Shown in pieces: positions 1 to 64,000 of a stretch of DNA of 64,000 nt (its first letter is position 1; each line of letters opens with the position of its first letter). The stretch is from positions 1,237,925 to 1,301,924 of the forward strand of contig OX638322.1 of the NCBI GenBank assembly GCA_951812575.1, in the 5' to 3' direction. The DNA comes from Candidatus Binatia bacterium. Lineage in GTDB: Bacteria; Desulfobacterota; Binatia; Bin18. The notes beneath the pieces are model-generated. The model was not told the origin of the DNA. It ran no database searches and saw only the letters and a program-made list of their open reading frames with translations. The translations under genes and the position numbers were made by a program.

Positions 1-373
1 TGCTCGGTCTCGCCGGGCCCGTTCTTTTCTGGAGCGGCAGTCCCGACCCGAAGAAAGAAAGAAGGCATGGATTGTGCGCACCCTCTTGAATGCATGCTGT
101 TTGCATGCTAAATAATGCGCATAGCTCTCTGCCTGAAGGAGGGAGAAGAAATGCTCTGGAGGAACATGCCGGTGCGGGATACAGGGACACTGCTGAGGGA
201 AGGGCCGGCGCACCGGGCGCCGCTCCCCCCCACGGGTGCGGCAGGCCGGGATGGCGTCTGCCCCCTGACATCCATACTGTTTGCATAGAAAGGACCCTAG
301 CCGACGCGCGCCGCCGCCTGAGCCCACTGAGCCGGACACCGCCCACCCGGAGAAACCACGAAAGGCCAACACC

Positions 374-3300
374 ATGACAGCGACATCCCCGTCCCGGACC
401 CCCCATACCCCCACCCCCGCCCCCGGTGCGGCCCCCAGCCGGCGCGCGGTTTTCCGGCCCCGCATCCTGGGCGCCGTCCTCGCCGCCGCCACCCTGCTGC
501 TCGCCCGCCCGGCCGCGGCGGCCGCGCCGACGATCGACTCGGGCGATACCGCGATCGACTACCAGGAGAACAGCACGGCGGTGGTGGAGACCTACACGGC
601 CAGCGACGCAGATGGGGATACCATCACATGGGACGTGACGGGGACGGACAGCGCCCTGTTCGCCATCTCCAGTTCCGGCGAACTGACGTTCAACAGCCCC
701 CCCGACTACGAGGACCCGCAGGACGACGGCGTGAACAACACCTACGCGGTCACGGTGGAGGCGACCGCCGGCGGAGACATGGTCACGGTGGATGTCACCG
801 TCACCGTCACCGACGTGAACGAAGCCCCGACGATCACGGGCGATACCGCGCCCGACTACCCGGAGAACGGCACGACCGTGGTGGAGACCTACACGGCCAC
901 CGACCCGGAGGGGGATCCCATCACGTCGTGGGACGTGACGGGGACGGACAGCGCCCTGTTCGCCATCTCCAGTTCCGGCGAACTGACGTTCAACAGCCCC
1001 CCCGACTACGAGGACCCGCAGGACGACAGAGCGAACAACACCTACGCGGTCACGGTGGAGGCGACCGCCATCGGCGGCACGAGCACGGAGGATGTCACCG
1101 TCACCGTCACCGACGTGAACGAAGCCCCGACGATCGACGCGGGCGATACCGAGATCGACTACCCGGAGAACGGCACGGCCGTGGTGGAGACCTACACGGC
1201 CACCGACCCGGAGGATGATGCCATCGCGTGGAGCGTGACGGGGACGGACAGCGCCCTGTTCGCCATCTCCAGTTCCGGCGAACTGACGTTCAACAGCCCC
1301 CCCGACTACGAGAATCCGCAGGACGACGGCACCGACAACACCTACGCGGTCACGGTGAATGCGGCCGACGGCGCATTCACGGTCACGGCGAATGTCACCG
1401 TCACCGTCACCGACGTGAACGAACCCCCGACGATCACGGGCGATACCGCGCCCGACTACGCGGAGAACGGCACGGCGGTGGTGGAGACCTACACGGTGAG
1501 CGACCCGGAGGGGGATACCATCACGTTGAGCGTGACGGGGACGGACAGCGCCCTGTTCGTCCTCTCTGCGACCGGCGCCCTGGCGTTCCGGACCCCCCCC
1601 GACTACGAGAATCCGCAGGACGACGGCGCCGACAACACCTACGCGGTCACGGTGAATGCGGCCACCACTGTCGGCACGAGCACGGAGGATGTCACCGTCA
1701 CCGTCACCGACGTGAACGAAGCCCCGACGATCGACGCGGGCGATACCGAGATCGACTACCCGGAGAACGGCACGGCCGTGGTGGAGACCTACACGGCCAC
1801 CGACCCGGAGGATGATGCCATCACGTGGAGCGTGACGGGGACGGACAGCGCCCTGTTCGCCATCTCTGCGACCGGCGGCGCCCTGACGTTCAACAACCCC
1901 CCCGACTACGAGAATCCGCTGGACGACGGCACCGACAACACCTACGCGGTCACGGTAAATGCGGCCGACGGCGCATTCACGGTCACGGCGAATGTCACCG
2001 TCACCGTCACCGACGTGAACGAACCCCCGACGATCGCGGGCGATACCGCGCCCGACTACGCGGAGAACGGCACGACCGTGGTGGCGACCTACACGGCCCG
2101 CGACCAGGAGGGGGATGCCATCACGTTGAGCGTGACGGGGACGGACAGCGCCCTGTTCGCCATCTCCAGTTCCGGCGAACTGACGTTCACCAGCCCCCCC
2201 GACTACGAGACGCCGCTGGACGACGGCGCCGACAACACCTACGCGGTGACGGTGAATGCGGCCGACGGCGAAAACACGGCCACGGCGAATGTCACCGTCA
2301 CCGTCACCGACGTGAACGAACCCCCGACGATCACGGGCGAGACCGCGCCCGACTACCCGGAGAACAGCACGGCGGTGATAGCGATCTACACGGCCAGCGA
2401 CCCGGAGAATGAGCCCATCACGTGGGCCGTGACGGGGCCGGACAGCGGCCGCTTTGCCCTCTCCCCGGCTGGCGAACTGACGTTCAACAGCCCCCCCGAC
2501 TACGAGATGCCGCAGGACGTCGCCCAGGACAACGCCTACGCGGTCACGGTGGAAGTGGCCGTCGGCACCCACACCGCCACGCGGGCCGTGACCGTGACCG
2601 TGACCGACGTGAACGAAGCCCCGACGATCGACGCGGGCCCGACCGCCACCACGTACGCGGAGAACGACACGGCGGTGGTGGCGACCTTCACAGCCACCGA
2701 CCCCGAGGGGGAGACCGTCAGGTGGCGGCTGAGCGGGGAGGACTCAGACCGCTTCGCCCTGTCCCCGACGGGGGTGCTGACGTTCCGGCGCCCGCCCGAC
2801 TACGATGCGCCGCAGGACACCGGCCAGGACAACACCTACACCGTCACGGTGGGCGTGGTCGACCCCGGCGGCCTGACCCACACGCAGGCCCTGACCGTGA
2901 GCGTGCTCGGCGTGGAAGAAGCCCCCGTGCTCACGGGCCCGACCGCCACCACGTACGCGGAGAACGGCACGACGGCGGTGGCGACCTTCACGGCCACGGA
3001 CCCCGAGGGGGAGCCCATCACGTGGGACGTGGAGGGGCTGGACGGCAGCCTGTTCGCCATCGACACCCTGACCGGCGCACTGACCTTCCAGCTCCCGCCC
3101 GACTTTGAGGCGCCGCAGGACACCGACCAGGACAACGTGTACGAGATCACCATGGCCGTGACCGCGGGCGCAGACACGGTCCGGCAGGACCTGACCGTGA
3201 CCGTGATCGACGAGAACGAAGCCCCGACGATCGACGCGGGCCCGACCGCGTTCGCGTACGCGGAGAACGACACGGTGGTGGTGGCGACCTTCACGGCCAC

Positions 3301-5326
3301 CGACCCCGAGGGGGATGACATCATGTGGCGCGTGGAGGGGCCGGACGGCGCCCGGTTCGCCCTGTCCGCCAGCGGGGAGCTGACCTTCCGGCGCCCGCCC
3401 GACTTTGAGGCGCCGCAGGACGCCGACCAGGACAACGTATACGAGATCGCCGTGGTCGCGGCCGACGCCAACCAATCGAGCGAGCGGGCCGTGACCGTGA
3501 CCGTGGGCGGCGTGGACGAAGCCCCGGTGATCACGGGCCCGCAAGCCACCCGCGTCGTGTTCTCCACGACGCGGGTGGTGGGCACCTACACGGCCACCGA
3601 CCCGGAGGGGGCGCCCGCGGCCTTGGACGTGGAGGGGCCGGACCTCGCCTTCTTCACCCTCGCCGAGTCCGGGGCGCTGACGTTCCAGGCCCCCCCCGCC
3701 GGTGGGGCGCCCCAGGACGCCAACCAGGACAACGTGTACGAGGTCACGGTGGTCGCGCGTGACGCCGGCCCGGAGGGCATGCTGGCCGTGGCCGTGCGGG
3801 TGACCCCGCCGCCGCGACCCAGCACGCCGGCGCGCGCCGGCACGCCGCCGGCCACGGATACGGCCCGCCCGCAGGTGACGCTGCAAGCGGCGGTGGCCAC
3901 CCATCTGGGCACGCCGTTCGGGCTCACCATCCGGTTCTCCGAGCCCGTGAGCGGCTTTCGCCTGGGGGCGATCGCGGTGCAGAACGGGACGGCGGCTCAG
4001 TTCACGCCACAGTCCCCCCAGACCTACACGGTGACGATCACCCCCGCCACCGCCGCCGCCGCCGTGCAGATCGCGGTGGGGGCGAACGGGGCGCAGGACA
4101 GGGCCGGCAACGGCAACCGGCCGGCGACCCTGGTCGTCGAGGCGGCCGCGGCCCTGGTCGGCTACTTTGAGAGCCCGGCGGCCGGCACCGCGGTGGCAGG
4201 CATTGACCTCATCCGCGGCTGGGTGTTTGCCTCCGCGGCCGACGTGGAGATCACCACCCTGGTGCTGTATATCGACGGGCAGCCGGCGGCCACCATCCCG
4301 TGTTGTTCGGCCCGCCTGGACGTGGCCGCGGCCTATCCGGCCCTGCCGGCGACCACCACCACCCTCAGTGGCTGGGGGGTGACCTATAACTGGGGCGAGT
4401 TGCCCGCCGGGCCGCATACCCTGCGGGTGGTGGCCACGAGCAGCCAAGGCCGCCAGTGGGAGTCGGCCCGCCGCCAGGTCGAGGTGCTCAAGCCCGGCGA
4501 TGTGGCCTTTGCCGACCGGGTGAGTCTGGCCACGGCCACGGCCCGGCTCGAGGACGAAGAGCTGGAGTTGCGGGAGGTGGTGCTGCGGGATCAGGCGAGC
4601 CAGCAGGAACAGACGCTGACCCTGCGCTATGCGTGGCAGACCGCGGCCCAGGGGCTCCGGCTGGTGGAGACGCGCCCGGCGGCGGCAGCGGCGGCGCCGG
4701 GCGCGGCCTCCCTGCTGGCGCGGCTGCGGGCCGGGCTGACCCGCTGGGGGCGGGGGTGGCTGAGCCCGGTGGCGGCGACCGCGGCCACGGGGCTGACCGC
4801 GGTCTATGAAGCCCCGGCCGACGGGAGCGTGGTGGCCGGGGTCGGGCTCGTGCGGGGCTGGGCCTTCAGCGACCTGACGCCGGCGGAGCCCCGGGTGGCC
4901 CTGCTCATTGACGGGGCGGAGCAGGGGCCCGTGCCGTGTTGTTCCGCCCGCCCGGATGTGGCCGCCGCCTATCCCGGGGTGGCCGGCGCCCTGGCCAGTG
5001 GCTGGGGGCTGGTGTTCAACTACGGCGACCTGGAGCCGGGCCCCCATACGCTCGGGGTGCGGCTCACGGCCCAGACCGCTGGGGGCGCCCCCCTGGAGGA
5101 GACCCTGACCCATACGGTCACGGTGGTCCGCCTGGGCGGCTATGCCTTTGTGGACGAGTTTGACCTGCGGGCGGCGACGGTGCGGCTGGAGGACGAGGTG
5201 GTGGTCTTGAGCGGGGTGGTGGTCCGGGACAAGGCCACCCAGGCCACCCAGGTGGTGGAGGTGCGCTTGCGCTGGACGGCCGCCACCCAGGGCTTGCGCA
5301 TTGTGGGCAGTCAGGTGCAGCCCTAG
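374..5326 (+). CDS. Secreted giant cadherin-repeat surface protein (about 11 cadherin-like domains, an Ig-like domain, duplicated C-terminal domain)
   Basis: ORF 281..5326. The internal ATG at 374 is followed by a signal-peptide-like RPRILGAVLAAATLLLARPAAAAA. About 100-aa units each end in TVTVTDVNE(A/P)PTI and contain PPDYE.PQD...DNTY.V (cadherin-type pattern). Two C-terminal copies of a unit carry G.DL.RGW.F ... PCCSAR.DVAAAYP ... GPHTL. Confidence 0.8.
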   Translation: MTATSPSRTPHTPTPAPGAAPSRRAVFRPRILGAVLAAATLLLARPAAAAAPTIDSGDTAIDYQENSTAVVETYTASDADGDTITWDVTGTDSALFAISSSGELTFNSPPDYEDPQDDGVNNTYAVTVEATAGGDMVTVDVTVTVTDVNEAPTITGDTAPDYPENGTTVVETYTATDPEGDPITSWDVTGTDSALFAISSSGELTFNSPPDYEDPQDDRANNTYAVTVEATAIGGTSTEDVTVTVTDVNEAPTIDAGDTEIDYPENGTAVVETYTATDPEDDAIAWSVTGTDSALFAISSSGELTFNSPPDYENPQDDGTDNTYAVTVNAADGAFTVTANVTVTVTDVNEPPTITGDTAPDYAENGTAVVETYTVSDPEGDTITLSVTGTDSALFVLSATGALAFRTPPDYENPQDDGADNTYAVTVNAATTVGTSTEDVTVTVTDVNEAPTIDAGDTEIDYPENGTAVVETYTATDPEDDAITWSVTGTDSALFAISATGGALTFNNPPDYENPLDDGTDNTYAVTVNAADGAFTVTANVTVTVTDVNEPPTIAGDTAPDYAENGTTVVATYTARDQEGDAITLSVTGTDSALFAISSSGELTFTSPPDYETPLDDGADNTYAVTVNAADGENTATANVTVTVTDVNEPPTITGETAPDYPENSTAVIAIYTASDPENEPITWAVTGPDSGRFALSPAGELTFNSPPDYEMPQDVAQDNAYAVTVEVAVGTHTATRAVTVTVTDVNEAPTIDAGPTATTYAENDTAVVATFTATDPEGETVRWRLSGEDSDRFALSPTGVLTFRRPPDYDAPQDTGQDNTYTVTVGVVDPGGLTHTQALTVSVLGVEEAPVLTGPTATTYAENGTTAVATFTATDPEGEPITWDVEGLDGSLFAIDTLTGALTFQLPPDFEAPQDTDQDNVYEITMAVTAGADTVRQDLTVTVIDENEAPTIDAGPTAFAYAENDTVVVATFTATDPEGDDIMWRVEGPDGARFALSASGELTFRRPPDFEAPQDADQDNVYEIAVVAADANQSSERAVTVTVGGVDEAPVITGPQATRVVFSTTRVVGTYTATDPEGAPAALDVEGPDLAFFTLAESGALTFQAPPAGGAPQDANQDNVYEVTVVARDAGPEGMLAVAVRVTPPPRPSTPARAGTPPATDTARPQVTLQAAVATHLGTPFGLTIRFSEPVSGFRLGAIAVQNGTAAQFTPQSPQTYTVTITPATAAAAVQIAVGANGAQDRAGNGNRPATLVVEAAAALVGYFESPAAGTAVAGIDLIRGWVFASAADVEITTLVLYIDGQPAATIPCCSARLDVAAAYPALPATTTTLSGWGVTYNWGELPAGPHTLRVVATSSQGRQWESARRQVEVLKPGDVAFADRVSLATATARLEDEELELREVVLRDQASQQEQTLTLRYAWQTAAQGLRLVETRPAAAAAAPGAASLLARLRAGLTRWGRGWLSPVAATAATGLTAVYEAPADGSVVAGVGLVRGWAFSDLTPAEPRVALLIDGAEQGPVPCCSARPDVAAAYPGVAGALASGWGLVFNYGDLEPGPHTLGVRLTAQTAGGAPLEETLTHTVTVVRLGGYAFVDEFDLRAATVRLEDEVVVLSGVVVRDKATQATQVVEVRLRWTAATQGLRIVGSQVQP
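525..3800. repeat. Tandem 297-300-bp coding repeats (cadherin units), the first seven nearly identical at DNA level
   Basis: For example, nt 630-727 and 930-1027 are identical (98 nt). The same block recurs near 1230, 1527, 1827, 2127 and 2424. Later units are progressively diverged. Confidence 0.85.
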
Positions 5327-5592
5327 GGCGCTCCCCGGCCGGCGCCGGCGGGGGGCGAGGCGTGCCATGCGCTGAGCCCCTTGACGGTCCCGGCGCTGCC
5401 ACCCCACCGGCAATGCCACCCCAAACGGTCCGCCCACGCCGGACTGCCCGGCCTCCTGGTGACACCCCTGACCCTCCGCCTGTCCGTGGGCTCGGCCCAC
5501 CTCGGCCTCAGGAAGATACCCCCGTCGGAGCAGCCTCACTGCGCACCGGGGCGCGTCTCCCTTCTCCTCCTGCTGGTGGACACGTCTCCGGA

Positions 5593-5622
5593 TTGTCACT
5601 GCCCTGTCATCCCGGTGTCAAA
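5593..5622 (+). promoter_or_regulatory. Pho-box-like triple direct repeat upstream of ppk1
   Basis: TTGTCACtgccCTGTCATcccgGTGTCAAat: three TGTCA cores starting at 5594, 5605 and 5616, exactly 11 bp apart, which is the PhoB/PhoP-type direct-repeat spacing. It lies ~190-275 bp upstream of the candidate ppk starts. Confidence 0.4.
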
Positions 5623-5895
5623 TCTCTCCGATACAACGGCAGACGCTCTCCCTCCCCCCGGCGCTGGCAGGCGCCGTGTCGCTCTCCCTCCCTCGGATCA
5701 CACGCCCTGGCAGCGTCCCCCCCCTCTCCTCGCTTCCGTGCACTTGGATCGGTGCACAATCTCCCTAGAGGTTGATGCTGTCCTGGTCGAGAGAAACGGA
5801 AACGTCCGGGCATGGGCTGGTCGGGTGGCGCAGCTCGCTCCACGGGGTTGCTATTCGGCGCGCTGAGCTTATATCTATCGTTTTTGGAGTGTACA

Positions 5896-8010
5896 GTGGA
5901 AGACAAGCCCTTCATTAATCGTGAGTTGTCCTGGCTCGAATTCAATAGACGCGTGCTTGAAGAAGCCTTCGACGAGAGCGTCCCCCTGCTCGAACGCGTC
6001 AAGTTCATGGCCATCTTCAGCGCCAATATGGACGAATTTTTTATGGTCCGGGTGGCACGGCTCAAGCGGCGGATCGTTCAGGGCGACCTGGAGGCCGGTC
6101 CGGATGGCATGACCCCGGCCCAGACCCTGACCGCTATCTCAAAGCGAGTCCATGAGCTTGCCGAGGAACAACACCGGGGTTTTCTGGAGACCATTCAGCC
6201 ACAACTGGAGGCTGAGGGGATTCATATTACCCGTCCGGAAGAGTTGAATACCGAGCAGAGCCATTTTCTGGAAGACTTCTTTCGTCGGATCCTGCTGCCG
6301 GTCGTCACGCCGCTGGCGATTGACCCCGGCCATCCCTTTCCCCACCTCGGCAACCGTTCCCTGTGCCTGGTCGCGGCCCTGCGCTCGGCCGGGACCTCGC
6401 GTCTGCCCCGGACCAAACTGGCCGTTGTCCATATTCCCAGCCAGGTCGTCCAGCGCTTCATCGCGCTACCGGCTCCGGCCGGCAAGCATATCTTTATCCT
6501 GCTCGAAGATGTGGTGCGGCTGTACCTGCCTCGCCCGTATCACGGCTATGAGATCCTGTCGTGTCACGCCGTCCGGGTGACGCGGGACGCGGACTCAGCC
6601 CTGGCGCTCGGCCGAACCGAAGATTTGCTGACGAGTATCGAAGAGAGCGTGCGCGACCGGCGCATGGGGACCGCGGTGCGGCTGCAATACGACTCCGACC
6701 TGCCGCAGAGCATTCTCAATATGTTTATCGATGAGCTCGACCTGCACTCCGAAGATCTGTACGCCGGTGAGGGTTTCACCGCTTTTACCGACCTGTTTCA
6801 GCTCTATGGAGCCGTGGACCTGCCGCAGCATAAAGACCAGCCCTGGACACCCCTGCCGGTTCCGGCCTGTGAGCAAAAGCCGGATATGTGGAGCGCGATT
6901 CGGGAGGGCGACATCCTGGTCCACCATCCCTACCAGTCTTTCGATGTGGTCACGCGCTTTGTGGAAGAGGCCGCGACCGACCCGAATGTCCTGGCCATTA
7001 AAATGACCCTCTACCGGGTCAGCCCGACCTCGCCCATTGCCCAGGCGCTCACGCGGGCCGCAGAAGCGGGGAAAGAAGTGGCCGTCCTGGTCGAACTCCG
7101 GGCCCGTTTTGATGAGGAAGCCAATATTACCTGGGCGCGCGCGCTCGAAGAGGTCGGCGCCCATGTGGTGTATGGCCTGGTCGGCTATAAGACCCACTGC
7201 AAGGCCTGCCTGGTGGTACGGCGTGAGAGTGCTGGCATCCGTCGCTACTGCCATCTCGCAACCGGCAACTATAACGTGAATACGAGCGGCATCTACGGCG
7301 ACTTCGGTCTCTTTACCTGCCGCGAGTCCTTTGGCGACGATCTCACCGACCTGTTTAACCTGTTGACCGGCTATACCCGTCCGCAGGCGTTTCACCATCT
7401 CCTGGTCGCTCCCACGAGTATGCGGGAGGGCATGATTGAGCGGATTCGGCGCGAAGCGGAACACGCCCTGGAGGGCAAGCCGGCCAGAATCATTGCCAAG
7501 ATCAACAGCCTGGTTGACGCGGCCATGATCGAGGAGTTGTATACCGCCAGTCAGGCGGGGGTGGAGATTGATCTCATCATCCGGGGTATCTGCTGCCTGC
7601 GGTCCGGACTGCCGGGCATATCCGAACGGATTCGGGTGATTTCGATTATCGATCGCTACCTCGAACACGCCCGCATCTTTTATTTTCATAATCGTGGCGA
7701 GGCCGAGTATTTCCTCTCCTCGGCCGACTGGATGCCGCGCAATCTTGACCGCCGCGTCGAAGTCGCCTTTCCCATCCTTGATCCGCATATCCAGGACCAG
7801 CTTTTTGAAATACTCAGCATTCAACTGGCCGACACGGTCAAGGCGCGCGCAGTTTTGCCTGACGGACGCTCCAAGCGGGTGGAGCCCGACCCACTCTCTC
7901 CTGTCCGCTCTCAGCAACGCCTGTACGAATTGACCAAGGCCCAGTCCGACGCCCAGATGCCCGTTGAGGGAGAGCCCGACCTGGACGGCTTGCAGCCGTT
8001 TGAGGGGTGA
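5896..8010 (+). CDS. ppk: Polyphosphate kinase 1
   Basis: VEDKPFINRELSWLEFNRRVLEEA... matches the conserved PPK1 N-terminus, and the ~700-aa length fits. The GTG at 5896 is preceded by GGAG. ATG 5812 (ORF track) is the alternative start. Confidence 0.9.
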   Translation: MEDKPFINRELSWLEFNRRVLEEAFDESVPLLERVKFMAIFSANMDEFFMVRVARLKRRIVQGDLEAGPDGMTPAQTLTAISKRVHELAEEQHRGFLETIQPQLEAEGIHITRPEELNTEQSHFLEDFFRRILLPVVTPLAIDPGHPFPHLGNRSLCLVAALRSAGTSRLPRTKLAVVHIPSQVVQRFIALPAPAGKHIFILLEDVVRLYLPRPYHGYEILSCHAVRVTRDADSALALGRTEDLLTSIEESVRDRRMGTAVRLQYDSDLPQSILNMFIDELDLHSEDLYAGEGFTAFTDLFQLYGAVDLPQHKDQPWTPLPVPACEQKPDMWSAIREGDILVHHPYQSFDVVTRFVEEAATDPNVLAIKMTLYRVSPTSPIAQALTRAAEAGKEVAVLVELRARFDEEANITWARALEEVGAHVVYGLVGYKTHCKACLVVRRESAGIRRYCHLATGNYNVNTSGIYGDFGLFTCRESFGDDLTDLFNLLTGYTRPQAFHHLLVAPTSMREGMIERIRREAEHALEGKPARIIAKINSLVDAAMIEELYTASQAGVEIDLIIRGICCLRSGLPGISERIRVISIIDRYLEHARIFYFHNRGEAEYFLSSADWMPRNLDRRVEVAFPILDPHIQDQLFEILSIQLADTVKARAVLPDGRSKRVEPDPLSPVRSQQRLYELTKAQSDAQMPVEGEPDLDGLQPFEG

Positions 8011-8023
8011 CGCCTTCCCCCTC

Positions 8024-8310
8024 AAAAATCCCCTCCCCGGAGGGGTGCTGCCTATGGTGTCGATGGCTCCCTACGGCCTGTCCGCTCGTGCCCTCACCCG
8101 GCCCTGCGGGCCACCCTCTCCCAGGGGGCGAGGGTAAAAAAGCTCCTCTCCCGCTGGGAGAGGGGTTGGGGTGAGGGCCAAACCGCCAGACAAGTTCATT
8201 TGCATCATACGTCCCGGAGGGGTGCCGCGTAGCGGCGGGGTGGGTTCCCTGCCCGTCGGCATCACACGTCCCTGGAGGGGTGCCGCGTCCCGACCGGAAG
8301 GGCGTTCCCC
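8024..8310. repeat. Cluster of GC-rich palindromic intergenic repeats between convergent genes
   Basis: AAAAATCCCCTCCCCGGAGGGGTG (8024-8047). Inverted arms GCCCTCACCC (8090-8099) and GGGTGAGGGC (8169-8178) enclose the hairpin CCTCTCCCGCTGGGAGAGG. There is a direct repeat CATCA(T/C)ACGTCCC(T)GGAGGGGTGCCGCGT at 8203 and 8260. The CCCCTCC..GGAGGGGTGGC..GGGGTGGGTTCC unit recurs at 27538-27584. Confidence 0.7.
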
Positions 8311-8353
8311 TGCTCCGTGCCTTATCTCTCGGTGTCCGAGTGTGCGGGCCACG

Positions 8354-8596
8354 TCAGGCTGCACCCTGTCGAATGGTAATGGCCTCGCGCAGGCCATCAA
8401 GCAGCCCTTCGAGGTGGGCCATACGCGCGCGCAGTTCGGTCATCTGCTGCTCCAGGGCCGTAAACCGCTCGTCAAAATACTGACGCTGCGCCGCCAGTTC
8501 GGCGCGGATGGCCCGTTGGCCGCCCAGCATCAACCCGGCCAGGGTCGCCCCCACCGCTACCACGGCTATCAGGACTCCGATCAGTTCGACACCCAT
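8354..8596 (-). CDS. Small membrane-anchored coiled-coil protein (hypothetical)
   Basis: 80 aa. N-terminal hydrophobic helix LIGVLIAVVAVGATLAGLMLGG, then a heptad-like segment FDERFTALEQQMTELRARMAHLEGLLDGL. Confidence 0.45.
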   Translation of the reverse strand: MGVELIGVLIAVVAVGATLAGLMLGGQRAIRAELAAQRQYFDERFTALEQQMTELRARMAHLEGLLDGLREAITIRQGAA

Positions 8597-8792
8597 GGCG
8601 TTTTCTCCAGTATACAGACCGGTGTTGAGCGAGGCATATACAGCCGATTATCACCAATAGGAAGGTCGGGGCAATACGGCGCAGGGCGTGCCACACGCAT
8701 ATTACCCTCAGCCTCAAACGTGCTGCCTGTCGGGTACAGCGCAGCGGCGGGTACATTGAAACCCTTGCGGAAATCCTCTAGCGTGCAGGACA

Positions 8793-10454
8793 ATGCTCGA
8801 ACGAATCTCGATCCTGTGCCTGAGCCTCGTGCTGGTGAGCGTCTGGGGCTGCTCGGCAACCCTCAGACGCCCCTCGGCCAAAGAATATTATCAGCAGGCA
8901 AGCGACTCTTTCACAGACGAGGACTATCTGGGAGCTTCCGATCAGTACCAGGAGTTGCTGGATCAATACCCACTCAACCCGTACGCTGAGGAAGCCCAGC
9001 TCAAAGCGGCCTATGGGCTGTTTATGGAAGAAAATTACGCCGAAGCCGTTGCGGCCTTTAAGGACTTTGAGCGGGCCTATCCGACCAGCAAGCATATGCC
9101 GTTTGTCAAATATTTTCTCGGTATTACGAATTATAGTCAGATTCGTTCCAAGGATCGTGACCAAGCCGTGACGCGCCGGGCGGACGGATTCTTTCAAGAG
9201 GTCATAGACCGATATCCGGAAAGTGCTTTCGTTCTCGAGGCTGAGGAAAAGAGCAAATCGGCGCGTGACATCCTGGCGGCCCACGAATTGATGGTGGCGA
9301 ACTTTAACGAAAAGCGCGACAATCTGACTGCCACAAAAGCCCGCCTGCGCAGCCTGATTGAGCAATACTCCGAAACGGATGCCACCGTGGAAGCCTTGGG
9401 TCGGCTCGAACAGATATTGAACGAAGAGGGTAACGTCGAGTTGGCCGAGCTGGCGGCCCGCGCTCAGTCTGCACGGAGAGCGGCCAGCCAGGCTCCCAGC
9501 GTGGAACCCCCCTTTTATTCCCCCCTATTAGGGGGGACACAGGGGGGTGAGGACGAGGTGACCGGCTCGGACGGTCTCCTCGTTGCCGGAGTCGATCCGT
9601 TATTGCTGCTCGTTTCCGAACTGAAAAAACAGGAGGAGGCAGAACGCCTGGCCCGGACGGAAGCGGATGCGGAAAGACTGGCAGCAGAAAAAGAGGCCGA
9701 GCAGGAGGAGCGGGCACTTGATGACGCCTTTGACGATGACCGCTCCTACGAAGTGGGTGACGATTATCGGGAAGTAGACTTGGAGGCCTTGGAAGCAGAG
9801 CGGGCCGCCCTGGAGACTCCCGACATTGAGGAGCTGGAATTCGACGTTGAGACAGACGATATCGGACCCTTGGAACTGACCGAGCAGGATGTAAAGAGGG
9901 AAGGTGTCCTTCCATCAGCCAGAGATGCTGGACACGTTTCCTCTTTCTCCGACGAGGACGATATTGATCTTTCTGACGATGACATCCTCACCCTTGACAT
10001 CGAGGACGACGCTATTGCGCTTGAGGAAGATGCTGAAGCCTTGGAAGCCGCTGGGGTGTTGGACGCTGAAGAAGAAGCTGGGGATGTCGTTGAAGAGATT
10101 GCTACAGTCGAGGACATGACTAGCGACGATGAGGTTGAAGGCGGCGCAGAGGTGGCCGAGGCAGAACCTGTCCTGAGCCCAGTCGAAGAGGAAGCCGAGG
10201 ACGACGAGGCAGTTATCGCAGTCGAGCAGAGTGAGCCGGTTGAGCTGGGTGAGTCAGAGGTTGAATACGCTGAAATAATAGATGAGGAGGCCGCCGCTTC
10301 CGACGTGCTCACGAACGGAGATGTCGCACTCAGCAAAAGAGGAAACGTTTCCTCCAATGATAGAGAGAGGCTGGAAACGTTCCCTCTTTCAGGACGGGAG
10401 GCCGTTCTGGGTATCGATATTGAGGAAATAGATTTCGAGTTTGAGGACGAATGA
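8793..10454 (+). CDS. bamD: BamD/YfiO-like outer-membrane assembly lipoprotein with ~330-aa acidic C-terminal extension
   Basis: Lipobox LVSVWGC. TPR-like N-terminal ~220 aa with the BamD-type pattern (YP.NPYAEEAQLK..Y, YPTSKH, RYPESAFV..A, AAHELMVANF). The remainder is D/E-rich low complexity. Confidence 0.65.
   Translation: MLERISILCLSLVLVSVWGCSATLRRPSAKEYYQQASDSFTDEDYLGASDQYQELLDQYPLNPYAEEAQLKAAYGLFMEENYAEAVAAFKDFERAYPTSKHMPFVKYFLGITNYSQIRSKDRDQAVTRRADGFFQEVIDRYPESAFVLEAEEKSKSARDILAAHELMVANFNEKRDNLTATKARLRSLIEQYSETDATVEALGRLEQILNEEGNVELAELAARAQSARRAASQAPSVEPPFYSPLLGGTQGGEDEVTGSDGLLVAGVDPLLLLVSELKKQEEAERLARTEADAERLAAEKEAEQEERALDDAFDDDRSYEVGDDYREVDLEALEAERAALETPDIEELEFDVETDDIGPLELTEQDVKREGVLPSARDAGHVSSFSDEDDIDLSDDDILTLDIEDDAIALEEDAEALEAAGVLDAEEEAGDVVEEIATVEDMTSDDEVEGGAEVAEAEPVLSPVEEEAEDDEAVIAVEQSEPVELGESEVEYAEIIDEEAAASDVLTNGDVALSKRGNVSSNDRERLETFPLSGREAVLGIDIEEIDFEFEDE
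9893..9947. repeat. ~55-bp palindromic interspersed element, copy b (inside the bamD-like CDS)
   Basis: AAAGAGGGAAGGTGTCCTTCC-loop-GGACACGTTTCCTCTTTC. Translated in frame as VKREGVLPSARDAGHVSSFS. Confidence 0.75.
10335..10390. repeat. ~55-bp palindromic interspersed element, copy a (inside the bamD-like CDS)
   Basis: AAAAGAGGAAACGTTTCCTCC-loop-GGAAACGTTCCCTCTTTC. Translated as KRGNVSSNDRERLETFPLS. Confidence 0.8.
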
Positions 10455-10488
10455 GACCTGTCGCCTGGGCAAAGAGTGAGCGTCGCCG

Positions 10489-10521
10489 AGCCTCTTTCCT
10501 CTTGGGAAGAGGCTTTTTATT
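10489..10521 (+). terminator. Rho-independent terminator after the bamD-like gene
   Basis: AGCCTCTT (10489-10496), a 10-nt loop, AAGAGGCT (10507-10514), followed by TTTTATT. Confidence 0.7.
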
Positions 10522-10542
10522 CTATTGGAAAAATAAGACAGC

Positions 10543-11307
10543 ATGAAACACGCCGCAGCCCCTGTTCCAAAGAGCGTCCGTGAGGGAAAAGTCCTGGTGG
10601 TCGGCGTCGGCGGCCTGGGCTCTCCGGCGGCATTGGCGCTCGCCCTGGCCGGGGTGGGAACGATTGGTCTGGTGGATTCGGACCGGGTCGAGCTGTCAAA
10701 CTTGCAACGGCAAATCCTGCACCTTACCCCGGATATTGGAAAGCCAAAGGTCGATTCGGCCAAGGAAAAAATTCAGCAACTCAACCCCGCGATAACAGTG
10801 GTGACCTATAACGAGTGGCTGCATGCGGCTAATCTCGCAGATATCTTTGCCGGCTATGATTTTATTATTGACGGGACGGACGGCGTGGCCACAAAGTTTC
10901 TGATCAATGACGGTGCCGTGCTGCTCAACAAACCACTCTCTCACGCTGGCATTGTCCAATTTCACGGTCAGGCATTGACGGTCTTACCCCATCGGACGAC
11001 GTGTTTGCGTTGCCTGTTCCCGGTCCCGCCTCATCCTGATGAGAATCCCACCTGCCAGGAGGCCGGCATCCTTGGCAGCCTGGCCGGCAGTCTGGGCGGC
11101 GTGCAGGCTGCCGAGGCTGTGAAATACCTGAGCGGAGCGGGGGAACTCCTGACCGACCGCTTACTGACCTATGACGCCCTGGCCTTACGCTGGCGAGAGG
11201 TCCGGGTGCGCCCCAGCCCGCACTGTCCGCTGTGCGGCACGCCGCGGACGATTACGGGCTTACAGCCCGAAGCCTATGAGTTGGAAAGACTCTGCACTCC
11301 TGTCTGA
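10543..11307 (+). CDS. ThiF/MoeB/HesA-family E1-like adenylyltransferase (intact)
   Basis: VLVVGVGGLGSPAALALALAGVGTIGLVDSDRVELSNLQRQILH (GxGxxG plus SNLxRQ). Two CxxC pairs (CLRC, CPLC). No rhodanese domain. Confidence 0.85.
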   Translation: MKHAAAPVPKSVREGKVLVVGVGGLGSPAALALALAGVGTIGLVDSDRVELSNLQRQILHLTPDIGKPKVDSAKEKIQQLNPAITVVTYNEWLHAANLADIFAGYDFIIDGTDGVATKFLINDGAVLLNKPLSHAGIVQFHGQALTVLPHRTTCLRCLFPVPPHPDENPTCQEAGILGSLAGSLGGVQAAEAVKYLSGAGELLTDRLLTYDALALRWREVRVRPSPHCPLCGTPRTITGLQPEAYELERLCTPV

Positions 11308-11405
11308 ATGAAAATCGGGCAGGGTGATTGTCAGACCGGCGCAAAAACGTAACAGTAGAAGCGCGAAAGAGTAGATGAGTGATTCTGAATCAGGAGGGAG
11401 TGCAT

Positions 11406-11717
11406 ATGAGTGCTCAGGTCCGTATCCCAACCCCGCTACGCCGCTTTACCGGCGGTGCGGAAGCAGTCTCGGCCGATGGAGCCACGGTTGGGGCCTTGGT
11501 CGATAGTATAGAGAGTAATCATCCTGGGATTAAGGAACGGTTGTGTGACGAGGCGGGCGAAGTCCGTCGCTTTGTCAATATCTTTGTAAATGGTGAAGAC
11601 ATTCGTTTTATCAACAATCTGGATACGCCGGTGAATGAGGGCGACGAAGTGTCTATCGTGCCTGCTATTGCCGGAGGCTCTTTTTGCCCCCGTCTCGCTA
11701 CGCTCGGCACCCCCTAG
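11406..11717 (+). CDS. MoaD/ThiS/CysO-type sulfur-carrier protein with a 12-residue extension after the GG motif
   Basis: ATG 11406 is preceded by AGGAGGGAG. The ~90-aa beta-grasp-like sequence ends ...GDEVSIVPAIAGG, followed by SFCPRLATLGTP and a stop. Confidence 0.7.
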   Translation: MSAQVRIPTPLRRFTGGAEAVSADGATVGALVDSIESNHPGIKERLCDEAGEVRRFVNIFVNGEDIRFINNLDTPVNEGDEVSIVPAIAGGSFCPRLATLGTP

Positions 11718-11737
11718 AGAAAAAAGGGGGGTAAAGC

Positions 11738-12799
11738 GTGTCACTCCTGCCGAAAAGAGTCAACGTGTCCTCCCAGGATAGAGAAGAGATGCTGGATACA
11801 TTTACTCTTTTTCCGACTGAGGGACCGCCGCCAGTCGGCCCCTTGCGTGTTCCGTCGGTTCTGCATCTGATTGGGAATACGCCGCTGCTTGAAATCACCC
11901 GGCTGAGTACGGACATTCCTCCAGGCGTCCGGGTCTATGCCAAACTCGAAGGTTTTAATCCCGGTGGATCGGTCAAAGATCGCCCCGCGCTGTGCATGCT
12001 CCAAAAAGGGATTGAGAGCGGCGCGCTGACCCCGGACAAGATTATTCTCGATTCCACCTCCGGGAATACCGGGATTGCGCTGGCCCTGATCGGAGCCGTG
12101 CTAGGCTACCCGGTCGAGCTGTGTATCCCGGCCAACGTCAGTATAGAGCGAAAAAAAATCATCTCCGCGTACGGGGCAAGAATGATTTTCAGCAGTCCCA
12201 TGGACGGCTCGGATGGCGCCTTGGAGCTATGTCGGGAGCGGCTGCAAGAGCGTCCCGAGCGCTATTTCAAACCGGATCAATACTTTAATCCACACAACTC
12301 GCTGGCTCACTACCAGACAACCGGGCCGGAGTTGTGGTGGCAGACCAAAGAGCAGATCACCCACTTTGTGGCCGGCATGGGCACCGGCGGCACCTTGATG
12401 GGAACCGGGCGCTATCTGAAGGAGAAAAACGCGGACATTCAGATTGTTGGGGTTGAACCGGATGATGCCTTTCACGGCCTTGAGGGGCTGAAGCATATGG
12501 ACAGTTCCATTGTGCCCGGCATCTACCATGAGGAGCAGCTTGACCGAAAGATCAGTGTTTCCACTGAAGACGCCTATGAAACGGTGTACCGGCTTGGTCG
12601 TAAAGAAGGGGTTTTGGTTGGCCAGTCATCCGGCGCGGCGATGTGGGCGGCACTCCAGGTGGCCCGTGAGATCAAGCAGGGAATAGTGGTGACGCTCTTC
12701 CCGGATTTTGGAGACAAATATCTCAGCACCAATCTGTGGATCGGCTGGAAAGAGTATAATCAGCGGCAAGCCCACACTCAGGCACAGGGAGCAGCGTGA
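11738..12799 (+). CDS. cysM: PLP-dependent cysteine synthase (CysK/CysM family)
   Basis: LIGNTPLLEI...KLEGFNPGGSVKDRPA...DSTSGNTGIALA, the typical PALP/CysM pattern. The start is uncertain: GTG 11738 or ATG 11789, which lies inside palindromic element copy c. Confidence 0.85.
   Translation: MSLLPKRVNVSSQDREEMLDTFTLFPTEGPPPVGPLRVPSVLHLIGNTPLLEITRLSTDIPPGVRVYAKLEGFNPGGSVKDRPALCMLQKGIESGALTPDKIILDSTSGNTGIALALIGAVLGYPVELCIPANVSIERKKIISAYGARMIFSSPMDGSDGALELCRERLQERPERYFKPDQYFNPHNSLAHYQTTGPELWWQTKEQITHFVAGMGTGGTLMGTGRYLKEKNADIQIVGVEPDDAFHGLEGLKHMDSSIVPGIYHEEQLDRKISVSTEDAYETVYRLGRKEGVLVGQSSGAAMWAALQVAREIKQGIVVTLFPDFGDKYLSTNLWIGWKEYNQRQAHTQAQGAA
11753..11812. repeat. ~55-bp palindromic interspersed element, copy c (degenerate; 5-prime end of cysM)
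   Basis: AAAAGAGTCAACGTGTCCTCC-loop-GGATACATTTACTCTTTTT. Reads as KRVNVSSQDREEMLDTFTLF in the ORF frame. Confidence 0.65.
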
Positions 12800-12809
12800 C
12801 GGAGACATT

Positions 12810-12874
12810 GGGGTCCGTTGGGTCAAGACCCTATAGACCCTACAGACTCAATAGACCCTATAGACTCTATAGAT
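12810..12874. repeat. 9-bp-periodic palindromic element, copy 1
   Basis: GGGGTCCGTTGGGTCAA, then GACCCTATA GACCCTACA GACTCAATA GACCCTATA GACTCTATA. Lies between the cysM stop and ATG 12875. Confidence 0.75.
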
Positions 12875-13633
12875 ATGCTCGAAGACGCTCAGATCGAACG
12901 CTATAGCCGACAGATCATTCTGCCCCGGGTTGGCGGAAGGGGGCAGGAAAAACTGCTTCGGAGTCAGGTGTATGTAGACGGGGACGGGCTGCTCGCTACC
13001 GCTGCGCTTTTTTATCTCGTCGCGGCCGGCGTTGGGACTATTGGCGTGGCGCGGGCCAAAGCCGCTCCAATCTTTTCCGCTCTTGCGGAGCAATCCCTGG
13101 GACCGGATGAGCAACCGCTGGCACACACCCTCAGGCGTCTGAATCCTGATTGTAGCATTGTGACCCATCTGGATGAGGACGAACAACCGGCTCACCACTA
13201 TGATCTGGTTCTGGCAACAACGGATGCATTGCACGATGGGTGGTACGCTCGGCACAAGCCGTTTGTGTGGGGAGCGGCCAGCGGAGAAGGCGCCTGTTTA
13301 TTCGTGAGTCGGGGAGACAGGGCTGACCGGCCCTGCCTGCGCTGTCTCTTCTCGGAACACCCACCCCGGCCCTATCGGGCCACCCCTCCAAGGAGGGGAG
13401 AGAAAACCGTCCCCGACCCGCTTGACTCTCCATACGCGCTCTTTTTGGGTACCCAACTCGTTACCGAAGCCCTGAAAATCATCCTCCAGCCTGAGGCGGA
13501 GAGCCCGCCAAAACTGTTGGCCTATACATTCCCGGCGTTTCACTGTACCGAGCAGACGGTTGAGAAGAACCCGCACTGCTCGGTCTGTTCGACACAAGCC
13601 CATGCCTGTCCTGAGCCTCGCCGAAGGAATTGA
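12875..13633 (+). CDS. Degenerate ThiF/MoeB-family paralogue (predicted inactive E1-like protein)
   Basis: Begins [25 protein letters not shown] like ThiF/MoeB. GxGxxG is replaced by VDGDGLLA and the D.D.V..SNL.RQ block by [15 protein letters not shown]. It keeps CLRCLF and CSVC. TTG 12818 (ORF track) is a less likely start. Confidence 0.65.
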
Positions 13634-13646
13634 GGAAGGAGCGGAC

Positions 13647-14594
13647 GTGGAGACCCAGGGGCCTCAGCCCGCCTCGAATAAAAAGAATTCCTATTCCCTC
13701 ACGCACCTCAAGTGTCTTGAGGCTGAAAGTATTCATATCATTCGTGAGGTGGCGGCGGAGTTTGATCGCCCGGTCATGCTGTACTCCATCGGCAAAGATT
13801 CGGCGGTCATGCTGCATCTGGCACGAAAAGCGTTCGCACCGGGGACACTGCCCTTCCCTCTGATGCATATTGATACGACCTGGAAATTCCGGGAGATGAT
13901 CGCCTTCCGCGAGACCTACATCAGACACGAACTCGGCCTCGACCTCATCGTGTATATTAACCGGGACGGGGTCACAGCAGGCATCGGCCCCATTACGCAT
14001 GGGTCCAAAAAACACACCGACGTGATGAAGACGCAGGCCCTCAAACAGGCGCTCGATCAGTACGGGTTTGACGCGGCTTTTGGGGGCGCCCGGCGGGATG
14101 AAGAGAAATCACGAGCCAAAGAACGGGTGTATTCGTTCCGTGACCGTAACCATCGCTGGGACCCCAAGAACCAGCGTCCCGAGCTGTGGAATCTGTACAA
14201 CTCCACGCTTGATAAAGGCGAGAGCATCCGGGTTTTTCCCTTATCGAACTGGACCGAGCTGGATGTCTGGCAGTATATCTACCGCGAAAACATCCCGATT
14301 GTTCCGCTGTACTTTGCCAAGGAACGTCCGGTTGTCGAGCGCGACGGAGTGCTCATTATGGTTGACGATGATCGTCTACCGCTCAACCCGGGCGAACGGC
14401 CGCAGTTGAAAAAAGTCCGCTTTCGCACCCTGGGCTGCTATCCGCTGACGGGGGCGATTGAATCCGAGGCAGACACCCTGCCGCTGATTATTCAGGAAAT
14501 GCTGCTGGCAACGCGGTCCGAACGGCAGGGCCGTGTCATTGATTTTGACCAGTCCGGCTCCATGGAAGAGAAAAAAAAGGAAGGCTACTTCTAA
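13647..14594 (+). CDS. cysD: Sulfate adenylyltransferase subunit 2
   Basis: [42 protein letters not shown] matches the CysD N-terminus. GTG 13647 has GGAAGGAG 5 nt upstream. The ORF-track start 13560 overlaps the preceding gene. Confidence 0.9.
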
Positions 14595-14602
14595 ATAGCA
14601 GG

Positions 14603-16543
14603 ATGTCTCACCAATCCGACCTGATCGCGACCGATATCGAAGCCTATCTCGCCCAGCATGAGCGCAAGGACCTGCTACGCTTTCTGACCTGCGGCAGCGT
14701 GGACGACGGCAAGAGCACCCTGATCGGCCGGCTCCTGTACGACTCCAAGCTGATCTATGAGGATCAGCTTGAGGCGATAAAAAAAGACTCGGTTCGACAT
14801 GGCACGACCGACACGGAGTTTGATCCCGCCCTGCTGACCGACGGCCTCAAGGCCGAACGCGAACAGGGCATCACCATCGATGTCGCCTATCGCTATTTTT
14901 CGACCGCCAAACGCAAATTCATTATTGCCGACACCCCAGGCCACGAGCAGTACACCCGGAATATGGCGACCGGCGCGTCAACCTGCGACCTGGCCATTAT
15001 CCTGATTGATGCCCGCCACGGGGTCCTGACCCAGACCCGGCGGCACAGCTTTATCACCTCGCTCTTGGGGATCAAGCACATCATTGTTGCCGTCAACAAG
15101 ATGGACTTGGTGGACTACAGCCAGGAGGTCTTTGAGCGGATTGTCAAAGACTATACCGACTTTGCCGCCAGACTGGAGCTGAACGATGTGCGTTTCCTGC
15201 CCATGGCGGCGCTGCGCGGCGATAACGTGGTGCACACAAGCGAGCATATGCCGTGGTATACGGGCAGCCCGCTGATGCACCTCTTGGAGCAGGTCTATAT
15301 TGCCTCGGATGCCAATCTGATCGACTTTCGCTTTCCGGTCCAATACGTCAATCGTCCCAACCCGGACTTCCGTGGTTTTTGTGGCACGGTGGCCTCGGGC
15401 ATCGTGCGGCCGGGCGACGAGGTCATGGTGTTCCCGTCACGCAAAACAAGCCGGGTGAAAGCCATCCATACCTTTGAGGGGGAACTGGAGCAGGCCATGC
15501 CGCCGCTGGCCGTGACCCTGACGCTTGAAGACGAGATCGACGTCAGTCGCGGAGATATGCTCGTTCACCCCAACAATATCCCCCTCATCGCCACGCACTT
15601 TGAAGCCATGCTGGTCTGGATGGCCGAGGAGCCCCTGCAGCCCGGCAGGCAGTATTTTCTCAAGCAGACCACCACCATGGCGCCTGGGGTCATTACCGAT
15701 GTGCGGTATCGTATAGACGTGAATACCCTCCACCGGGAAGACGCCGCGCAACTGACACTCAATGAAATCGGACGGTGCGCCTTTGCGCTCGAAAAGCCGA
15801 TTGCCTGTGACCCCTACCGCAAGAACCGCGCGTCTGGGGCGTTTGTCGTCATAGACCGCCTGACCAATAACACGGTCGGCGCCGGGATGATCATCGACCG
15901 AAATCAGTCTTTTGGGTCGGTTGAGTCAAGACTCAATGGACCCAATGACTCAACGGACCCAACGGACCCAAAAGACCCAACGGACCCGATGGCCGAGCGC
16001 GAGCAGGCCCTGCAACAGCACGCGCTCACGGTCTGGCTGACGGGTTTGTCCGGCTCCGGAAAATCGTCCATTGCGGAACGACTTGAGCAGCGTCTGCATA
16101 CCGAAGGGTTCCACGCCTATCGGCTCGACGGCGACAATCTGCGCCTGGGACTGAATCGGGACCTGGCCTTTTCCAAAGCCGACCGCGCAGAAAATATTCG
16201 CCGCATTGCCGAGGTCGCGCGACTCTTTAACCAGGCCGGGCTCATCGTCCTGGTGCCGGTCATTGCCCCCTTTCAGACAGACCGGCAACACGCGGCGGAG
16301 ATCGTCGGCGCGGACCGCTTTTTTGAGGTGTATGTGGACACCCCGCTTGAAGTATGCGAGGAGCGCGATGTGAAAGGGCTGTATCACAAGGCGCGGGCAG
16401 GGGAGGTTGCAGACTTTACCGGTATCTCCTCTCCATATGAACCACCGCCAGCGCCGGCACTCCGGCTGACGACGGTTGGCCACACCGTCGAGGAATCGAC
16501 CCAAGCCGTGTTCCAGGCGATCGCGGCTCGTATCCGGCTGTAG
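14603..16543 (+). CDS. cysNC: Bifunctional sulfate adenylyltransferase subunit 1 / APS kinase
   Basis: N-terminal GTPase ([21 protein letters not shown]). C-terminal APS kinase P-loop [11 protein letters not shown]. Confidence 0.9.
15905..15990. repeat. 9-bp-periodic palindromic element, copy 2 (in frame in the CysN-CysC linker)
   Basis: CAGTCTTTTGGGTCGGTTGAGTCAA, then GACTCAATG GACCCAAT GACTCAACG GACCCAACG GACCCAAAA GACCCAACG GACCCGATG. Encodes [27 protein letters not shown]. Confidence 0.8.
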
Positions 16544-16591
16544 GCGACTGTCTGTCCGCCCGCCTTATACATATCTTCTTGAGGAGGTTGG

Positions 16592-18166
16592 ATGGTTGAT
16601 CTCAAGCGTATCATCACGACGGGGGTTCTTGTTCTGACGTGTACGCTACCCGCGGCAGGTCAGGATCAGGAAGAAGTCCATTTCCGGACGCCAACCCAAA
16701 CCGTGGAGGAGCAGTTTCTGTTTCTGAGGAAAGGGATTCAGGCAGAATATTTTTCGCGTGAAGTCGGCCAGGACTGGGATCAGATGGTGTTCTGGCCGCA
16801 CGGGGCCGCTCGCCCAACCCATCTGGTCGGCTGTATTGAAGAAGTCCTCGACTGTTTGAGCGGCGACTGTGGTGAGTCCTTTGTTGTTGGGGATAAACTG
16901 ACACCGAGCGTCCAGGTCATTGACTTGCAGACCCGGACGGTCACCACCCTGGTGCGTGGGATGACGATTTGCGACGGGATCAGGACGACATCCTGGGGCA
17001 CGGTGATCGCAACGGAAGAGGACTTCGTCAGCGACACCGGGGCGGTATACGAAATCCTCGATCCGCTGACGAATGACGAGTTTACCATCCTTGAACGCGG
17101 CAGTGGCGACGCTCCGGCCCGGATCGTGGATCAGACCGGACAGGACGCCTCGGACCGCATTATCAAGCGCACAGCATTCCCGGTGATTCGATACGAAGGC
17201 TTCCTGGTGCATGAAACCGGCGTGGTGATTGCGGGCGACGAAGAACGGCCCGGCAGCTATCAGCCGGGCGATACCGACGGCGGCGGCGTGTATAAATTCA
17301 TCCCCACTCATCTGTACGACCCCGACACCGGGCCTGTTGCCTCCCTCGATACATCCCCCTTGATCGCAGGCACAACATACGCGCTGCAAGTGTCGTGTCG
17401 GGACGACCTCCAGCAGTTCGGCCAGGGCTGCGAGATTGGCAACGGCGCCTGGATTTCACTCACACCAACCGCCGCATCCGAGAGCAGTACTGATACGGGC
17501 AAAACCCGCACTGGGCGCGAGGCCGCCAATGCGGCTGGGGCAACGGGCTATTACCGTCCCGAAGACCTCCATCGTGACCCGATGTTCAGCGACCCCGACC
17601 GGCCCGCTGCCGTTCGCTTCTGTTTTGCCGTTACCGGGAACCATGCCGGCAGCAACTATGGCGAGGTACAGTGCGCGATTGACCGGGATGTGACTGCGGC
17701 AACCGGGGCAACGGGGGAAATCGTGCTGAACCGTTTCATTGAAGGCAGCCCCGAATTCAGTCAGCCGGACAATCTGGCCTTTCAGCCGATAACGGGGGTG
17801 CTGTTTGTTGTCGAGGACAATGGGACGAGCCAGGGCAATAGCGATATATGGGCCTGTCTGCCGGACGGCGCGGACGACGATATCAAGTCTGACGGCTGTG
17901 TGCGGCTGCTCAAAATTGCCGATGGTTCTGCCGAGTCAACCGGTTTTCTCTTCACGCCGGATGGCACCGAGGCGTATTTTGCGATCCAGCATAGTGCCGA
18001 CGGTAATATGCCCTTGGTGGACGATTTTCAGACCGATGACCTCATCCGGCTGTCCGGGTTTCGGGTCAGACCCATGCAGTATGATTTTGGCGCACGGACA
18101 GCGTACCGTCTCGAAAGGCAGTCCTATCGCTATTTCGGTTTTGGAGCCGAAAACCAAATCGAGTAG
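16592..18166 (+). CDS. Secreted DUF839/PhoX-like beta-propeller protein
   Basis: Signal peptide IITTGVLVLTCTLPAAG. Motifs YYRPEDLHRDP, QPDNLAFQP.TGVLFVVEDN and ESTGFLFTPDGTEAYFAIQH resemble the DUF839/PhoX family. Confidence 0.5.
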   Translation: MVDLKRIITTGVLVLTCTLPAAGQDQEEVHFRTPTQTVEEQFLFLRKGIQAEYFSREVGQDWDQMVFWPHGAARPTHLVGCIEEVLDCLSGDCGESFVVGDKLTPSVQVIDLQTRTVTTLVRGMTICDGIRTTSWGTVIATEEDFVSDTGAVYEILDPLTNDEFTILERGSGDAPARIVDQTGQDASDRIIKRTAFPVIRYEGFLVHETGVVIAGDEERPGSYQPGDTDGGGVYKFIPTHLYDPDTGPVASLDTSPLIAGTTYALQVSCRDDLQQFGQGCEIGNGAWISLTPTAASESSTDTGKTRTGREAANAAGATGYYRPEDLHRDPMFSDPDRPAAVRFCFAVTGNHAGSNYGEVQCAIDRDVTAATGATGEIVLNRFIEGSPEFSQPDNLAFQPITGVLFVVEDNGTSQGNSDIWACLPDGADDDIKSDGCVRLLKIADGSAESTGFLFTPDGTEAYFAIQHSADGNMPLVDDFQTDDLIRLSGFRVRPMQYDFGARTAYRLERQSYRYFGFGAENQIE

Positions 18167-18177
18167 CTCTGAGCACG

Positions 18178-19896
18178 ATGAAGCGTCTCCTGGTCAGTCT
18201 TTTGAGTCTTTGGGGTCCGTTGGGTCTCTTGGGTCTTTGGGGTCTGGACTCAACCGACTCAATGGCACAACCGACTCAACTAGCACAACCGACCCGAGCG
18301 GTCAGCTCTCCCCTCACGTCGGTTCAAAAGGTTGAGCTGCTGAAAGGATGGACGGCGGTGTTGCCGCCCCGCTCCCCCGGCTCGGGACTGGTCGGCGTCT
18401 ATAACCCTGAAGCGGTGATTCCTCCGCAATGCTATACCCGGACCGAGGGTGTCTTTAATCCGTGTTACGTCTGTCATCAAGATCATATCTCAGGCCGTGA
18501 AAATCGGATGAACGATGCCCATTTGCAACGCGCGTATAGCTTTAGTGACCACGGACAGACCAATCGCTGGCGGAATCTGTTTGAAGACCGTAGTGAGCGG
18601 GTTGCTGCGATCAGCGATGAGGACATACAGGCGTGGATTAACGAAGATAATTTTTCCGAACTGGCCGACCGATTGGAGGCGGTTCACTTTCGAGGCTATA
18701 TTCCCCGACTTCAAAACCTGTCTGATGGGGTAGCCGCCTTTGATGAAGAGGGCTTTGCTAAGGATGGCAGCCATTGGGTGGCTTTTAGCTATAAGCCCTT
18801 TCCGAGTACGTTTTGGCCGACCAATGGGTCTACCGATGATGTCATGATCCGCTTGCCTGCTCAGTTCCGACAAACGCAAGATGGCGCCTACTCGCGCGAA
18901 GTGTATAAGGCCAATCTCGCGATTCTCGAAGCCGCGATTAAGGGCTTTGATAGCATTGGCAGCCTGCCCATTGATGAGACCCAACTCGGCCAGGACCTGG
19001 ATGGCGACGGCGCGCTCGGCCGCATTCACGCCCTCACCCGCCCGGCAACCTATGTGGGGGCGGGGAGTGATACGCGGGTTGAACCCTATATCTATCCCCA
19101 CCGGACGGAATTCCTGCATACCGTGCGCTATGTTGGCGTCAGCGCGGACGGGAGCATCACAAATGCGCGACGGATGAAAGAAGCGCGCTATATGCTGAAG
19201 CGGGATTTCCTGTCCCCCACCGTCCTTGGGCATTACTACGACGAGGAATATCAGGAGAAGCTGGAAGGCACGCTGCCTCACTATCCGGATCGCGGCCATG
19301 CGGGTCTGTACAATAAAATGGGTTGGCTGCTCCAAGGATTTATTGAGGACAAGGACGGCCGGCTGCGCTTCAATACCTACGAAGAGACCATGTTCTGCAT
19401 GGGCTGCCATAACACGGTCGGCTCTTCGATTGACAAGACGTATAGCTTCCCGCGCAAAATCGACGGGGCTGCCGGATGGGGCTATATCAATCTGCGCGGC
19501 ATGCCGGACGCGCCCACCATGAACGAGCAGCAAGGGGAAATCCTGACCTATCTTGAACGCGTGGGTGGCGGCACCGAGTTTCGCAACAATCCGGAAATGG
19601 CGGCGCGCTGGTATCATGCGGACGGATCGGTCAATTACGCAGCCGTTGCCGCGGCCCGGGATGTCTACGAGCTGATTACCCCATCCCCCGCCCGGGCCTT
19701 ATTGCTCAACAAAGCCTATAAGCTCATTGTCGAAGACCAGGACTTTATCTACGGCCGCGACGCAACGCTGAGTCCGCCGGCAAACGTGTACGAATACGTT
19801 GATAACACCACCGCCCCGACGCTCCCGCCAGACAAAATTTATAGCTGGGATATTCGCCTCAATTGGGCAGCGGGAAGCGCGGAAGCAATAGAGTAG
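18178..19896 (+). CDS. Secreted protein with two CXXCH haem-binding motifs
   Basis: N-terminal MKRLLVSLLSLWGPLGLLGLWGL. CYVCH and CMGCH motifs. No family recognised. Confidence 0.5.
   Translation: MKRLLVSLLSLWGPLGLLGLWGLDSTDSMAQPTQLAQPTRAVSSPLTSVQKVELLKGWTAVLPPRSPGSGLVGVYNPEAVIPPQCYTRTEGVFNPCYVCHQDHISGRENRMNDAHLQRAYSFSDHGQTNRWRNLFEDRSERVAAISDEDIQAWINEDNFSELADRLEAVHFRGYIPRLQNLSDGVAAFDEEGFAKDGSHWVAFSYKPFPSTFWPTNGSTDDVMIRLPAQFRQTQDGAYSREVYKANLAILEAAIKGFDSIGSLPIDETQLGQDLDGDGALGRIHALTRPATYVGAGSDTRVEPYIYPHRTEFLHTVRYVGVSADGSITNARRMKEARYMLKRDFLSPTVLGHYYDEEYQEKLEGTLPHYPDRGHAGLYNKMGWLLQGFIEDKDGRLRFNTYEETMFCMGCHNTVGSSIDKTYSFPRKIDGAAGWGYINLRGMPDAPTMNEQQGEILTYLERVGGGTEFRNNPEMAARWYHADGSVNYAAVAAARDVYELITPSPARALLLNKAYKLIVEDQDFIYGRDATLSPPANVYEYVDNTTAPTLPPDKIYSWDIRLNWAAGSAEAIE
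18197..18296. repeat. 9-bp-periodic palindromic element, copy 3 (5-prime end of the CXXCH protein gene)
   Basis: CAGTCTTTTGAGTCTTTGGGGTCCGTTGGGTCTCTTGGGTCTTTGGGGTCTG, then GACTCAACC GACTCAATG ... GACTCAACT ... GACCCGAGC. Confidence 0.75.
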
Positions 19897-19956
19897 CGTT
19901 GACGCGCTGTTGCCTCCTTGATAGGCCCGCTACGGTACATGTGAAGGAGGACCGTT

Positions 19957-22365
19957 ATGCAAGGCTTGGAGGGCGTTCGCGTATTGGAACTCGGCAATAT
20001 GGTGTCTGCGGCGTATGCCACAAAGCTGCTGGCAGACCTTGGCGCCGATGTGATCAAAGTCGAGGAACCGGGCGGTGACCTGGCGCGAACCCGAGGCCCT
20101 TTTCCTCAGGGGCAGCCCGACCCGGAGCAGAGTGGCCTCTTTTTGTATTTGAATACCAATAAGCGCGGCGTGACCCTCGATATCCACCAGGATGTTGAAC
20201 GTCTGCGCGCCCTGATTGCGCAGACCGACGTGCTCGTTCACAACTACGCTCCGCCGGCCATGGCCGAGCTCGGCATCTCCTACACGGCGTTTCAGCAGGT
20301 GAATCCCAGCTTGGTGATGTGCTCGATCACCCCGTTTGGACTGACCGGCCCGTATAAAAATTACAGCGCCTATGAGTTGAACCTGGCCCACGGGGGCGGC
20401 TGGGCCTGGCTGAGTCCTGGGGCCTCAGATTGGCCGGACTTACCCCCGCTCAAAGCGGCCGGCCATCAGGCCGACTTTCAGGGTGGGCTGGCTGCGGCTA
20501 TGACGAGCCTGGCCGCCTATGGCAAAGCCTACGAAACCGGCCAGGGTGAGCATATCGATCTTTCGATTCAGGAGTTTGTCGCCTCCTTCCTGGAACAAAA
20601 CTTTGTCTACTACTCCTATATGGGTCAGGTGGCGTCTCGGCTGGGCCGCCGCCTGATCTATCCCTGGGGCATGTATCAGTGTCAGGACGGCCTGATCTTT
20701 GTGGTGACGGTGGAGCAGGACCAGTGGGAGCGCCTGGTTGATCTCATGGGGAATCCAGAGTGGGCGAGTTGGGAAATATTCAAAGACCCCTTTGTTCGCG
20801 CCGAGAACTGGGACGTGCTCAAGACCTATCTCGACGAGTGGATGCGGGGCTGGACAGTCCAGGACCTCTTCAAGGCCGGCCAGGAGCGTCGGATCTGTTT
20901 TGCCCCTGTATTGTCCATGGAAACCATGGCCCAACAGGAACAGCTCAAAGCCCGCAATTTTTTTGTTGACGTGACCCACCCCAAGGCCGGGACACTGACC
21001 CATCTGGGCCCGCCCTACCAGCTCAAAGAACCGTGGTGGGACATTCGCCGCCCGGCTCCCCTGCTGGGCGAGCATAATGACGAGGTGCTGCGCGAACCGG
21101 CCCCTCCAACCCCCAACCCCCAACCCCCAACTCCCAACTCCAGCCTTCCCCTTGAGGGTCTGCGCGTCGTCGATTTCAGTTGGGCCTGGGCCGGACCTTA
21201 CTGCGCCTTACAACTGGCCCATCTGGGGGCAGAGGTTATTCGGGTTGAATCTCAGGTGCGTCCCGACCTCGGACGGCGCGTTCCGATTTATCCAAGCGGC
21301 ATGGAGCCGAGTCTCAATCGTTCGGGCTATTTCAACCAATGGCATCAGGGCAAAAAGAGTACCCTGCTCAACCTGAGCAAACCGGAAGCCATTCCCATCG
21401 TCACCGCCTTGATTGAGAAATCCGACATTGTGGTGGAGAACTTTGCCACCGGAGTGATGGAGCGTTTGGGTCTGGGCTATGAGGAGCTGGCAAAACGGAA
21501 TCCGGCGCTGATCATGGCCTCCATCTCCGGCTATGGACATAGCGGACCACAGAAAAACTATATGGGCTACGGTCCGGCCATCGTACCGTTGACCGGCCTG
21601 TCTTCGCTGACTGGCTATCCCGGAAGCGGTCCCCAGGAGGTCGGTATTTCGTACGGCGACCCGAACGGCGGGCTGAACGCCGCCGTAGCCATTACTGCGG
21701 CCGTGACCGCGCGCAAACGGACAGGCAAGGGGCAGCATATTGATGCCTCATTATGGGAAACCATGGCGGCATTACTGGCGGAAGGCTGGATGGACTACGC
21801 CATGAATGCAACCCAACCGCCTCGCAGCGGCAATCGGGATGCGTGGATGGCGCCGCATAACTGCTTCCGCTGTGCCGGTCAGGAGGCCGACCAGGATGAA
21901 TGGGTCACCATCGTCTGCGGGACGGATGAAGAGTGGCAGGCGTTGTGCCAGGCCATCGGCCACACCCACCTCGGTCAGGACTCACGCTTTCGTACCGCGG
22001 CAGACCGCAAGGCCAACGAAGACGAACTCGAACGCCTCCTGACGGAATGGACCAAAGAGCGAACGAAATGGGAGGTAACGGAAGCGCTCCAGGCCGTAGG
22101 GGTGGCCGCCTTTCCGTCCATGAACAGTAAAGACCTGAGCGAGGACCCGCATTTGAACGCACGTGACTTTTTTGCCCGCTTGCCGCACGCCGAGGTTGAG
22201 ATGCAGACCCATATCGGCATTCCGTGGCGGCTCACCGCCGCGCCAAACGGCGTCCGTTCCCCCGCACCCCTCATGGGCCAGGACACTGCGTATGTGATGA
22301 AGGACCTGCTGGGATATACCGACGAAGAGATCTCCCAACTCACAGCCGCAGAGGTGTTGTATTAA
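19957..22365 (+). CDS. Tandem fusion of two family III (CaiB/BaiF) CoA-transferase domains
   Basis: LEGVRVLELGNMVSAAYATKLLADLGADVIKVE and, after the linker, LEGLRVVDFSWAWAGPYCALQLAHLGAEVIRVE. 802 aa is about twice the usual length. Confidence 0.8.
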   Translation: MQGLEGVRVLELGNMVSAAYATKLLADLGADVIKVEEPGGDLARTRGPFPQGQPDPEQSGLFLYLNTNKRGVTLDIHQDVERLRALIAQTDVLVHNYAPPAMAELGISYTAFQQVNPSLVMCSITPFGLTGPYKNYSAYELNLAHGGGWAWLSPGASDWPDLPPLKAAGHQADFQGGLAAAMTSLAAYGKAYETGQGEHIDLSIQEFVASFLEQNFVYYSYMGQVASRLGRRLIYPWGMYQCQDGLIFVVTVEQDQWERLVDLMGNPEWASWEIFKDPFVRAENWDVLKTYLDEWMRGWTVQDLFKAGQERRICFAPVLSMETMAQQEQLKARNFFVDVTHPKAGTLTHLGPPYQLKEPWWDIRRPAPLLGEHNDEVLREPAPPTPNPQPPTPNSSLPLEGLRVVDFSWAWAGPYCALQLAHLGAEVIRVESQVRPDLGRRVPIYPSGMEPSLNRSGYFNQWHQGKKSTLLNLSKPEAIPIVTALIEKSDIVVENFATGVMERLGLGYEELAKRNPALIMASISGYGHSGPQKNYMGYGPAIVPLTGLSSLTGYPGSGPQEVGISYGDPNGGLNAAVAITAAVTARKRTGKGQHIDASLWETMAALLAEGWMDYAMNATQPPRSGNRDAWMAPHNCFRCAGQEADQDEWVTIVCGTDEEWQALCQAIGHTHLGQDSRFRTAADRKANEDELERLLTEWTKERTKWEVTEALQAVGVAAFPSMNSKDLSEDPHLNARDFFARLPHAEVEMQTHIGIPWRLTAAPNGVRSPAPLMGQDTAYVMKDLLGYTDEEISQLTAAEVLY
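21106..21141. repeat. CCCCAA-type hexamer run forming the inter-domain linker
   Basis: CCAACCCCCAACCCCCAACCCCCAACTCCCAACTCC, encoding PTPNPQPPTPNS. It is the reverse complement of the GGGGTT runs at 25120 and 27470. Confidence 0.7.
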
Positions 22366-22392
22366 ACAGATGTCAGGCGCTTTTCACTGAGG

Positions 22393-23226
22393 ATGACGAT
22401 GCAATACCGCATCCTGGGCCGGACCGGCCTGCGCGTCAGCGCCGTGAGCATGGGCACGTGGAATGCGTTTGATGTGCACGGAGAGCGGGCGATCGAGCAG
22501 GTCGGACGGCTGGTGACCGAAGCCCTGGCCTGTGGGGTGAATCTGTTTGACACCGCGCCCATGTATGGTGAGGCGGAAAGCGTGCTGGGTCGGGCACTGC
22601 GGGGACGGCGCGAGGGCGTGGTGATCGCAACCAAGGTCCTGGCAACGGATCGCACCTCGGCTCAGCGCCGCATCGAAGCGTCATTCCGGAAACTTCAGGT
22701 CGAGGTGATCGACCTCATGCAGGTCCATAATATGGCGGCCTGGCGCACAGTTGCTCCGCTCCTTGAAGAATACAAGGCAGCGGGTCGCATTCGGTTTCTG
22801 GGTATTACCGACTATCGAACCGGCATGTTTCCGGAAATGATGACGGCCATGCAAACCGGCATCTTTGATACGATCCAGATTCCGTACAATATCGGGGAGA
22901 GAGAAGCCGAACGTGCCATCCTCCCCTTGGCTCAGCAGTGCAATATGGGTGTCTTAATCATGACGCCGCTGTGTCCGATCTTTCATCGCTCCCAACTGCT
23001 TGGGGTTTTGCACCAGCACGATCTCTCGTTCCTAGAGTCCTATGGGGTAACAACTCCGGGGCAGGCGCTGCTCGCCTACCTGCTGACAAAATCCGAAGAC
23101 GCGATTCTGCTGCCCGCCACCTCGCGCCTGGAACGGGTCCGGGAAAATACGACCGCCGGAGGGATCGCGGCATTACCCCGGCAGGCAGTGAGGCAACTTG
23201 AAGCATTCTTTACCCCTCCGCATTGA
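22393..23226 (+). CDS. Aldo/keto reductase
   Basis: MQYRILGRTGLRVSAVSMGTW...FDTAPMYGEAE...IDLMQVHN, the typical AKR pattern. Confidence 0.8.
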   Translation: MTMQYRILGRTGLRVSAVSMGTWNAFDVHGERAIEQVGRLVTEALACGVNLFDTAPMYGEAESVLGRALRGRREGVVIATKVLATDRTSAQRRIEASFRKLQVEVIDLMQVHNMAAWRTVAPLLEEYKAAGRIRFLGITDYRTGMFPEMMTAMQTGIFDTIQIPYNIGEREAERAILPLAQQCNMGVLIMTPLCPIFHRSQLLGVLHQHDLSFLESYGVTTPGQALLAYLLTKSEDAILLPATSRLERVRENTTAGGIAALPRQAVRQLEAFFTPPH

Positions 23227-23343
23227 TCGATCGAACGCCCTCTGGCATACTACCGCCCCTCACAAGATGAGCATGCAGCCTGGGCATAATCATAACCCTG
23301 GCCGGCATAGTTCCCGGCCAGGTAATAACACAAGGGAGATGGT

Positions 23344-25116
23344 GTGGAGTCTTTAGGTGATTGGCAGCGAAGCTGCTATTGCGGGGAGCCCCGCGTGACC
23401 CAAGTCGGACAACCGCTGACCGTGATGGGTTGGGTGCATTCCCGGCGCGATCATGGCGGCGTGACCTTTGTCGATGTTCGCGACCGTTCCGGCTTGGTCC
23501 AAATTGTCTGTAACCCGCAAGTCAGCCCCGCCGCCCATACGCAGGCGAAAGAGCTGCGTATGGAATATGTGGTGGCCGCGAGGGGCAGGCTGGAACGGCG
23601 CTCGCAGGAGACGATCAATCCGAATATCCCAACCGGAGGAGTCGAACTCGTTGTGGAAGAGCTACGGGTGCTCAATGCCTCGCGGACACCACCGTTTCCG
23701 ATTGATGCCGACACAGAGCCCGCAGAGAACACCCGCTTGCGCTATCGCTATCTTGATCTCCGTCGGCCCAAGATGTTCGAGAACTTACGCCTGCGGCATC
23801 GACTGGCCAAGGTAGTCCGCGATTATCTTGACGGGGAGGAGTTTCTTGAGGTTGAAACCCCGGTCCTGACCCGGAGTACCCCGGAAGGCGCACGCGACTA
23901 TCTTGTTCCGAGCCGAGTCATTCCAGGCGGATTTTTTGCCCTGCCACAGTCGCCGCAGCTTTTCAAGCAACTCCTGATGGTGAGCGGGATGGAGAAATAC
24001 TTCCAGATCGTGCGCTGCTTTCGGGATGAAGACTTACGGGCCGACCGTCAACCCGAGTTCACCCAGATTGATATTGAGATGTCGTTTGTCCGACCGGACG
24101 ATGTGTTCCAGCTTATTGAAGGCATGATGGTCCGGCTGTGTAAGGAAGTGAAAGGCATCGACATCCCTACCCCGTTTCCCCGGATGCCCTACAGCCAGGC
24201 CATGGCCCGCTTCGGGAACGATAAACCCGACATTCGGTTTGACCTGGAAATCCAGGAGCTGTCGGCGCTATTCAGCCAGACCGATATCAAGGTCTTTCGC
24301 CAGATCGTTGCCGACGGGGGCGTGGTGCGCGGACTGATTGTGTCGGACGATCCGTTCTCACGCAAAGAACTCGATGATTTGATTCCGCTGGCCCAGGATT
24401 TCGGGGCGAAAGGCCTGGCCTGGATTCGCCTGACCGAGGACGGATGGCAGTCGCCCTTGGCGAAATTCGTGAGCGACGACCGGAAAAAGGAAATTGAAGC
24501 CACCCTCGGGCTCAAACCAAAAGACTTGTTGCTCATGGTGGCCGATCAGGAACAGGTAGCGTGCGAGGTGCTGTCACGCTTGCGTCTCTATCTTGGCGAC
24601 AAACTCGGGCTGATTCCCAAGGATGACATGCGTTTCCTGTGGGTGACGGATTTTCCGCTGGTCGAATACGACGCGGACGAGGGACGCTATATGGCCAAGC
24701 ATCACCCGTTTACCGCGCCCAACGACCAGGATTTGGCCCTGCTTGAGACCGACCCAGGCAAGGTACGGGCGTTTGCCTACGATGTTGTGCTGAACGGGGT
24801 CGAATTGGGTGGTGGCAGTATCAGAATTCACCGCCAGGACGTGCAGCAAGAGATTTTTACCTTGCTGGGTATCGGTGAGGCTGAGGCTCAGGAGAAGTTC
24901 GGGTTTCTGCTGGAAGCCCTGTCGTATGGCGCTCCTCCCCACGGTGGGATTGCCCTGGGATTTGACCGTCTGGCCATGTTGTTTGCCGGTATGGATTCGC
25001 TGCGCGAAGTCATTGCCTTTCCCAAGACGGCCCGCGCCCAGTGCCTGATGACACAAGCGCCGGGTGGGGTCGATACCAAACAGTTGCGAGAGTTGAGCAT
25101 TAAAGTCGATTTGTAA
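23344..25116 (+). CDS. aspS: Aspartyl-tRNA synthetase
   Basis: 590 aa. GWVHSRRDHGGVTFVDVRDRSG (OB fold). Class II motifs FRDEDLRADRQPEFTQID and GGGSIRIH...FDRL. Confidence 0.95.
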   Translation: MESLGDWQRSCYCGEPRVTQVGQPLTVMGWVHSRRDHGGVTFVDVRDRSGLVQIVCNPQVSPAAHTQAKELRMEYVVAARGRLERRSQETINPNIPTGGVELVVEELRVLNASRTPPFPIDADTEPAENTRLRYRYLDLRRPKMFENLRLRHRLAKVVRDYLDGEEFLEVETPVLTRSTPEGARDYLVPSRVIPGGFFALPQSPQLFKQLLMVSGMEKYFQIVRCFRDEDLRADRQPEFTQIDIEMSFVRPDDVFQLIEGMMVRLCKEVKGIDIPTPFPRMPYSQAMARFGNDKPDIRFDLEIQELSALFSQTDIKVFRQIVADGGVVRGLIVSDDPFSRKELDDLIPLAQDFGAKGLAWIRLTEDGWQSPLAKFVSDDRKKEIEATLGLKPKDLLLMVADQEQVACEVLSRLRLYLGDKLGLIPKDDMRFLWVTDFPLVEYDADEGRYMAKHHPFTAPNDQDLALLETDPGKVRAFAYDVVLNGVELGGGSIRIHRQDVQQEIFTLLGIGEAEAQEKFGFLLEALSYGAPPHGGIALGFDRLAMLFAGMDSLREVIAFPKTARAQCLMTQAPGGVDTKQLRELSIKVDL

Positions 25117-25192
25117 TTGGGGGTTCGGGATTCGGGGTTCGGGAGCAGGGCAACCACAGGGGGTTGCCCCTACGGTAACCCCCAACCCCTCC
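25117..25192. repeat. GGGGTT-run plus GC-hairpin intergenic element, copy 1
   Basis: TTGGGGGTTCGGGATTCGGGGTTCGGGAGCAGGGCAACCACAGGGGGTTGCCCCTACGGTAACCCCCAACCCC. The hairpin is GGGCAACC/GGTTGCCC. Confidence 0.75.
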
Positions 25193-25198
25193 TTAACC

Positions 25199-26608
25199 AT
25201 GCTGAGAACATGTGGTCGGCGCCTGGCCGTGCTCGTATTGCTCTGGCACTGCATGCCTCCGCTTCCGTCACCGGCTGCGGAGACCTGTAGCGCTATCCGC
25301 ACGAGCTATAATCCGACGGCGGCTCTCCGGTCTGACGCCTTTACCTTAGCGCCCGACGATCCGCGCTGGTCCGCGTTTCTCGCATGGGCCAAGGCGAAAA
25401 AGCTCTATACCTTTCAGATCATCGGGCTGAGCCAAAAAAAAGATGCGCCGCCCAGCATTCTCTTTCGCTGGGCCAAAGACACGCTCTGGCAAAAGGATGT
25501 CGTTCTCCCTTTTGGACAGGCGCTGGGACATATGATTGCCGAACGCCGCTGGCGAGACGCTGACTTTCCAGAGTTTTTTTCCTCTCGCGGCGGCATATTC
25601 GGCGTTGATCTGGCCGAGCGCCTGTCTGGCATGGATACGCAGACGCTAGATCCCTGGCAAGACTTCTTCCAGAGCGTCACCGCACCCAAAAGCCCGGCGC
25701 GACCCCGGCTCAACGCCCGGCTGCTCAGCGTTGCCCCAGACGGGCAGTCGGCCTCGATTGCCCTTGGACAGGATCGCATAACGATATATCTGGCAGACCG
25801 CCTGCGGAGCGACCTGGCCTTATTTCTGACGGATTGCGCCATTGCTGAATTTTTTCAGGAGTACGATAAATCGAAGGAAGCGACTCCTGGCGAAAGACCT
25901 GAGACGACCGCTGAGGGGTCAGCCCCGGGCAAAGCCATCTACACCAGCCAGTGTAGCGGCTGTCACGGCGAGGCTGGTGACGGGCAGGGCATGCTTACGC
26001 TGAGCTGGCTGCCGCGACCGCGTAACTTCGTGCGCGGCTCATTCCGGTATCGTTCAACACCCACCGGGAGTCCACCAACCAACACGGACCTGTTCCGAAC
26101 CGTATCAAAGGGGCTGGCCGGGAGTGGGATGCCGGCGTTTGAGGCCATCCTCAGTGAGCGGGAGCGGCGGGATGTGGTCGCTTATATCAAACAGTTCTCA
26201 CAGCGTTTTGCCTCTGGGTCAGAGCCTCCGTCCACTTCAGTTTCGGCGCCGCCCCAGGTGACGAAGAAACACATCGCCCGAGGTGCGTCGCTCTACGTGG
26301 ATTCCGGCTGTCCGAGCTGTCATGGAGCAGAGGGTAGAGGGGACGGACGCTCGGGTCAGGACTTGAAAACCGCGGAGGGCGATCCGATCATACCCCGCGA
26401 TTTAACCCATAAATGGAGTTTCCATGGCGGCCATACGCCGAGCGATATCTATCGACGCATCGCCAACGGCATGGACGGCTCCTCTATGGCCGCATACGAA
26501 GAGGTATTGGAGCCAAATGATCTGTGGGACCTAGTCTTTTACGTGCTCTCGCTCTCTCCGGAGCAGCGGCCGCAAGCGGAAGCCGGCCATAGAGCAGAAA
26601 ACAAATAA
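25199..26608 (+). CDS. Secreted dihaem c-type cytochrome with N-terminal domain of unknown function
   Basis: Signal peptide LAVLVLLWHC. CSGCHGEAGDG and CPSCHGAEGRGDG haem motifs, each followed by a distal M (SGMPAF, SSMAAY). Confidence 0.7.
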   Translation: MLRTCGRRLAVLVLLWHCMPPLPSPAAETCSAIRTSYNPTAALRSDAFTLAPDDPRWSAFLAWAKAKKLYTFQIIGLSQKKDAPPSILFRWAKDTLWQKDVVLPFGQALGHMIAERRWRDADFPEFFSSRGGIFGVDLAERLSGMDTQTLDPWQDFFQSVTAPKSPARPRLNARLLSVAPDGQSASIALGQDRITIYLADRLRSDLALFLTDCAIAEFFQEYDKSKEATPGERPETTAEGSAPGKAIYTSQCSGCHGEAGDGQGMLTLSWLPRPRNFVRGSFRYRSTPTGSPPTNTDLFRTVSKGLAGSGMPAFEAILSERERRDVVAYIKQFSQRFASGSEPPSTSVSAPPQVTKKHIARGASLYVDSGCPSCHGAEGRGDGRSGQDLKTAEGDPIIPRDLTHKWSFHGGHTPSDIYRRIANGMDGSSMAAYEEVLEPNDLWDLVFYVLSLSPEQRPQAEAGHRAENK

Positions 26609-26618
26609 GGAGGAAAAC

Positions 26619-27452
26619 ATGGGCAAACTGGATGGAAAAGTCGCGTTGATTACGGGTGGGGCCAGCGGTATTGGAGCTGCAACCGTCCGCCTGTTCGCCG
26701 CAGAGGGGGCCCGGGTTGTGGTGGCGGATATGCAGGATGACAAGGGCCAGGAGATGGCGCGCGAGCTGGGAGACCAGGGCGCTTTTGTTCAGGTGAACGT
26801 GACCCAGGAGGCCGAGGTCAAAGCGGCCATTGAGGCCGCGGTCGAACGCTGGGGGCGGTTGGACTGTATCTACAATAACGCCGGGTTTGGCGGCGCGCTG
26901 GGGCCGATCGAGAGTATCAGTGTGGAAGACTACGATATGACCTTTGATGTACTGCTCAAAGGCGTGTTTCTCGGCATCAAGCACGCCGCGCCCATCATGA
27001 AAAAACAGCAGTCCGGCAGTATTATCAGCACCTCCAGCGCGGCCGGCGTAGAAGCCGGCATGGCGACCCACCTCTACAGTGTGGCAAAAGCAGGAGTGAT
27101 TCATCTCACCAAGTCGGTCGCCCTGGAACTGGGTGAGTTCAATATTCGAGCGAACTGCATCTGTCCGGGTGCGATTGTGACGCCCCTGGCCGTTGGCCGA
27201 CCGTCGCCAACGGACAAACAGGTGGCCGGTCTGCGCACAGGCGCGGCCCACCTGCATCCGCTCGGTCGGGTCGGTGAACCTGAAGAGATCGCCAAGGCCG
27301 CCTTATGGCTGGCCAGTGACGATTCAAGTTTTGTGACCGGTCAGGCCCTGGCCGTAGACGGCGGGATCACCGCAGGCCGCCCCTGGCGCGACCTGCCCGA
27401 ATTCCACCGCACGCCCCATCCGATCCGCATGTACCGCGTACCGGGAAAGTAA
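26619..27452 (+). CDS. Short-chain dehydrogenase/reductase (SDR)
   Basis: KVALITGGASGIGAA (TGxxxGxG), NNAG and YSVAKAG (YxxxK). Confidence 0.85.
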   Translation: MGKLDGKVALITGGASGIGAATVRLFAAEGARVVVADMQDDKGQEMARELGDQGAFVQVNVTQEAEVKAAIEAAVERWGRLDCIYNNAGFGGALGPIESISVEDYDMTFDVLLKGVFLGIKHAAPIMKKQQSGSIISTSSAAGVEAGMATHLYSVAKAGVIHLTKSVALELGEFNIRANCICPGAIVTPLAVGRPSPTDKQVAGLRTGAAHLHPLGRVGEPEEIAKAALWLASDDSSFVTGQALAVDGGITAGRPWRDLPEFHRTPHPIRMYRVPGK

Positions 27453-27460
27453 AGAATATC

Positions 27461-27584
27461 CGGGGATTATGGGGTTAGGGATTGGGGAAGGCGCAATGTA
27501 GGGACAACCCCCCGTGGTTGCCCTTCCTAATTTCCCAGAAAATCCCCTCCAAGGAGGGGTGGCCAAAGGCCGGGGTGGGTTCCG
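27461..27584. repeat. GGGGTT-run plus GC-hairpin element, copy 2, followed by a CCCCTCC/GGAGGGG unit
   Basis: CGGGGATTATGGGGTTAGGGATTGGGGAAGGCGCAATGTAGGGACAACCCCCCGTGGTTGCCC, then AAAATCCCCTCCAAGGAGGGGTGGCCAAAGGCCGGGGTGGGTTCC. Confidence 0.75.
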
Positions 27585-27586
27585 TC

Positions 27587-28051
27587 CTATGACAACGCTT
27601 CAATAACTTCAGCCGGGGCCTGTACCAACTCGATCAACACGCCCTCACCACACAGCGGGAACTCCGCATTACCCTTGGGGTGGATGAAACACACATCATA
27701 GCCAGCCGCGCCCTTGCGTATGCCGCCCGGAGTGAACCGTACGCCCTGCTCTGCCAGCCATTTCTCAGCCACATGCAGATCATCGATCCACAGACCGATA
27801 TGATTCAGTGGCGGGTCCTGGACCTTGGGTCGTTTCTCCGGGTCGATAGGCTGCATTAAATCCACTTCCAGTTTGAGTGGTCCCGAGCCAATCACCGCAA
27901 TATCCTCGTCCACATTCTCGTTCTCACTGCGATAATTGCCGCTCAGGCTCAGCCCCAGGGTATCGACCCAGAACTTCCGCAGCGGATTCTTATCCAGCCC
28001 GCCCACCGCGATTTGTTGAATCCCCAGCACTCTAAACGGTCGCTCACTCAT
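27587..28051 (-). CDS. VOC (glyoxalase/dioxygenase-fold) family protein
   Basis: [13 protein letters not shown]...[10 protein letters not shown]...FIHPKG...IELVQ pattern. The start is taken at MSERPF (28051) rather than ORF-track 28117. Confidence 0.55.
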
Positions 28052-28224
28052 GGTTTGCTTCCCTCGTATGCCAGTAGTGTCGGGAGTTGTTGTACCGGTT
28101 CTGGGGGAGGGGAACAATTGGGGATGGTGTCAAAGAGGCGCTCGACAATCGTGACGTAATTACAACAATAATCTATACTGATGCACTGACTCAATCTAAG
28201 TGTGAGTATTTGGGAGGTTAAGCG

Positions 28225-29139
28225 ATGGCGGCAAAAATCACTCCACGGCTGATTGAGTTGACGTATGAGGCCGCCCTAAAATCTTACTGGCGCAAAAGTG
28301 CTCTCCGAAAGTTTCTTCGCGCATCTCATATTTCTGAGACCTTCTTGGGCTCCTGGACTGGGGACGAGAGTAAACGTGAATTCTTAGATCGCGCTTTTGA
28401 GGAACTTCAGGAATCTGACAGGGGTAAAGCTGTAATTTTTCAAATGGCTCGAAGCCTCTCCGAGCAGACAACCTTTCCAGACCTTCGTAATTGGGAAGAC
28501 TCAGAACAAAAAGTCCAAGAGGCCCACGGAGCCGTTCAGGAGCTAAAGATATATCTTAAGCAACAGGATGAAGAAATTCGTAGTGAGAGAGAACAAGAAG
28601 AAGCTAAAAAAAGGGCGCGCGAAGAAAAGGCTCGTATACAACGATCCTTGACGGATCGAGCGTCTTTGCAACAACGTCTCGACGCTCTTCACTCTCAAGT
28701 TGGTACCCAAGTTGGTGGATATAAATTTGAGAATTGGTTCTATGATTTTTTAGATTTTTTCGATATCGACAATCGGCGTCCATACAAGACGAATGGAAGG
28801 CAAATTGATGGCTCCCTGACTTATGATGGGACAACCTACCTAGTTGAGCTCAAGTTCACATCTAATCAAGCGAAGCCCGCAGACATAGATTCTCTACGAG
28901 CAAAAGTTGAGGACAAAGCTGATAATACGATGGGGATCTTGGTATCCATATCGGGGTTCTCTAGTGTAGCGATTGACGGAGCTTCAGGACGACGCGGAGT
29001 ACTTCTCCTTTTCGATGCCCAACATATTTACTTATCTTTGTCAGGATCTCTAGGATTCGGTGATGTCATTTCTCGTATTAGAAGGCATGCTGCTCAAACC
29101 GGGAAAGCCTATCTTGAGGTGAGTAAATTCGGCGGATGA
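28225..29139 (+). CDS. Mrr-like PD-(D/E)xK restriction-endonuclease-fold protein with helical/coiled-coil N-terminal domain
   Basis: The C-terminal GRQIDGSLTYDGTTYLVELKFTS...MGILVSISGFSSVA fits the D...E.K Mrr_cat pattern. N-terminal ~190 aa are charged helices (EEIRSEREQEEAKKRAREEKARIQR). The region is AT-richer than its flanks. Confidence 0.55.
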   Translation: MAAKITPRLIELTYEAALKSYWRKSALRKFLRASHISETFLGSWTGDESKREFLDRAFEELQESDRGKAVIFQMARSLSEQTTFPDLRNWEDSEQKVQEAHGAVQELKIYLKQQDEEIRSEREQEEAKKRAREEKARIQRSLTDRASLQQRLDALHSQVGTQVGGYKFENWFYDFLDFFDIDNRRPYKTNGRQIDGSLTYDGTTYLVELKFTSNQAKPADIDSLRAKVEDKADNTMGILVSISGFSSVAIDGASGRRGVLLLFDAQHIYLSLSGSLGFGDVISRIRRHAAQTGKAYLEVSKFGG

Positions 29140-29179
29140 GTCGCATAGTAAGCCTTGCATATCATTCCACGAGGGTATT

Positions 29180-29371
29180 ATGAGAACGAGTGTCGAGATC
29201 GACGATAAACTGATGTCATGCGCTCTTCGTGCTAGCGGCTGTCGTACGAAACGGGCGGCGATTGAAGCCGGCTTGCGCCTGTTGGTTCAGTTCCACAGTC
29301 AGAAAAAACTCCGTACTCTCAAAGGGAAGATCACTTGGGAGGGTGATCTCGATGAGATGAGAAAGGGCTGA
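29180..29371 (+). CDS. VapB-type (DUF2191-like) antitoxin, orphan
   Basis: MRTSVEIDDKLMSCALRASGCRTKRAAIEAGLRLLV resembles the VapB at 46877 (MKTTLDIHDELLARAKRHA...). No PIN gene follows. Confidence 0.6.
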   Translation: MRTSVEIDDKLMSCALRASGCRTKRAAIEAGLRLLVQFHSQKKLRTLKGKITWEGDLDEMRKG

Positions 29372-29422
29372 CGTAGTTCGGAGGTGCCTGGGACTCCTCT
29401 TTTCCCCTGCTCTTCGTCGAGT

Positions 29423-29451
29423 TTGACACGTGTCACGTGACGGATTACTCT
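29423..29451 (+). promoter_or_regulatory. Candidate higBA promoter/operator (TTGACA, 12-bp perfect palindrome, TACTCT)
   Basis: TTGACA at 29423-29428, a 17-nt spacer, then TACTCT at 29446-29451. The perfect palindrome TGACACGTGTCA at 29424-29435 overlaps the -35. The higB GTG lies only 7 nt after the -10. Confidence 0.35.
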
Positions 29452-29458
29452 CGGTGAA

Positions 29459-29740
29459 GTGATCCAAACATTTGCTGATAGAAACACCGCAGAGTTGTAT
29501 AAAAGAGGAAAAGCAAAACGTTTCCCTTCGGAAATATGGAGACAGGCACGGCGACGATTGGAGTATATCGATTTGGCGACTCGCTTAGAAGATTTGCAGG
29601 TCCCTCCAAGTAATCGTTTACATAAACTGAGTCGAGACCGAGAAGGGCAGTATGCTATCTCGGTGAACACCCAATGGCGGATATGCTTTCGTTTTGTGGA
29701 TGGCGACGCATACGATGTCGAAGTAACGGATTATCACTGA
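29459..29740 (+). CDS. higB: HigB-type (RelE/ParE superfamily) toxin
   Basis: MIQTFADRNTAELY...VPPSNRLHKLSRDREGQYAISVNTQWRICFRF, the typical plasmid-maintenance-killer HigB pattern. Confidence 0.85.
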   Translation: MIQTFADRNTAELYKRGKAKRFPSEIWRQARRRLEYIDLATRLEDLQVPPSNRLHKLSRDREGQYAISVNTQWRICFRFVDGDAYDVEVTDYH

Positions 29741-29753
29741 GACGAGGTATCGG

Positions 29754-30068
29754 ATGAGTATTCCCAACAATAGAGCAAGACAGGTCCGTCCGACCCATCC
29801 AGGGGAAATGTTGCGGGAAGATTTCTTACCGGACTATGGGCTGACCGTGTCGAATTTTGCCCAGGCCCTTGGAGTGTCGCGCCAGACGGTGAATGAGTTG
29901 CTGCGAGAACGACGAGCCGTGAGCCCGGAGATGGCGCTACGGCTCTCTCGACTCTTTGGCAATACCGCTGAGTTTTGGCTAAACGCTCAGCAGGCGGTTG
30001 ATCTGTGGGATGGGGCCAGAGATATGAAAAAGCAACTCGCTCGGATTTCGCCCTTGAAAGCAGCGTAA
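29754..30068 (+). CDS. higA: HigA-type XRE-HTH antitoxin
   Basis: HPGEMLREDFL...LTVSNFAQALGVSRQTVNELLRERRAVSPEMALRLSRLFG.TAEFWLN.Q. Confidence 0.85.
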   Translation: MSIPNNRARQVRPTHPGEMLREDFLPDYGLTVSNFAQALGVSRQTVNELLRERRAVSPEMALRLSRLFGNTAEFWLNAQQAVDLWDGARDMKKQLARISPLKAA

Positions 30069-30115
30069 CCGTGTTGTGGGAGGTCAGACGAATCTGAGCC
30101 CCCCATATTTCTCAC

Positions 30116-30520
30116 TCACACCCACTTAAAAATCCGGGCGGCCTTGAGCGTATCCGCGTACTCTTCGATCTTGGCGATTTTGCCGTCGCGACACTGATAC
30201 ACCCAGCAGTATTCGTTATCGTACTGCTCGCCGTCTTTGGACTTGGCAGAGATGGCGTGCTGGACCACCGCGGTGTCGCCATCGGCCAGGATACGGTGGA
30301 TGGTCAGGCGGAAGGTCTTCATATCGAACAGTTTTTTCGGGGTGTCGCCGCCCAACTCGGCCGCGACCGCCTCCGGCCCCTCAATGACCCCGATCGGCGT
30401 GCTCTGGGGTGGATACCAGACCACGTCTTCGGTAAACAGAGACGCCAGCTTTTTCCGGTCTCCGGTCGGCAGGGTTTCGTAATAGGTCTTGATTAAGGAC
30501 CGGGTTTCTTCTGTTTGCAT
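30116..30520 (-). CDS. SnoaL/NTF2-like fold protein
   Basis: 134 aa. LFTEDVVWYPP...DGDTAVVQH...YCWVYQCRDGKIAKIEEY, the typical ketosteroid-isomerase-like pattern. Confidence 0.55.
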   Translation of the reverse strand: MQTEETRSLIKTYYETLPTGDRKKLASLFTEDVVWYPPQSTPIGVIEGPEAVAAELGGDTPKKLFDMKTFRLTIHRILADGDTAVVQHAISAKSKDGEQYDNEYCWVYQCRDGKIAKIEEYADTLKAARIFKWV

Positions 30521-30669
30521 GGGTTCGTCCTCCTCAGGATACGTTTCTCTTCCGCTGCCAACTTGTTTGCGCCCTCATGTTCGGCTACCGTCCCAAACAT
30601 TCTTCTGTGTGTCTTGAACTTTTTGACCCGCTCTCGACATCAAAGAGACAGAGATCATAATATAGGTGT

Positions 30670-31791
30670 ATGGTGCAATACGTAGGCATTTTAACCAGCG
30701 GTGGAGATTGTCCCGGACTCAACGCGGCCATTCGCGCGGTCGGTAAGGCTTGTTTGGAAGCCTATGACATCCGGATTATCGGTTTTCAAAACGGTTTTCG
30801 CGGATTGGTGCAGAATCAAACCCTGGAGTTAGACAGAAAAGCGCTCTCGGGCATTCTGACCGACGGCGGGACCATTCTCGGCACCAGTCGGGATAAGCCG
30901 CACCGGATGTCCATTGGCGGCAGAGTCCACGATATGACAGATGCTGTCGTTGATACCTACCGGCGGCATCATCTGGATGCGCTGGTCTGTCTGGGCGGGG
31001 GCGGTACGCAGAAAAACGCGCTGCGTCTCAAAAAAGCCGGGCTGAGTATCATTACCTTGCCAAAAACGATTGATAACGATATTGCCAAGACCGACGTCAC
31101 GTTCGGGTTTAATACCGCGGTGGGCATTGCGACCGAGGCCATAGACCGGCTGCATTCAACCGCGACTAGCCATGACCGGATTATCGTGGTCGAAGTGATG
31201 GGCCACAGAGCGGGCTGGTTGGCTCTTCAAGCCGGAACGGCCGGTGGGGCGGATGTCATTCTTATCCCGGAAATCCCCTATCATATTGAGCGGGTTGCCC
31301 AGACTATCCGGGAACGGACCAGGCAGGGCAAACACTTCAGCATTGTCGTGGTCGCAGAAGGCGCGCTGTCTCTCAGTGACGCCGAAAAGGTCGAGGAACT
31401 CGTGCACCAAAAACGGGAGGCCAAAGACAGAGAAGAAAAGGAAAAGGCCTCGGCCAAACTGGAAAAATTCCATAAGGAGCACGTTGGCCATACGATTCAC
31501 CTCACCCAGGAGTTGGAGCGCCTGACGGGCCAGGAATCGCGCCTGACCATTCTTGGCCATCTGCAACGCGGGGGAACACCCTCGGCCACGGACCGTGTCC
31601 TTGCCACCTGGCTGGGCACACGCTGCGCTCAGTTGCTGCGCGAAGGTCACGACGGCTTTATGCTGGCCGTGCAGGACCAAGAGCTCCGGCCCGTGCCTTT
31701 GGAAGAAGTCGCAGGGAAAAAGAAGCTGGTCTCTCCGGACCATCCCCTCGTTGAAGCGGCGCGTCTGGTCGGAACCAGCTTTGGCGATTAA
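30670..31791 (+). CDS. pfkA: 6-phosphofructokinase
   Basis: [46 protein letters not shown]. Confidence 0.85.
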
Positions 31792-31826
31792 TATGCTTCG
31801 GCCTGTCCACAACAGAGGGAGACACT

Positions 31827-32753
31827 ATGAAAACGGAAGAGATCCTCGCCCATAGCCCAAAGGTCCTCACCCAGGAGCAGCGTGAGTTTTATTTCGATCA
31901 GGGATATCTGCTGCTGGAGAAATTCATCTCTGACGACTGGCTGGATACCCTCTGGGCAACGACCAGCGCGTTCATTGAGCAGAGCCGGGTAGAAACTCCG
32001 TCCAAAGAACTCTTTGACGTGGAACCGAGTCATACCCCGAGCAGTCCCCGCCTGCGGCGTCTCCTTAGCCCGGTCGATACGCATCCGGTCTATCGCGAGT
32101 TTGCGTTTGAAGGACCGCTGGCCGACCTCGCCCAGGACCTGCTCGGTCCGAACGTGAAATACCACCACTCAAAACTCAACTTCAAATGGTCGGACGGGGG
32201 CGAAGAAGTGAAGTGGCATCAGGATATTCAGTACTGGCCGCACACCAATTATTCACCCCTCACGATTGGCGTCTACCTGAGTGATGTGGACGAGGAGATG
32301 GGTCCGATGGGAGTGATTCCTGAAAGCCATAAAGGACCACTGTTTGATCTGTACAACGAGAACAATGAGTGGACCGGCGCCCTCAACGATCAGGATGTGG
32401 CCCGTGTCGGCCCACACAATGCCGTGTGGCTGAAGGGCCCGAGAGGCTCGGTGACCGTCCATAACTGCCGTATGGTCCACGGGTCGATGCCCAATCACTC
32501 GCCGCGTATGCGCCCGCTCCTTCTCCAGACGTACGCGGCGGCCGATGCGATTACGCTCACAAACCTGACAGACCGGTTCCCGCACTCGAATCGCATTATC
32601 CGTGGCGAGGCCGCGAAGTGGATCGATTTCGACCCACGCCCGTGCCTCATGCCGCCCGACTGGTCCGCCGGCTACCGCTCCATCTTTGCCGTGCAGCAGA
32701 TGGAAGAGGGTGCCGGCAGCCGGACGGTCGCTGGGAGCGCGGGTATGATGTAA
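31827..32753 (+). CDS. Phytanoyl-CoA dioxygenase (PhyH) family Fe(II)/2OG oxygenase
   Basis: F..QGYL.LE.F, the WHQDIQYWPH (HxD) motif, and a distal VHGS.PN. Confidence 0.7.
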   Translation: MKTEEILAHSPKVLTQEQREFYFDQGYLLLEKFISDDWLDTLWATTSAFIEQSRVETPSKELFDVEPSHTPSSPRLRRLLSPVDTHPVYREFAFEGPLADLAQDLLGPNVKYHHSKLNFKWSDGGEEVKWHQDIQYWPHTNYSPLTIGVYLSDVDEEMGPMGVIPESHKGPLFDLYNENNEWTGALNDQDVARVGPHNAVWLKGPRGSVTVHNCRMVHGSMPNHSPRMRPLLLQTYAAADAITLTNLTDRFPHSNRIIRGEAAKWIDFDPRPCLMPPDWSAGYRSIFAVQQMEEGAGSRTVAGSAGMM

Positions 32754-32926
32754 GCAACGCGTCGAATAGTCTCCGAGTCGACCGTAGCTCTCTTCAGGCA
32801 AGACACCCACACGACAGGCATGAGAGGGAAATCAGGCGGCGAGTGAGACCCGCCGCCGGTGAGCATCCCGGTCGAGATGGGGCTCCTGAACACACCTGGA
32901 CGGCTCTTCCCTCAGAAGGAGAAGGT

Positions 32927-33799
32927 ATGAAATTCGGTATCGTACCCATTAACCTGCGTGAGTTCACCGACCCGGAAATGGTGATTCCGCTTGTCCAAAG
33001 GGCGGAAGCACTTGGGTATGAGTCTGTCTGGACCGCAGAGCATGTGATCATTCCCAAGCAGTATGACTCGGTGTATCCCTATAATCCGGACGGAAAACTG
33101 CCGTTCAAACCTGACGCGCCGATTATCGACCCCTTGGTTGCCCTGACCTTTATCGCCTCGGCCACCACGACGCTCCGGTTGGGCACCGGGGTCAATATTC
33201 TGCCCCAGATGAGCCCGCTCTATTTGGCCAAATGGGCCTCGTCGATTGATCATCTGTCCCAGGGACGGTTGATGCTCGGCCTGGGCATAGGCTGGCTGCG
33301 TGAGGAGTTTGCCGCTATCGGCGTGCCGTTCGAGCGGCGAGGCAAGCGGGCCAATGAATATCTCGAAGCCCTCAAGACAGTCTGGACTGGTGAGGAGATT
33401 GATTTCCGAGGCGAGTTTGTCAACTGGCAGGGGTTTACCATGCGGCCCAAACCCGCCCAGGCAGGCGGGGTACCGCTGGTCATTGGGGGTATAACGGCAT
33501 CTGCGATCCGGCGCACGGTCAAATATGGCGATGGCTGGTATGTGATTGGCAAAGACTTGGACGACTACCGGGCCCATATGCAGGCGCTGGCAGAAGAATG
33601 TGACCGCCAGGGCCGTGACAAACAGGAACTCGAAATTACCGCCTACTGGAATTACTACGGAGAGGGGCTGGACAGTCTTGCCGTGTACGAAGACCTCGGC
33701 GTGCACCGCCTCTTGGTCAATATGCACGCGCTGCGGGCCGGCGATGTCACCACTGCCATGGAGCGTTTTGCCGACGAGGTCGTGGCCAAACGCGGCTAG
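32927..33799 (+). CDS. Luciferase-like monooxygenase (LLM) class, probably F420-dependent oxidoreductase
   Basis: The ATG at 32927 is preceded by AGGAGAAGG. MKFGIVP...AEALGYESVWTAEH...LRLGTGV...LGLGIGW. The ORF-track start 32618 overlaps the PhyH gene. Confidence 0.75.
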   Translation: MKFGIVPINLREFTDPEMVIPLVQRAEALGYESVWTAEHVIIPKQYDSVYPYNPDGKLPFKPDAPIIDPLVALTFIASATTTLRLGTGVNILPQMSPLYLAKWASSIDHLSQGRLMLGLGIGWLREEFAAIGVPFERRGKRANEYLEALKTVWTGEEIDFRGEFVNWQGFTMRPKPAQAGGVPLVIGGITASAIRRTVKYGDGWYVIGKDLDDYRAHMQALAEECDRQGRDKQELEITAYWNYYGEGLDSLAVYEDLGVHRLLVNMHALRAGDVTTAMERFADEVVAKRG

Positions 33800-33814
33800 T
33801 CAAGGATACGGAAG

Positions 33815-34768
33815 ATGAGCCACGTCACGTTCGGAACAACCTTGGGCGGGTTTGGGGGCGGGCTGGTTTCCGGCCCGACGCTGTGTCGCTGGGCCGAGGA
33901 AATCGAACAGCTCGGCTATGACATTCTTTTCTACCGCGACCATGTGCTGTGGCACAGCCCGGTGCTTGACCCGTTCACCATGCTGGGCGCGTTTGCGGCG
34001 CGGACAACGAAGATCAAACTCGGCACTGGGGTGCTGCTCCTCCCGCTGCGCAATCCAACCCTGGTCGCCAAAATGATAGGCAGCCTGGACTGGCTGTCCG
34101 GCGGGCGGTCCATCCTCGGCGTGGGCGTTGGGGGCGAGTTTCAAAAAGAATATGAAGCTTGCGGTATTTCCTTGAGGGAACGTGGCCGGCGTGCCACTGA
34201 AGGGCTGCGTGTGATTAAGAAACTCTGGACCAACCCGTCAGCGACGTGTGAGGGCCAATTTCTACAATTTGAGGACGCCCAGATGACTCCGCGTCCGCTT
34301 CAGCAACCGCATCCCCCTATCTGGGTCGGCGGCCGGGTTGACGCGGCGCTGAAACGGGCTGGGACGTATGGGGACGGCTGGTTTGCGTATTTTGTGACAC
34401 CGGAGCGTTTTCGCACCAGCCTGGACAAGGCGTTGGAGCACTGGCATCAACGCCAGGCTGCCGCGCGGACCACGTTTACCGGGGGCGTGGTCCTGTATTT
34501 CTGTATCGCACCCACGTACGAAGCAGCGCGAGCGAATGCCATGCACACCTTGTCAACGGAATATAATCAGTCGTTTGAGAGGATTATCGATAAGTATAGC
34601 GCACTGGGTCCGGCTTCGGAGTGCGTAGCCACGATTCAACGTTATATCGAAGCCGGAGCACAGCATATGACCCTGCTGCCGGCGGTCCCGGCCGCCGCGA
34701 CCATGGATCAACTCCGATCCCTTGCGACAGACGTGTTGCCGCACTTACGGTCCTTGCCGTCCCCATAG
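33815..34768 (+). CDS. Second LLM-class oxidoreductase
   Basis: GYD.LFYRDH...IKLGTGVLLLPLRNP...GRSILGVGVGGE...GDGWF pattern. Confidence 0.7.
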   Translation: MSHVTFGTTLGGFGGGLVSGPTLCRWAEEIEQLGYDILFYRDHVLWHSPVLDPFTMLGAFAARTTKIKLGTGVLLLPLRNPTLVAKMIGSLDWLSGGRSILGVGVGGEFQKEYEACGISLRERGRRATEGLRVIKKLWTNPSATCEGQFLQFEDAQMTPRPLQQPHPPIWVGGRVDAALKRAGTYGDGWFAYFVTPERFRTSLDKALEHWHQRQAAARTTFTGGVVLYFCIAPTYEAARANAMHTLSTEYNQSFERIIDKYSALGPASECVATIQRYIEAGAQHMTLLPAVPAAATMDQLRSLATDVLPHLRSLPSP

Positions 34769-34852
34769 GTGGGAAGTCTGGGGTCGGGTATGGCCGTGTT
34801 GACCGGCGAGAGGGGGACATGATGGACAGCGCTGGGGAATGCTTGCGGCCAA

Positions 34853-35200
34853 TTAGCCAGACGGACGAGAGTGGCGATAGCCGTGTGTAGGATTGGAACC
34901 GGCATTGAGACAGCCTTCCAATCTTTCGTAATCGCCCAGGTGAGCCCGCATCAGACTTTTCCACAGTCTGCCATGATTCGGCACGGAGAAATGCAGGAGC
35001 TCATGGACGATGACATAGTCCCACAGTTCGTCGTCAAGATCGAGCAACTCGCGGTTGAAGTTCAGATGGCCGTTCGTTGAGCAAGACGCCCACTTGTTGC
35101 GCATCGGACGAATGCCCAGCCAGACGATCTTCACGTCCAACTTCTCAGCCCAGGAATGGACGCGTTGCTTGAACTCCCGTTTGTGGTCGGTCGCCGGCAT
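34853..35200 (-). CDS. Short DUF45/YgjP-like (M48-type) zinc metallopeptidase, R-M-linked
   Basis: RNKWASCSTNGHLNFN..L......DYVIVHELLHF.VPNH (HExxH). Its start lies 3 nt after the hsdR stop. Only the C-terminal half of the usual ~230-aa protein is present. Confidence 0.65.
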   Translation of the reverse strand: MPATDHKREFKQRVHSWAEKLDVKIVWLGIRPMRNKWASCSTNGHLNFNRELLDLDDELWDYVIVHELLHFSVPNHGRLWKSLMRAHLGDYERLEGCLNAGSNPTHGYRHSRPSG

Positions 35201-35203
35201 AGA

Positions 35204-38107
35204 TTAATCTTGTCCGCCCCGCTCCAGCAACGTGAACAGCTCATCGACCATCGCCGTCACCCGCTCAAGCTCCTCTGTCTCCGCGAGAATGGCAAAGGTG
35301 ACCTCCTGGCGCAGTTCGCGGAGCGCACTCTCGCTTTGTTTCCAATTCGGAAAGTCAGAGAAGGCTTGACGAATGGTGCGGCTGACCGCCTCCGCATTGT
35401 CGATCCCGGCATCCGACAGACTCCGATACACGAAATACGTCAGCCCATCAAAGGACTTCTCCGTCTGTTCCTTTTTGCGCGCTTCGTTTTTGTCAACTTC
35501 CTTGAGGAGAGCTTCCAGGGCCTCGGCAGTGCTGGCCTGGCGGCTTTCAAAACTTTCCTGTACGGCCCGGGCGCGCTCGGCCATGGCGATCAGATACGGA
35601 TCGTCGCTGCCTTCCTCCGCCACCTTCTCAATGCTTTTGATCAAGTTGATGACCTGGGTTCCGTCGCTGCCTTGTCGCTTCTTGATGAGCTCAACGGTGT
35701 CCGCATTGATTGCGATGAGTCCTTCGAGCGATTCCACGCCATAGGAACTCACCTGCTCACGGACCAACAGCGCCGTTTTCCTTTGAAACTCCCGGTCGGC
35801 CTGAATCCGTCGTGTGTAAGCCTTGCGCACAACCTGGAAGATTGCGCTTAATGTTCCATACGTTTCCATGAACGGCCGCAGGAAGGCATCCGGCGAGATG
35901 ATCTCATACAGCATCTCGATCTCTTTGTATTCCCGAAAGAACTCTTTCCGCCGCTCAGGGGCGCGGAAGTGCTCAATCAGGATATCGACATCTTGGTCGT
36001 TAAAGGCGTGCTCGATAAGGCCGAGGTATTCCGGCGCTTTCTGCTGCATCTTGTTTTTGAAGAGGACCTTCAGGAGTGTGAGGTCTTTGACGATGGCGTT
36101 GATCTCATCGCTGTCGAAGGCGAGCGCCTTTTCGAGTTTGTCGAAGATACCGACGAAATCGAGGACAAAGCCGTGAGGTTTCACCATCCCCCGCGCCTCG
36201 TTTTCGTAGGGGCGGTTCACCCGGGCGATGGCCTGGAGCAGGGTGTGGTCGCGCATCGGCTTATCGAGATACATGGCGTAGAGCAGCGGCGCGTCAAAGC
36301 CGGTCAGCAGTTTCTCGGTCACGATGAGGATTTTCGGGTTCTGGTCGCGCTTGCCGAAGCGCTTGCGAATTTGCCGCTCCTGCTTCGGGTCAAGGTGAAA
36401 TTTCTTCAGCAACGCGGAGTCGTTGTTGTTCTTGGTGTAAACGACCTCGGAATACTCGGGCGGGAGGAATTCGTCGAGGGCGTGTTTGTAGTAGGCGCAG
36501 GCTTCGCGGTCGACGCCGACGAGGAAAGCCTTGTAACCGAGCGGTTCGACGTTCTCCACGTAGTGTGTGGCCACATACTGCGCCACCTGCGTGATCCGCT
36601 CCTGACTCTTGAGGAAGTTCTTCAAATGAACCGCACGCTCCAGAATCTTGTTGAGTTCTTCAATATCCGCCACCCCCTCGGCCTCGGCCAGGGAGAGAAA
36701 CTCCGCGTCCAGGGTCTCGTGCGGGACGAGCATCTTGTTGGGGGCGAGTTGGTAATAGAGCGGGAGCGTGGTGCCGTCCTCAATGCTGTCGGCAATGGAA
36801 TACTTGTGCAGATAGCCTTGGTCATCCTCGCAGCCGAAGGTCTTGAAGGTGCCCTTGCCATAGGCGGTCTTGTCCACTGGGGTGCCGGTGAAACCGAGAT
36901 AGGTGGCGTTTGGCAGACCGGCCATGAGAAAGTTGCCGAGATCGCCGCCGGTGGTGCGGTGGGCTTCGTCGATGAGGACGTAGATGTTCGAGCGGGTATT
37001 GAGGTCCGCCGGCATGCCGCGGAACTTGTGGATCATCGTGACGATGATGCCCCGATAGTCGTCCTTCAGTAACTGGTTGAGCCGCTCTATGCTGTCGGCG
37101 TGTTCCAGGTTGCCCAAGCCGAGTGCGGCCAGGTTCTTGAGCATCTGGTCTTCCAATTCGTTGCGGTCAATCATGAGGAGGACGGTCGGCTTGTCGGCCT
37201 CGGGCGCGCGGAAAAGTCGCTCTGCCGCTTTGATCATGGTGAAGGTCTTGCCGCTGCCCTGGGTGTGCCAAACGAGGCCACGGGTCCGGTCGGGGGTTAG
37301 GGCGCGTCCAACCGTGGCGTCCACCGCGCCGGTTTGGTGCTGGCGCAGAATGTATTTGTTCAGCTCCTCATCCTTCTCGGCAAAGATGATGTAGTCCTTC
37401 AGGAAGGCGAGCACCTGGGGGATGGCGCAGAAGCTCTTCACCTTGGCCTCCAGCCTGCCGGCCTCGGCATCCTTCCAGTTGAAGATGTTGCGCCGCACCG
37501 TGTTCCAGGTCGCGCCGTAGGAAAAGCCGATGGCGTCGGTGGCGATAAAGAGTTGCTGGGAAATGAACAGCTCGGGGGTCTCGCGGTGGTAACGGCGGAT
37601 TTGATCCACGCCGAGGGCTATCGCCTCGTCTTTGGTGGCGTTCTTACACTCGATGACCAGCACGGGAATGCCGTTGATAAGAAAGACGACATCCTCCCGC
37701 GTACCATAATGGCCGTTGTGACAAGCCCACTCTTCGGTGACTTCGTACACGTTGCGCGTCGGGTCGTTGTAATCGATCAGGATCAGGTCGCGCTCGCGGT
37801 TCTCCTCGTGGTCAAGGAACTTGCCACGGTTGCGCAGGTGCTCGACGAAGTCCCGGTTGCCGTAGATATCGGTGTGGAAATGTCGTAACTGGCCGAGCAA
37901 GGTGTCCTCGGCCTCGGTATAGCGCGGGTTGAATTCCCGTACTTTGGCGTCAAGCAAATCGTCGAAGAAAAGCGACAAGGGAGGGGAGGCAGGAGTCCTT
38001 CCTCTCCTTTGCTCGGCTTGCTCGCGGGGCACAAACGTCCAACCAATAGCCTCGGCGTATGTGAGGATGCGGGCTTGGACGGTTTTGTGTTCGGTAGGGG
38101 TGGGCAT
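35204..38107 (-). CDS. hsdR: Type I restriction enzyme R subunit
   Basis: N-terminal PD-(D/E)xK (DVVFLINGIPVLVIECK). Helicase motifs HTQGSGKTFTM and VLIDEAHRT. 967 aa. Confidence 0.95.
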   Translation of the reverse strand: MPTPTEHKTVQARILTYAEAIGWTFVPREQAEQRRGRTPASPPLSLFFDDLLDAKVREFNPRYTEAEDTLLGQLRHFHTDIYGNRDFVEHLRNRGKFLDHEENRERDLILIDYNDPTRNVYEVTEEWACHNGHYGTREDVVFLINGIPVLVIECKNATKDEAIALGVDQIRRYHRETPELFISQQLFIATDAIGFSYGATWNTVRRNIFNWKDAEAGRLEAKVKSFCAIPQVLAFLKDYIIFAEKDEELNKYILRQHQTGAVDATVGRALTPDRTRGLVWHTQGSGKTFTMIKAAERLFRAPEADKPTVLLMIDRNELEDQMLKNLAALGLGNLEHADSIERLNQLLKDDYRGIIVTMIHKFRGMPADLNTRSNIYVLIDEAHRTTGGDLGNFLMAGLPNATYLGFTGTPVDKTAYGKGTFKTFGCEDDQGYLHKYSIADSIEDGTTLPLYYQLAPNKMLVPHETLDAEFLSLAEAEGVADIEELNKILERAVHLKNFLKSQERITQVAQYVATHYVENVEPLGYKAFLVGVDREACAYYKHALDEFLPPEYSEVVYTKNNNDSALLKKFHLDPKQERQIRKRFGKRDQNPKILIVTEKLLTGFDAPLLYAMYLDKPMRDHTLLQAIARVNRPYENEARGMVKPHGFVLDFVGIFDKLEKALAFDSDEINAIVKDLTLLKVLFKNKMQQKAPEYLGLIEHAFNDQDVDILIEHFRAPERRKEFFREYKEIEMLYEIISPDAFLRPFMETYGTLSAIFQVVRKAYTRRIQADREFQRKTALLVREQVSSYGVESLEGLIAINADTVELIKKRQGSDGTQVINLIKSIEKVAEEGSDDPYLIAMAERARAVQESFESRQASTAEALEALLKEVDKNEARKKEQTEKSFDGLTYFVYRSLSDAGIDNAEAVSRTIRQAFSDFPNWKQSESALRELRQEVTFAILAETEELERVTAMVDELFTLLERGGQD

Positions 38108-38119
38108 CTCTTGTCTTTC

Positions 38120-39265
38120 CTACCTTTTCTTGGCGTTCCCAGGACGCTTTGCGGGTAATCCAATGGCCACGCCCAGTTCTTTCGCCGTTGGCAGTTTGCC
38201 TTTCAGTTCCTTCGGCAAGGTTGGCTTCAGCTGATATTCCGCCACTCCGATCGGGTTAACTTTCGACTTCAGCGCGAATTCGACTTCGACATCATCCTTT
38301 TCCGCGCAGAGGATAATCCCGATGGACGGGTTGTCATCAGTCGCCCGTTCCTTTTCATTCAGCACATTCAGATAGAAATCCATCTTGCCGGCGAACTCCG
38401 GCTTAAACTCGCCGATCTTCAGTTCAATGGCGACGAGGCATTTGAGGAAGCGATGATAGAAGAGCAGATCAATGAAGTATTCCTTCTTCCCGGCCACCAC
38501 TCGATGTTGCCTGCCGATGAAACAGAAACCGTAGCCGAGTTCCAGGATGAAATCCTTCAACTGCTCAATCAGCTTGTCTTCCAGCTCCCGTTCCTTAATC
38601 TCCCGACCGATGCCAAGAAATTCCAGGTTGTAGGAACTCTTCAGCGCTTCCTCCGCCTGCTCGGCGAGGTACTCCGGCAGAGCGAGAGGGAAATTGTGTA
38701 CTTTTCCTTCAGCTAGGCTGCGCCCGTAGGCATCCGCTTTGATCTGGTTCAGCAGAACAGCTCTCGTCCAACCAAACTGAGCAGTTGCTCGGAGGTAGTA
38801 AAGTCGTTCTCGTGGCGCCTTCACTTTCTTGGTGATCTCAACAAGGTGCCCCCAAGGCACTGGCGACAGAACTTCTTGAACAAGCTGTTCAAGAATTGCC
38901 GATTCTCCCACGGCCGCTTCCGGGGAATCCAATCGCTGCGACAGAACTTCTTGAACAAGCTGTTCAAGAATTGCCGGGGAACTGTATTCCGAGTAAAACT
39001 GCCGCATAAGCCAGAGGTTATTGGCAGAAACCCCCTTCATCCCTGGAAACTCTGCCCTCAAATCCAAGGACAATTGCTCCACCACCGACTTCCCCCAACC
39101 CAACTCTCCCTGCTTCTCTACGATTCCGCGTCCGATGTCCCAGTAGAGCAGGATCAGGTCGCGGTTCACCGAGCGCGCCGCCGAGATCCGCGCCGACTGA
39201 ATCCGCGATTTTACTTCGCCCAGCCAAGCGGTGTAGTCAGGAGATGGCGTCAGTTTGTCAGGCAT
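38120..39265 (-). CDS. DUF1016/YhcG-like PD-(D/E)xK nuclease-fold protein
   Basis: AARSVNRDLILLYWDIGRGIVEKQ...WG..VVEQLS.DL...FPG.KG.S..NL..MR.FY and a C-terminal IDLLFYHR.L.C.VAIELK. Confidence 0.8.
   Translation of the reverse strand: MPDKLTPSPDYTAWLGEVKSRIQSARISAARSVNRDLILLYWDIGRGIVEKQGELGWGKSVVEQLSLDLRAEFPGMKGVSANNLWLMRQFYSEYSSPAILEQLVQEVLSQRLDSPEAAVGESAILEQLVQEVLSPVPWGHLVEITKKVKAPRERLYYLRATAQFGWTRAVLLNQIKADAYGRSLAEGKVHNFPLALPEYLAEQAEEALKSSYNLEFLGIGREIKERELEDKLIEQLKDFILELGYGFCFIGRQHRVVAGKKEYFIDLLFYHRFLKCLVAIELKIGEFKPEFAGKMDFYLNVLNEKERATDDNPSIGIILCAEKDDVEVEFALKSKVNPIGVAEYQLKPTLPKELKGKLPTAKELGVAIGLPAKRPGNAKKR
38863..38975. repeat. In-frame 75-bp tandem duplication inside the DUF1016 gene
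   Basis: The 38-nt perfect repeat GCGACAGAACTTCTTGAACAAGCTGTTCAAGAATTGCC occurs at 38863-38900 and 38938-38975. In the protein this gives AILEQLVQEVLS twice. Confidence 0.85.
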
Positions 39266-39341
39266 AGTCTTTCACGAAAACAAGCTGCGATGGCGTTCTG
39301 TGGTTGAGGCAAATTCATTCCACTTTGTTGCTGTAATTGAT

Positions 39342-39612
39342 CAGGGTGTTCGACGAATTCCCGGTTGGTGTGGAAATGTCGTAACTGGCCGAGCAAGGTG
39401 TCCTCGGCCTCGGTATAGCGCGGGTTGAATTCCCGCACTTTGGCGTCAAGCAGGTCGTCGAAGAAAAGCGACAAGGGAGGGGAGGGAGGGGAGGCAGGAG
39501 TACCCCTTCTCCGTTGCTCGGCCTGCTCGTGAGGTACAAATGTCCACCCGATGGCCTGGGCGTATGTGAGGATGCGGGCCTGGACGGTTTTGTGCTCGGA
39601 GGGAAGAGGCAT
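39342..39612 (-). pseudogene. hsdR: Remnant of an hsdR 5-prime end (first ~90 codons)
   Basis: MPLPSEHKTVQARILTYAQAIGWTFVPHEQAEQRR...LSLFFDDLLDAKVREFNPRYTEAEDTLLGQLRHFHT parallels the N-terminus of the intact HsdR. It includes a 69-nt run identical to 37871-37939. Homology stops near 39342. Confidence 0.85.
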
Positions 39613-39646
39613 GAGATCTAGTTTGCTTCAGAACCCAAATGGTGAG

Positions 39647-41908
39647 TCATTTCTCTACATCCTCCTCGCGTGCGGGTTCGACAGGAATGACTTGTTCATC
39701 GATTCTATTTGGAACGTCATTTGTGATAATGTTTCCAATGATTCCCAGGACAAGTACCAAAATAATTGAGGACCAAAGCCACGCCCGAAATCGACTTATC
39801 TGCTGAAACGGCCAGAGCTGGTTAAACGCCTCATTTCGTTTCACGCATGCCTCAATAATTAAGTGGAGGAGGACGAAGACGAAAACGCCAATAATGATTT
39901 GAAAGGGAATGGTGCCAATTAATTTTGTCAATAGCTGGACTTTTCCAGCCAGCCAGCCTCCAAATACCGAGATCAAGAGGACACCAGCGAAAAGGAAACT
40001 ATATTTGACGAAAGCACCCTTTTTCGCCTGCTCGATCTTGCTGTCATTGAGTCGATTTGAAATCTCTTCGATCTTCTGATCTTGCTCTTGGAGTTTGGAG
40101 TTCGCCAACGCAATCTCTGTCTTCTCAGCAGCCACACGCGCTTGCAGTTTCTTGATCTCCTTTTCCTTTCCAGCGGACTCAGACATCAAAGTTAGAATCT
40201 GGGAATCCCGAGCTTTGACCTCCGTGTCCAAATTCTCTGCGCGATTCTTTTCTTTCTCGGCTTGAGCCTGTATTTCCTCTACGAGCGCGTCCCGAATCAG
40301 TTTGGCTTCCACGTCTTTGTTCTGTTCGGAACCCAATCGAGCTCGCAGTTCTTCGTTAAGCATGACCTGGCTAATAGATTCCTCAGAGATATGCTCATTT
40401 CCCTCAAACTGGCCAATTCTTTTCAAGATTCGAAGACTTATGCGTTCGGCTTCCGGATCGAAATCCTGAAATAAGAATGGCAGCCGCATGCTGCCGAGGA
40501 TCGCTTCTTCAAACTCTGGTGTCCGGGGAACCCAGAATTGAAGAAGCTGAATTAGTGATGTGGGATGAACGCAGATCGGAACAGAGGCACCCTGGCTTTT
40601 ACGCTTGCGCTCATCGAATCCGATAAATCGAAAATCTAACGTAAGGATCCAGTCTTGGGCGTCGACTGGTGACTCGACGTAGCTCGGCCGATTGTCATTA
40701 ACAAGGTGCCAAAGAACCATGTCGTGCTGAACCATTTCAAATGACTTAGCACGAAGTCCCCTGTCTTTTTCAGATTCTAAAACAGTGTGAATATCATCAA
40801 CTACGTCCTGGCGAACTACGTAATCGTCGAGCTCTTCATTGTATAGCTTGACACCTTTGTCTCGTGCTAAAAGGACAAAGTTATCCAGGTAAGGGTCGAA
40901 CCAATCACCAACTGACAATTCCTCTGACCTGTCAGCCTGCTCATTGAGAAATCTCGCGAGGAGCCCCGAAAATCTGACGTGTGATGCAGCCCCGGCAAAG
41001 TTGGTTCCGGCAGGAAGTCCAGCAAGGCGGTATTTAGCTGATGAGATGGAACGCTTTGCCTCGTCAATCGTTCGCGGCGTCACATAAAGATCAATTTTCA
41101 GATTCGAGTTTAACGAATCAATCAGGTCTTTCAGCTCGGTTGCTGCCGAATTAGAAGGATTATCATGCAGATTCAAAATTGAAAACAGGAAGTTTGTATC
41201 AACAAACACACGGAATCTGATCCTCTTGCCCGCACTGGATCTCAACTTTGTAATCACGCTGTCTGGTAAACCGCTCGCTGCGACACAAAATGTAGCGTGA
41301 AGCGTCCGGCTGATGTATGACCTCACTGCTTCGTTCTTCGGATCAAGAAAGCGCGAGATCAGTTCCAATAACTGGGTTTCAATATTCGAGTCGAATTCCT
41401 CCTGAAACTCGCGAACGAGTTTCTTGTTAACCGTCATTTCTTCACCGGCGATTAGCTTGTAGGCGTTCGCTCCTATTTCGCGAATGAGCGGCGCAAGAAA
41501 GACGGATTCAAATTTGCTCCACGCCTCCTCAGGTGAGAGATCATTACAAAGCTCTTTAACTAGCTCGAAAAAAAATTCTTTTGCGACCCGGCCCGAGTTT
41601 TCTGCAGACGCGATTTCTTCCTCAAAAACAGACTGTTTGCTATCAGGAATGCGAAACTCGTCGTTTGAGAGTCGAATCAGAAAATCCTGTGATTCGAGCA
41701 CTTTTATTACAGACTCGACCTTTGCTACGCTCACGGATAGGGCGAATGCCGATTCCAAGATTGTTCGAATCTTGTCGACTGATGGATTGTTGTCGGCAAG
41801 CCAAACAGAAGCAAGAATCAGACGCTGCATGGCTTTATCCCACCAACCATCTCTATGCAACTCAACGTGGTGGACGATAGCAGCCAACAGTTTGGAAGTG
41901 GAATTCAT
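39647..41908 (-). CDS. PIN-like domain protein with coiled coil and three C-terminal transmembrane helices (unknown function, R-M embedded)
   Basis: RFRVFVDTNFLFSIL, YVTPRTIDEAKR, VQHDMVLWH (PIN-like acidic pattern). Coiled coil at ~590-660. TM helices FLFAGVLLISVFGGWLAG, IPFQIIIGVFVFVLLHLII and LWSSIILVLVLGIIGNII. 13-nt gap to the hsdS stop. Confidence 0.55.
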   Translation of the reverse strand: MNSTSKLLAAIVHHVELHRDGWWDKAMQRLILASVWLADNNPSVDKIRTILESAFALSVSVAKVESVIKVLESQDFLIRLSNDEFRIPDSKQSVFEEEIASAENSGRVAKEFFFELVKELCNDLSPEEAWSKFESVFLAPLIREIGANAYKLIAGEEMTVNKKLVREFQEEFDSNIETQLLELISRFLDPKNEAVRSYISRTLHATFCVAASGLPDSVITKLRSSAGKRIRFRVFVDTNFLFSILNLHDNPSNSAATELKDLIDSLNSNLKIDLYVTPRTIDEAKRSISSAKYRLAGLPAGTNFAGAASHVRFSGLLARFLNEQADRSEELSVGDWFDPYLDNFVLLARDKGVKLYNEELDDYVVRQDVVDDIHTVLESEKDRGLRAKSFEMVQHDMVLWHLVNDNRPSYVESPVDAQDWILTLDFRFIGFDERKRKSQGASVPICVHPTSLIQLLQFWVPRTPEFEEAILGSMRLPFLFQDFDPEAERISLRILKRIGQFEGNEHISEESISQVMLNEELRARLGSEQNKDVEAKLIRDALVEEIQAQAEKEKNRAENLDTEVKARDSQILTLMSESAGKEKEIKKLQARVAAEKTEIALANSKLQEQDQKIEEISNRLNDSKIEQAKKGAFVKYSFLFAGVLLISVFGGWLAGKVQLLTKLIGTIPFQIIIGVFVFVLLHLIIEACVKRNEAFNQLWPFQQISRFRAWLWSSIILVLVLGIIGNIITNDVPNRIDEQVIPVEPAREEDVEK

Positions 41909-41921
41909 GGGTGACGCAATC

Positions 41922-43235
41922 CTAATCCGTTGGCGTGTTAACCCTAGTCTTCGCGGTCATCAGTTCGTGAAGAAGGGTGCGGAAGAGAGATTGAAGAGCA
42001 TCTCTCTTCTCTTGGTGTTTCTGTATCTTCTCTTCCACGCCGTGGATGGCGTTCGCGATCTCGACCTGCTCGTCGTAGGTGGGACTTGGAATCTTTAGTG
42101 CGGAAATCTCGTTCTTGTTGTAGTTGGCCTGATTGACGGCTCTACGAGCGAGCTTTACGAATACGCTTTCCTCCCTGTAGTGATTCATCAAGTGTTTAAG
42201 AAAGTAGTTGTGGGACTTTTTTTCACCAGTGCAGATCCGCAGGATAAACGAGGCAAAGATATACTTCTCATTTTGCGTATGAAAGATGGTGCTTTTCCCG
42301 ATTAGCGGAGGGCTATTGCGCCAGTTGAAGAGGACGTCGCCATCGTTCAGCGTGAGCCGGGTGGCGGTCTTTTCTGGGACTTCAATCCGGCGAATTTTCC
42401 CGTAAAGCAGGTTTCCTTGTTTATCGATATCGGCAGTACTAACGATCTTCACACCATCCGCAGGTGGTGTTTTTGGGATCGCTTGAGAGACACCATAGTC
42501 TATGAACTCAACTGTCTCAATTAGCGGGACCACCTCCCAACTTTCGGGCATGGGACCGATTTCAGTTTGTTTTCGGGGTTCGTTGCGAAGGCCTTCGGTG
42601 AAGAGCTTGTGCATGAGAGTCTTTTTCAGCTCGGTGGTGGCCTGAATGATCCGCTCCTGCGCTTCGATCGCCCGCTGCACCGTCGAAAGGATGTGCGCGA
42701 TCTTCTTCTGCTCGGGGAGCGGAGGTAGCGGAACCGTGATGCGGTAGAAACTCTTTGGATCCACACGTTGACGACTCGGTGTGGAACCAGAGACCAGCGT
42801 TTTCGCGATGGGCATAACGTGGTCGGACCATTCAAGGAAGTAAAGGAAGTCAGGATCGACTCGCTCATCAGGAAGAATGGGAATCCACTCCGTTGATCCA
42901 ATTTGACGAAATTCAGATGACTCGGCAACGCGCCACACTTTTTCCACTCTCGGATTCAGTTTGCCGAAAAGGACTGTCTTTGGTTCCAGAAGTAGCTTGG
43001 AACTCTCTATTGCATCGCCCGCAGTGAGACTTGGGGTCTGACCGCGCTGATAGTCGGGGATGCTGTAATACTCAAACGTCTCGTCGGCGAAGTTCTTTGG
43101 AGTCAGTGTTGGCGCTTTCCGAATGTTAATATCACCAAGAGCGATGATATCCCAATCATCGGGAAGATTTTCGAGAAGTATGCTCATACCCCAATCCTCT
43201 CCGGTCCAATCGGGAGGAAGTTCTTTGTACAACAC
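41922..43235 (-). CDS. hsdS: Type I restriction enzyme specificity subunit
   Basis: Two target-recognition halves separated by the conserved helices PLPPLPEQKKIAHILSTVQRAIEAQERII and IPSPTYDEQVEIANAIHGVEEKIQ. Confidence 0.9.
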   Translation of the reverse strand: MLYKELPPDWTGEDWGMSILLENLPDDWDIIALGDINIRKAPTLTPKNFADETFEYYSIPDYQRGQTPSLTAGDAIESSKLLLEPKTVLFGKLNPRVEKVWRVAESSEFRQIGSTEWIPILPDERVDPDFLYFLEWSDHVMPIAKTLVSGSTPSRQRVDPKSFYRITVPLPPLPEQKKIAHILSTVQRAIEAQERIIQATTELKKTLMHKLFTEGLRNEPRKQTEIGPMPESWEVVPLIETVEFIDYGVSQAIPKTPPADGVKIVSTADIDKQGNLLYGKIRRIEVPEKTATRLTLNDGDVLFNWRNSPPLIGKSTIFHTQNEKYIFASFILRICTGEKKSHNYFLKHLMNHYREESVFVKLARRAVNQANYNKNEISALKIPSPTYDEQVEIANAIHGVEEKIQKHQEKRDALQSLFRTLLHELMTAKTRVNTPTD

Positions 43236-43318
43236 GCCCGTTGCGATGTCGGCCCTATTGTTCCACCCAATCGTTCCCCTCCGAGCGTCGCCCTGTGCCG
43301 CCGACGATGGAGCTATGC

Positions 43319-43996
43319 TCAGCGATTCAAGTTCTCCAATTTACTTACCCATTCGTTGAAGAGCGGGCATGACTCGCGCATTCTATCAATTCCGATTTCC
43401 TGAGCGATGCCGATACCAGTCACGGTCTTCTTGAATCGGTCAGACAAGCCTTCCAACTGCTTGGATGGAGCAGTCTGGGGATTGTCGTTGATCTTCTCCG
43501 GTTCGTCGTCGTATCCAGAAAGAATTTTCTGCACCTCTTCTGGCCGAACATTCAATTTTCGGGCCAGAATTTCGGCATCACTGAAGAGCAGTGCCTCAAA
43601 CTCGAACATCGAAACATAGGGTATGAATCGCCGCTGTGCATATTGATCGCTGAAGAGTTCGTTTACCCGCTTCCGGGTCGCTTCGTTCATCACTCGCGCC
43701 TTCGATGTGTGGCGTCTTTTACGTTTTGACTCCTCGTAGCCGGGCCAATCACCCTTAATACCGAAGTAATCGACAAGCAACGTCAGCCAGGTTTCGTTTC
43801 TTTGCTTGAGATGGCGTTCAATGTCGTTTCTGGCCCGCGAAAAACGAACGTCACCGCCCTTCTGGCCGGGCTTTGTCAGGATAATCGGGGTGATGTAGAC
43901 CTCTGTCCGCGCGAGATAGGGACCTAAAATATCTTGGACAAAGATTCTCTCGGTCGGGCCTTCGACCAGCGCTACCACCTCGGCGGTCCTACTCAT
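43319..43996 (-). CDS. DUF4276-like (Toprim-like) protein
   Basis: MSRTAEVVALVEGPTERIFV (conserved E), LTLLVDYFG, FIPYVSMFEFEALLFSD. Its ATG overlaps the ATPase stop (TATGAGTAG). The ORF-track start 44056 is rejected. Confidence 0.6.
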   Translation of the reverse strand: MSRTAEVVALVEGPTERIFVQDILGPYLARTEVYITPIILTKPGQKGGDVRFSRARNDIERHLKQRNETWLTLLVDYFGIKGDWPGYEESKRKRRHTSKARVMNEATRKRVNELFSDQYAQRRFIPYVSMFEFEALLFSDAEILARKLNVRPEEVQKILSGYDDEPEKINDNPQTAPSKQLEGLSDRFKKTVTGIGIAQEIGIDRMRESCPLFNEWVSKLENLNR

Positions 43997-45095
43997 AAAC
44001 CGGCCCCCCCGAGATGACGTTTTTACTCCACAGTTCGCCCACGGAATAACTTTCAAGCCATGCTCGATAGTCCTCTTCGTTCAGGCGTTCAAACGTGGAC
44101 GCGCCCCTTTTCCGGTTGACCACAACGACATCCTCAACCGAGAAGTTGTCGATCAGTGCCGGTGACTGTGTCGCCACGATGAGCTGGGTGCGCTTCGAGG
44201 CGTTTTGAATCAGCTCTGCCAAAATGCTGATTGCGGCAGGATGGAGTCCCAACTCCGGTTCGTCAATGATTAAGGAAGAGGGAAGGTCGGGTTGCAATAA
44301 GGCGGTTGCCAGACAGATAAACCGGATACTGCCGTCGGAGAAATGATACGGCTGCATCGGGTAATCCGAGCCCTTGGCGTGCCAGGAAAGCGCCACCTTC
44401 CTTTTCGGTCCGAAGCTTTCTACGTCAAGGAGAAAATCATCGAGACAGGGAATCACCAATTTACAGGACTGGAGAATTTCTTGGTACGTTTCCTCGTCCC
44501 TTTTTTTGAGTCTCCGCAAGAATGGCGCAATATTCGAGGCATCGAAACGCAGAGTCTTGTTGTCTTGCACGATCTCTGCATGCCGCATTGCCGCCGTCTC
44601 GCTCGTGTCGTGAAAATGATAGATTTTCCATGAAGCAATGGACTCATATACTGGCCTGCTGTATTGGGCGTCATGGGCCTTTTCTTTTGCCTCTTTCACA
44701 AGCAAGGGTTGTCCATCCGGACTGTCTCCTAGCTCCCACCATTTCGTCATCCCGTGCCCATAGTAACGAGCTTCGTCTGTCAGCGCACAACCTTCGGATG
44801 GGCCGGGTTTGATAGTAAAACGGTATCCGCGTGACCCGAAGCGCGTTTCAAACTTGAGGCGTTTTGTGACCCTTCGTCCGTTAAAGAGGAGGTCGCTGAT
44901 TCCCCCGCTGTCTCGAACGTAGTCATTCAGATTTCCGTTGATGAGTGCTTGCAGCAGGCGGAAAAAGGCAATGAGGTTGCTTTTTCCCGTGCCATTGGCA
45001 CCGATTAACACATTCAGGCTCTTGATCTCAAAATTTTCCAGCTCACGGATAGATTTGAATCCTCGTATCGTCAGTCTGTCTAAAGGGTCTCCCAT
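43989..45095 (-). CDS. ABC/SMC-like AAA ATPase partnered with DUF4276
   Basis: Start taken at MGDPLDRLTIRGFKSI. Walker A LIGANGTGKSN, signature-like FSDGSIRF, Walker B LIIDEPELGLHP. The ORF-track N-terminal extension overlaps hsdM. Confidence 0.8.
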   Translation of the reverse strand: MGDPLDRLTIRGFKSIRELENFEIKSLNVLIGANGTGKSNLIAFFRLLQALINGNLNDYVRDSGGISDLLFNGRRVTKRLKFETRFGSRGYRFTIKPGPSEGCALTDEARYYGHGMTKWWELGDSPDGQPLLVKEAKEKAHDAQYSRPVYESIASWKIYHFHDTSETAAMRHAEIVQDNKTLRFDASNIAPFLRRLKKRDEETYQEILQSCKLVIPCLDDFLLDVESFGPKRKVALSWHAKGSDYPMQPYHFSDGSIRFICLATALLQPDLPSSLIIDEPELGLHPAAISILAELIQNASKRTQLIVATQSPALIDNFSVEDVVVVNRKRGASTFERLNEEDYRAWLESYSVGELWSKNVISGGPVYE

Positions 45096-45118
45096 ATCAA
45101 AGTCCCCCGTTTGTTTGC

Positions 45119-46666
45119 TTATACCCCAATCTTCCCCAGAATCTGCCGCAATACCGTGTCCGTTTCCCGCGCCTCGGCTTCGATAACGTCGAGTTCGGCC
45201 ACAATCTCCGCAAGCGGCCGGTAGGTCTCCGCGTCGTCGGTGTGAATGTAGCGACTGGGGGAGATGTTGTAGTCGTTTTTCTTCAGCTCCGCGTGATCGA
45301 CAATGCGGCTGAGTTTTTCCTCTTCCTGCCACCCTATCAGGGTGTCGGCGATACGGGTGATACCCTCGGGTGGGATGAAGTTCTTGGGGTCGCCCTTCTC
45401 GAAGACCCGGCTGGCATTAACGAGAAAGACTTTGCCCTGCCGGGCTTTTGGCTTGGCCTTGTTGAGGAACAGGACGATACCTGGGGCTGTGGTGTTGTAG
45501 AAGAGGTTTTCGGGCAGATAGAGGACGCTCTCGATGAGGTCCTGCTCAACAAACCACTGACGGACGGTTTTTTCCTTGTTGGTGCCGGCATTGCCCGAGC
45601 CTCGGGAGGCGGCACCGGTGTCGAGGACGACGGCAGCGCGACCTTCGGCATTGAGGCTGGCGTGCATGTGCTGGACCCAGCCCCAGTCGGCGGAAGATTT
45701 TCCGGGGAAACCGGGCGGGAAGCGGTCGAATTCGTCATTGTCGTAGTCGGCCTCAGTGTACCAGTCCTGATTCCACATGGGATTGGCGACGACGCGATCG
45801 AAAGTACGCAGCTTGCCGTTTTTTTCGGCGCGGAACTTGGGGTTCTTGAAGGTGTCGCCGATCTCGATCTGGCCCTCCATGTCGTGGATGATCATATTCA
45901 TGTTGGCCATGGCCCAGGTCTCGGGGATGTATTCCTGGCCGAACAGTTTGAGAGGCGGGTATTGCGTCTTGTCGGCGGCTGTCATTTTCGCTTCCATGGC
46001 GAGCTCGCACTTGATGAGAAGGCCGCCGGAGCCGCAGGTGGGGTCGTAGATTTCCATACCCGGATCAGGCACGAGGACGCGGGCGATGATCTCGCCGACC
46101 TCGCCGGGGGTGTAGAACTCGCCGGCACTCTGACCGCTGCCCTCGGCGAACTTGCGGATAAGGTATTCGTAGCTCTTGCCGATGATGTCGGCCTCAACGT
46201 CCTCAAGCCCGAGGCGCTTGGTGCTGATGGCCTCAATGAGGTTGGAGAGGCGGTCGTCGTCGAGGTCGCGCTGGCCGTGGGTGGTCGCGTTGAAGTCCAC
46301 GCGGTCGATGATGCCTTGCAGGGGCGGGTTTTCCCTGGCGATGGCCCGCATGTGGCTGGTGACGCCTTCGCCGATCTTGTCCGAGAGCTTGCGAATGACG
46401 GACCAGACCGGCTGTTCGGGATCGTCCGGCATGAGGGGGAGGTAGAAGCGGACAAGCTTGTGGTCGGCTCCGGCGAGCTGGAAGGCTTTCTTGCGCGAGC
46501 CGACCTTGGCGTCGATGCGGTTCAGTTCATCATCAAAGACATCGCACAGGCGTTTGGTGAAAATAAGGGGCAGGATGTAGTCCTTGTATTTCGGTGCGTC
46601 CTTGGCCCCACGGATGGAGCAGGCGGCGTCCCATATCCAGGATTCCAAGGATTTGAAGTGGGACAA
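45119..46666 (-). CDS. hsdM: Type I restriction enzyme N6-adenine methyltransferase subunit
   Basis: HsdM_N-like N-terminus (LWDAACSIRG..D...YKDYILPLIF.KRL), AdoMet motif YDPTCGSGGLL, catalytic ANPMWNQ. Confidence 0.95.
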   Translation of the reverse strand: MSHFKSLESWIWDAACSIRGAKDAPKYKDYILPLIFTKRLCDVFDDELNRIDAKVGSRKKAFQLAGADHKLVRFYLPLMPDDPEQPVWSVIRKLSDKIGEGVTSHMRAIARENPPLQGIIDRVDFNATTHGQRDLDDDRLSNLIEAISTKRLGLEDVEADIIGKSYEYLIRKFAEGSGQSAGEFYTPGEVGEIIARVLVPDPGMEIYDPTCGSGGLLIKCELAMEAKMTAADKTQYPPLKLFGQEYIPETWAMANMNMIIHDMEGQIEIGDTFKNPKFRAEKNGKLRTFDRVVANPMWNQDWYTEADYDNDEFDRFPPGFPGKSSADWGWVQHMHASLNAEGRAAVVLDTGAASRGSGNAGTNKEKTVRQWFVEQDLIESVLYLPENLFYNTTAPGIVLFLNKAKPKARQGKVFLVNASRVFEKGDPKNFIPPEGITRIADTLIGWQEEEKLSRIVDHAELKKNDYNISPSRYIHTDDAETYRPLAEIVAELDVIEAEARETDTVLRQILGKIGV

Positions 46667-46876
46667 AAAGAACCTCCCGTATCAGTTTATTGAGACTCCA
46701 GGTTCCGCGACAGGCAGCGGCTTGCTTGGGTCTCCCGACTTTCTTTCAGGTAACATTTCAACAACCTGTAGTCGAATTTAAGGCGACAACAGGCTCATCA
46801 ATCAACCCCTGGAGTGCCCTGCGTTGCTGATGGCCGCTGGCTATCTGTATAATATGGTCTTGCCGTACTCTCTCAT

Positions 46877-47143
46877 ATGGGTAATATGGGAGAGATGAAA
46901 ACGACCCTTGATATCCACGACGAACTTCTGGCACGGGCGAAACGTCATGCCAAGAAGACGGGCCGCCCCTTGCGCGCCGTGGTTGAGGACGGGCTCCGAC
47001 AGGTGCTTGCTGCGTCTCCCTCCCGGAACCGCTATCGGCTGCCCGATTTGAGCACCGGCCATGCCGGCGCGGAGGACCCTCTTGAGGTCTATTCGTGGCA
47101 GGACCTGCGCGGGTTGATCTACGGAGAGACTGAAACACGATGA
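46877..47143 (+). CDS. vapB: VapB-type antitoxin
   Basis: MKTTLDIHDELLARAKRHAKKTGRPLRAVVEDGLRQVL. Its stop overlaps the vapC ATG (ATGA). The true start may be ATG 46895. Confidence 0.75.
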   Translation: MGNMGEMKTTLDIHDELLARAKRHAKKTGRPLRAVVEDGLRQVLAASPSRNRYRLPDLSTGHAGAEDPLEVYSWQDLRGLIYGETETR

Positions 47144-47574
47144 TTGCTGTCGATACGAACCTGCTCGTCTACGCCCACCGCAAGGAATCCCGCGTGCATG
47201 AAGCCGCCTTTGCGATTGTGCGGACGCTTGCCGAGGGGAACCAGGTGTGGGCGATTCCCTGGCCCTGCTGCTACGAATTCCTGAGTGTCGTAACAAACCC
47301 TCGAATTTGGAAAGACGCGGCAACATCGCCGGAGCGTGCATGGCGGCAACTCGAAGCCTGGACCACCTCGCCAAATAATCGTCTGCTCGGCGAGACCGAC
47401 GACTTTCTCAAGGTATTGAGCGATCTCGTGCAGCGGCCGCGGGTGCGCGGTGCGGTCGTCCACGATGCCCGGATCGCCGCGCTCTGCCTGGCCCACGGTA
47501 TTGAAGCGCTCCTCACCCGTGACCGTGATTTCTCGCTATTTCCAGAACTGCGAACACGAGATCCGTTCGGTTAG
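47140..47574 (+). CDS. vapC: VapC PIN-domain toxin
   Basis: MIAVDTNLLVYAH....HE.A ... HDARIAALCLAHG...LLTRDRDF. Confidence 0.85.
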   Translation: MIAVDTNLLVYAHRKESRVHEAAFAIVRTLAEGNQVWAIPWPCCYEFLSVVTNPRIWKDAATSPERAWRQLEAWTTSPNNRLLGETDDFLKVLSDLVQRPRVRGAVVHDARIAALCLAHGIEALLTRDRDFSLFPELRTRDPFG

Positions 47575-47635
47575 CGCAATGTACGCTGCCATGTTGCCGC
47601 ACCTCAGGCAAAGCGGATCGTAGGAGAGGCGAGCC

Positions 47636-48595
47636 TTAACGTATCTTCCCCTCAACAAATGGGACTTCGTAGGCTTTTTCGTGGTTGATGGGGCCGTGTC
47701 CGAAATAGCCCTCTTCGCCAAATAACTCGCCGTGGTCCGCGGTAATCGTAGTATAGGTATTGGGGGGGACGATGTCGAAGAGGCGCTCAAACACGCCGTC
47801 AAGATAGCGCACGGCGTTGACTTGGCGCTGACGGAGCAGGTCGAGTTTGTCCTGGTCAAAGAACCGCTCCCCCGCTTCGTCCTCGATCAGCTTCCCGCCG
47901 ACGACGGCGTCATCGAGATGCTTGAAGACGCCGTGGACGCCGTGAATCTTCGGCCACTCTTCGCTCGGCTCGTCGGGCAAGGCGTACGGGTAGTGCGTCT
48001 CTCCAACATTCAGCAGGTAAAACGACGGTCGGTCGGGGGAGAAGGATAAGCGCTCAACCATGGCGGCCATGTCATTATGGGTCGGCATCAGGGTAAAGGA
48101 GTCGAAGTCCTTATTGAGCAGCGTGGCCGGGTTCAGCACGGGCAGGGAGACCATCGCGTGCGTATGGTAGCCCAGCTTCCATTTCAAGAAGGTGGGTAAA
48201 AAGAGCTGCGGCACCAGATTCTTGAACTCAACCTGTTCGGCGCCCAGGCGTTCCCGGTATTTGAAAAAATCCTGTTTGTAATACTCCGAAGCATAAACCT
48301 GCCGCGGGCTGGAGTGGGGCAGCAGCCCCATCAGCAGGTTGTAATGGGACGGGGCGGTCCAGGACGCGTAGCTCCACCGCCGCTCGACCTCGCCCAGGGC
48401 GCTGACCGTTTTCGGCCGGGCCTCCATAAAGGTGTCATACCGGCAGCTATCGAGGATCACGACGAGATAATTATTCGTACCCTGAGGGGGCGGAAGCTGC
48501 GGCACCTCGACGCTGGGGGATGATGTAATCAGCGGGGTCTCCAGAGACTCCGCCTCAGGCGCACCCCGCTTGAAGAGCCGGTTCAGAATACCCAT
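47636..48595 (-). CDS. Alkaline-phosphatase-superfamily (sulfatase-like) protein
   Basis: LVVILDSCRYDTF near the N-terminus and ITADHGELFGEEGYFGHG near the C-terminus. Confidence 0.45.
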   Translation of the reverse strand: MGILNRLFKRGAPEAESLETPLITSSPSVEVPQLPPPQGTNNYLVVILDSCRYDTFMEARPKTVSALGEVERRWSYASWTAPSHYNLLMGLLPHSSPRQVYASEYYKQDFFKYRERLGAEQVEFKNLVPQLFLPTFLKWKLGYHTHAMVSLPVLNPATLLNKDFDSFTLMPTHNDMAAMVERLSFSPDRPSFYLLNVGETHYPYALPDEPSEEWPKIHGVHGVFKHLDDAVVGGKLIEDEAGERFFDQDKLDLLRQRQVNAVRYLDGVFERLFDIVPPNTYTTITADHGELFGEEGYFGHGPINHEKAYEVPFVEGKIR

Positions 48596-48604
48596 ACCTA
48601 CTCC

Positions 48605-49294
48605 TCAACTGGCGAGTCTGACTTTTCCAGCCTGTACCTGGGAGAGTACGCGGTCAGGATCATGTCCCCCCGCGCGTAATAAGCGGATCACTTCCGCCTC
48701 TGGTAACGGCCGGCCTCCGCCGAGGAGGTGTGCCCGGAAGAGAATCTGGGCGGCGTGTTCAAGCATCTCCAGCTTTGAGTAGGCCTCTTGGAGGGTTTCG
48801 CCGACCGTGACAGAGCCGTGCCGGGCTAGCATCAGGGCGTCGAACTGGCGGATAAAAGGGCAGATGGCCTCACCGGCCTCACACGTCCCCGGCGTTACAT
48901 ATGGAACGGTTGGAATGGCGCCCAGAGCCGTCACGACTTCAGGTAAGGTCCCGTCGGCCAGTGAGATGTCCGCTAAGGTACACGCAATCGCGGTGGTCGG
49001 ATGGGCGTGAATGACTGCCGTAATATCCTCCCGTTCTCGATACGCGGCAAGGTGGAGGGCGATTTCCGATGACGGTGCACGCTCGTCACTCAGCGCCTTC
49101 CCGTCTAAATCGGTTTCAACCAACTGCTCTGATCGGAGGAAGCCTTTGTGTACTCCCCGAGTTGTGATCAGGATACGGTCCGGCCCCAGACGCACGCTGG
49201 CATTCCCTTCTGAGGACGCAATGAAGCCCTTTTGGTACATGGCGTGGCAGATATTCACCAGATCAGTCCGTAAAGTATGCCCGCTGGTATCCAT
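48605..49294 (-). CDS. Class II aldolase/adducin-family protein
   Basis: GNASVR, ALHLAAY......AVIHAHPT, MLARHG.VTVGETL.EAY...E.LE. Confidence 0.7.
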   Translation of the reverse strand: MDTSGHTLRTDLVNICHAMYQKGFIASSEGNASVRLGPDRILITTRGVHKGFLRSEQLVETDLDGKALSDERAPSSEIALHLAAYREREDITAVIHAHPTTAIACTLADISLADGTLPEVVTALGAIPTVPYVTPGTCEAGEAICPFIRQFDALMLARHGSVTVGETLQEAYSKLEMLEHAAQILFRAHLLGGGRPLPEAEVIRLLRAGGHDPDRVLSQVQAGKVRLAS

Positions 49295-49462
49295 AACGGT
49301 TCTCGATCAGAAAGAGCTTTTTCTGGACTTGGCCTAAAGATGAGTCGTAGACCCACGCAGTCTTTTTTACAAGAGAGGAAGCAAAAAATCTGGGTGAGGA
49401 CTGCAATACGTGGAGAATGCTGGTAGGTTAGATGCACATAAGGAAGATGAGGAGGTGCATAC

Positions 49463-50641
49463 GTGACGGCAGGTGTCGATATCTTTCATCCCTCTGCAGA
49501 GCATCGTCTTTTGCGGCAGACGGTTCGGGAGTTTGTCAAAGAGCGGGTTGAGCCGCAGGCACTGGAGCACGACCGTCAGGAACGCTTCAATATCACCCTC
49601 TTTCGCGAACTCGGCGAACTCGGACTGCTGGGCATTACGGTGCCGGAAGCGTATGGCGGTGTGGGTATGGATGCGGTGGCTGCCGTTATCGCGCACGAGG
49701 AACTGTCCGCCTCAGACCCAGGCTTCTGCCTGGCCTACCTGGCCCACGCCATGCTCCTGGTCAATAATTTCTGTCGCAATGCCAATGACGAACAGCGCCA
49801 GAGGTATTTGCCGCCCCTCCTCTCCGGGGAATGGGTTGGCGGGATGTGTATGACGGAGCCCTCAGCCGGTACGGATGTGCTCGGGATGAAAACGCAGGCG
49901 GTCCGCCGTGGAGATACCTATGCCATTACCGGCCGCAAGATGTTCATTACCAACGGCGCGCTGGATGACACCACGCTGGGCAACCTGTTTCTCGTCTACG
50001 CAAAAACAGACAAGGGTTTGAGTTCGTTTATTGTGGAGAAAGATTTTCCCGGATTTGCACTCGGGCAACGGCTCCACGGCAAAACCGGTATGCGCGCCTC
50101 CATGACCGCCGAACTCGTCTTTGACGACTGTCAGGTTCCGGTTGCCAATCGTCTCGGCCAAGAGGGCGACAGCGTGCTCCACATGATGCGCAACCTGGAA
50201 ATCGAGCGGGTCACGATTGGAGCCATGTCTACGGGTATCGCCGGCCGCTGCGTCGAAGATATGACCCGCTACGCGAGTGAGCGCACCGCCTATGGTCAGC
50301 CCATTAACCACTTTGGGCAGATCCAGCGCTATATCGCGGATTCCTATGCCCAATACATGGCGGCACGGACCTATCTGTATCACACCGCACGGAATATGGA
50401 CCTTGATCAGCCCGGCCATCGTATCGACTCGGACGGCGTCAAGCTGGTTGCCACGACCATGGCAAAAAATGTCGCGGACAACGCCATGCAGGTGTTGGGT
50501 GGCTATGGCTATTTTAACGAGTACGTGGTTGAGCGCTTATGGCGAGACGCAAAGCTGCTTGAGATTGGCGGCGGCACCCTGGAAGCGCATCAGAAGAATA
50601 TCACCAAAGATTTGACGCGGCATATGGACCGCATTCGATAG
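49463..50641 (+). CDS. Acyl-CoA dehydrogenase (isovaleryl-CoA dehydrogenase-like)
   Basis: GMCMTEPSAGTD, FITNG, LGGYGY..EY.VERLWRDAKLLEIGGGT.E. Confidence 0.85.
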   Translation: MTAGVDIFHPSAEHRLLRQTVREFVKERVEPQALEHDRQERFNITLFRELGELGLLGITVPEAYGGVGMDAVAAVIAHEELSASDPGFCLAYLAHAMLLVNNFCRNANDEQRQRYLPPLLSGEWVGGMCMTEPSAGTDVLGMKTQAVRRGDTYAITGRKMFITNGALDDTTLGNLFLVYAKTDKGLSSFIVEKDFPGFALGQRLHGKTGMRASMTAELVFDDCQVPVANRLGQEGDSVLHMMRNLEIERVTIGAMSTGIAGRCVEDMTRYASERTAYGQPINHFGQIQRYIADSYAQYMAARTYLYHTARNMDLDQPGHRIDSDGVKLVATTMAKNVADNAMQVLGGYGYFNEYVVERLWRDAKLLEIGGGTLEAHQKNITKDLTRHMDRIR

Positions 50642-50658
50642 AATCATTGGAGAGAGCC

Positions 50659-50850
50659 ATGCGTAACCTGTGGGACCGGATCATGATTGCCCTCATGGTG
50701 GGGGTGATCGGCTTTTGCCTGATAGAGATATGGAACGGAACCACGGGGCTGCTCCGGTGTGGGGTCGGCATAGGCGGAGCCGTGCTGGTGATTCTCCTCA
50801 AGCTGAACGCCTTGCAGAAGGCGAGGCAGCAGACACCCTCAAACCCTTGA
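50659..50850 (+). CDS. Small two-helix membrane protein (hypothetical)
   Basis: MRNLWDRIMIALMVGVIGFCLIEIW....GVGIGGAVLVILLKL. GGAGAGAG lies upstream. Confidence 0.35.
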   Translation: MRNLWDRIMIALMVGVIGFCLIEIWNGTTGLLRCGVGIGGAVLVILLKLNALQKARQQTPSNP

Positions 50851-50871
50851 GCGCTCCGCTCGCTCTTCTCC

Positions 50872-51429
50872 ATGCGATACAGACTCTCCAACCTTGGCAG
50901 ACCCCCCGGTCTTTTTCCATCCAACGCGGAGAATGGCTTTACCCTTATCGAGCTGATTCTGGTTCTCGTCATTATCAGCATCGCCTTTGCCATTGTCGCC
51001 CCTGCGGTCGGGAATCGGTTTGGCGGCAGTGACCCGAAGCGGACGGCGGCGCAGTTACGAACCACGCTGGAACTCTTGCGACTGCGGGCGCTCACGGATG
51101 GTATAGAACAGCGTCTCGTCATTAACCCCGAAGACAATCAGTATTGGCAGGAGTCCGGGCGCCAGGTTGTAGCTCGGGATGACAGCGAGGAGGAGTCCGA
51201 CCACGAAGACGAGCAGATTACTTCCTCCGATGAAGACATACAGCTCTCAGCCACGAGCCTGTGGGTACGGGAGGAGGGGGAAGTCGAGTTCCGCTTTTAT
51301 CCGGACGGCACAAATTCCGGCGGGGAGATCACCATAGAACAGCAGCGGGGGGCGAATGAGGTCGCCTATACCATTACGCTCAATCCACTGCTGGGGACAG
51401 CCACCGTCCGTTACGCCGAAGAAGAATAG
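50872..51429 (+). CDS. gspH: GspH-like minor pseudopilin
   Basis: Prepilin motif G-FTLIELILVLVIISIAF after a 22-aa leader. Size and position fit the H-I-J-K order. Confidence 0.55.
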   Translation: MRYRLSNLGRPPGLFPSNAENGFTLIELILVLVIISIAFAIVAPAVGNRFGGSDPKRTAAQLRTTLELLRLRALTDGIEQRLVINPEDNQYWQESGRQVVARDDSEEESDHEDEQITSSDEDIQLSATSLWVREEGEVEFRFYPDGTNSGGEITIEQQRGANEVAYTITLNPLLGTATVRYAEEE

Positions 51430-51474
51430 TCAGGAGACAGAGGAGGGCCGCCGTCCAGAGCGGGGGCCGGCAGC

Positions 51475-52008
51475 ATGAAAAAAGAAGACCAGCAGTGTCA
51501 GATACGCCATTGGCGAAAAGAGGGAACGTATCCTTCCTCGACCGGCAGATGCGGGATACGTTCCCTCTTTGCAGGATTTACCCTCCTAGAAATCATGATC
51601 GCGCTCTCCATCCTGGCGGTCGGCCTGGTGGCCGTGCTGGAACTCTTTGCCGGCAGTCTCCGCCTCACCGGAAAAGCCTCCCACCGCACCCAGGCGGTCA
51701 TCCATGCCCAGAACGTTATGGGCGGGTTTTTTGCCCCGGATTTCCTGGAAGATGGGGAGGACAGCGGGGAGCTGCCGGATGGCTTTTTTTGGCGGGCACG
51801 GGTGCAGGAAATCTTTCCGGATGAAACCGAAGAGGAGGCCGCGGAAAGGGAAAACGATGCGCTGGGCGGGGGGTCGTCTCTGCTGCACATCAAGGAGATA
51901 ACGGTCAGCGTCGGCTGGGAGGAGGGGGACAGCCACCGGAGTTTCGAGCTGCGTTCCATGCGCCTCATGTACGAAGAGCCCGATAGCCTCGAAGAGGGGG
52001 AAGGATAA
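51475..52008 (+). CDS. gspI: GspI-like minor pseudopilin with an unusually long leader
   Basis: G-FTLLEIMIALSILAVGLVAV preceded by ~50 residues that include palindromic element copy d. No in-frame start lies closer to the cleavage motif. Confidence 0.55.
   Translation: MKKEDQQCQIRHWRKEGTYPSSTGRCGIRSLFAGFTLLEIMIALSILAVGLVAVLELFAGSLRLTGKASHRTQAVIHAQNVMGGFFAPDFLEDGEDSGELPDGFFWRARVQEIFPDETEEEAAERENDALGGGSSLLHIKEITVSVGWEEGDSHRSFELRSMRLMYEEPDSLEEGEG
51516..51570. repeat. ~55-bp palindromic interspersed element, copy d (best-preserved arms)
   Basis: AAAGAGGGAACGTATCC-loop-GGATACGTTCCCTCTTT, with perfect 17-bp arms. Read as KEGTYPSSTGRCGIRSLF. Confidence 0.85.
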
Positions 52009-52010
52009 GC

Positions 52011-52694
52011 ATGCGCCCGGCCCGCGGCTTTACCCTGCTTGAGCTCCTGATCAGCCTGATGCTGATCAGCCTGGTCAGCCTCGGCGTCTATGGCGCGCTC
52101 GGCTTTGGCGCAAACGCGCTCGAACGGGGCACATCCCGGAGTCTTGAGAACCAGCGTGTCCGGGCGGCCCTGGCCCTGATTGTCCGCAAGCTGAAGTCGG
52201 CCTACCCGCTCATGCTGCTGGTCGACGGCGAGCGCCTGGTCTACTTTTTTGGTGACGAAGAGGAACTCCGTTTCGTGGCCTCGGCCGACCGACCCGAAAT
52301 CGGCGGGTTGGAGAAGGTCTCCTACTTCATCAAAGAAGATGAAGACGGCGAGCACGGGCTGTGGATGCGGCTTTCCGCGCCGACTCTACCGGCCGATTTG
52401 GCCGAAGAGCGGGAAGGGAGTTTATACTTGGAGGCCGAGGTTCTGTCCGATGTTGACGAACTGGTCTGGGAGTATTTCGGGCAACGACAAAACGAAGACG
52501 AAGAAGCCTGGCACGAGAGTTGGAACGGTGAGGAGGAACCGAAGCTGCCGCAGGCCGTGCGGCTGTCGTGGCGCGCCCAGGTGAGCAACCTGCCAAACGA
52601 ATGGCAGATCGAGGTCCCGATTCAGGTCCAGGAGCCTGTTGCGGAGCTGCGTCGCACTCCCCAGAACCGCCGCCGGAGCCGGGGTCGGAGATAG
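52011..52694 (+). CDS. gspJ: GspJ-like minor pseudopilin
   Basis: MRPARG-FTLLELLISLMLISLVSL. 227 aa. Confidence 0.6.
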   Translation: MRPARGFTLLELLISLMLISLVSLGVYGALGFGANALERGTSRSLENQRVRAALALIVRKLKSAYPLMLLVDGERLVYFFGDEEELRFVASADRPEIGGLEKVSYFIKEDEDGEHGLWMRLSAPTLPADLAEEREGSLYLEAEVLSDVDELVWEYFGQRQNEDEEAWHESWNGEEEPKLPQAVRLSWRAQVSNLPNEWQIEVPIQVQEPVAELRRTPQNRRRSRGRR

Positions 52695-52699
52695 CGGCC

Positions 52700-53761
52700 A
52701 TGAAGAGTACACGTGTCCTCCAATCAGACAAAAAAGCTGAACGCGTTTACTCTGTGCGGAACGAGCGCGGCGTTATCCTGATTGTGGTCGTGTGGGCGCT
52801 GATGGTGCTCATGGTTGTGGCGATTGAGCTTGGCCGCACCGCCCGGGTGGAGGGGTTGAGTACCGATGTCTACCAACAGGAGGTCAAAACCTATTATTTA
52901 GCCGTAGCCGGACTGAACCGCGTCCTCTACCAGCTCATCCGAACGAGCCAGCAGGGCCGCACGCGCAATCTCCAAGACGAAGATCGGCTGGGCCCACGCG
53001 ACCGGCTGAGCGAGAATGATCCAGAGGAATGCCCGGACCTCTGGCTGCTCGGTGATGGCCAATGGAGAGACGAAGCGTATGGCGAGGGCGGGTATCAGGT
53101 TCGGGTCAGTGACGAGAGCGGCAAAATCAATATCAACCAGGCGGATGAGATTATTTTACGGCAAACCTTTACCAATCTGGACTTTGATCCGGACTTTGGG
53201 GATGCCCTGGCCGATGCGATCCTCGACTGGCGTGACCCGGACCCCTTGGAGCGGCTGAATGGGGTTGAGAGTGATTACTATCTGGCCCAGGACATTGCCT
53301 ACCCGGCCAAGGACGGACCGCTCGACACGATTGATGAGCTGCTGTTGATCCGTGATGTCAGCCAGGATCTCTTCTACAACACCCTGAACGAGGTGTTCAC
53401 GGTGTATGGCAATGCGCGCAGCGGCAATATGGCCAACACCCAAACCGCAAACGCCCTCGTGCTCCGGGCCATACAGGGAGTTGATGCGGAAACCGCGGAG
53501 GAAACGATCCGGCAAAGGCGCGAAAACTGCGGGGAAGAGTTCCTGGACGCGACCGCAGCACGGGGGGGACTGCCCACGATTGTCACTATAGAAAGCGTCG
53601 GCTATCTGAACACCGGACGCATCACCCGCCGGCTGGCCGGCGTGATTGACCGCACGGGAGGCCAGTCCCATCGGGTGCTGCGCTGGCATGACCGTCTGCC
53701 TTCGCAGGCCCTCCCGCTCAGAAAAGACGACTTTGAGGACGAGGAAGAGGGGTGGTTCTGA
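52700..53761 (+). CDS. gspK: GspK-like minor pseudopilin
   Basis: Start taken at MKSTRVL. The helix GVILIVVVWALMVLMVVAIEL lacks the G-F-T-L-E site, as is usual for GspK. ININ.A....L and the ~350-aa size fit. Confidence 0.55.
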   Translation: MKSTRVLQSDKKAERVYSVRNERGVILIVVVWALMVLMVVAIELGRTARVEGLSTDVYQQEVKTYYLAVAGLNRVLYQLIRTSQQGRTRNLQDEDRLGPRDRLSENDPEECPDLWLLGDGQWRDEAYGEGGYQVRVSDESGKININQADEIILRQTFTNLDFDPDFGDALADAILDWRDPDPLERLNGVESDYYLAQDIAYPAKDGPLDTIDELLLIRDVSQDLFYNTLNEVFTVYGNARSGNMANTQTANALVLRAIQGVDAETAEETIRQRRENCGEEFLDATAARGGLPTIVTIESVGYLNTGRITRRLAGVIDRTGGQSHRVLRWHDRLPSQALPLRKDDFEDEEEGWF

Positions 53762-53764
53762 GCC

Positions 53765-53882
53765 GGCCCTTCTCACCCCGCAATGCTTCCAATCGATTGC
53801 CGGGTGGTACCCGCAGGTCATCAAGCTGAGCGGCTGCCTCAATCGCCAGAAGCTTCGCCCGTGCCCGTCGCTGAATCTTCAT
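53765..53882 (-). pseudogene. HigB-like toxin remnant (central ~40 codons only)
   Basis: The minus-strand translation MKIQRRARAKLLAIEAAAQLDDLRVPPGNRLEALRGEKGR aligns with WRQARRRLEYIDLATRLEDLQVPPSNRLHKLSRDREGQ of the HigB at 29459. Similarity ends where it meets the gspK stop. It is below the ORF-track length cut-off. Confidence 0.5.
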
Positions 53883-54328
53883 AGGTAAGCCACGGACGGC
53901 GTAACCAGCAAAGACCGCCGCGGTGTGCTTGATAGCCCGAAGCCGAGGAGGACGCCTACCGCAGTGAACGCCTTGGCGTGATGGAACTCTTCCTTCGGCG
54001 CCTTGAGCTTAGCGGACATCCAGACGGCGGCGATCAGGAACGAAAGACAGGTGAGCACCTCGGTCACGATGATCGCGATGTACGCCCCGGTCTGGATTGC
54101 AGGGTTCGTAATGGCTCGCCAAGTGAGGGTTGGTCCGGGGAGGATGGTGTCCGTAGCAAGGACGTGCTGGACGAACGCCCGGTTGCTCTCGTAGTCGGTG
54201 AGGTTCCCAAGCGTAAACAGGAGCGCCCTCTGGGCGCTCCCTGCGGTAATCACAATCTTCGAGAGGCGGATAACGACTGGTCCGGCGTTCATTGCTCGGC
54301 AGAAAACTTCAACTTTTCTAGGCGTCAC
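53879..54328 (-). CDS. DUF2165-like small integral membrane protein
   Basis: NRAFVQHVLATDT...AYIAIIVTEVLTCLSFLIAAVWM, with several hydrophobic helices. The start is uncertain (MNAGP at 54292 is possible). Confidence 0.45.
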   Translation of the reverse strand: MTPRKVEVFCRAMNAGPVVIRLSKIVITAGSAQRALLFTLGNLTDYESNRAFVQHVLATDTILPGPTLTWRAITNPAIQTGAYIAIIVTEVLTCLSFLIAAVWMSAKLKAPKEEFHHAKAFTAVGVLLGFGLSSTPRRSLLVTPSVAYL

Positions 54329-54338
54329 TCAAGTAGTG

Positions 54339-54575
54339 TCACGCCTCCTCATCTTCCAGTTCCGCTTCCAGCAATTCCTCCTGTTCTTCCAGGCGGACCT
54401 GGAGGGTGCTCAGCGCTTCAAACACGGAACGCACCGCTGCCTGAAAATCCTCTTCGGCACTGACCACGCCGGCGGCCACGCGGGTCTCACAATCCTGACT
54501 CACCTCTGCAATGGACAGCTTGGCTGACTTCACCAGACCGATCCATTGACCGATAATCGCAAGTGCATCTTCCAT
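54339..54575 (-). CDS. Small acidic helical protein (hypothetical)
   Basis: 78 aa starting MEDALAIIGQW. AAGGAGG lies 6-8 nt upstream. The longer 188-aa ORF-track version overlaps the thiolase gene. Confidence 0.4.
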   Translation of the reverse strand: MEDALAIIGQWIGLVKSAKLSIAEVSQDCETRVAAGVVSAEEDFQAAVRSVFEALSTLQVRLEEQEELLEAELEDEEA

Positions 54576-54633
54576 CCGGTCTGCCTCCTTTGGTAGACTA
54601 GGAGCCCTCACATCTACAGGAAAGGGGAATGGT

Positions 54634-55836
54634 ATGCGACAGGTTGCACTCGTTGGAGCGGGGATGACGCGCTTTGGCAAACATATAGACCGCAGCATGA
54701 AGGATCTGGCCCGTGAGGCGATTGAAGGAGCCGTCCAATCGGCAGGGGTCACTCCGCAGGATATTGAGGCCGCGGCCGTGGGGAATGCGGTGGCCGGTCT
54801 GATCACCGGACAGGAGTGTATCCGGGGCCAGGTCGTGCTGCGCGAGCTCGGCATCGGCGGCATCCCGGTCATTAATACGGAAAACGCGTGCGCCAGCTCT
54901 TCCACCGCCTTTCATCTGGCCTGGCTCTATGTCGCGTCCGGGATGTATGAGGTCGTGCTCGCGCTCGGGATGGAAAAGCTCTTTCACCCGGATAAGCAGC
55001 GGACGTTCGAGGCGATTGGCAGCGCCATCGATCTTGAGCTGGCCGATACCTTTGCCAGAGAGATGAGCGGCGAGCAGAGCGTGGGGGCCGGTCAGTCCCG
55101 CAGCGTTTTCATGGACTATTATGCCAACCTCGCCCGCCAGCATATGCAGCGCTACGGCACGACGCGGGAACAGTTTGCCCGGATCGCCGCCAAGAATCAC
55201 ACCAACGGGAGCCTGAACCCGCACGCCCAGTATCAAACCAAGCGCTCGGTCGAGGATGTGCTGGCCGCGCCCCTCATCGCGGAGCCGCTCACCCGCATGA
55301 TGTGTTCCCCGATTGGCGATGGCGCGGCCGCGGTCCTGGTGACAACGGCCGATAAGGCCCGCCAACTCACCACCCAGCCCGTCTATGTCAAAGCCTCGAC
55401 TTTGGGTTCGAGTAATAAACAGGCGGTCGATTCCCCCGGCATCGTCCCGTCAGTCGCCCGCAAGGCGTACGAGCAGGCCGGGCTCGGGCCGGACGATCTC
55501 CAGGTGATCGAGGCCCACGACGCCACCGCGCCGGCCGAACTGCTGGTGTATGAGGAGTTGGGCCTGTGCCAAGCGGGCGAGGGCGGGAAACTCATCGACG
55601 AGGGCGTGACCCAGCTTGGTGGCCGCTGCCCGGTCAATCCAAGTGGCGGTCTCCTGGCCAAGGGGCATCCGGTCGGCGCGACCGGCGTTGCCCAGATCTG
55701 CGAAGTATTCTGGCAGCTCCGGGGCGAAGCGGGTGAGCGGCAGGTCGCCGGTGCCAGAGTCGGCCTGACCGAAAACGGCGGCGGCGTCCTTGACGGCGAA
55801 AACGCGGTCGCGTCCGTCCACGTGTTTAGCGTCTGA
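54634..55836 (+). CDS. Thiolase-family protein (SCP-x/lipid-transfer-type)
   Basis: VALVGAGMTRFGK, NACASSSTAF (active-site Cys), NPSGGL.AKGHP.GATG. Confidence 0.8.
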   Translation: MRQVALVGAGMTRFGKHIDRSMKDLAREAIEGAVQSAGVTPQDIEAAAVGNAVAGLITGQECIRGQVVLRELGIGGIPVINTENACASSSTAFHLAWLYVASGMYEVVLALGMEKLFHPDKQRTFEAIGSAIDLELADTFAREMSGEQSVGAGQSRSVFMDYYANLARQHMQRYGTTREQFARIAAKNHTNGSLNPHAQYQTKRSVEDVLAAPLIAEPLTRMMCSPIGDGAAAVLVTTADKARQLTTQPVYVKASTLGSSNKQAVDSPGIVPSVARKAYEQAGLGPDDLQVIEAHDATAPAELLVYEELGLCQAGEGGKLIDEGVTQLGGRCPVNPSGGLLAKGHPVGATGVAQICEVFWQLRGEAGERQVAGARVGLTENGGGVLDGENAVASVHVFSV

Positions 55837-55852
55837 TCGCTCAAAAGAAAAA

Positions 55853-55923
55853 GGCTCGCAGGGGAAAGGAGGGGAAACCTGCGAGCCTTGAACCATCGTC
55901 AGGACGGGGAGGACCTGACGATG
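55853..55923 (+). terminator. Two consecutive 10-bp-stem hairpins after the thiolase gene
   Basis: GGCTCGCAGG(55853-62)/CCTGCGAGCC(55878-87) and CATCGTCAGG(55894-903)/CCTGACGATG(55914-23). No clear U-tract follows. An AT-rich convergent spacer lies downstream. Confidence 0.4.
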
Positions 55924-56072
55924 ATGACCTGAACGATTTGTTCAATAAGGAGAACTATAGCCGAGGTAACCAACTTTAACAAGATAAGTTAACCTGAATT
56001 AAATTTGTTTTACTTATAAGGATAACTTATATAGGGTAGTCATTCCAGCGCTGCCTTCGTTATCTTCAACTT

Positions 56073-57359
56073 TCAGAATAGGATCTGGGTCTGCACCCGG
56101 AGGCGGTCGGCACTCGTACTCTTGCCCACAAACGGGTCGCCATCCAGAAAGCTGTAGTCCACCTGGAGTTTGACCCCATGCCCGTACAGATAATAATTCA
56201 GTCCTCCCGTGTACTCTCGCATATCCCCCGCCGTCCTCGGGTTATTGGCAACCTGAAAGTCCACACCGGAGACGCGGCCGGCAAGCTCCAGCTTGTCCGT
56301 GAGATAGTACCCAATCTGGCCGTAGTAGCCCCAGTCGTGGCCAATCTCGTTGAGAGCTTCGAGGTTATTACGACGGTAATAGCCCGCGGCCTGAACACTG
56401 AGACCTTGATAACGGAAGCCGCCGTCGATGGTGACGTTGGTCGTGCGGTCGCCGGACATCACGTTCTGAAAGCGAGAGGCCTGATCGACCGGGTTAAAGG
56501 CCGCGGCAATCCCCAGGGATAGTTGCGGGTCCAGGGCCGGAGTTGGGGAACTTTCCAGATAGCCGTAGGGATCAAGGATGTCGTATTCCAGCCGTCCCTG
56601 CCAGGCGACTTCGGCGCCGGCGTTCTGTTGTCCGCTCGCGTCCAGGGCTCGGATACTATTTGTGGCCAGCGCGTGATAGGACAGCCGACCGACTTTCCCA
56701 CTGATGTACAGGCCAATCGCCCGGTGTAAATTAAAGGCATAATCCGCTTCGGATAAGTCCGGGAACAGCAGGCGGCCCGGGTGTGCGTAGAACTGACGAC
56801 TGTAGGGCAGGAGAAAGCGACCGGCTTGTGCCCTCAGGTATGGGGAGTGGCTATACTGCATCCACCAGTCGAGCAGGGTCGATCGGTTACTGTTGCCGAG
56901 AGTGGTTGTTTCGTACTGAAAGAAATATTTGACTTTGGGATCAAAGACATTCCCGGAAAACGCCAAGTGTGCCAGGGCCACGTCGAAATTATTGCGGCTT
57001 CGTCCGGCATCCGGGGCCGTCAGCGTATAGCGGGCTTGCAGGAAGCCGTTGAGGGTGAGCGAGTAGCGCCCATCCTTGCTGCGGATAAAAAACCCCTTGT
57101 CATACACATCCTCCGCTGCAAAGCCTTGCTTGCGAACGCCTGCCGCGTAACCAAACCCAACCTTTTGCTCGGTCCGTTCCTGCTCTTTGGCTTCCAGCTC
57201 TCGCATACGGCGTTCCAGGGCCTGCATGACCTTGTGCTGCTCGGTGAGTTGTTGGCGTAACTCGCTGAGTTCATCGGCCAGCACCGGAGTCGCCAGAGTG
57301 CTGATAACAAGACTGGTAATAAGACGGACCCGGACGACAAAACCTCCTCTTCCTCTCAT
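56073..57359 (-). CDS. Outer-membrane porin (OprO/P-like)
   Basis: Start at MRGRGG preceded by AAGGAGGG. Signal peptide ...STLATPVLA. N-terminal coiled coil LSELRQQLTEQHKVMQALERRMRELEAKE. Alternating beta-strand pattern and a C-terminal ...VQTQILF. Confidence 0.6.
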   Translation of the reverse strand: MRGRGGFVVRVRLITSLVISTLATPVLADELSELRQQLTEQHKVMQALERRMRELEAKEQERTEQKVGFGYAAGVRKQGFAAEDVYDKGFFIRSKDGRYSLTLNGFLQARYTLTAPDAGRSRNNFDVALAHLAFSGNVFDPKVKYFFQYETTTLGNSNRSTLLDWWMQYSHSPYLRAQAGRFLLPYSRQFYAHPGRLLFPDLSEADYAFNLHRAIGLYISGKVGRLSYHALATNSIRALDASGQQNAGAEVAWQGRLEYDILDPYGYLESSPTPALDPQLSLGIAAAFNPVDQASRFQNVMSGDRTTNVTIDGGFRYQGLSVQAAGYYRRNNLEALNEIGHDWGYYGQIGYYLTDKLELAGRVSGVDFQVANNPRTAGDMREYTGGLNYYLYGHGVKLQVDYSFLDGDPFVGKSTSADRLRVQTQILF

Positions 57360-57592
57360 ATCCGTACTCCCTCCTTCCTTTCGGCGGTGAGGCGACCCTG
57401 AGAGCTCAATGCGAAACTGTACCGGGGATAAAAACGCGGGGGGGCGGGCCGCTCCCACGGGCTCCCAGCCGCGGAAAAGACATCATGACGTAATCTATCT
57501 ACGGGAGCGATAGCTACGCAATCTTCAGCGCCAGAGTCAGTCTGACCGAAAAGGCCCGCAGGGGAGAGAAATCTACGAACCTTTTTGTCTCG

Positions 57593-59311
57593 TCAGAAGA
57601 GAAAATAGCGTTGGGCGAGGGGCAGGACCTGGGCCGGTTCACAGGTGAGTATTTCACCGTCGGCTTTCACGACGTAGGTCTCCGGGTTGACCTCTATGTC
57701 CGGCAGGGCCTGATTGTGGACCAGGTCTTTTTTTCCGACACTCCGACAGCCCTGGACCGGGACGAGCGGCTTCTGGAGCCGTAAGCGCTGGCCCAGGCCG
57801 TTTTCGTAGGCGGCGCGCGAGACAAAACTCACGGACAGCGAGGCCGGGGCCCGCCCCAGGTGGCCAAACATCGGCCGTCCGAACACCGGTTGGGGGGTCG
57901 GAATGGAGGCGTTGGGATCACCCATCGCCGCCCAGGCAATGAAGCCGCCCTTGAGAATCAGTTCCGGCTTGACGCCAAAAAACTTCGGCTCCCACACCAC
58001 CAAGTCGGCCAGCTTACCCACCTCAATCGATCCCACCTGCTGGGCGATACCGTGGGTCAGGGCCGGGTTGATGGTGTATTTGGCAATATAACGCTTGACC
58101 CGAAAATTATCGTTTTCCCCTGTCTCTTCCGGTAAGCGACCGCGTTGGACTCGCATCTTATGGGCGGTCTGCCAGGTGCGGAGAATCACTTCCCCAACGC
58201 GGCCCATGGCCTGCGAGTCCGACGCCATCATACTGAAGGCACCCAGATCGTGCAGCACGTCCTCGGCCGCAATCGTTTCCGGTCGAATACGCGATTCGGC
58301 AAAGGCCACGTCTTCGGGAACACCGGGGTCCAGATGGTGGCAGACCATCAGCATGTCGAGGTGTTCGTCTATGGTGTTGACAGTGAAGGGCCGGGTCGGG
58401 TTGGTTGACGACGGCAGGACGTTCGGGAACCCGCACACCTTGATGATATCCGGCGCATGTCCCCCGCCTGCTCCCTCGGTATGGTAGGTGTGGATCGCGC
58501 GGCCCTTAAACGCCGCAATCGTATCCTCGACATAGCCGGTTTCGTTTAAGGTATCGGTGTGGATGGCGACCTGGACGTCATAGTCGTCGGCCACGGAGAG
58601 CGCACAATCAATCGCGGCAGGCGTCGAGCCCCAGTCTTCGTGGAGTTTGAGCCCCATGGCACCGGCTTCGAGCTGCTCGCGTAGGGCCTCGGGACGAGAG
58701 GCATTGCCCTTGCCCAGAAAACCCAGATTCATGGGAAAGTCCTCGATCGATTCGAGCATACGGGCGATGTTCCACGGCCCCGGTGTACAGGTGGTCGCGT
58801 TGGTGCCGGTGGCCGGGCCAGTCCCACCGCCAAACATCGTGGTGATGCCCGACGCCAGCGCTTCGGTGATCTGTTGGGGACAGATAAAATGAATATGCGC
58901 GTCAATACCACCCGCAGTCAGAATCTTCCCTTCTCCGGCCAGAATTTCCGTCCCAGGGCCAATGACCAGTTCGGGCGAGACGCCCTCCATCAGGAGGGGG
59001 TTACCGGCTTTACCGATGCCGCAAATTCGGCCGTCTTTCACCCCGACATCGGCTTTCACAATGCCCCAGTGGTCAATCACGGTCGCATTGGTAATCACCA
59101 GATCCGGCGCGCCTTGAACCGAGGTTTGGACGGGTGACTGGCCCATACCGTCGCGAATGACTTTGCCGCCACCGAACTTTACCTCATCCCCGAGTTGCGT
59201 ATGGTCCTGCTCGACCTCAATCACCAGGTCGGTATCGGCCAGCCGGACCCGGTCGCCAACGGTCGGCCCGAACATTTCGGCATACCGACGGTGTTCCATC
59301 GTTCGACTCAT
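57593..59311 (-). CDS. ureC: Urease alpha subunit
   Basis: [52 protein letters not shown] and MVCHHL. 572 aa, i.e. alpha only. Confidence 0.95.
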
Positions 59312-59328
59312 CCGTCCCTCCTCACCTC

Positions 59329-59379
59329 AAGAGGGAACGTGTCTTTCAATAGACTAAAGATGGACACGTTCCCTCTTTC
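59329..59379. repeat. ~55-bp palindromic interspersed element, copy e (fills the ureA-ureC spacer)
   Basis: AAGAGGGAACGTGTC-loop-GACACGTTCCCTCTTTC. Abuts the ureA stop codon. Confidence 0.85.
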
Positions 59380-59681
59380 TAGCGTATCGGCCGGTGGACG
59401 CTGACCAGCTTGGTCCCGTCTGGAAAGGTGGCCTCGACCTGCACCAGATCAATCATCTCGGCCACCCCGTCCATCACATCGTCCCGGCCAAGGATGGTCG
59501 CGCCGTACGACATGAGTTCCGACACGGATTGCCCGTCCCGAGCTCCTTCCAGCACCGCACTGGTAATCAGAGCCATGGCTTCGGGATAGTTCAGCTTCAA
59601 CCCGCGCGCCCGTCGTTCCCGGGCCAGTTGGGCGGCGAGATAGATCATCAGCTTCTCTTGTTCGTGCGGAGTAAAATGCAT
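59379..59681 (-). CDS. ureA: Urease gamma subunit
   Basis: [39 protein letters not shown]...[16 protein letters not shown]. 100 aa. Confidence 0.95.
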
Positions 59682-59692
59682 AGAGCGAGAGC

Positions 59693-60388
59693 CTAGACTG
59701 ATAAATGCTGCCGGACAATATCATCCGTCAAGGCGGTGATGGGTCCGTCGGCCACTACACTGCCCTTTTCCATCACGGCAAAGGCATCCGCCACCCGGCG
59801 GGCAAAGGAGAGCTTCTGCTCAACTAACAGAATGGTCAGGTTTTCCTCTTGGTTGAGCCGTAGCAGGATATCGCCGATCTCCTGGACGATATTCGGCTGA
59901 ATGCCCTCGGTGGGCTCATCCAGAATCAGCAGCTTCGGGTTCAGGACCAGGGCACGGCCTATGGCCAACTGCTGCTGCTGTCCGCCGGATAGATCCCCGC
60001 CCCGCCGTCCGAGCATTTGCTCGAGCACGGGGAAATAGTGGAACACCGACTCGGGGATAGCCCCGACCGCATCACGGCGCGCCGGCAGGCCGATGCGCAG
60101 GTTTTCCTCAACGGTCAGTTGCGAAAAGATCTCGCGGCCCTGGGGAACGTAGCCGATGCCGAGGTGCGCCCGCAGCGCAGCCGGACGACGCGCCAACTCG
60201 GTGTCCTCAAACTGGAGACTGCCGGAGGCGATGGGCAAGATGCCCATGATGGTCTTGAGTAGCGTGGTCTTGCCGACCCCGTTCCGGCCCATCAGGCAGG
60301 TGCAGGACCCGGCCGGGATGTGAAGGTCAACATCCCATAAGATGTGACTCTCGCCGTAATATTGATTCAGGTCCTGAATGCGGATCAT
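59693..60388 (-). CDS. urtE: Urea ABC transporter ATP-binding protein
   Basis: [28 protein letters not shown]. Branched-chain-type ABC ATPase immediately upstream of ureA. Confidence 0.8.
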
Positions 60389-60404
60389 CGTCGTCCTCGG
60401 CCGG

Positions 60405-61229
60405 CTAGGCTCCCAAATAGACCTCGACCACCCGGGGGTCGCTCTGCACCTCTTCCATACTGCCCTCGGCCAGGACGCTGCCCTCGTGCAAGACCGTCAC
60501 CGTCCGGGCCAGACTGCGGACAAACTCCATGTCGTGTTCGACAACCACGACGGTGTGTTTGCCAGCCAGCGACACCAGCAATTCGGCCGTGCGTTCGGTC
60601 TCCTGGTGGGTCATACCGGCCACGGGCTCGTCCACCAACAATAACTGCGGATCTTGAATCAGCAGCATGCCGAGTTCCAACCACTGCTTTTGTCCGTGTG
60701 AGAGTAACCCGGCGCGGGTGTAGAGCTGATCGAGGAGGCCGATCGTGTCAGCGGTCGAGGCAATGCGCTCGTGTTGCGTCCGGCTCAGCCGGGCGAGCAG
60801 GCTGTGCCACACCTTTTTACTCGCCTGCATGGCCAGCTCGAGGTTTTCGAAAACGGTATGGCCGTGGAAGACGGTCGGGCGCTGAAACTTCCGGCCGATT
60901 CCGGCCAGGGCGATTTCGTATTCCGAGAGGAGCGTCAGGTCCAGGTTATTGCCAAAAAACACCGTACCGGTATCCGGCCGGGTCTTGCCGGTGATGACGT
61001 CCAGCAGCGTTGTTTTACCGGCCCCGTTGGGGCCAATCAGGCAGCGCAGCTCGCCGGCGTTGAGATACAGCGTCAGCCCATTCAGGGCTTTCAGGCCATC
61101 AAAGCTCACCGTCACCTCTTCAGCGTAGAGAATGACGCCGTGGCTGGTATCCAGTCCGGGCCGAGCCACATGGGCCATCGACGGGCTACCGCCCTGATCG
61201 ATTGTTTCCTCCGGTATATCCCGATTCAT
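60405..61229 (-). CDS. urtD: Urea ABC transporter ATP-binding protein
   Basis: GPNGAGKTT, LSHGQKQWLE, LLLVDEPVAGM. Confidence 0.8.
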   Translation of the reverse strand: MNRDIPEETIDQGGSPSMAHVARPGLDTSHGVILYAEEVTVSFDGLKALNGLTLYLNAGELRCLIGPNGAGKTTLLDVITGKTRPDTGTVFFGNNLDLTLLSEYEIALAGIGRKFQRPTVFHGHTVFENLELAMQASKKVWHSLLARLSRTQHERIASTADTIGLLDQLYTRAGLLSHGQKQWLELGMLLIQDPQLLLVDEPVAGMTHQETERTAELLVSLAGKHTVVVVEHDMEFVRSLARTVTVLHEGSVLAEGSMEEVQSDPRVVEVYLGA

Positions 61230-61240
61230 CTGACCGGCAC

Positions 61241-62425
61241 CTATCCCGTCGTCTCACCGGTCTGTCGACGCAAGAGACCGGCCACACCACGGGGGAGAAA
61301 GAGGGTGACGACAATAAACATCGCACCGAGAATATACAGCCACAGATAGGGAAACGCAGCCGTACACCAGCTTTTGACACCATTGACCAAAAAGGCACCG
61401 AGCAGAGCGCCGGACAGGGTACCACGACCACCGACCGCGACCCAGATAGCCATCTCAATGGAATTGGCGGGCTGCATCTCGCTGGGGTTAATAATCCCGA
61501 CCTGGGGGACGTACAGCGCGCCCGCCAAACCGCACAGCACCGCGGACAGGGTCCACAGGAAGAGTTTATAGCCATGTGGGTTATAGCCGCAGAACATCAA
61601 ACGGCTCTCCGCATCGCGCACGGCCATGAGTACCCGCCCCAGCTTCGACGTGACCAGATAGCGGCAGGCCAGATAGGCGAGCACGAGGACCACTACAGAG
61701 ATCACGTAGAGCCCCAGCCTGGTCGTCGGCTCTTGCAGCGAAAACCCGAGCAGACGCTTAAAATCGGTCAGGCCGTTATTCCCGCCGAATCCGGTGTCGT
61801 TGCGGAAAAACAACAGCATCAGCGCGTAGGTCATAGCCTGGGTAATGATAGAGAAATAGACCCCTCGAATCCGCGAGCGAAAGGCAAAAAACCCAAAGAT
61901 ATAGGCCAGTATTCCAGGGACGAAGAGCGCCATCCCCAGGGCAAACCCAAAGTTGCTGAACCCATACCAGTACCATGGCAGTTCCTTCCAATCGAGAAAG
62001 ACCATGAAGTCGGGCAGTTCGCTTCGATAGACCCCCTCCGTCCCGATGGCCCGCATCAGGTACATCCCCATGGCATAGCCGCCCAGCGCAAAGAACACGC
62101 CGTGTCCCAGGCTGAGAATGCCGGCATACCCCCAGATCAGATCCACGGCCAGGGCAACCAGGGCATAGCACATGAACTTGCCGAGCAGCGGGATGAGATA
62201 GTCCGGGAAGTGGAACGCCGAGTCAGCGGGCAGAAGATTCAGGCCGGGAATGACAATCACCCCAAGGAAGAAGAGCAGCCCGATCAGGCTCCACTCGCCT
62301 CGGGTATGAAGCCGCAGCAGAGACGTCAGCACGGAGCCGGACTGCTCAGGCTGCTCCGCTGGCCGCGCCGACGGGTCGGCCACCAGCGGCTCTGGGGAGG
62401 TCTCAGACAATGAAGAACTCACCAC
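61241..62425 (-). CDS. urtC: Urea ABC transporter permease
   Basis: LIWGYAGILSLGHGVFFALGGY, LivM-type permease. GTG 62425 (or 62422) lies just after the urtB stop. The ORF-track extension to 62989 overlaps urtB. Confidence 0.75.
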   Translation of the reverse strand: MVSSSLSETSPEPLVADPSARPAEQPEQSGSVLTSLLRLHTRGEWSLIGLLFFLGVIVIPGLNLLPADSAFHFPDYLIPLLGKFMCYALVALAVDLIWGYAGILSLGHGVFFALGGYAMGMYLMRAIGTEGVYRSELPDFMVFLDWKELPWYWYGFSNFGFALGMALFVPGILAYIFGFFAFRSRIRGVYFSIITQAMTYALMLLFFRNDTGFGGNNGLTDFKRLLGFSLQEPTTRLGLYVISVVVLVLAYLACRYLVTSKLGRVLMAVRDAESRLMFCGYNPHGYKLFLWTLSAVLCGLAGALYVPQVGIINPSEMQPANSIEMAIWVAVGGRGTLSGALLGAFLVNGVKSWCTAAFPYLWLYILGAMFIVVTLFLPRGVAGLLRRQTGETTG

Positions 62426-62429
62426 CGAC

Positions 62430-64000
62430 TTAGCTTTCCGCCAGGCGTCCCTTGAGCGCAAATAAACCTTGGGGTCGCTGCTGGATAAATAAGATAATAA
62501 AAATGAGCACGCCAATTTTTCCCAATACCGCGCCGGCGACCGGTTCGAGCAGCTTATTGACCAGGCCCAGACCCAGCGCCCCCACCACTGTGCCGGCGAT
62601 ATTCCCGACCCCGCCCAGCACCACGACCATGAACGAATCAACAATATAGAGGCGACCGAGTTCCGGCCCGACATTGCCAATCTGAGACAGCGCCACCCCA
62701 CCCAGACCGGCAATACCCGAACCCAGGCCAAAGGTCCACATATCAACGCGGTTGGCCGATATGCCCATGCAGGAGGCCATGGGTCTGTTCTGGGTGACGG
62801 CTCGGACCTGTAAGCCCAGGCGGGTCCGCTGGAGAATGAGCCAGACCAGGCCGACCACCAGCGCGACAAACAGGATGATGGCCAGCCGACTATACGGCAA
62901 AACCACGCCGTACAGGACTTCGGTGCCACCCGACAGCCAGGCCGGATTCGCCACCTGCACATTTTGGGCCCCAAAGATGAGACGCACACTCTGAATCAGC
63001 ACGAGGCTGATACCCCAAGTTGCGAGCAAGGTTTCCAATGGACGGCCGTATAAAAAGCGGATCACCCCGCGCTCCAGTATCATCCCCGCCAGCAAGCACA
63101 CCCCAAAGGCGGCCGGGATCGCGACTGCCAGATACCAGTCGAACAAGGCCGGAAAGCTCTCTTGAAAGATCCCCTGAACCACATAGCTGGCGTATGCGCC
63201 GAGCATCAACATTTCGCCGTGGGCCATATTAATGACGCCCATTAAGCCAAACGTGATCCCCAGACCAAGGGCAGCCAGGAGCAACACGCTTCCAAGACTG
63301 ACGCCATAGAAGAGATTCCCCAGGCTGTTGATCAGAAACTGAGTACGTTCAAAGCTGGCCAGAGCGGCCTCGGCGGCTTCGCGCACCTCCGGGTCGGCCT
63401 CGGCAAAAGAGCCATCTTCGTTTGTCGAGACCAGGGCTTCCAGTTGGGGCCGCAGCCCAAGGTTGCCCGACTCACCAATCATCCGAATGGCGTCCAGCCG
63501 CACCGCTGGGTCTTCGCTCTGGAGCTGCATTTGCGCCACAGCGACGGCCAGGACGTCCCGCACGGTAGCCTCGGTCTCGCGCTCCAGGGCAGCTTGTAGA
63601 GGGCCCATCATCTCGGGCCGCGGACGCTTGGTCAGCTCCTCCGCCGCGGCCAGGCGGACGGCAGCGTCGGGAGCGTGTAGCTGAAGTTGAGCAATAACCG
63701 GCCGGAGCGCGCGCCGAATGGCATTATTAATACGGGGCGTCCGCAGCGCGGCCGCGTCCAGCTCCACGGGCTCCCCACTGAGCGCATCGCGCAGGCTACC
63801 GTCTTCGGTTTTGATATAGATGAGTCCAGCCGCATCGACCCGCAAACGCCGGTCGCCTAAAGCTTTAAGAGCGGAGAGTGCAGCCGGGTCGTTCAGCGTG
63901 CCGAGCGCCGTTATGGCCTGCCGGATGTCCCGACGGCTCTTGGCTCCGAGTCCCTGAAGGAGAGAGGCCAAGTCTTCCCCCGCGGCGAAGGCACCGGGGG
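62430..64000 (-). CDS. urtB: Urea ABC transporter permease with N-terminal HEAT-like extension (probably 5-prime truncated by the window edge)
   Basis: LivH-type core (GVINMAHGEM.MLGAY). The N-terminal region has repeated AA.ALG.L.DP.A. The frame stays open to nt 64000. Confidence 0.75.
   Translation of the reverse strand, partial: PGAFAAGEDLASLLQGLGAKSRRDIRQAITALGTLNDPAALSALKALGDRRLRVDAAGLIYIKTEDGSLRDALSGEPVELDAAALRTPRINNAIRRALRPVIAQLQLHAPDAAVRLAAAEELTKRPRPEMMGPLQAALERETEATVRDVLAVAVAQMQLQSEDPAVRLDAIRMIGESGNLGLRPQLEALVSTNEDGSFAEADPEVREAAEAALASFERTQFLINSLGNLFYGVSLGSVLLLAALGLGITFGLMGVINMAHGEMLMLGAYASYVVQGIFQESFPALFDWYLAVAIPAAFGVCLLAGMILERGVIRFLYGRPLETLLATWGISLVLIQSVRLIFGAQNVQVANPAWLSGGTEVLYGVVLPYSRLAIILFVALVVGLVWLILQRTRLGLQVRAVTQNRPMASCMGISANRVDMWTFGLGSGIAGLGGVALSQIGNVGPELGRLYIVDSFMVVVLGGVGNIAGTVVGALGLGLVNKLLEPVAGAVLGKIGVLIFIILFIQQRPQGLFALKGRLAES

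Follow-up and report, generated by a model that had tools for sequence, protein, structure and literature searches.

The closest described relatives of the gene pair analysed here are systems that combine an ABC-type ATPase with a Toprim-like protein. HEC-01 (Hma-embedded candidate 01 in PADLOC-DB v2) was defined by Payne, Hughes, Fineran and Jackson (bioRxiv 2024, 10.1101/2024.01.29.577857) as an ABC ATPase plus a TOPRIM protein with a conserved metal site, and in that study its representative gave no protection against the BASEL and classic coliphages. A cold-seep HEC-01, a homologue different from the pair described below, was protective in E. coli against one or more of the phages T4, T5 and T7 in one heterologous spot assay (Nat Commun 2026), for which the accessible part of the report states no fold reduction and describes no mutant controls. 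In MADS of Pseudomonas aeruginosa SMC4386 (bioRxiv 10.1101/2023.03.30.534895), an AAA_21-type ATPase (Mad3) and a DUF4276 protein (Mad4) are encoded in a methylation-associated operon; defence depends on each of mad3 and mad4, deletion of the methylase gene mad5 is possible only in combination with deletion of mad2 or mad3, and the authors require MAD6-8 for detection of the system. Among the DUF4276 pairs that we came across, Mad3/Mad4 alone has a defence role supported by genetics for each gene separately.

Other systems share parts of this design. PARIS encodes an OLD-ABC/AAA_15-21 ATPase (AriA) and a Toprim nuclease (AriB) in separate genes that follow a sensor–effector logic, and its mechanism, so far as the accessible part of the description goes, offers a published template for a sensor ATPase with a Toprim effector. 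OLD and Gabija GajA unite ABC ATPase and Toprim chemistry in one fused protein, and Gabija requires the GajB helicase as well. Defence or abortive-infection genes also occur between the subunit genes of restriction systems (PrrC in the prr locus, Rlo genes), although these belong to other protein families, PrrC being a fusion of an ABC ATPase with an anticodon nuclease. Dyads of an OLD-ABC protein and a nuclease, described as backup effectors of BREX/BR, are likewise nested in a restriction system (NAR 2026 gkag035).

Position of the pair in a type I restriction–modification operon

The window, the whole 64-kb stretch of DNA analysed here, comes from an uncultured Binatia-like bacterium, and all genes described lie on its minus strand. 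The ATPase gene (43989..45095, 368 aa; ATG at 45095, TAG stop at 43989-43991) is followed by the DUF4276 gene (43319..43996, 225 aa; ATG at 43994-43996, end at 43319). The two overlap by 8 nt (ATGAGTAG, 43989..43996, read directly from the sequence), and the ATG of the second gene sits within ...TATGAGTAG, where the first gene has its final codons and stop. The overlap is consistent with translational coupling, and a GGGGG-type Shine-Dalgarno-like run precedes the ATG of both genes.

Upstream lies hsdM (45119..46666; methyltransferase, 515 aa; Pfam N6_Mtase E 3.9e-88, HsdM_N E 5.3e-19), whose stop is 23 nt from the ATPase ATG, and downstream, after a gap of 83 nt, lies hsdS (41922..43235; specificity subunit, 437 aa; two stretches of Pfam Methylase_S, E 9.2e-20). 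The GC content of the pair was about 0.50-0.54 versus 0.59-0.64 for hsdM (as single values, about 0.52 versus 0.59). The sequence-only reading, which had reported the 368-aa and 225-aa open reading frames with the motifs GANGTGKSN, VEGPTE and VDYFG, the separation of hsdM from hsdS, and a pair AT-richer than hsdM, was borne out on all these points. The operon is completed by hsdR (35204..38107; restriction/translocase subunit, 967 aa; Pfam HSDR_N, SWI2_SNF2, ResIII and T1R_D3-like), which is apparently intact, and by Pfam all three hsd genes of the host system are full length. The promoter and terminator scan of the coding strand predicted no convincing site in either gap between hsdM and hsdS, and the Rfam search gave no match in or near the pair; the pair is probably co-transcribed with the intact type I R-M operon.

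Two further genes are embedded in the operon. A 753-aa protein (39647..41908, 13 nt after hsdS) combines a PIN-like FVDTN motif with a long helix and with C-terminal helices that are hydrophobic; it matched no Pfam, PADLOC or NCBIfam profile, and Foldseek with its model gave no significant global match and a local likeness, over about 95 columns, to PadR/IclR-type regulators. It is apparently uncatalogued, and more novel than the pair. The third embedded gene encodes a YhcG/DUF1016 PD-(D/E)xK protein (38120..39265; Pfam YhcG_C E 2.9e-61, DUF1016_N E 4.1e-39) that matched the PADLOC candidate PDC-S02 (E 2e-130). The island around the pair also holds VapBC and other mobile cargo, and no tRNA genes were found within the window.

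Family assignment and motifs of the two proteins

The assignment by Pfam and PADLOC profiles that the sequence-only reading had proposed as a check returned AAA_21, DUF4276 and HEC-01A/B. The ATPase matched Pfam AAA_21 (E 5.5e-37), in line with the ABC-type ATPase first recognised, and PADLOC HEC-01A (PDLC04175, E 5.2e-134) with residues 3-365 of 368 covering model positions 4-362 of 363. The partner matched Pfam PF14103 over the whole model (1-192 of 192; E 3.7e-51, 174.5 bits versus a cut-off of 30.2) and PADLOC HEC-01B (PDLC04188, E 4.8e-72) with residues 5-224 of 225 covering model positions 13-227 of 230. The two genes adjoin each other on one strand, as expected of PADLOC HEC-01, and overlap by 8 nt. 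These full-length matches place the pair in the HEC-01 family, an already catalogued candidate phage-defence system, and like HEC-01 as first defined it consists of an ABC ATPase gene followed by a Toprim-like gene, nested in a multi-gene restriction-like system. It differs in that HEC-01 was defined from cassettes in Hma systems, whereas the window pair lies between hsdM and hsdS of type I R-M, and in its source, an uncultured bacterium. The earlier suggestion that the pair was uncharacterised, which was to be given up if the pair proved to be catalogued under another name, therefore falls: as PADLOC HEC-01 it had been defined and tested by Payne et al., with a negative phage result, and a positive one came from the cold-seep homologue. 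Its underlying idea, an ATPase plus Toprim defence logic, agrees with how the literature reads HEC-01-type pairs.

In the ATPase, Walker A (GANGTGKSN, residues 32-40, with K38) lies at 44976-45002, Walker B (LIIDEP, residues 275-280, with D278 and E279) at 44256-44273, the signature is S253-D-G-S256 and the C-terminus is GELWSKNVISGGPVYE. In an alignment of 81 sequences GANGxGKSN, SDGSxRFICL and IIDEPELGLHP show little or no variation, and T309-Q310-S311 shows none. These motifs mark the protein as a predicted ATPase of the AAA_21/ABC type, OLD-ABC-like in character. Q310 occupies what we take to be the H-loop His position, in a register carried over from ABC ATPases generally rather than read from a structure; a Gln in place of this His might make ATP hydrolysis slow or abolish it. 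The Pfam label of AAA_21 is 'putative AbiEii toxin, Type IV TA system'.

The partner had been described as DUF4276/Toprim-like with an acidic VDYFG motif. DUF4276 stands over the full length of the Pfam model, and the Toprim part stands for the glutamate and not for a literal DxD. E12 is invariant within LVEGPTE (VEGPTE, residues 11-16, at 43949-43966), at the end of strand 1 as expected of the Toprim Glu. VDYFG is present (residues 75-79, at 43760-43774), but in the family the motif reads D76-Y-[Y/F]-G, with D76 as its single invariant Asp where Toprim has DxD after strand 3. The invariant residues of a 30-sequence alignment include E12, E16, D49, D58, D76, D83-W-P-G86, E132, E134, E167, N170 and D171, and we infer that D83, E132 and E134 might substitute for the missing DxD. 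An AF2 model (pLDDT 83) has four strands alternating with helices (5-11, 33-39, 70-75 and 124-128) and places E12, D76, E132 and E134 just past strands 1, 3 and 4.

Similarity searches added partial evidence. Sub-threshold OLD-like_TOPRIM matches at residues 5-24 were present in 27 of 30 DUF4276 members (best E 2.9e-4), and in hhalign the alignment to P2 Old, a single sequence, was confined to the Glu motif (E 0.013, probability just 3.4%) and set the E12 segment in register with LVEGKTE of P2 Old, residues 390-400. Foldseek with the AF2 model against the PDB returned nothing at E <= 1e-3, PARIS AriB (8ux9_A) ranking 19th at E 0.14; the DUF4276 profile against PDB chain sequences gave nothing meaningful (top, an RNase HII segment, E 0.047), and no NCBIfam model matched the protein. 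Because Foldseek gave no significant match in the PDB, our own searches do not independently confirm the Toprim fold, which rests mainly on published comparisons. The structural alignments of Payne et al. (10.1101/2024.01.29.577857) and of the Menshen paper favour Toprim for DUF4276; the latter places DUF4276 in the Toprim superfamily with Mad4 as a homologue, and reports E and DxD for its DUF4276 domains. We therefore describe the protein as a Toprim-like putative nuclease mainly on these published comparisons.

Membership in PARIS, MADS, Gabija/OLD and RloAB/AbiL was rejected because a defining feature of each was absent. For PARIS, the PADLOC AriA match (E 7e-34) was confined to the C-terminal half of the ATPase, which at 368 versus 464 aa is about 100 aa shorter than AriA, and the partner gave no AriB (PADLOC) and no DUF4435 (Pfam) match, its family being DUF4276; PARIS is moreover often phage- or satellite-borne, whereas a search of 50,697 phage records found no homologue. 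For MADS, the ATPase scored 90.3 bits versus the NCBIfam MAD3 equivalog cut-off of 420, the DUF4276 protein had no mad4 match, none of the eight protein-coding genes of the hsdR-hsdM interval (35204-46666) looks like another MADS component, and those run against PADLOC gave no MADS-like match. For OLD class 1 and GajA, where LVEGxTE aligns with P2 Old 390-400, the window has two separate overlapping genes instead of a fusion and the canonical DxD is absent; the Old and GajA models matched only about 60-90 residues around Walker B, and Pfam detected no UvrD-like helicase among the same eight proteins. For RloA/RloB and AbiL, the AbiLi model matched the ATPase weakly (E 1.3e-22, PADLOC) and RloB (PF13707) gave no match even at E <= 10. 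Both partner profiles that the sequence-only reading had wanted tried beside DUF4276, RloB and DUF4435, thus came back empty.

Pairing, selection and genomic context in related loci

We compared 80 related loci in which both the ATPase and the DUF4276 gene were resolved, with proteins 50-97% identical. The two genes were adjacent in all 80, and the 8-nt ATGAnTnn overlap with its ATG was kept in 71, which supports the tight coupling supposed from the single locus; the same overlap is present in the RefSeq annotations of plasmid pHX3 and the Desulfotalea large plasmid. Identities of the ATPase and the DUF4276 protein to the window proteins co-varied (Pearson r 0.78, 80 loci), and dN/dS of 0.11-0.29 versus five relatives shows purifying selection on both genes. 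The recurrence of the overlap at this range of identity, together with purifying selection, indicates that the arrangement of the pair is more than chance. The pair travels as a two-gene cassette.

In the closest relative (L005), the DUF4276 gene carries a TGG-to-TAG nonsense change at the invariant W84, a single case that would fit a costly or toxic DUF4276 effector. The same change could be taken to mean that the pair is a decaying passenger, intact-looking but no longer functional in the window genome; this is very improbable, as both window reading frames are full length with every family-invariant residue and the low dN/dS values argue against decay.

The neighbourhood of the pair differed among loci. 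The hsdM-pair-hsdS order recurred in about 10 of the 80, and the type III (mod/res) order MTase_III-pair-REase_III in 13, as well as on the conjugative Aeromonas plasmid pHX3. No R-M neighbour was detected with the probes used in about 55, some of these pairs lying beside alaS or oxidoreductase genes and one on a plasmid where an HTH gene is all that lies upstream; the many loci of this kind argue for autonomy of the pair. Across Binatia and Nitrospirales loci the hsdM-pair unit was 73-97% identical while hsdS and the hsdS-hsdR cargo varied, and the window hsdS is 34-38% identical to hsdS of loci that share 93-97% identity with it in hsdM and hsdR. Another locus (L006) keeps hsdM and the pair, with no hsdS or hsdR detected within 10 kb downstream.

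This distribution bears on whether the pair could be integrated as in MADS, as a non-autonomous accessory of its methylation-based system, for example with a nuclease licensed or restrained by the adjacent methyltransferase. The pair directly follows a methyltransferase gene in two R-M types (23 of 80 loci, and again on pHX3), the window pair starts 23 nt downstream of hsdM with no coding-strand terminator predicted in that gap, and the hsdM-pair unit is the part kept between Binatia and Nitrospirales; the requirement for mad3 and mad4 and the conditional deletion of mad5 point in the same direction. Such integration is nevertheless possible rather than likely: about 55 loci are without a detectable R-M neighbour, L006 has the pair and hsdM with no hsdS or hsdR detected downstream, the ATPase and its partner fall short of the MADS profiles (90 bits versus 420; no mad4 match), and the intact hsdR means that the window R-M is already supplied with its own nuclease.

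Homologues of the pair are carried by conjugative plasmids. Together with the island setting beside VapBC and other mobile cargo, the toxin label of AAA_21 in Pfam and the negative outcome of the first direct phage test of HEC-01 (Payne et al., 10.1101/2024.01.29.577857), this would suit a selfish addiction or stabilisation module, toxin-antitoxin-like and retaining the R-M island, or a role in DNA repair or end processing, instead of phage sensing. We consider these functions distinctly unlikely, since being embedded in an R-M, Hma or BREX-type system has proved a strong empirical indicator of a defence function, 7 of 9 Hma-embedded candidates having been validated (10.1101/2024.01.29.577857), and since the homologous Mad3 and Mad4 serve in defence (10.1101/2023.03.30.534895). 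The accessible part of the cold-seep report adds a positive plaque assay for one HEC-01 (Nat Commun 2026), and the pair shows no sign of an antitoxin-like labile partner.

Proposed action and significance of embedded HEC-01 cassettes

The pair probably functions as an OLD/PARIS-type second-line anti-phage or anti-plasmid module of the HEC-01 family, composed of a sensor ATPase and a DUF4276 nuclease. Weighing against this reading are the negative assay of Payne et al., the absence of a significant Foldseek match, the missing literal DxD, the Gln at the presumed H-loop position and the lack of homologues in the phage records searched. For complex formation, trigger, substrate and abortive outcome we reason by analogy with the described systems. 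The ATPase would form an oligomer that binds and restrains the nuclease and senses infection; on a phage cue, together with ATP binding or hydrolysis, the nuclease would be released or activated and would cut nucleic acid by means of E12, D76 and the acidic cluster E132/E134. The substrate might be tRNA if the analogy to PARIS holds, or DNA if that to OLD and Gabija does, and the outcome would be either a stop to phage replication or abortion of the infected cell.

A more specific version, which we regard as speculative and rather unlikely, is that the cassette guards the methyltransferase core, the ATPase monitoring the M (or M2S) complex. An Ocr/ArdA-type DNA mimic, as a phage anti-restriction protein, would bind or inactivate the M complex, whereupon the ATPase would fire the DUF4276 nuclease; the response would be PARIS-like yet physically coupled to the R-M enzyme and not free-standing. 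The cassette lies directly 3' of the modification gene in two unrelated kinds of R-M, type I and type III, and in MADS, and the invariant Gln in the presumed place of the H-loop His would give a slow ATPase that senses in a switch-like way.

As a further instance of a catalogued and mechanistically unsolved candidate defence system, the window pair is of contextual value. The locus presents a compact R-M operon as a landing pad for three pieces of cargo, namely HEC-01, the 753-aa PIN-like protein and YhcG/PDC-S02. HEC-01 cassettes directly follow the methyltransferase gene in R-M operons of type I as well as type III, with which they move across phyla (Binatia, Nitrospirales). Embedded and free-standing copies of HEC-01 together would provide a clean comparative test of whether the cassette acts as an independent back-up defence or is wired to its host R-M system.

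Organization and assignment of the gene pair

Both genes of the pair were read from the sequence on the minus strand. The ATPase gene (ATG at 45095, TAG at 43989–43991) encodes 368 aa, with the Walker A motif GANGTGKSN at residues 32–40 (window 44976–45002), the Walker B segment LIIDEPELGLHP from residue 275 (LIIDEP at 44256–44273) and the C-terminus GELWSKNVISGGPVYE; its final bases, ...TATGAGTAG, contain the ATG (43994–43996) of the DUF4276 gene, which ends at 43319 and encodes 225 aa, giving an 8-nt overlap between the genes. These features agree with the sequence-only reading, as do the position of the pair between hsdM (45119–46666, minus strand; stop 23 nt ahead of the ATPase start codon) and hsdS (41922–43235, minus strand; start 83 nt past the DUF4276 gene), and its higher AT content compared with hsdM (GC about 0.50–0.54 versus 0.59–0.64; flanks about 0.58–0.61). 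Each ATG is preceded by a GGGGG-type Shine-Dalgarno-like run, and a consensus scan of the coding strand revealed no promoter-like or terminator-like sites in the hsdM–ATPase and DUF4276–hsdS gaps.

Pfam searches assigned the ATPase to AAA_21 (E 5.5e-37, full model) and the second protein to DUF4276 (E 3.7e-51, model positions 1–192 of 192), as had been proposed. Against PADLOC-DB v2, the ATPase matched HEC-01A (PDLC04175, E 5.2e-134) and the DUF4276 protein HEC-01B (PDLC04188, E 4.8e-72), both over their full length; because of these matches, the pair is a bona fide member of the candidate defence system HEC-01 (Hma-embedded candidate 01). The earlier description of the pair as uncharacterised thus does not hold, since the system was already catalogued under this name. 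Nor is the DUF4276 version without experimental work: Payne et al. (bioRxiv 10.1101/2024.01.29.577857), who defined HEC-01 as an Hma-embedded ABC ATPase plus TOPRIM-like protein, saw E. coli gain no protection from BASEL or classic phages, and in a second study (Nat Commun 2026, PMC12881386) one cold-seep HEC-01 cloned in E. coli B is reported to protect against one or more of T7, T5 and T4. A role of the pair in addiction or repair is less likely. The ATPase also gave weaker partial PADLOC matches to AriA, mad3, AbiLi, NsnB, Old and GajA, which stem from the OLD-ABC/AAA_15-21 ATPase clade that they have in common. The DUF4276 protein matched no NCBIfam model, and MAD3 was rejected as an NCBIfam assignment of the ATPase (score 90 bits, cut-off 420).

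Conserved motifs in the ATPase and the DUF4276 protein

In an alignment of 81 ATPase sequences, Walker A, the signature SDGSxRFICL and the Walker B/D-loop IIDEPELGLHP were invariant or nearly so. The Gln of T309-Q310-S311 (TQS; window 44166–44174 region, residues 308–310) was invariant in all 81 members and occupies what we take to be the position of the ABC H-loop His, a substitution that may point to slow, switch-like ATP turnover.

Alignment of 30 DUF4276 sequences, comprising homologues 57–88% identical to the window protein, revealed invariant E12, G13, T15, E16, D49, N57, D58 and D76, as well as D83-W-P-G86, E132, E134, E167, N170 and D171. In the AF2 model (pLDDT 83.4, pTM 0.81), strands alternate with helices, and E12, D76 and E132/E134 directly follow strands 1, 3 and 4, respectively, of the strands at residues 5–11, 33–39, 70–75 and 124–128; acidic residues of a Toprim fold would be expected at these positions. 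The glutamate part of the proposed Toprim likeness stood: in addition to the invariance of E12, OLD-like_TOPRIM (PF20469) gave sub-threshold matches at residues 5–24 in 27 of the 30 members (best E 2.9e-4), and in the hhalign alignment EVVALVEGPTE and residues 390–400 of P2 Old (EEVLLVEGKTE) line up in the same register. The acidic part did not, as the canonical DxD is absent from the 30 sequences and the site reads D76-Y-[Y/F]-G. A Foldseek search of the model against PDB returned no significant match (AriB, E 0.14). Since the Glu motif was found but neither a DxD nor a significant structural match, the case for Toprim membership comes mostly from structural comparisons in the literature, in which the Toprim superfamily includes DUF4276 and RloB, with Mad4 a DUF4276 homologue (Menshen paper, NAR 2025), and HEC-01 aligned to Burkholderia OLD retains a conserved metal-binding site (Payne et al.).

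The C-terminal helical part of the DUF4276 protein carries a further invariant motif, E-x-I-N-D...A-P-S-K (residues about 167–180, EKINDNPQTAPSKQL, window 43463–43498 region). Its weak profile match to an RNase HII segment containing INDSKQLSPAKR (E 0.047) is probably due to chance.

Other embedded cargo and the island edge

The type I R-M operon of the window carries three embedded cargos: HEC-01, a 753-aa protein and YhcG/DUF1016. The 753-aa ORF (39647–41908, minus strand) lies 13 nt past hsdS, and its product received no assignment from Pfam, PADLOC or NCBIfam. Its homologues fall into 454 clusters at E ≤ 0.001, of which the best 120 are 46–65% identical over the full length; the FVDTN motif is invariant, and PIN_3/PIN_12 are matched weakly. 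In its model, the N-terminal region locally resembles PadR/IclR-type regulators, and there are a helix of ~120 residues and hydrophobic C-terminal helices. In look-ups and 61 metagenome loci, most family members at least 46% identical occupied the interval from hsdM/hsdS to hsdR in type I systems, and the protein has the look of a candidate effector that is embedded in R-M systems and not yet catalogued. The YhcG/DUF1016 PD-(D/E)xK gene (38120–39265, minus strand), just upstream of hsdR, matches PADLOC candidate PDC-S02 and is preceded by a 120-aa ORF (39250–39612, minus strand) that repeats about 300 nt from the hsdR 5′ end and may have been left behind when a cassette was inserted or exchanged through recombination at the start of hsdR.

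Comparison of sister loci with hsdM and hsdR 93–97% identical revealed that the hsdS–hsdR slot (window 38107–41922) is hypervariable: it holds a SIR2_2 protein (1287–1295 aa) plus MNT/HepT in related loci L001 and L005, an IS element plus a 625-aa SMC_N-like protein in L004, and the 753-aa protein plus YhcG in the window. HEC-01 was kept in the hsdM–hsdS slot throughout. Directly beside hsdM, a VapB-like antitoxin gene (46877–47143, plus strand) and a PIN (VapC) toxin gene (47140–47574, plus strand), overlapping by 4 nt, delimit the defence/mobile island (roughly 35204–47574) on this side. Elsewhere in the window, a full-model Rfam match to 5_ureB_sRNA (RF02514, 90 bits) at 58861–59159 (plus strand) is most likely explained by a urease subunit gene, not by an sRNA, in this lineage.

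Distribution and proposed role of the pair

Homologues formed more than 800 clusters at E ≤ 1e-5, and the window proteins were 94–97% identical to those of Candidatus Binatia MAGs. The two genes are coupled: the ATPase gene preceded the DUF4276 gene in all 80 genome loci, the 8-nt overlap starting with ATG was kept in 71 of them, and the identities of the two proteins co-varied (Pearson r 0.78, 80 loci). Both are under purifying selection (dN/dS 0.11–0.29 against five relatives), and the pair is less likely to be a decaying passenger. As a separate observation, the DUF4276 gene of the closest relative (L005 10001–10678, Candidatus Binatia OZ246888.1) contains an in-frame TAG at invariant W84 of the DWPG motif, despite an intact ATPase (97% identity); either a costly effector has been lost or the assembly is in error. 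Locus L010 carries a second, divergent HEC-01-type ATPase gene (7225–8529, plus strand; 23% identical) directly upstream of the pair; the best PADLOC match of this second ATPase, PDLC04144, is an ATPase-length model with the HEC-01B label.

The order hsdM–pair–hsdS was found in about 10 loci of Binatia and Nitrospirales, in which the M–pair–R unit was 69–97% identical across phyla, whereas hsdS was only 34–56% identical. MTase_III–pair–REase_III (Mod-like methyltransferase, Res-like helicase) occurred in 13 loci (e.g. L084, L085, L015 and L018), some with a DrmD-like SNF2 helicase upstream, and also on the conjugative Aeromonas veronii plasmid pHX3 (L153); the pair is therefore methylase-adjacent in two different R-M types. 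The other ~55 of the 80 loci were flanked by genes that did not recur, among them alaS, oxidoreductase genes and genes for a PIN_12 and an AAA_16 protein, and one was a plasmid copy with only an HTH gene ahead of the pair. Homologues were present on 13 plasmids and in none of 50,697 phage records. Because of the free-standing copies and the recurrent hsdM and MTase_III contexts, the cassette is autonomous enough to stand alone, yet strikingly often lies directly after a methyltransferase gene.

This adjacency supports the main rival explanation, MADS-like functional integration of the pair with the adjacent methyltransferase. In MADS, deletion of mad3 or mad4 lowers defence, and the methylase gene mad5 can be deleted only with mad2 or mad3 also removed (bioRxiv 10.1101/2023.03.30.534895), genetics that favour such integration; however, many copies of the pair are free-standing, and hsdR is intact in the window (35204–38107, minus strand). 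The best-supported reading, by analogy, is an OLD/PARIS-type sensor–effector, in which an oligomeric ABC ATPase would restrain the Toprim-like putative nuclease until a phage cue led it, using ATP, to release or activate the nuclease. The analysis itself establishes family membership, conserved motifs, gene coupling, selection and genomic context; the assembly of the two proteins into a complex, the trigger, the substrate and the abortive outcome are carried over from PARIS, OLD and Gabija. That the cue is inhibition of the R-M complex, as suggested earlier, is unlikely.

Embedded genes are frequent in BREX, DISARM and type I R-M (Payne et al.), the partners of AAA15/21 ATPases named by Burman et al. 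(Nature 2024) include DUF4276, and OLD-ABC plus nuclease dyads are termed "backup effectors" nested in restriction-like systems in a BREX survey (2026, NAR gkag035). OLD-ABC ATPase and Toprim modules embedded in restriction systems are already a well-described theme, to which this HEC-01 belongs.
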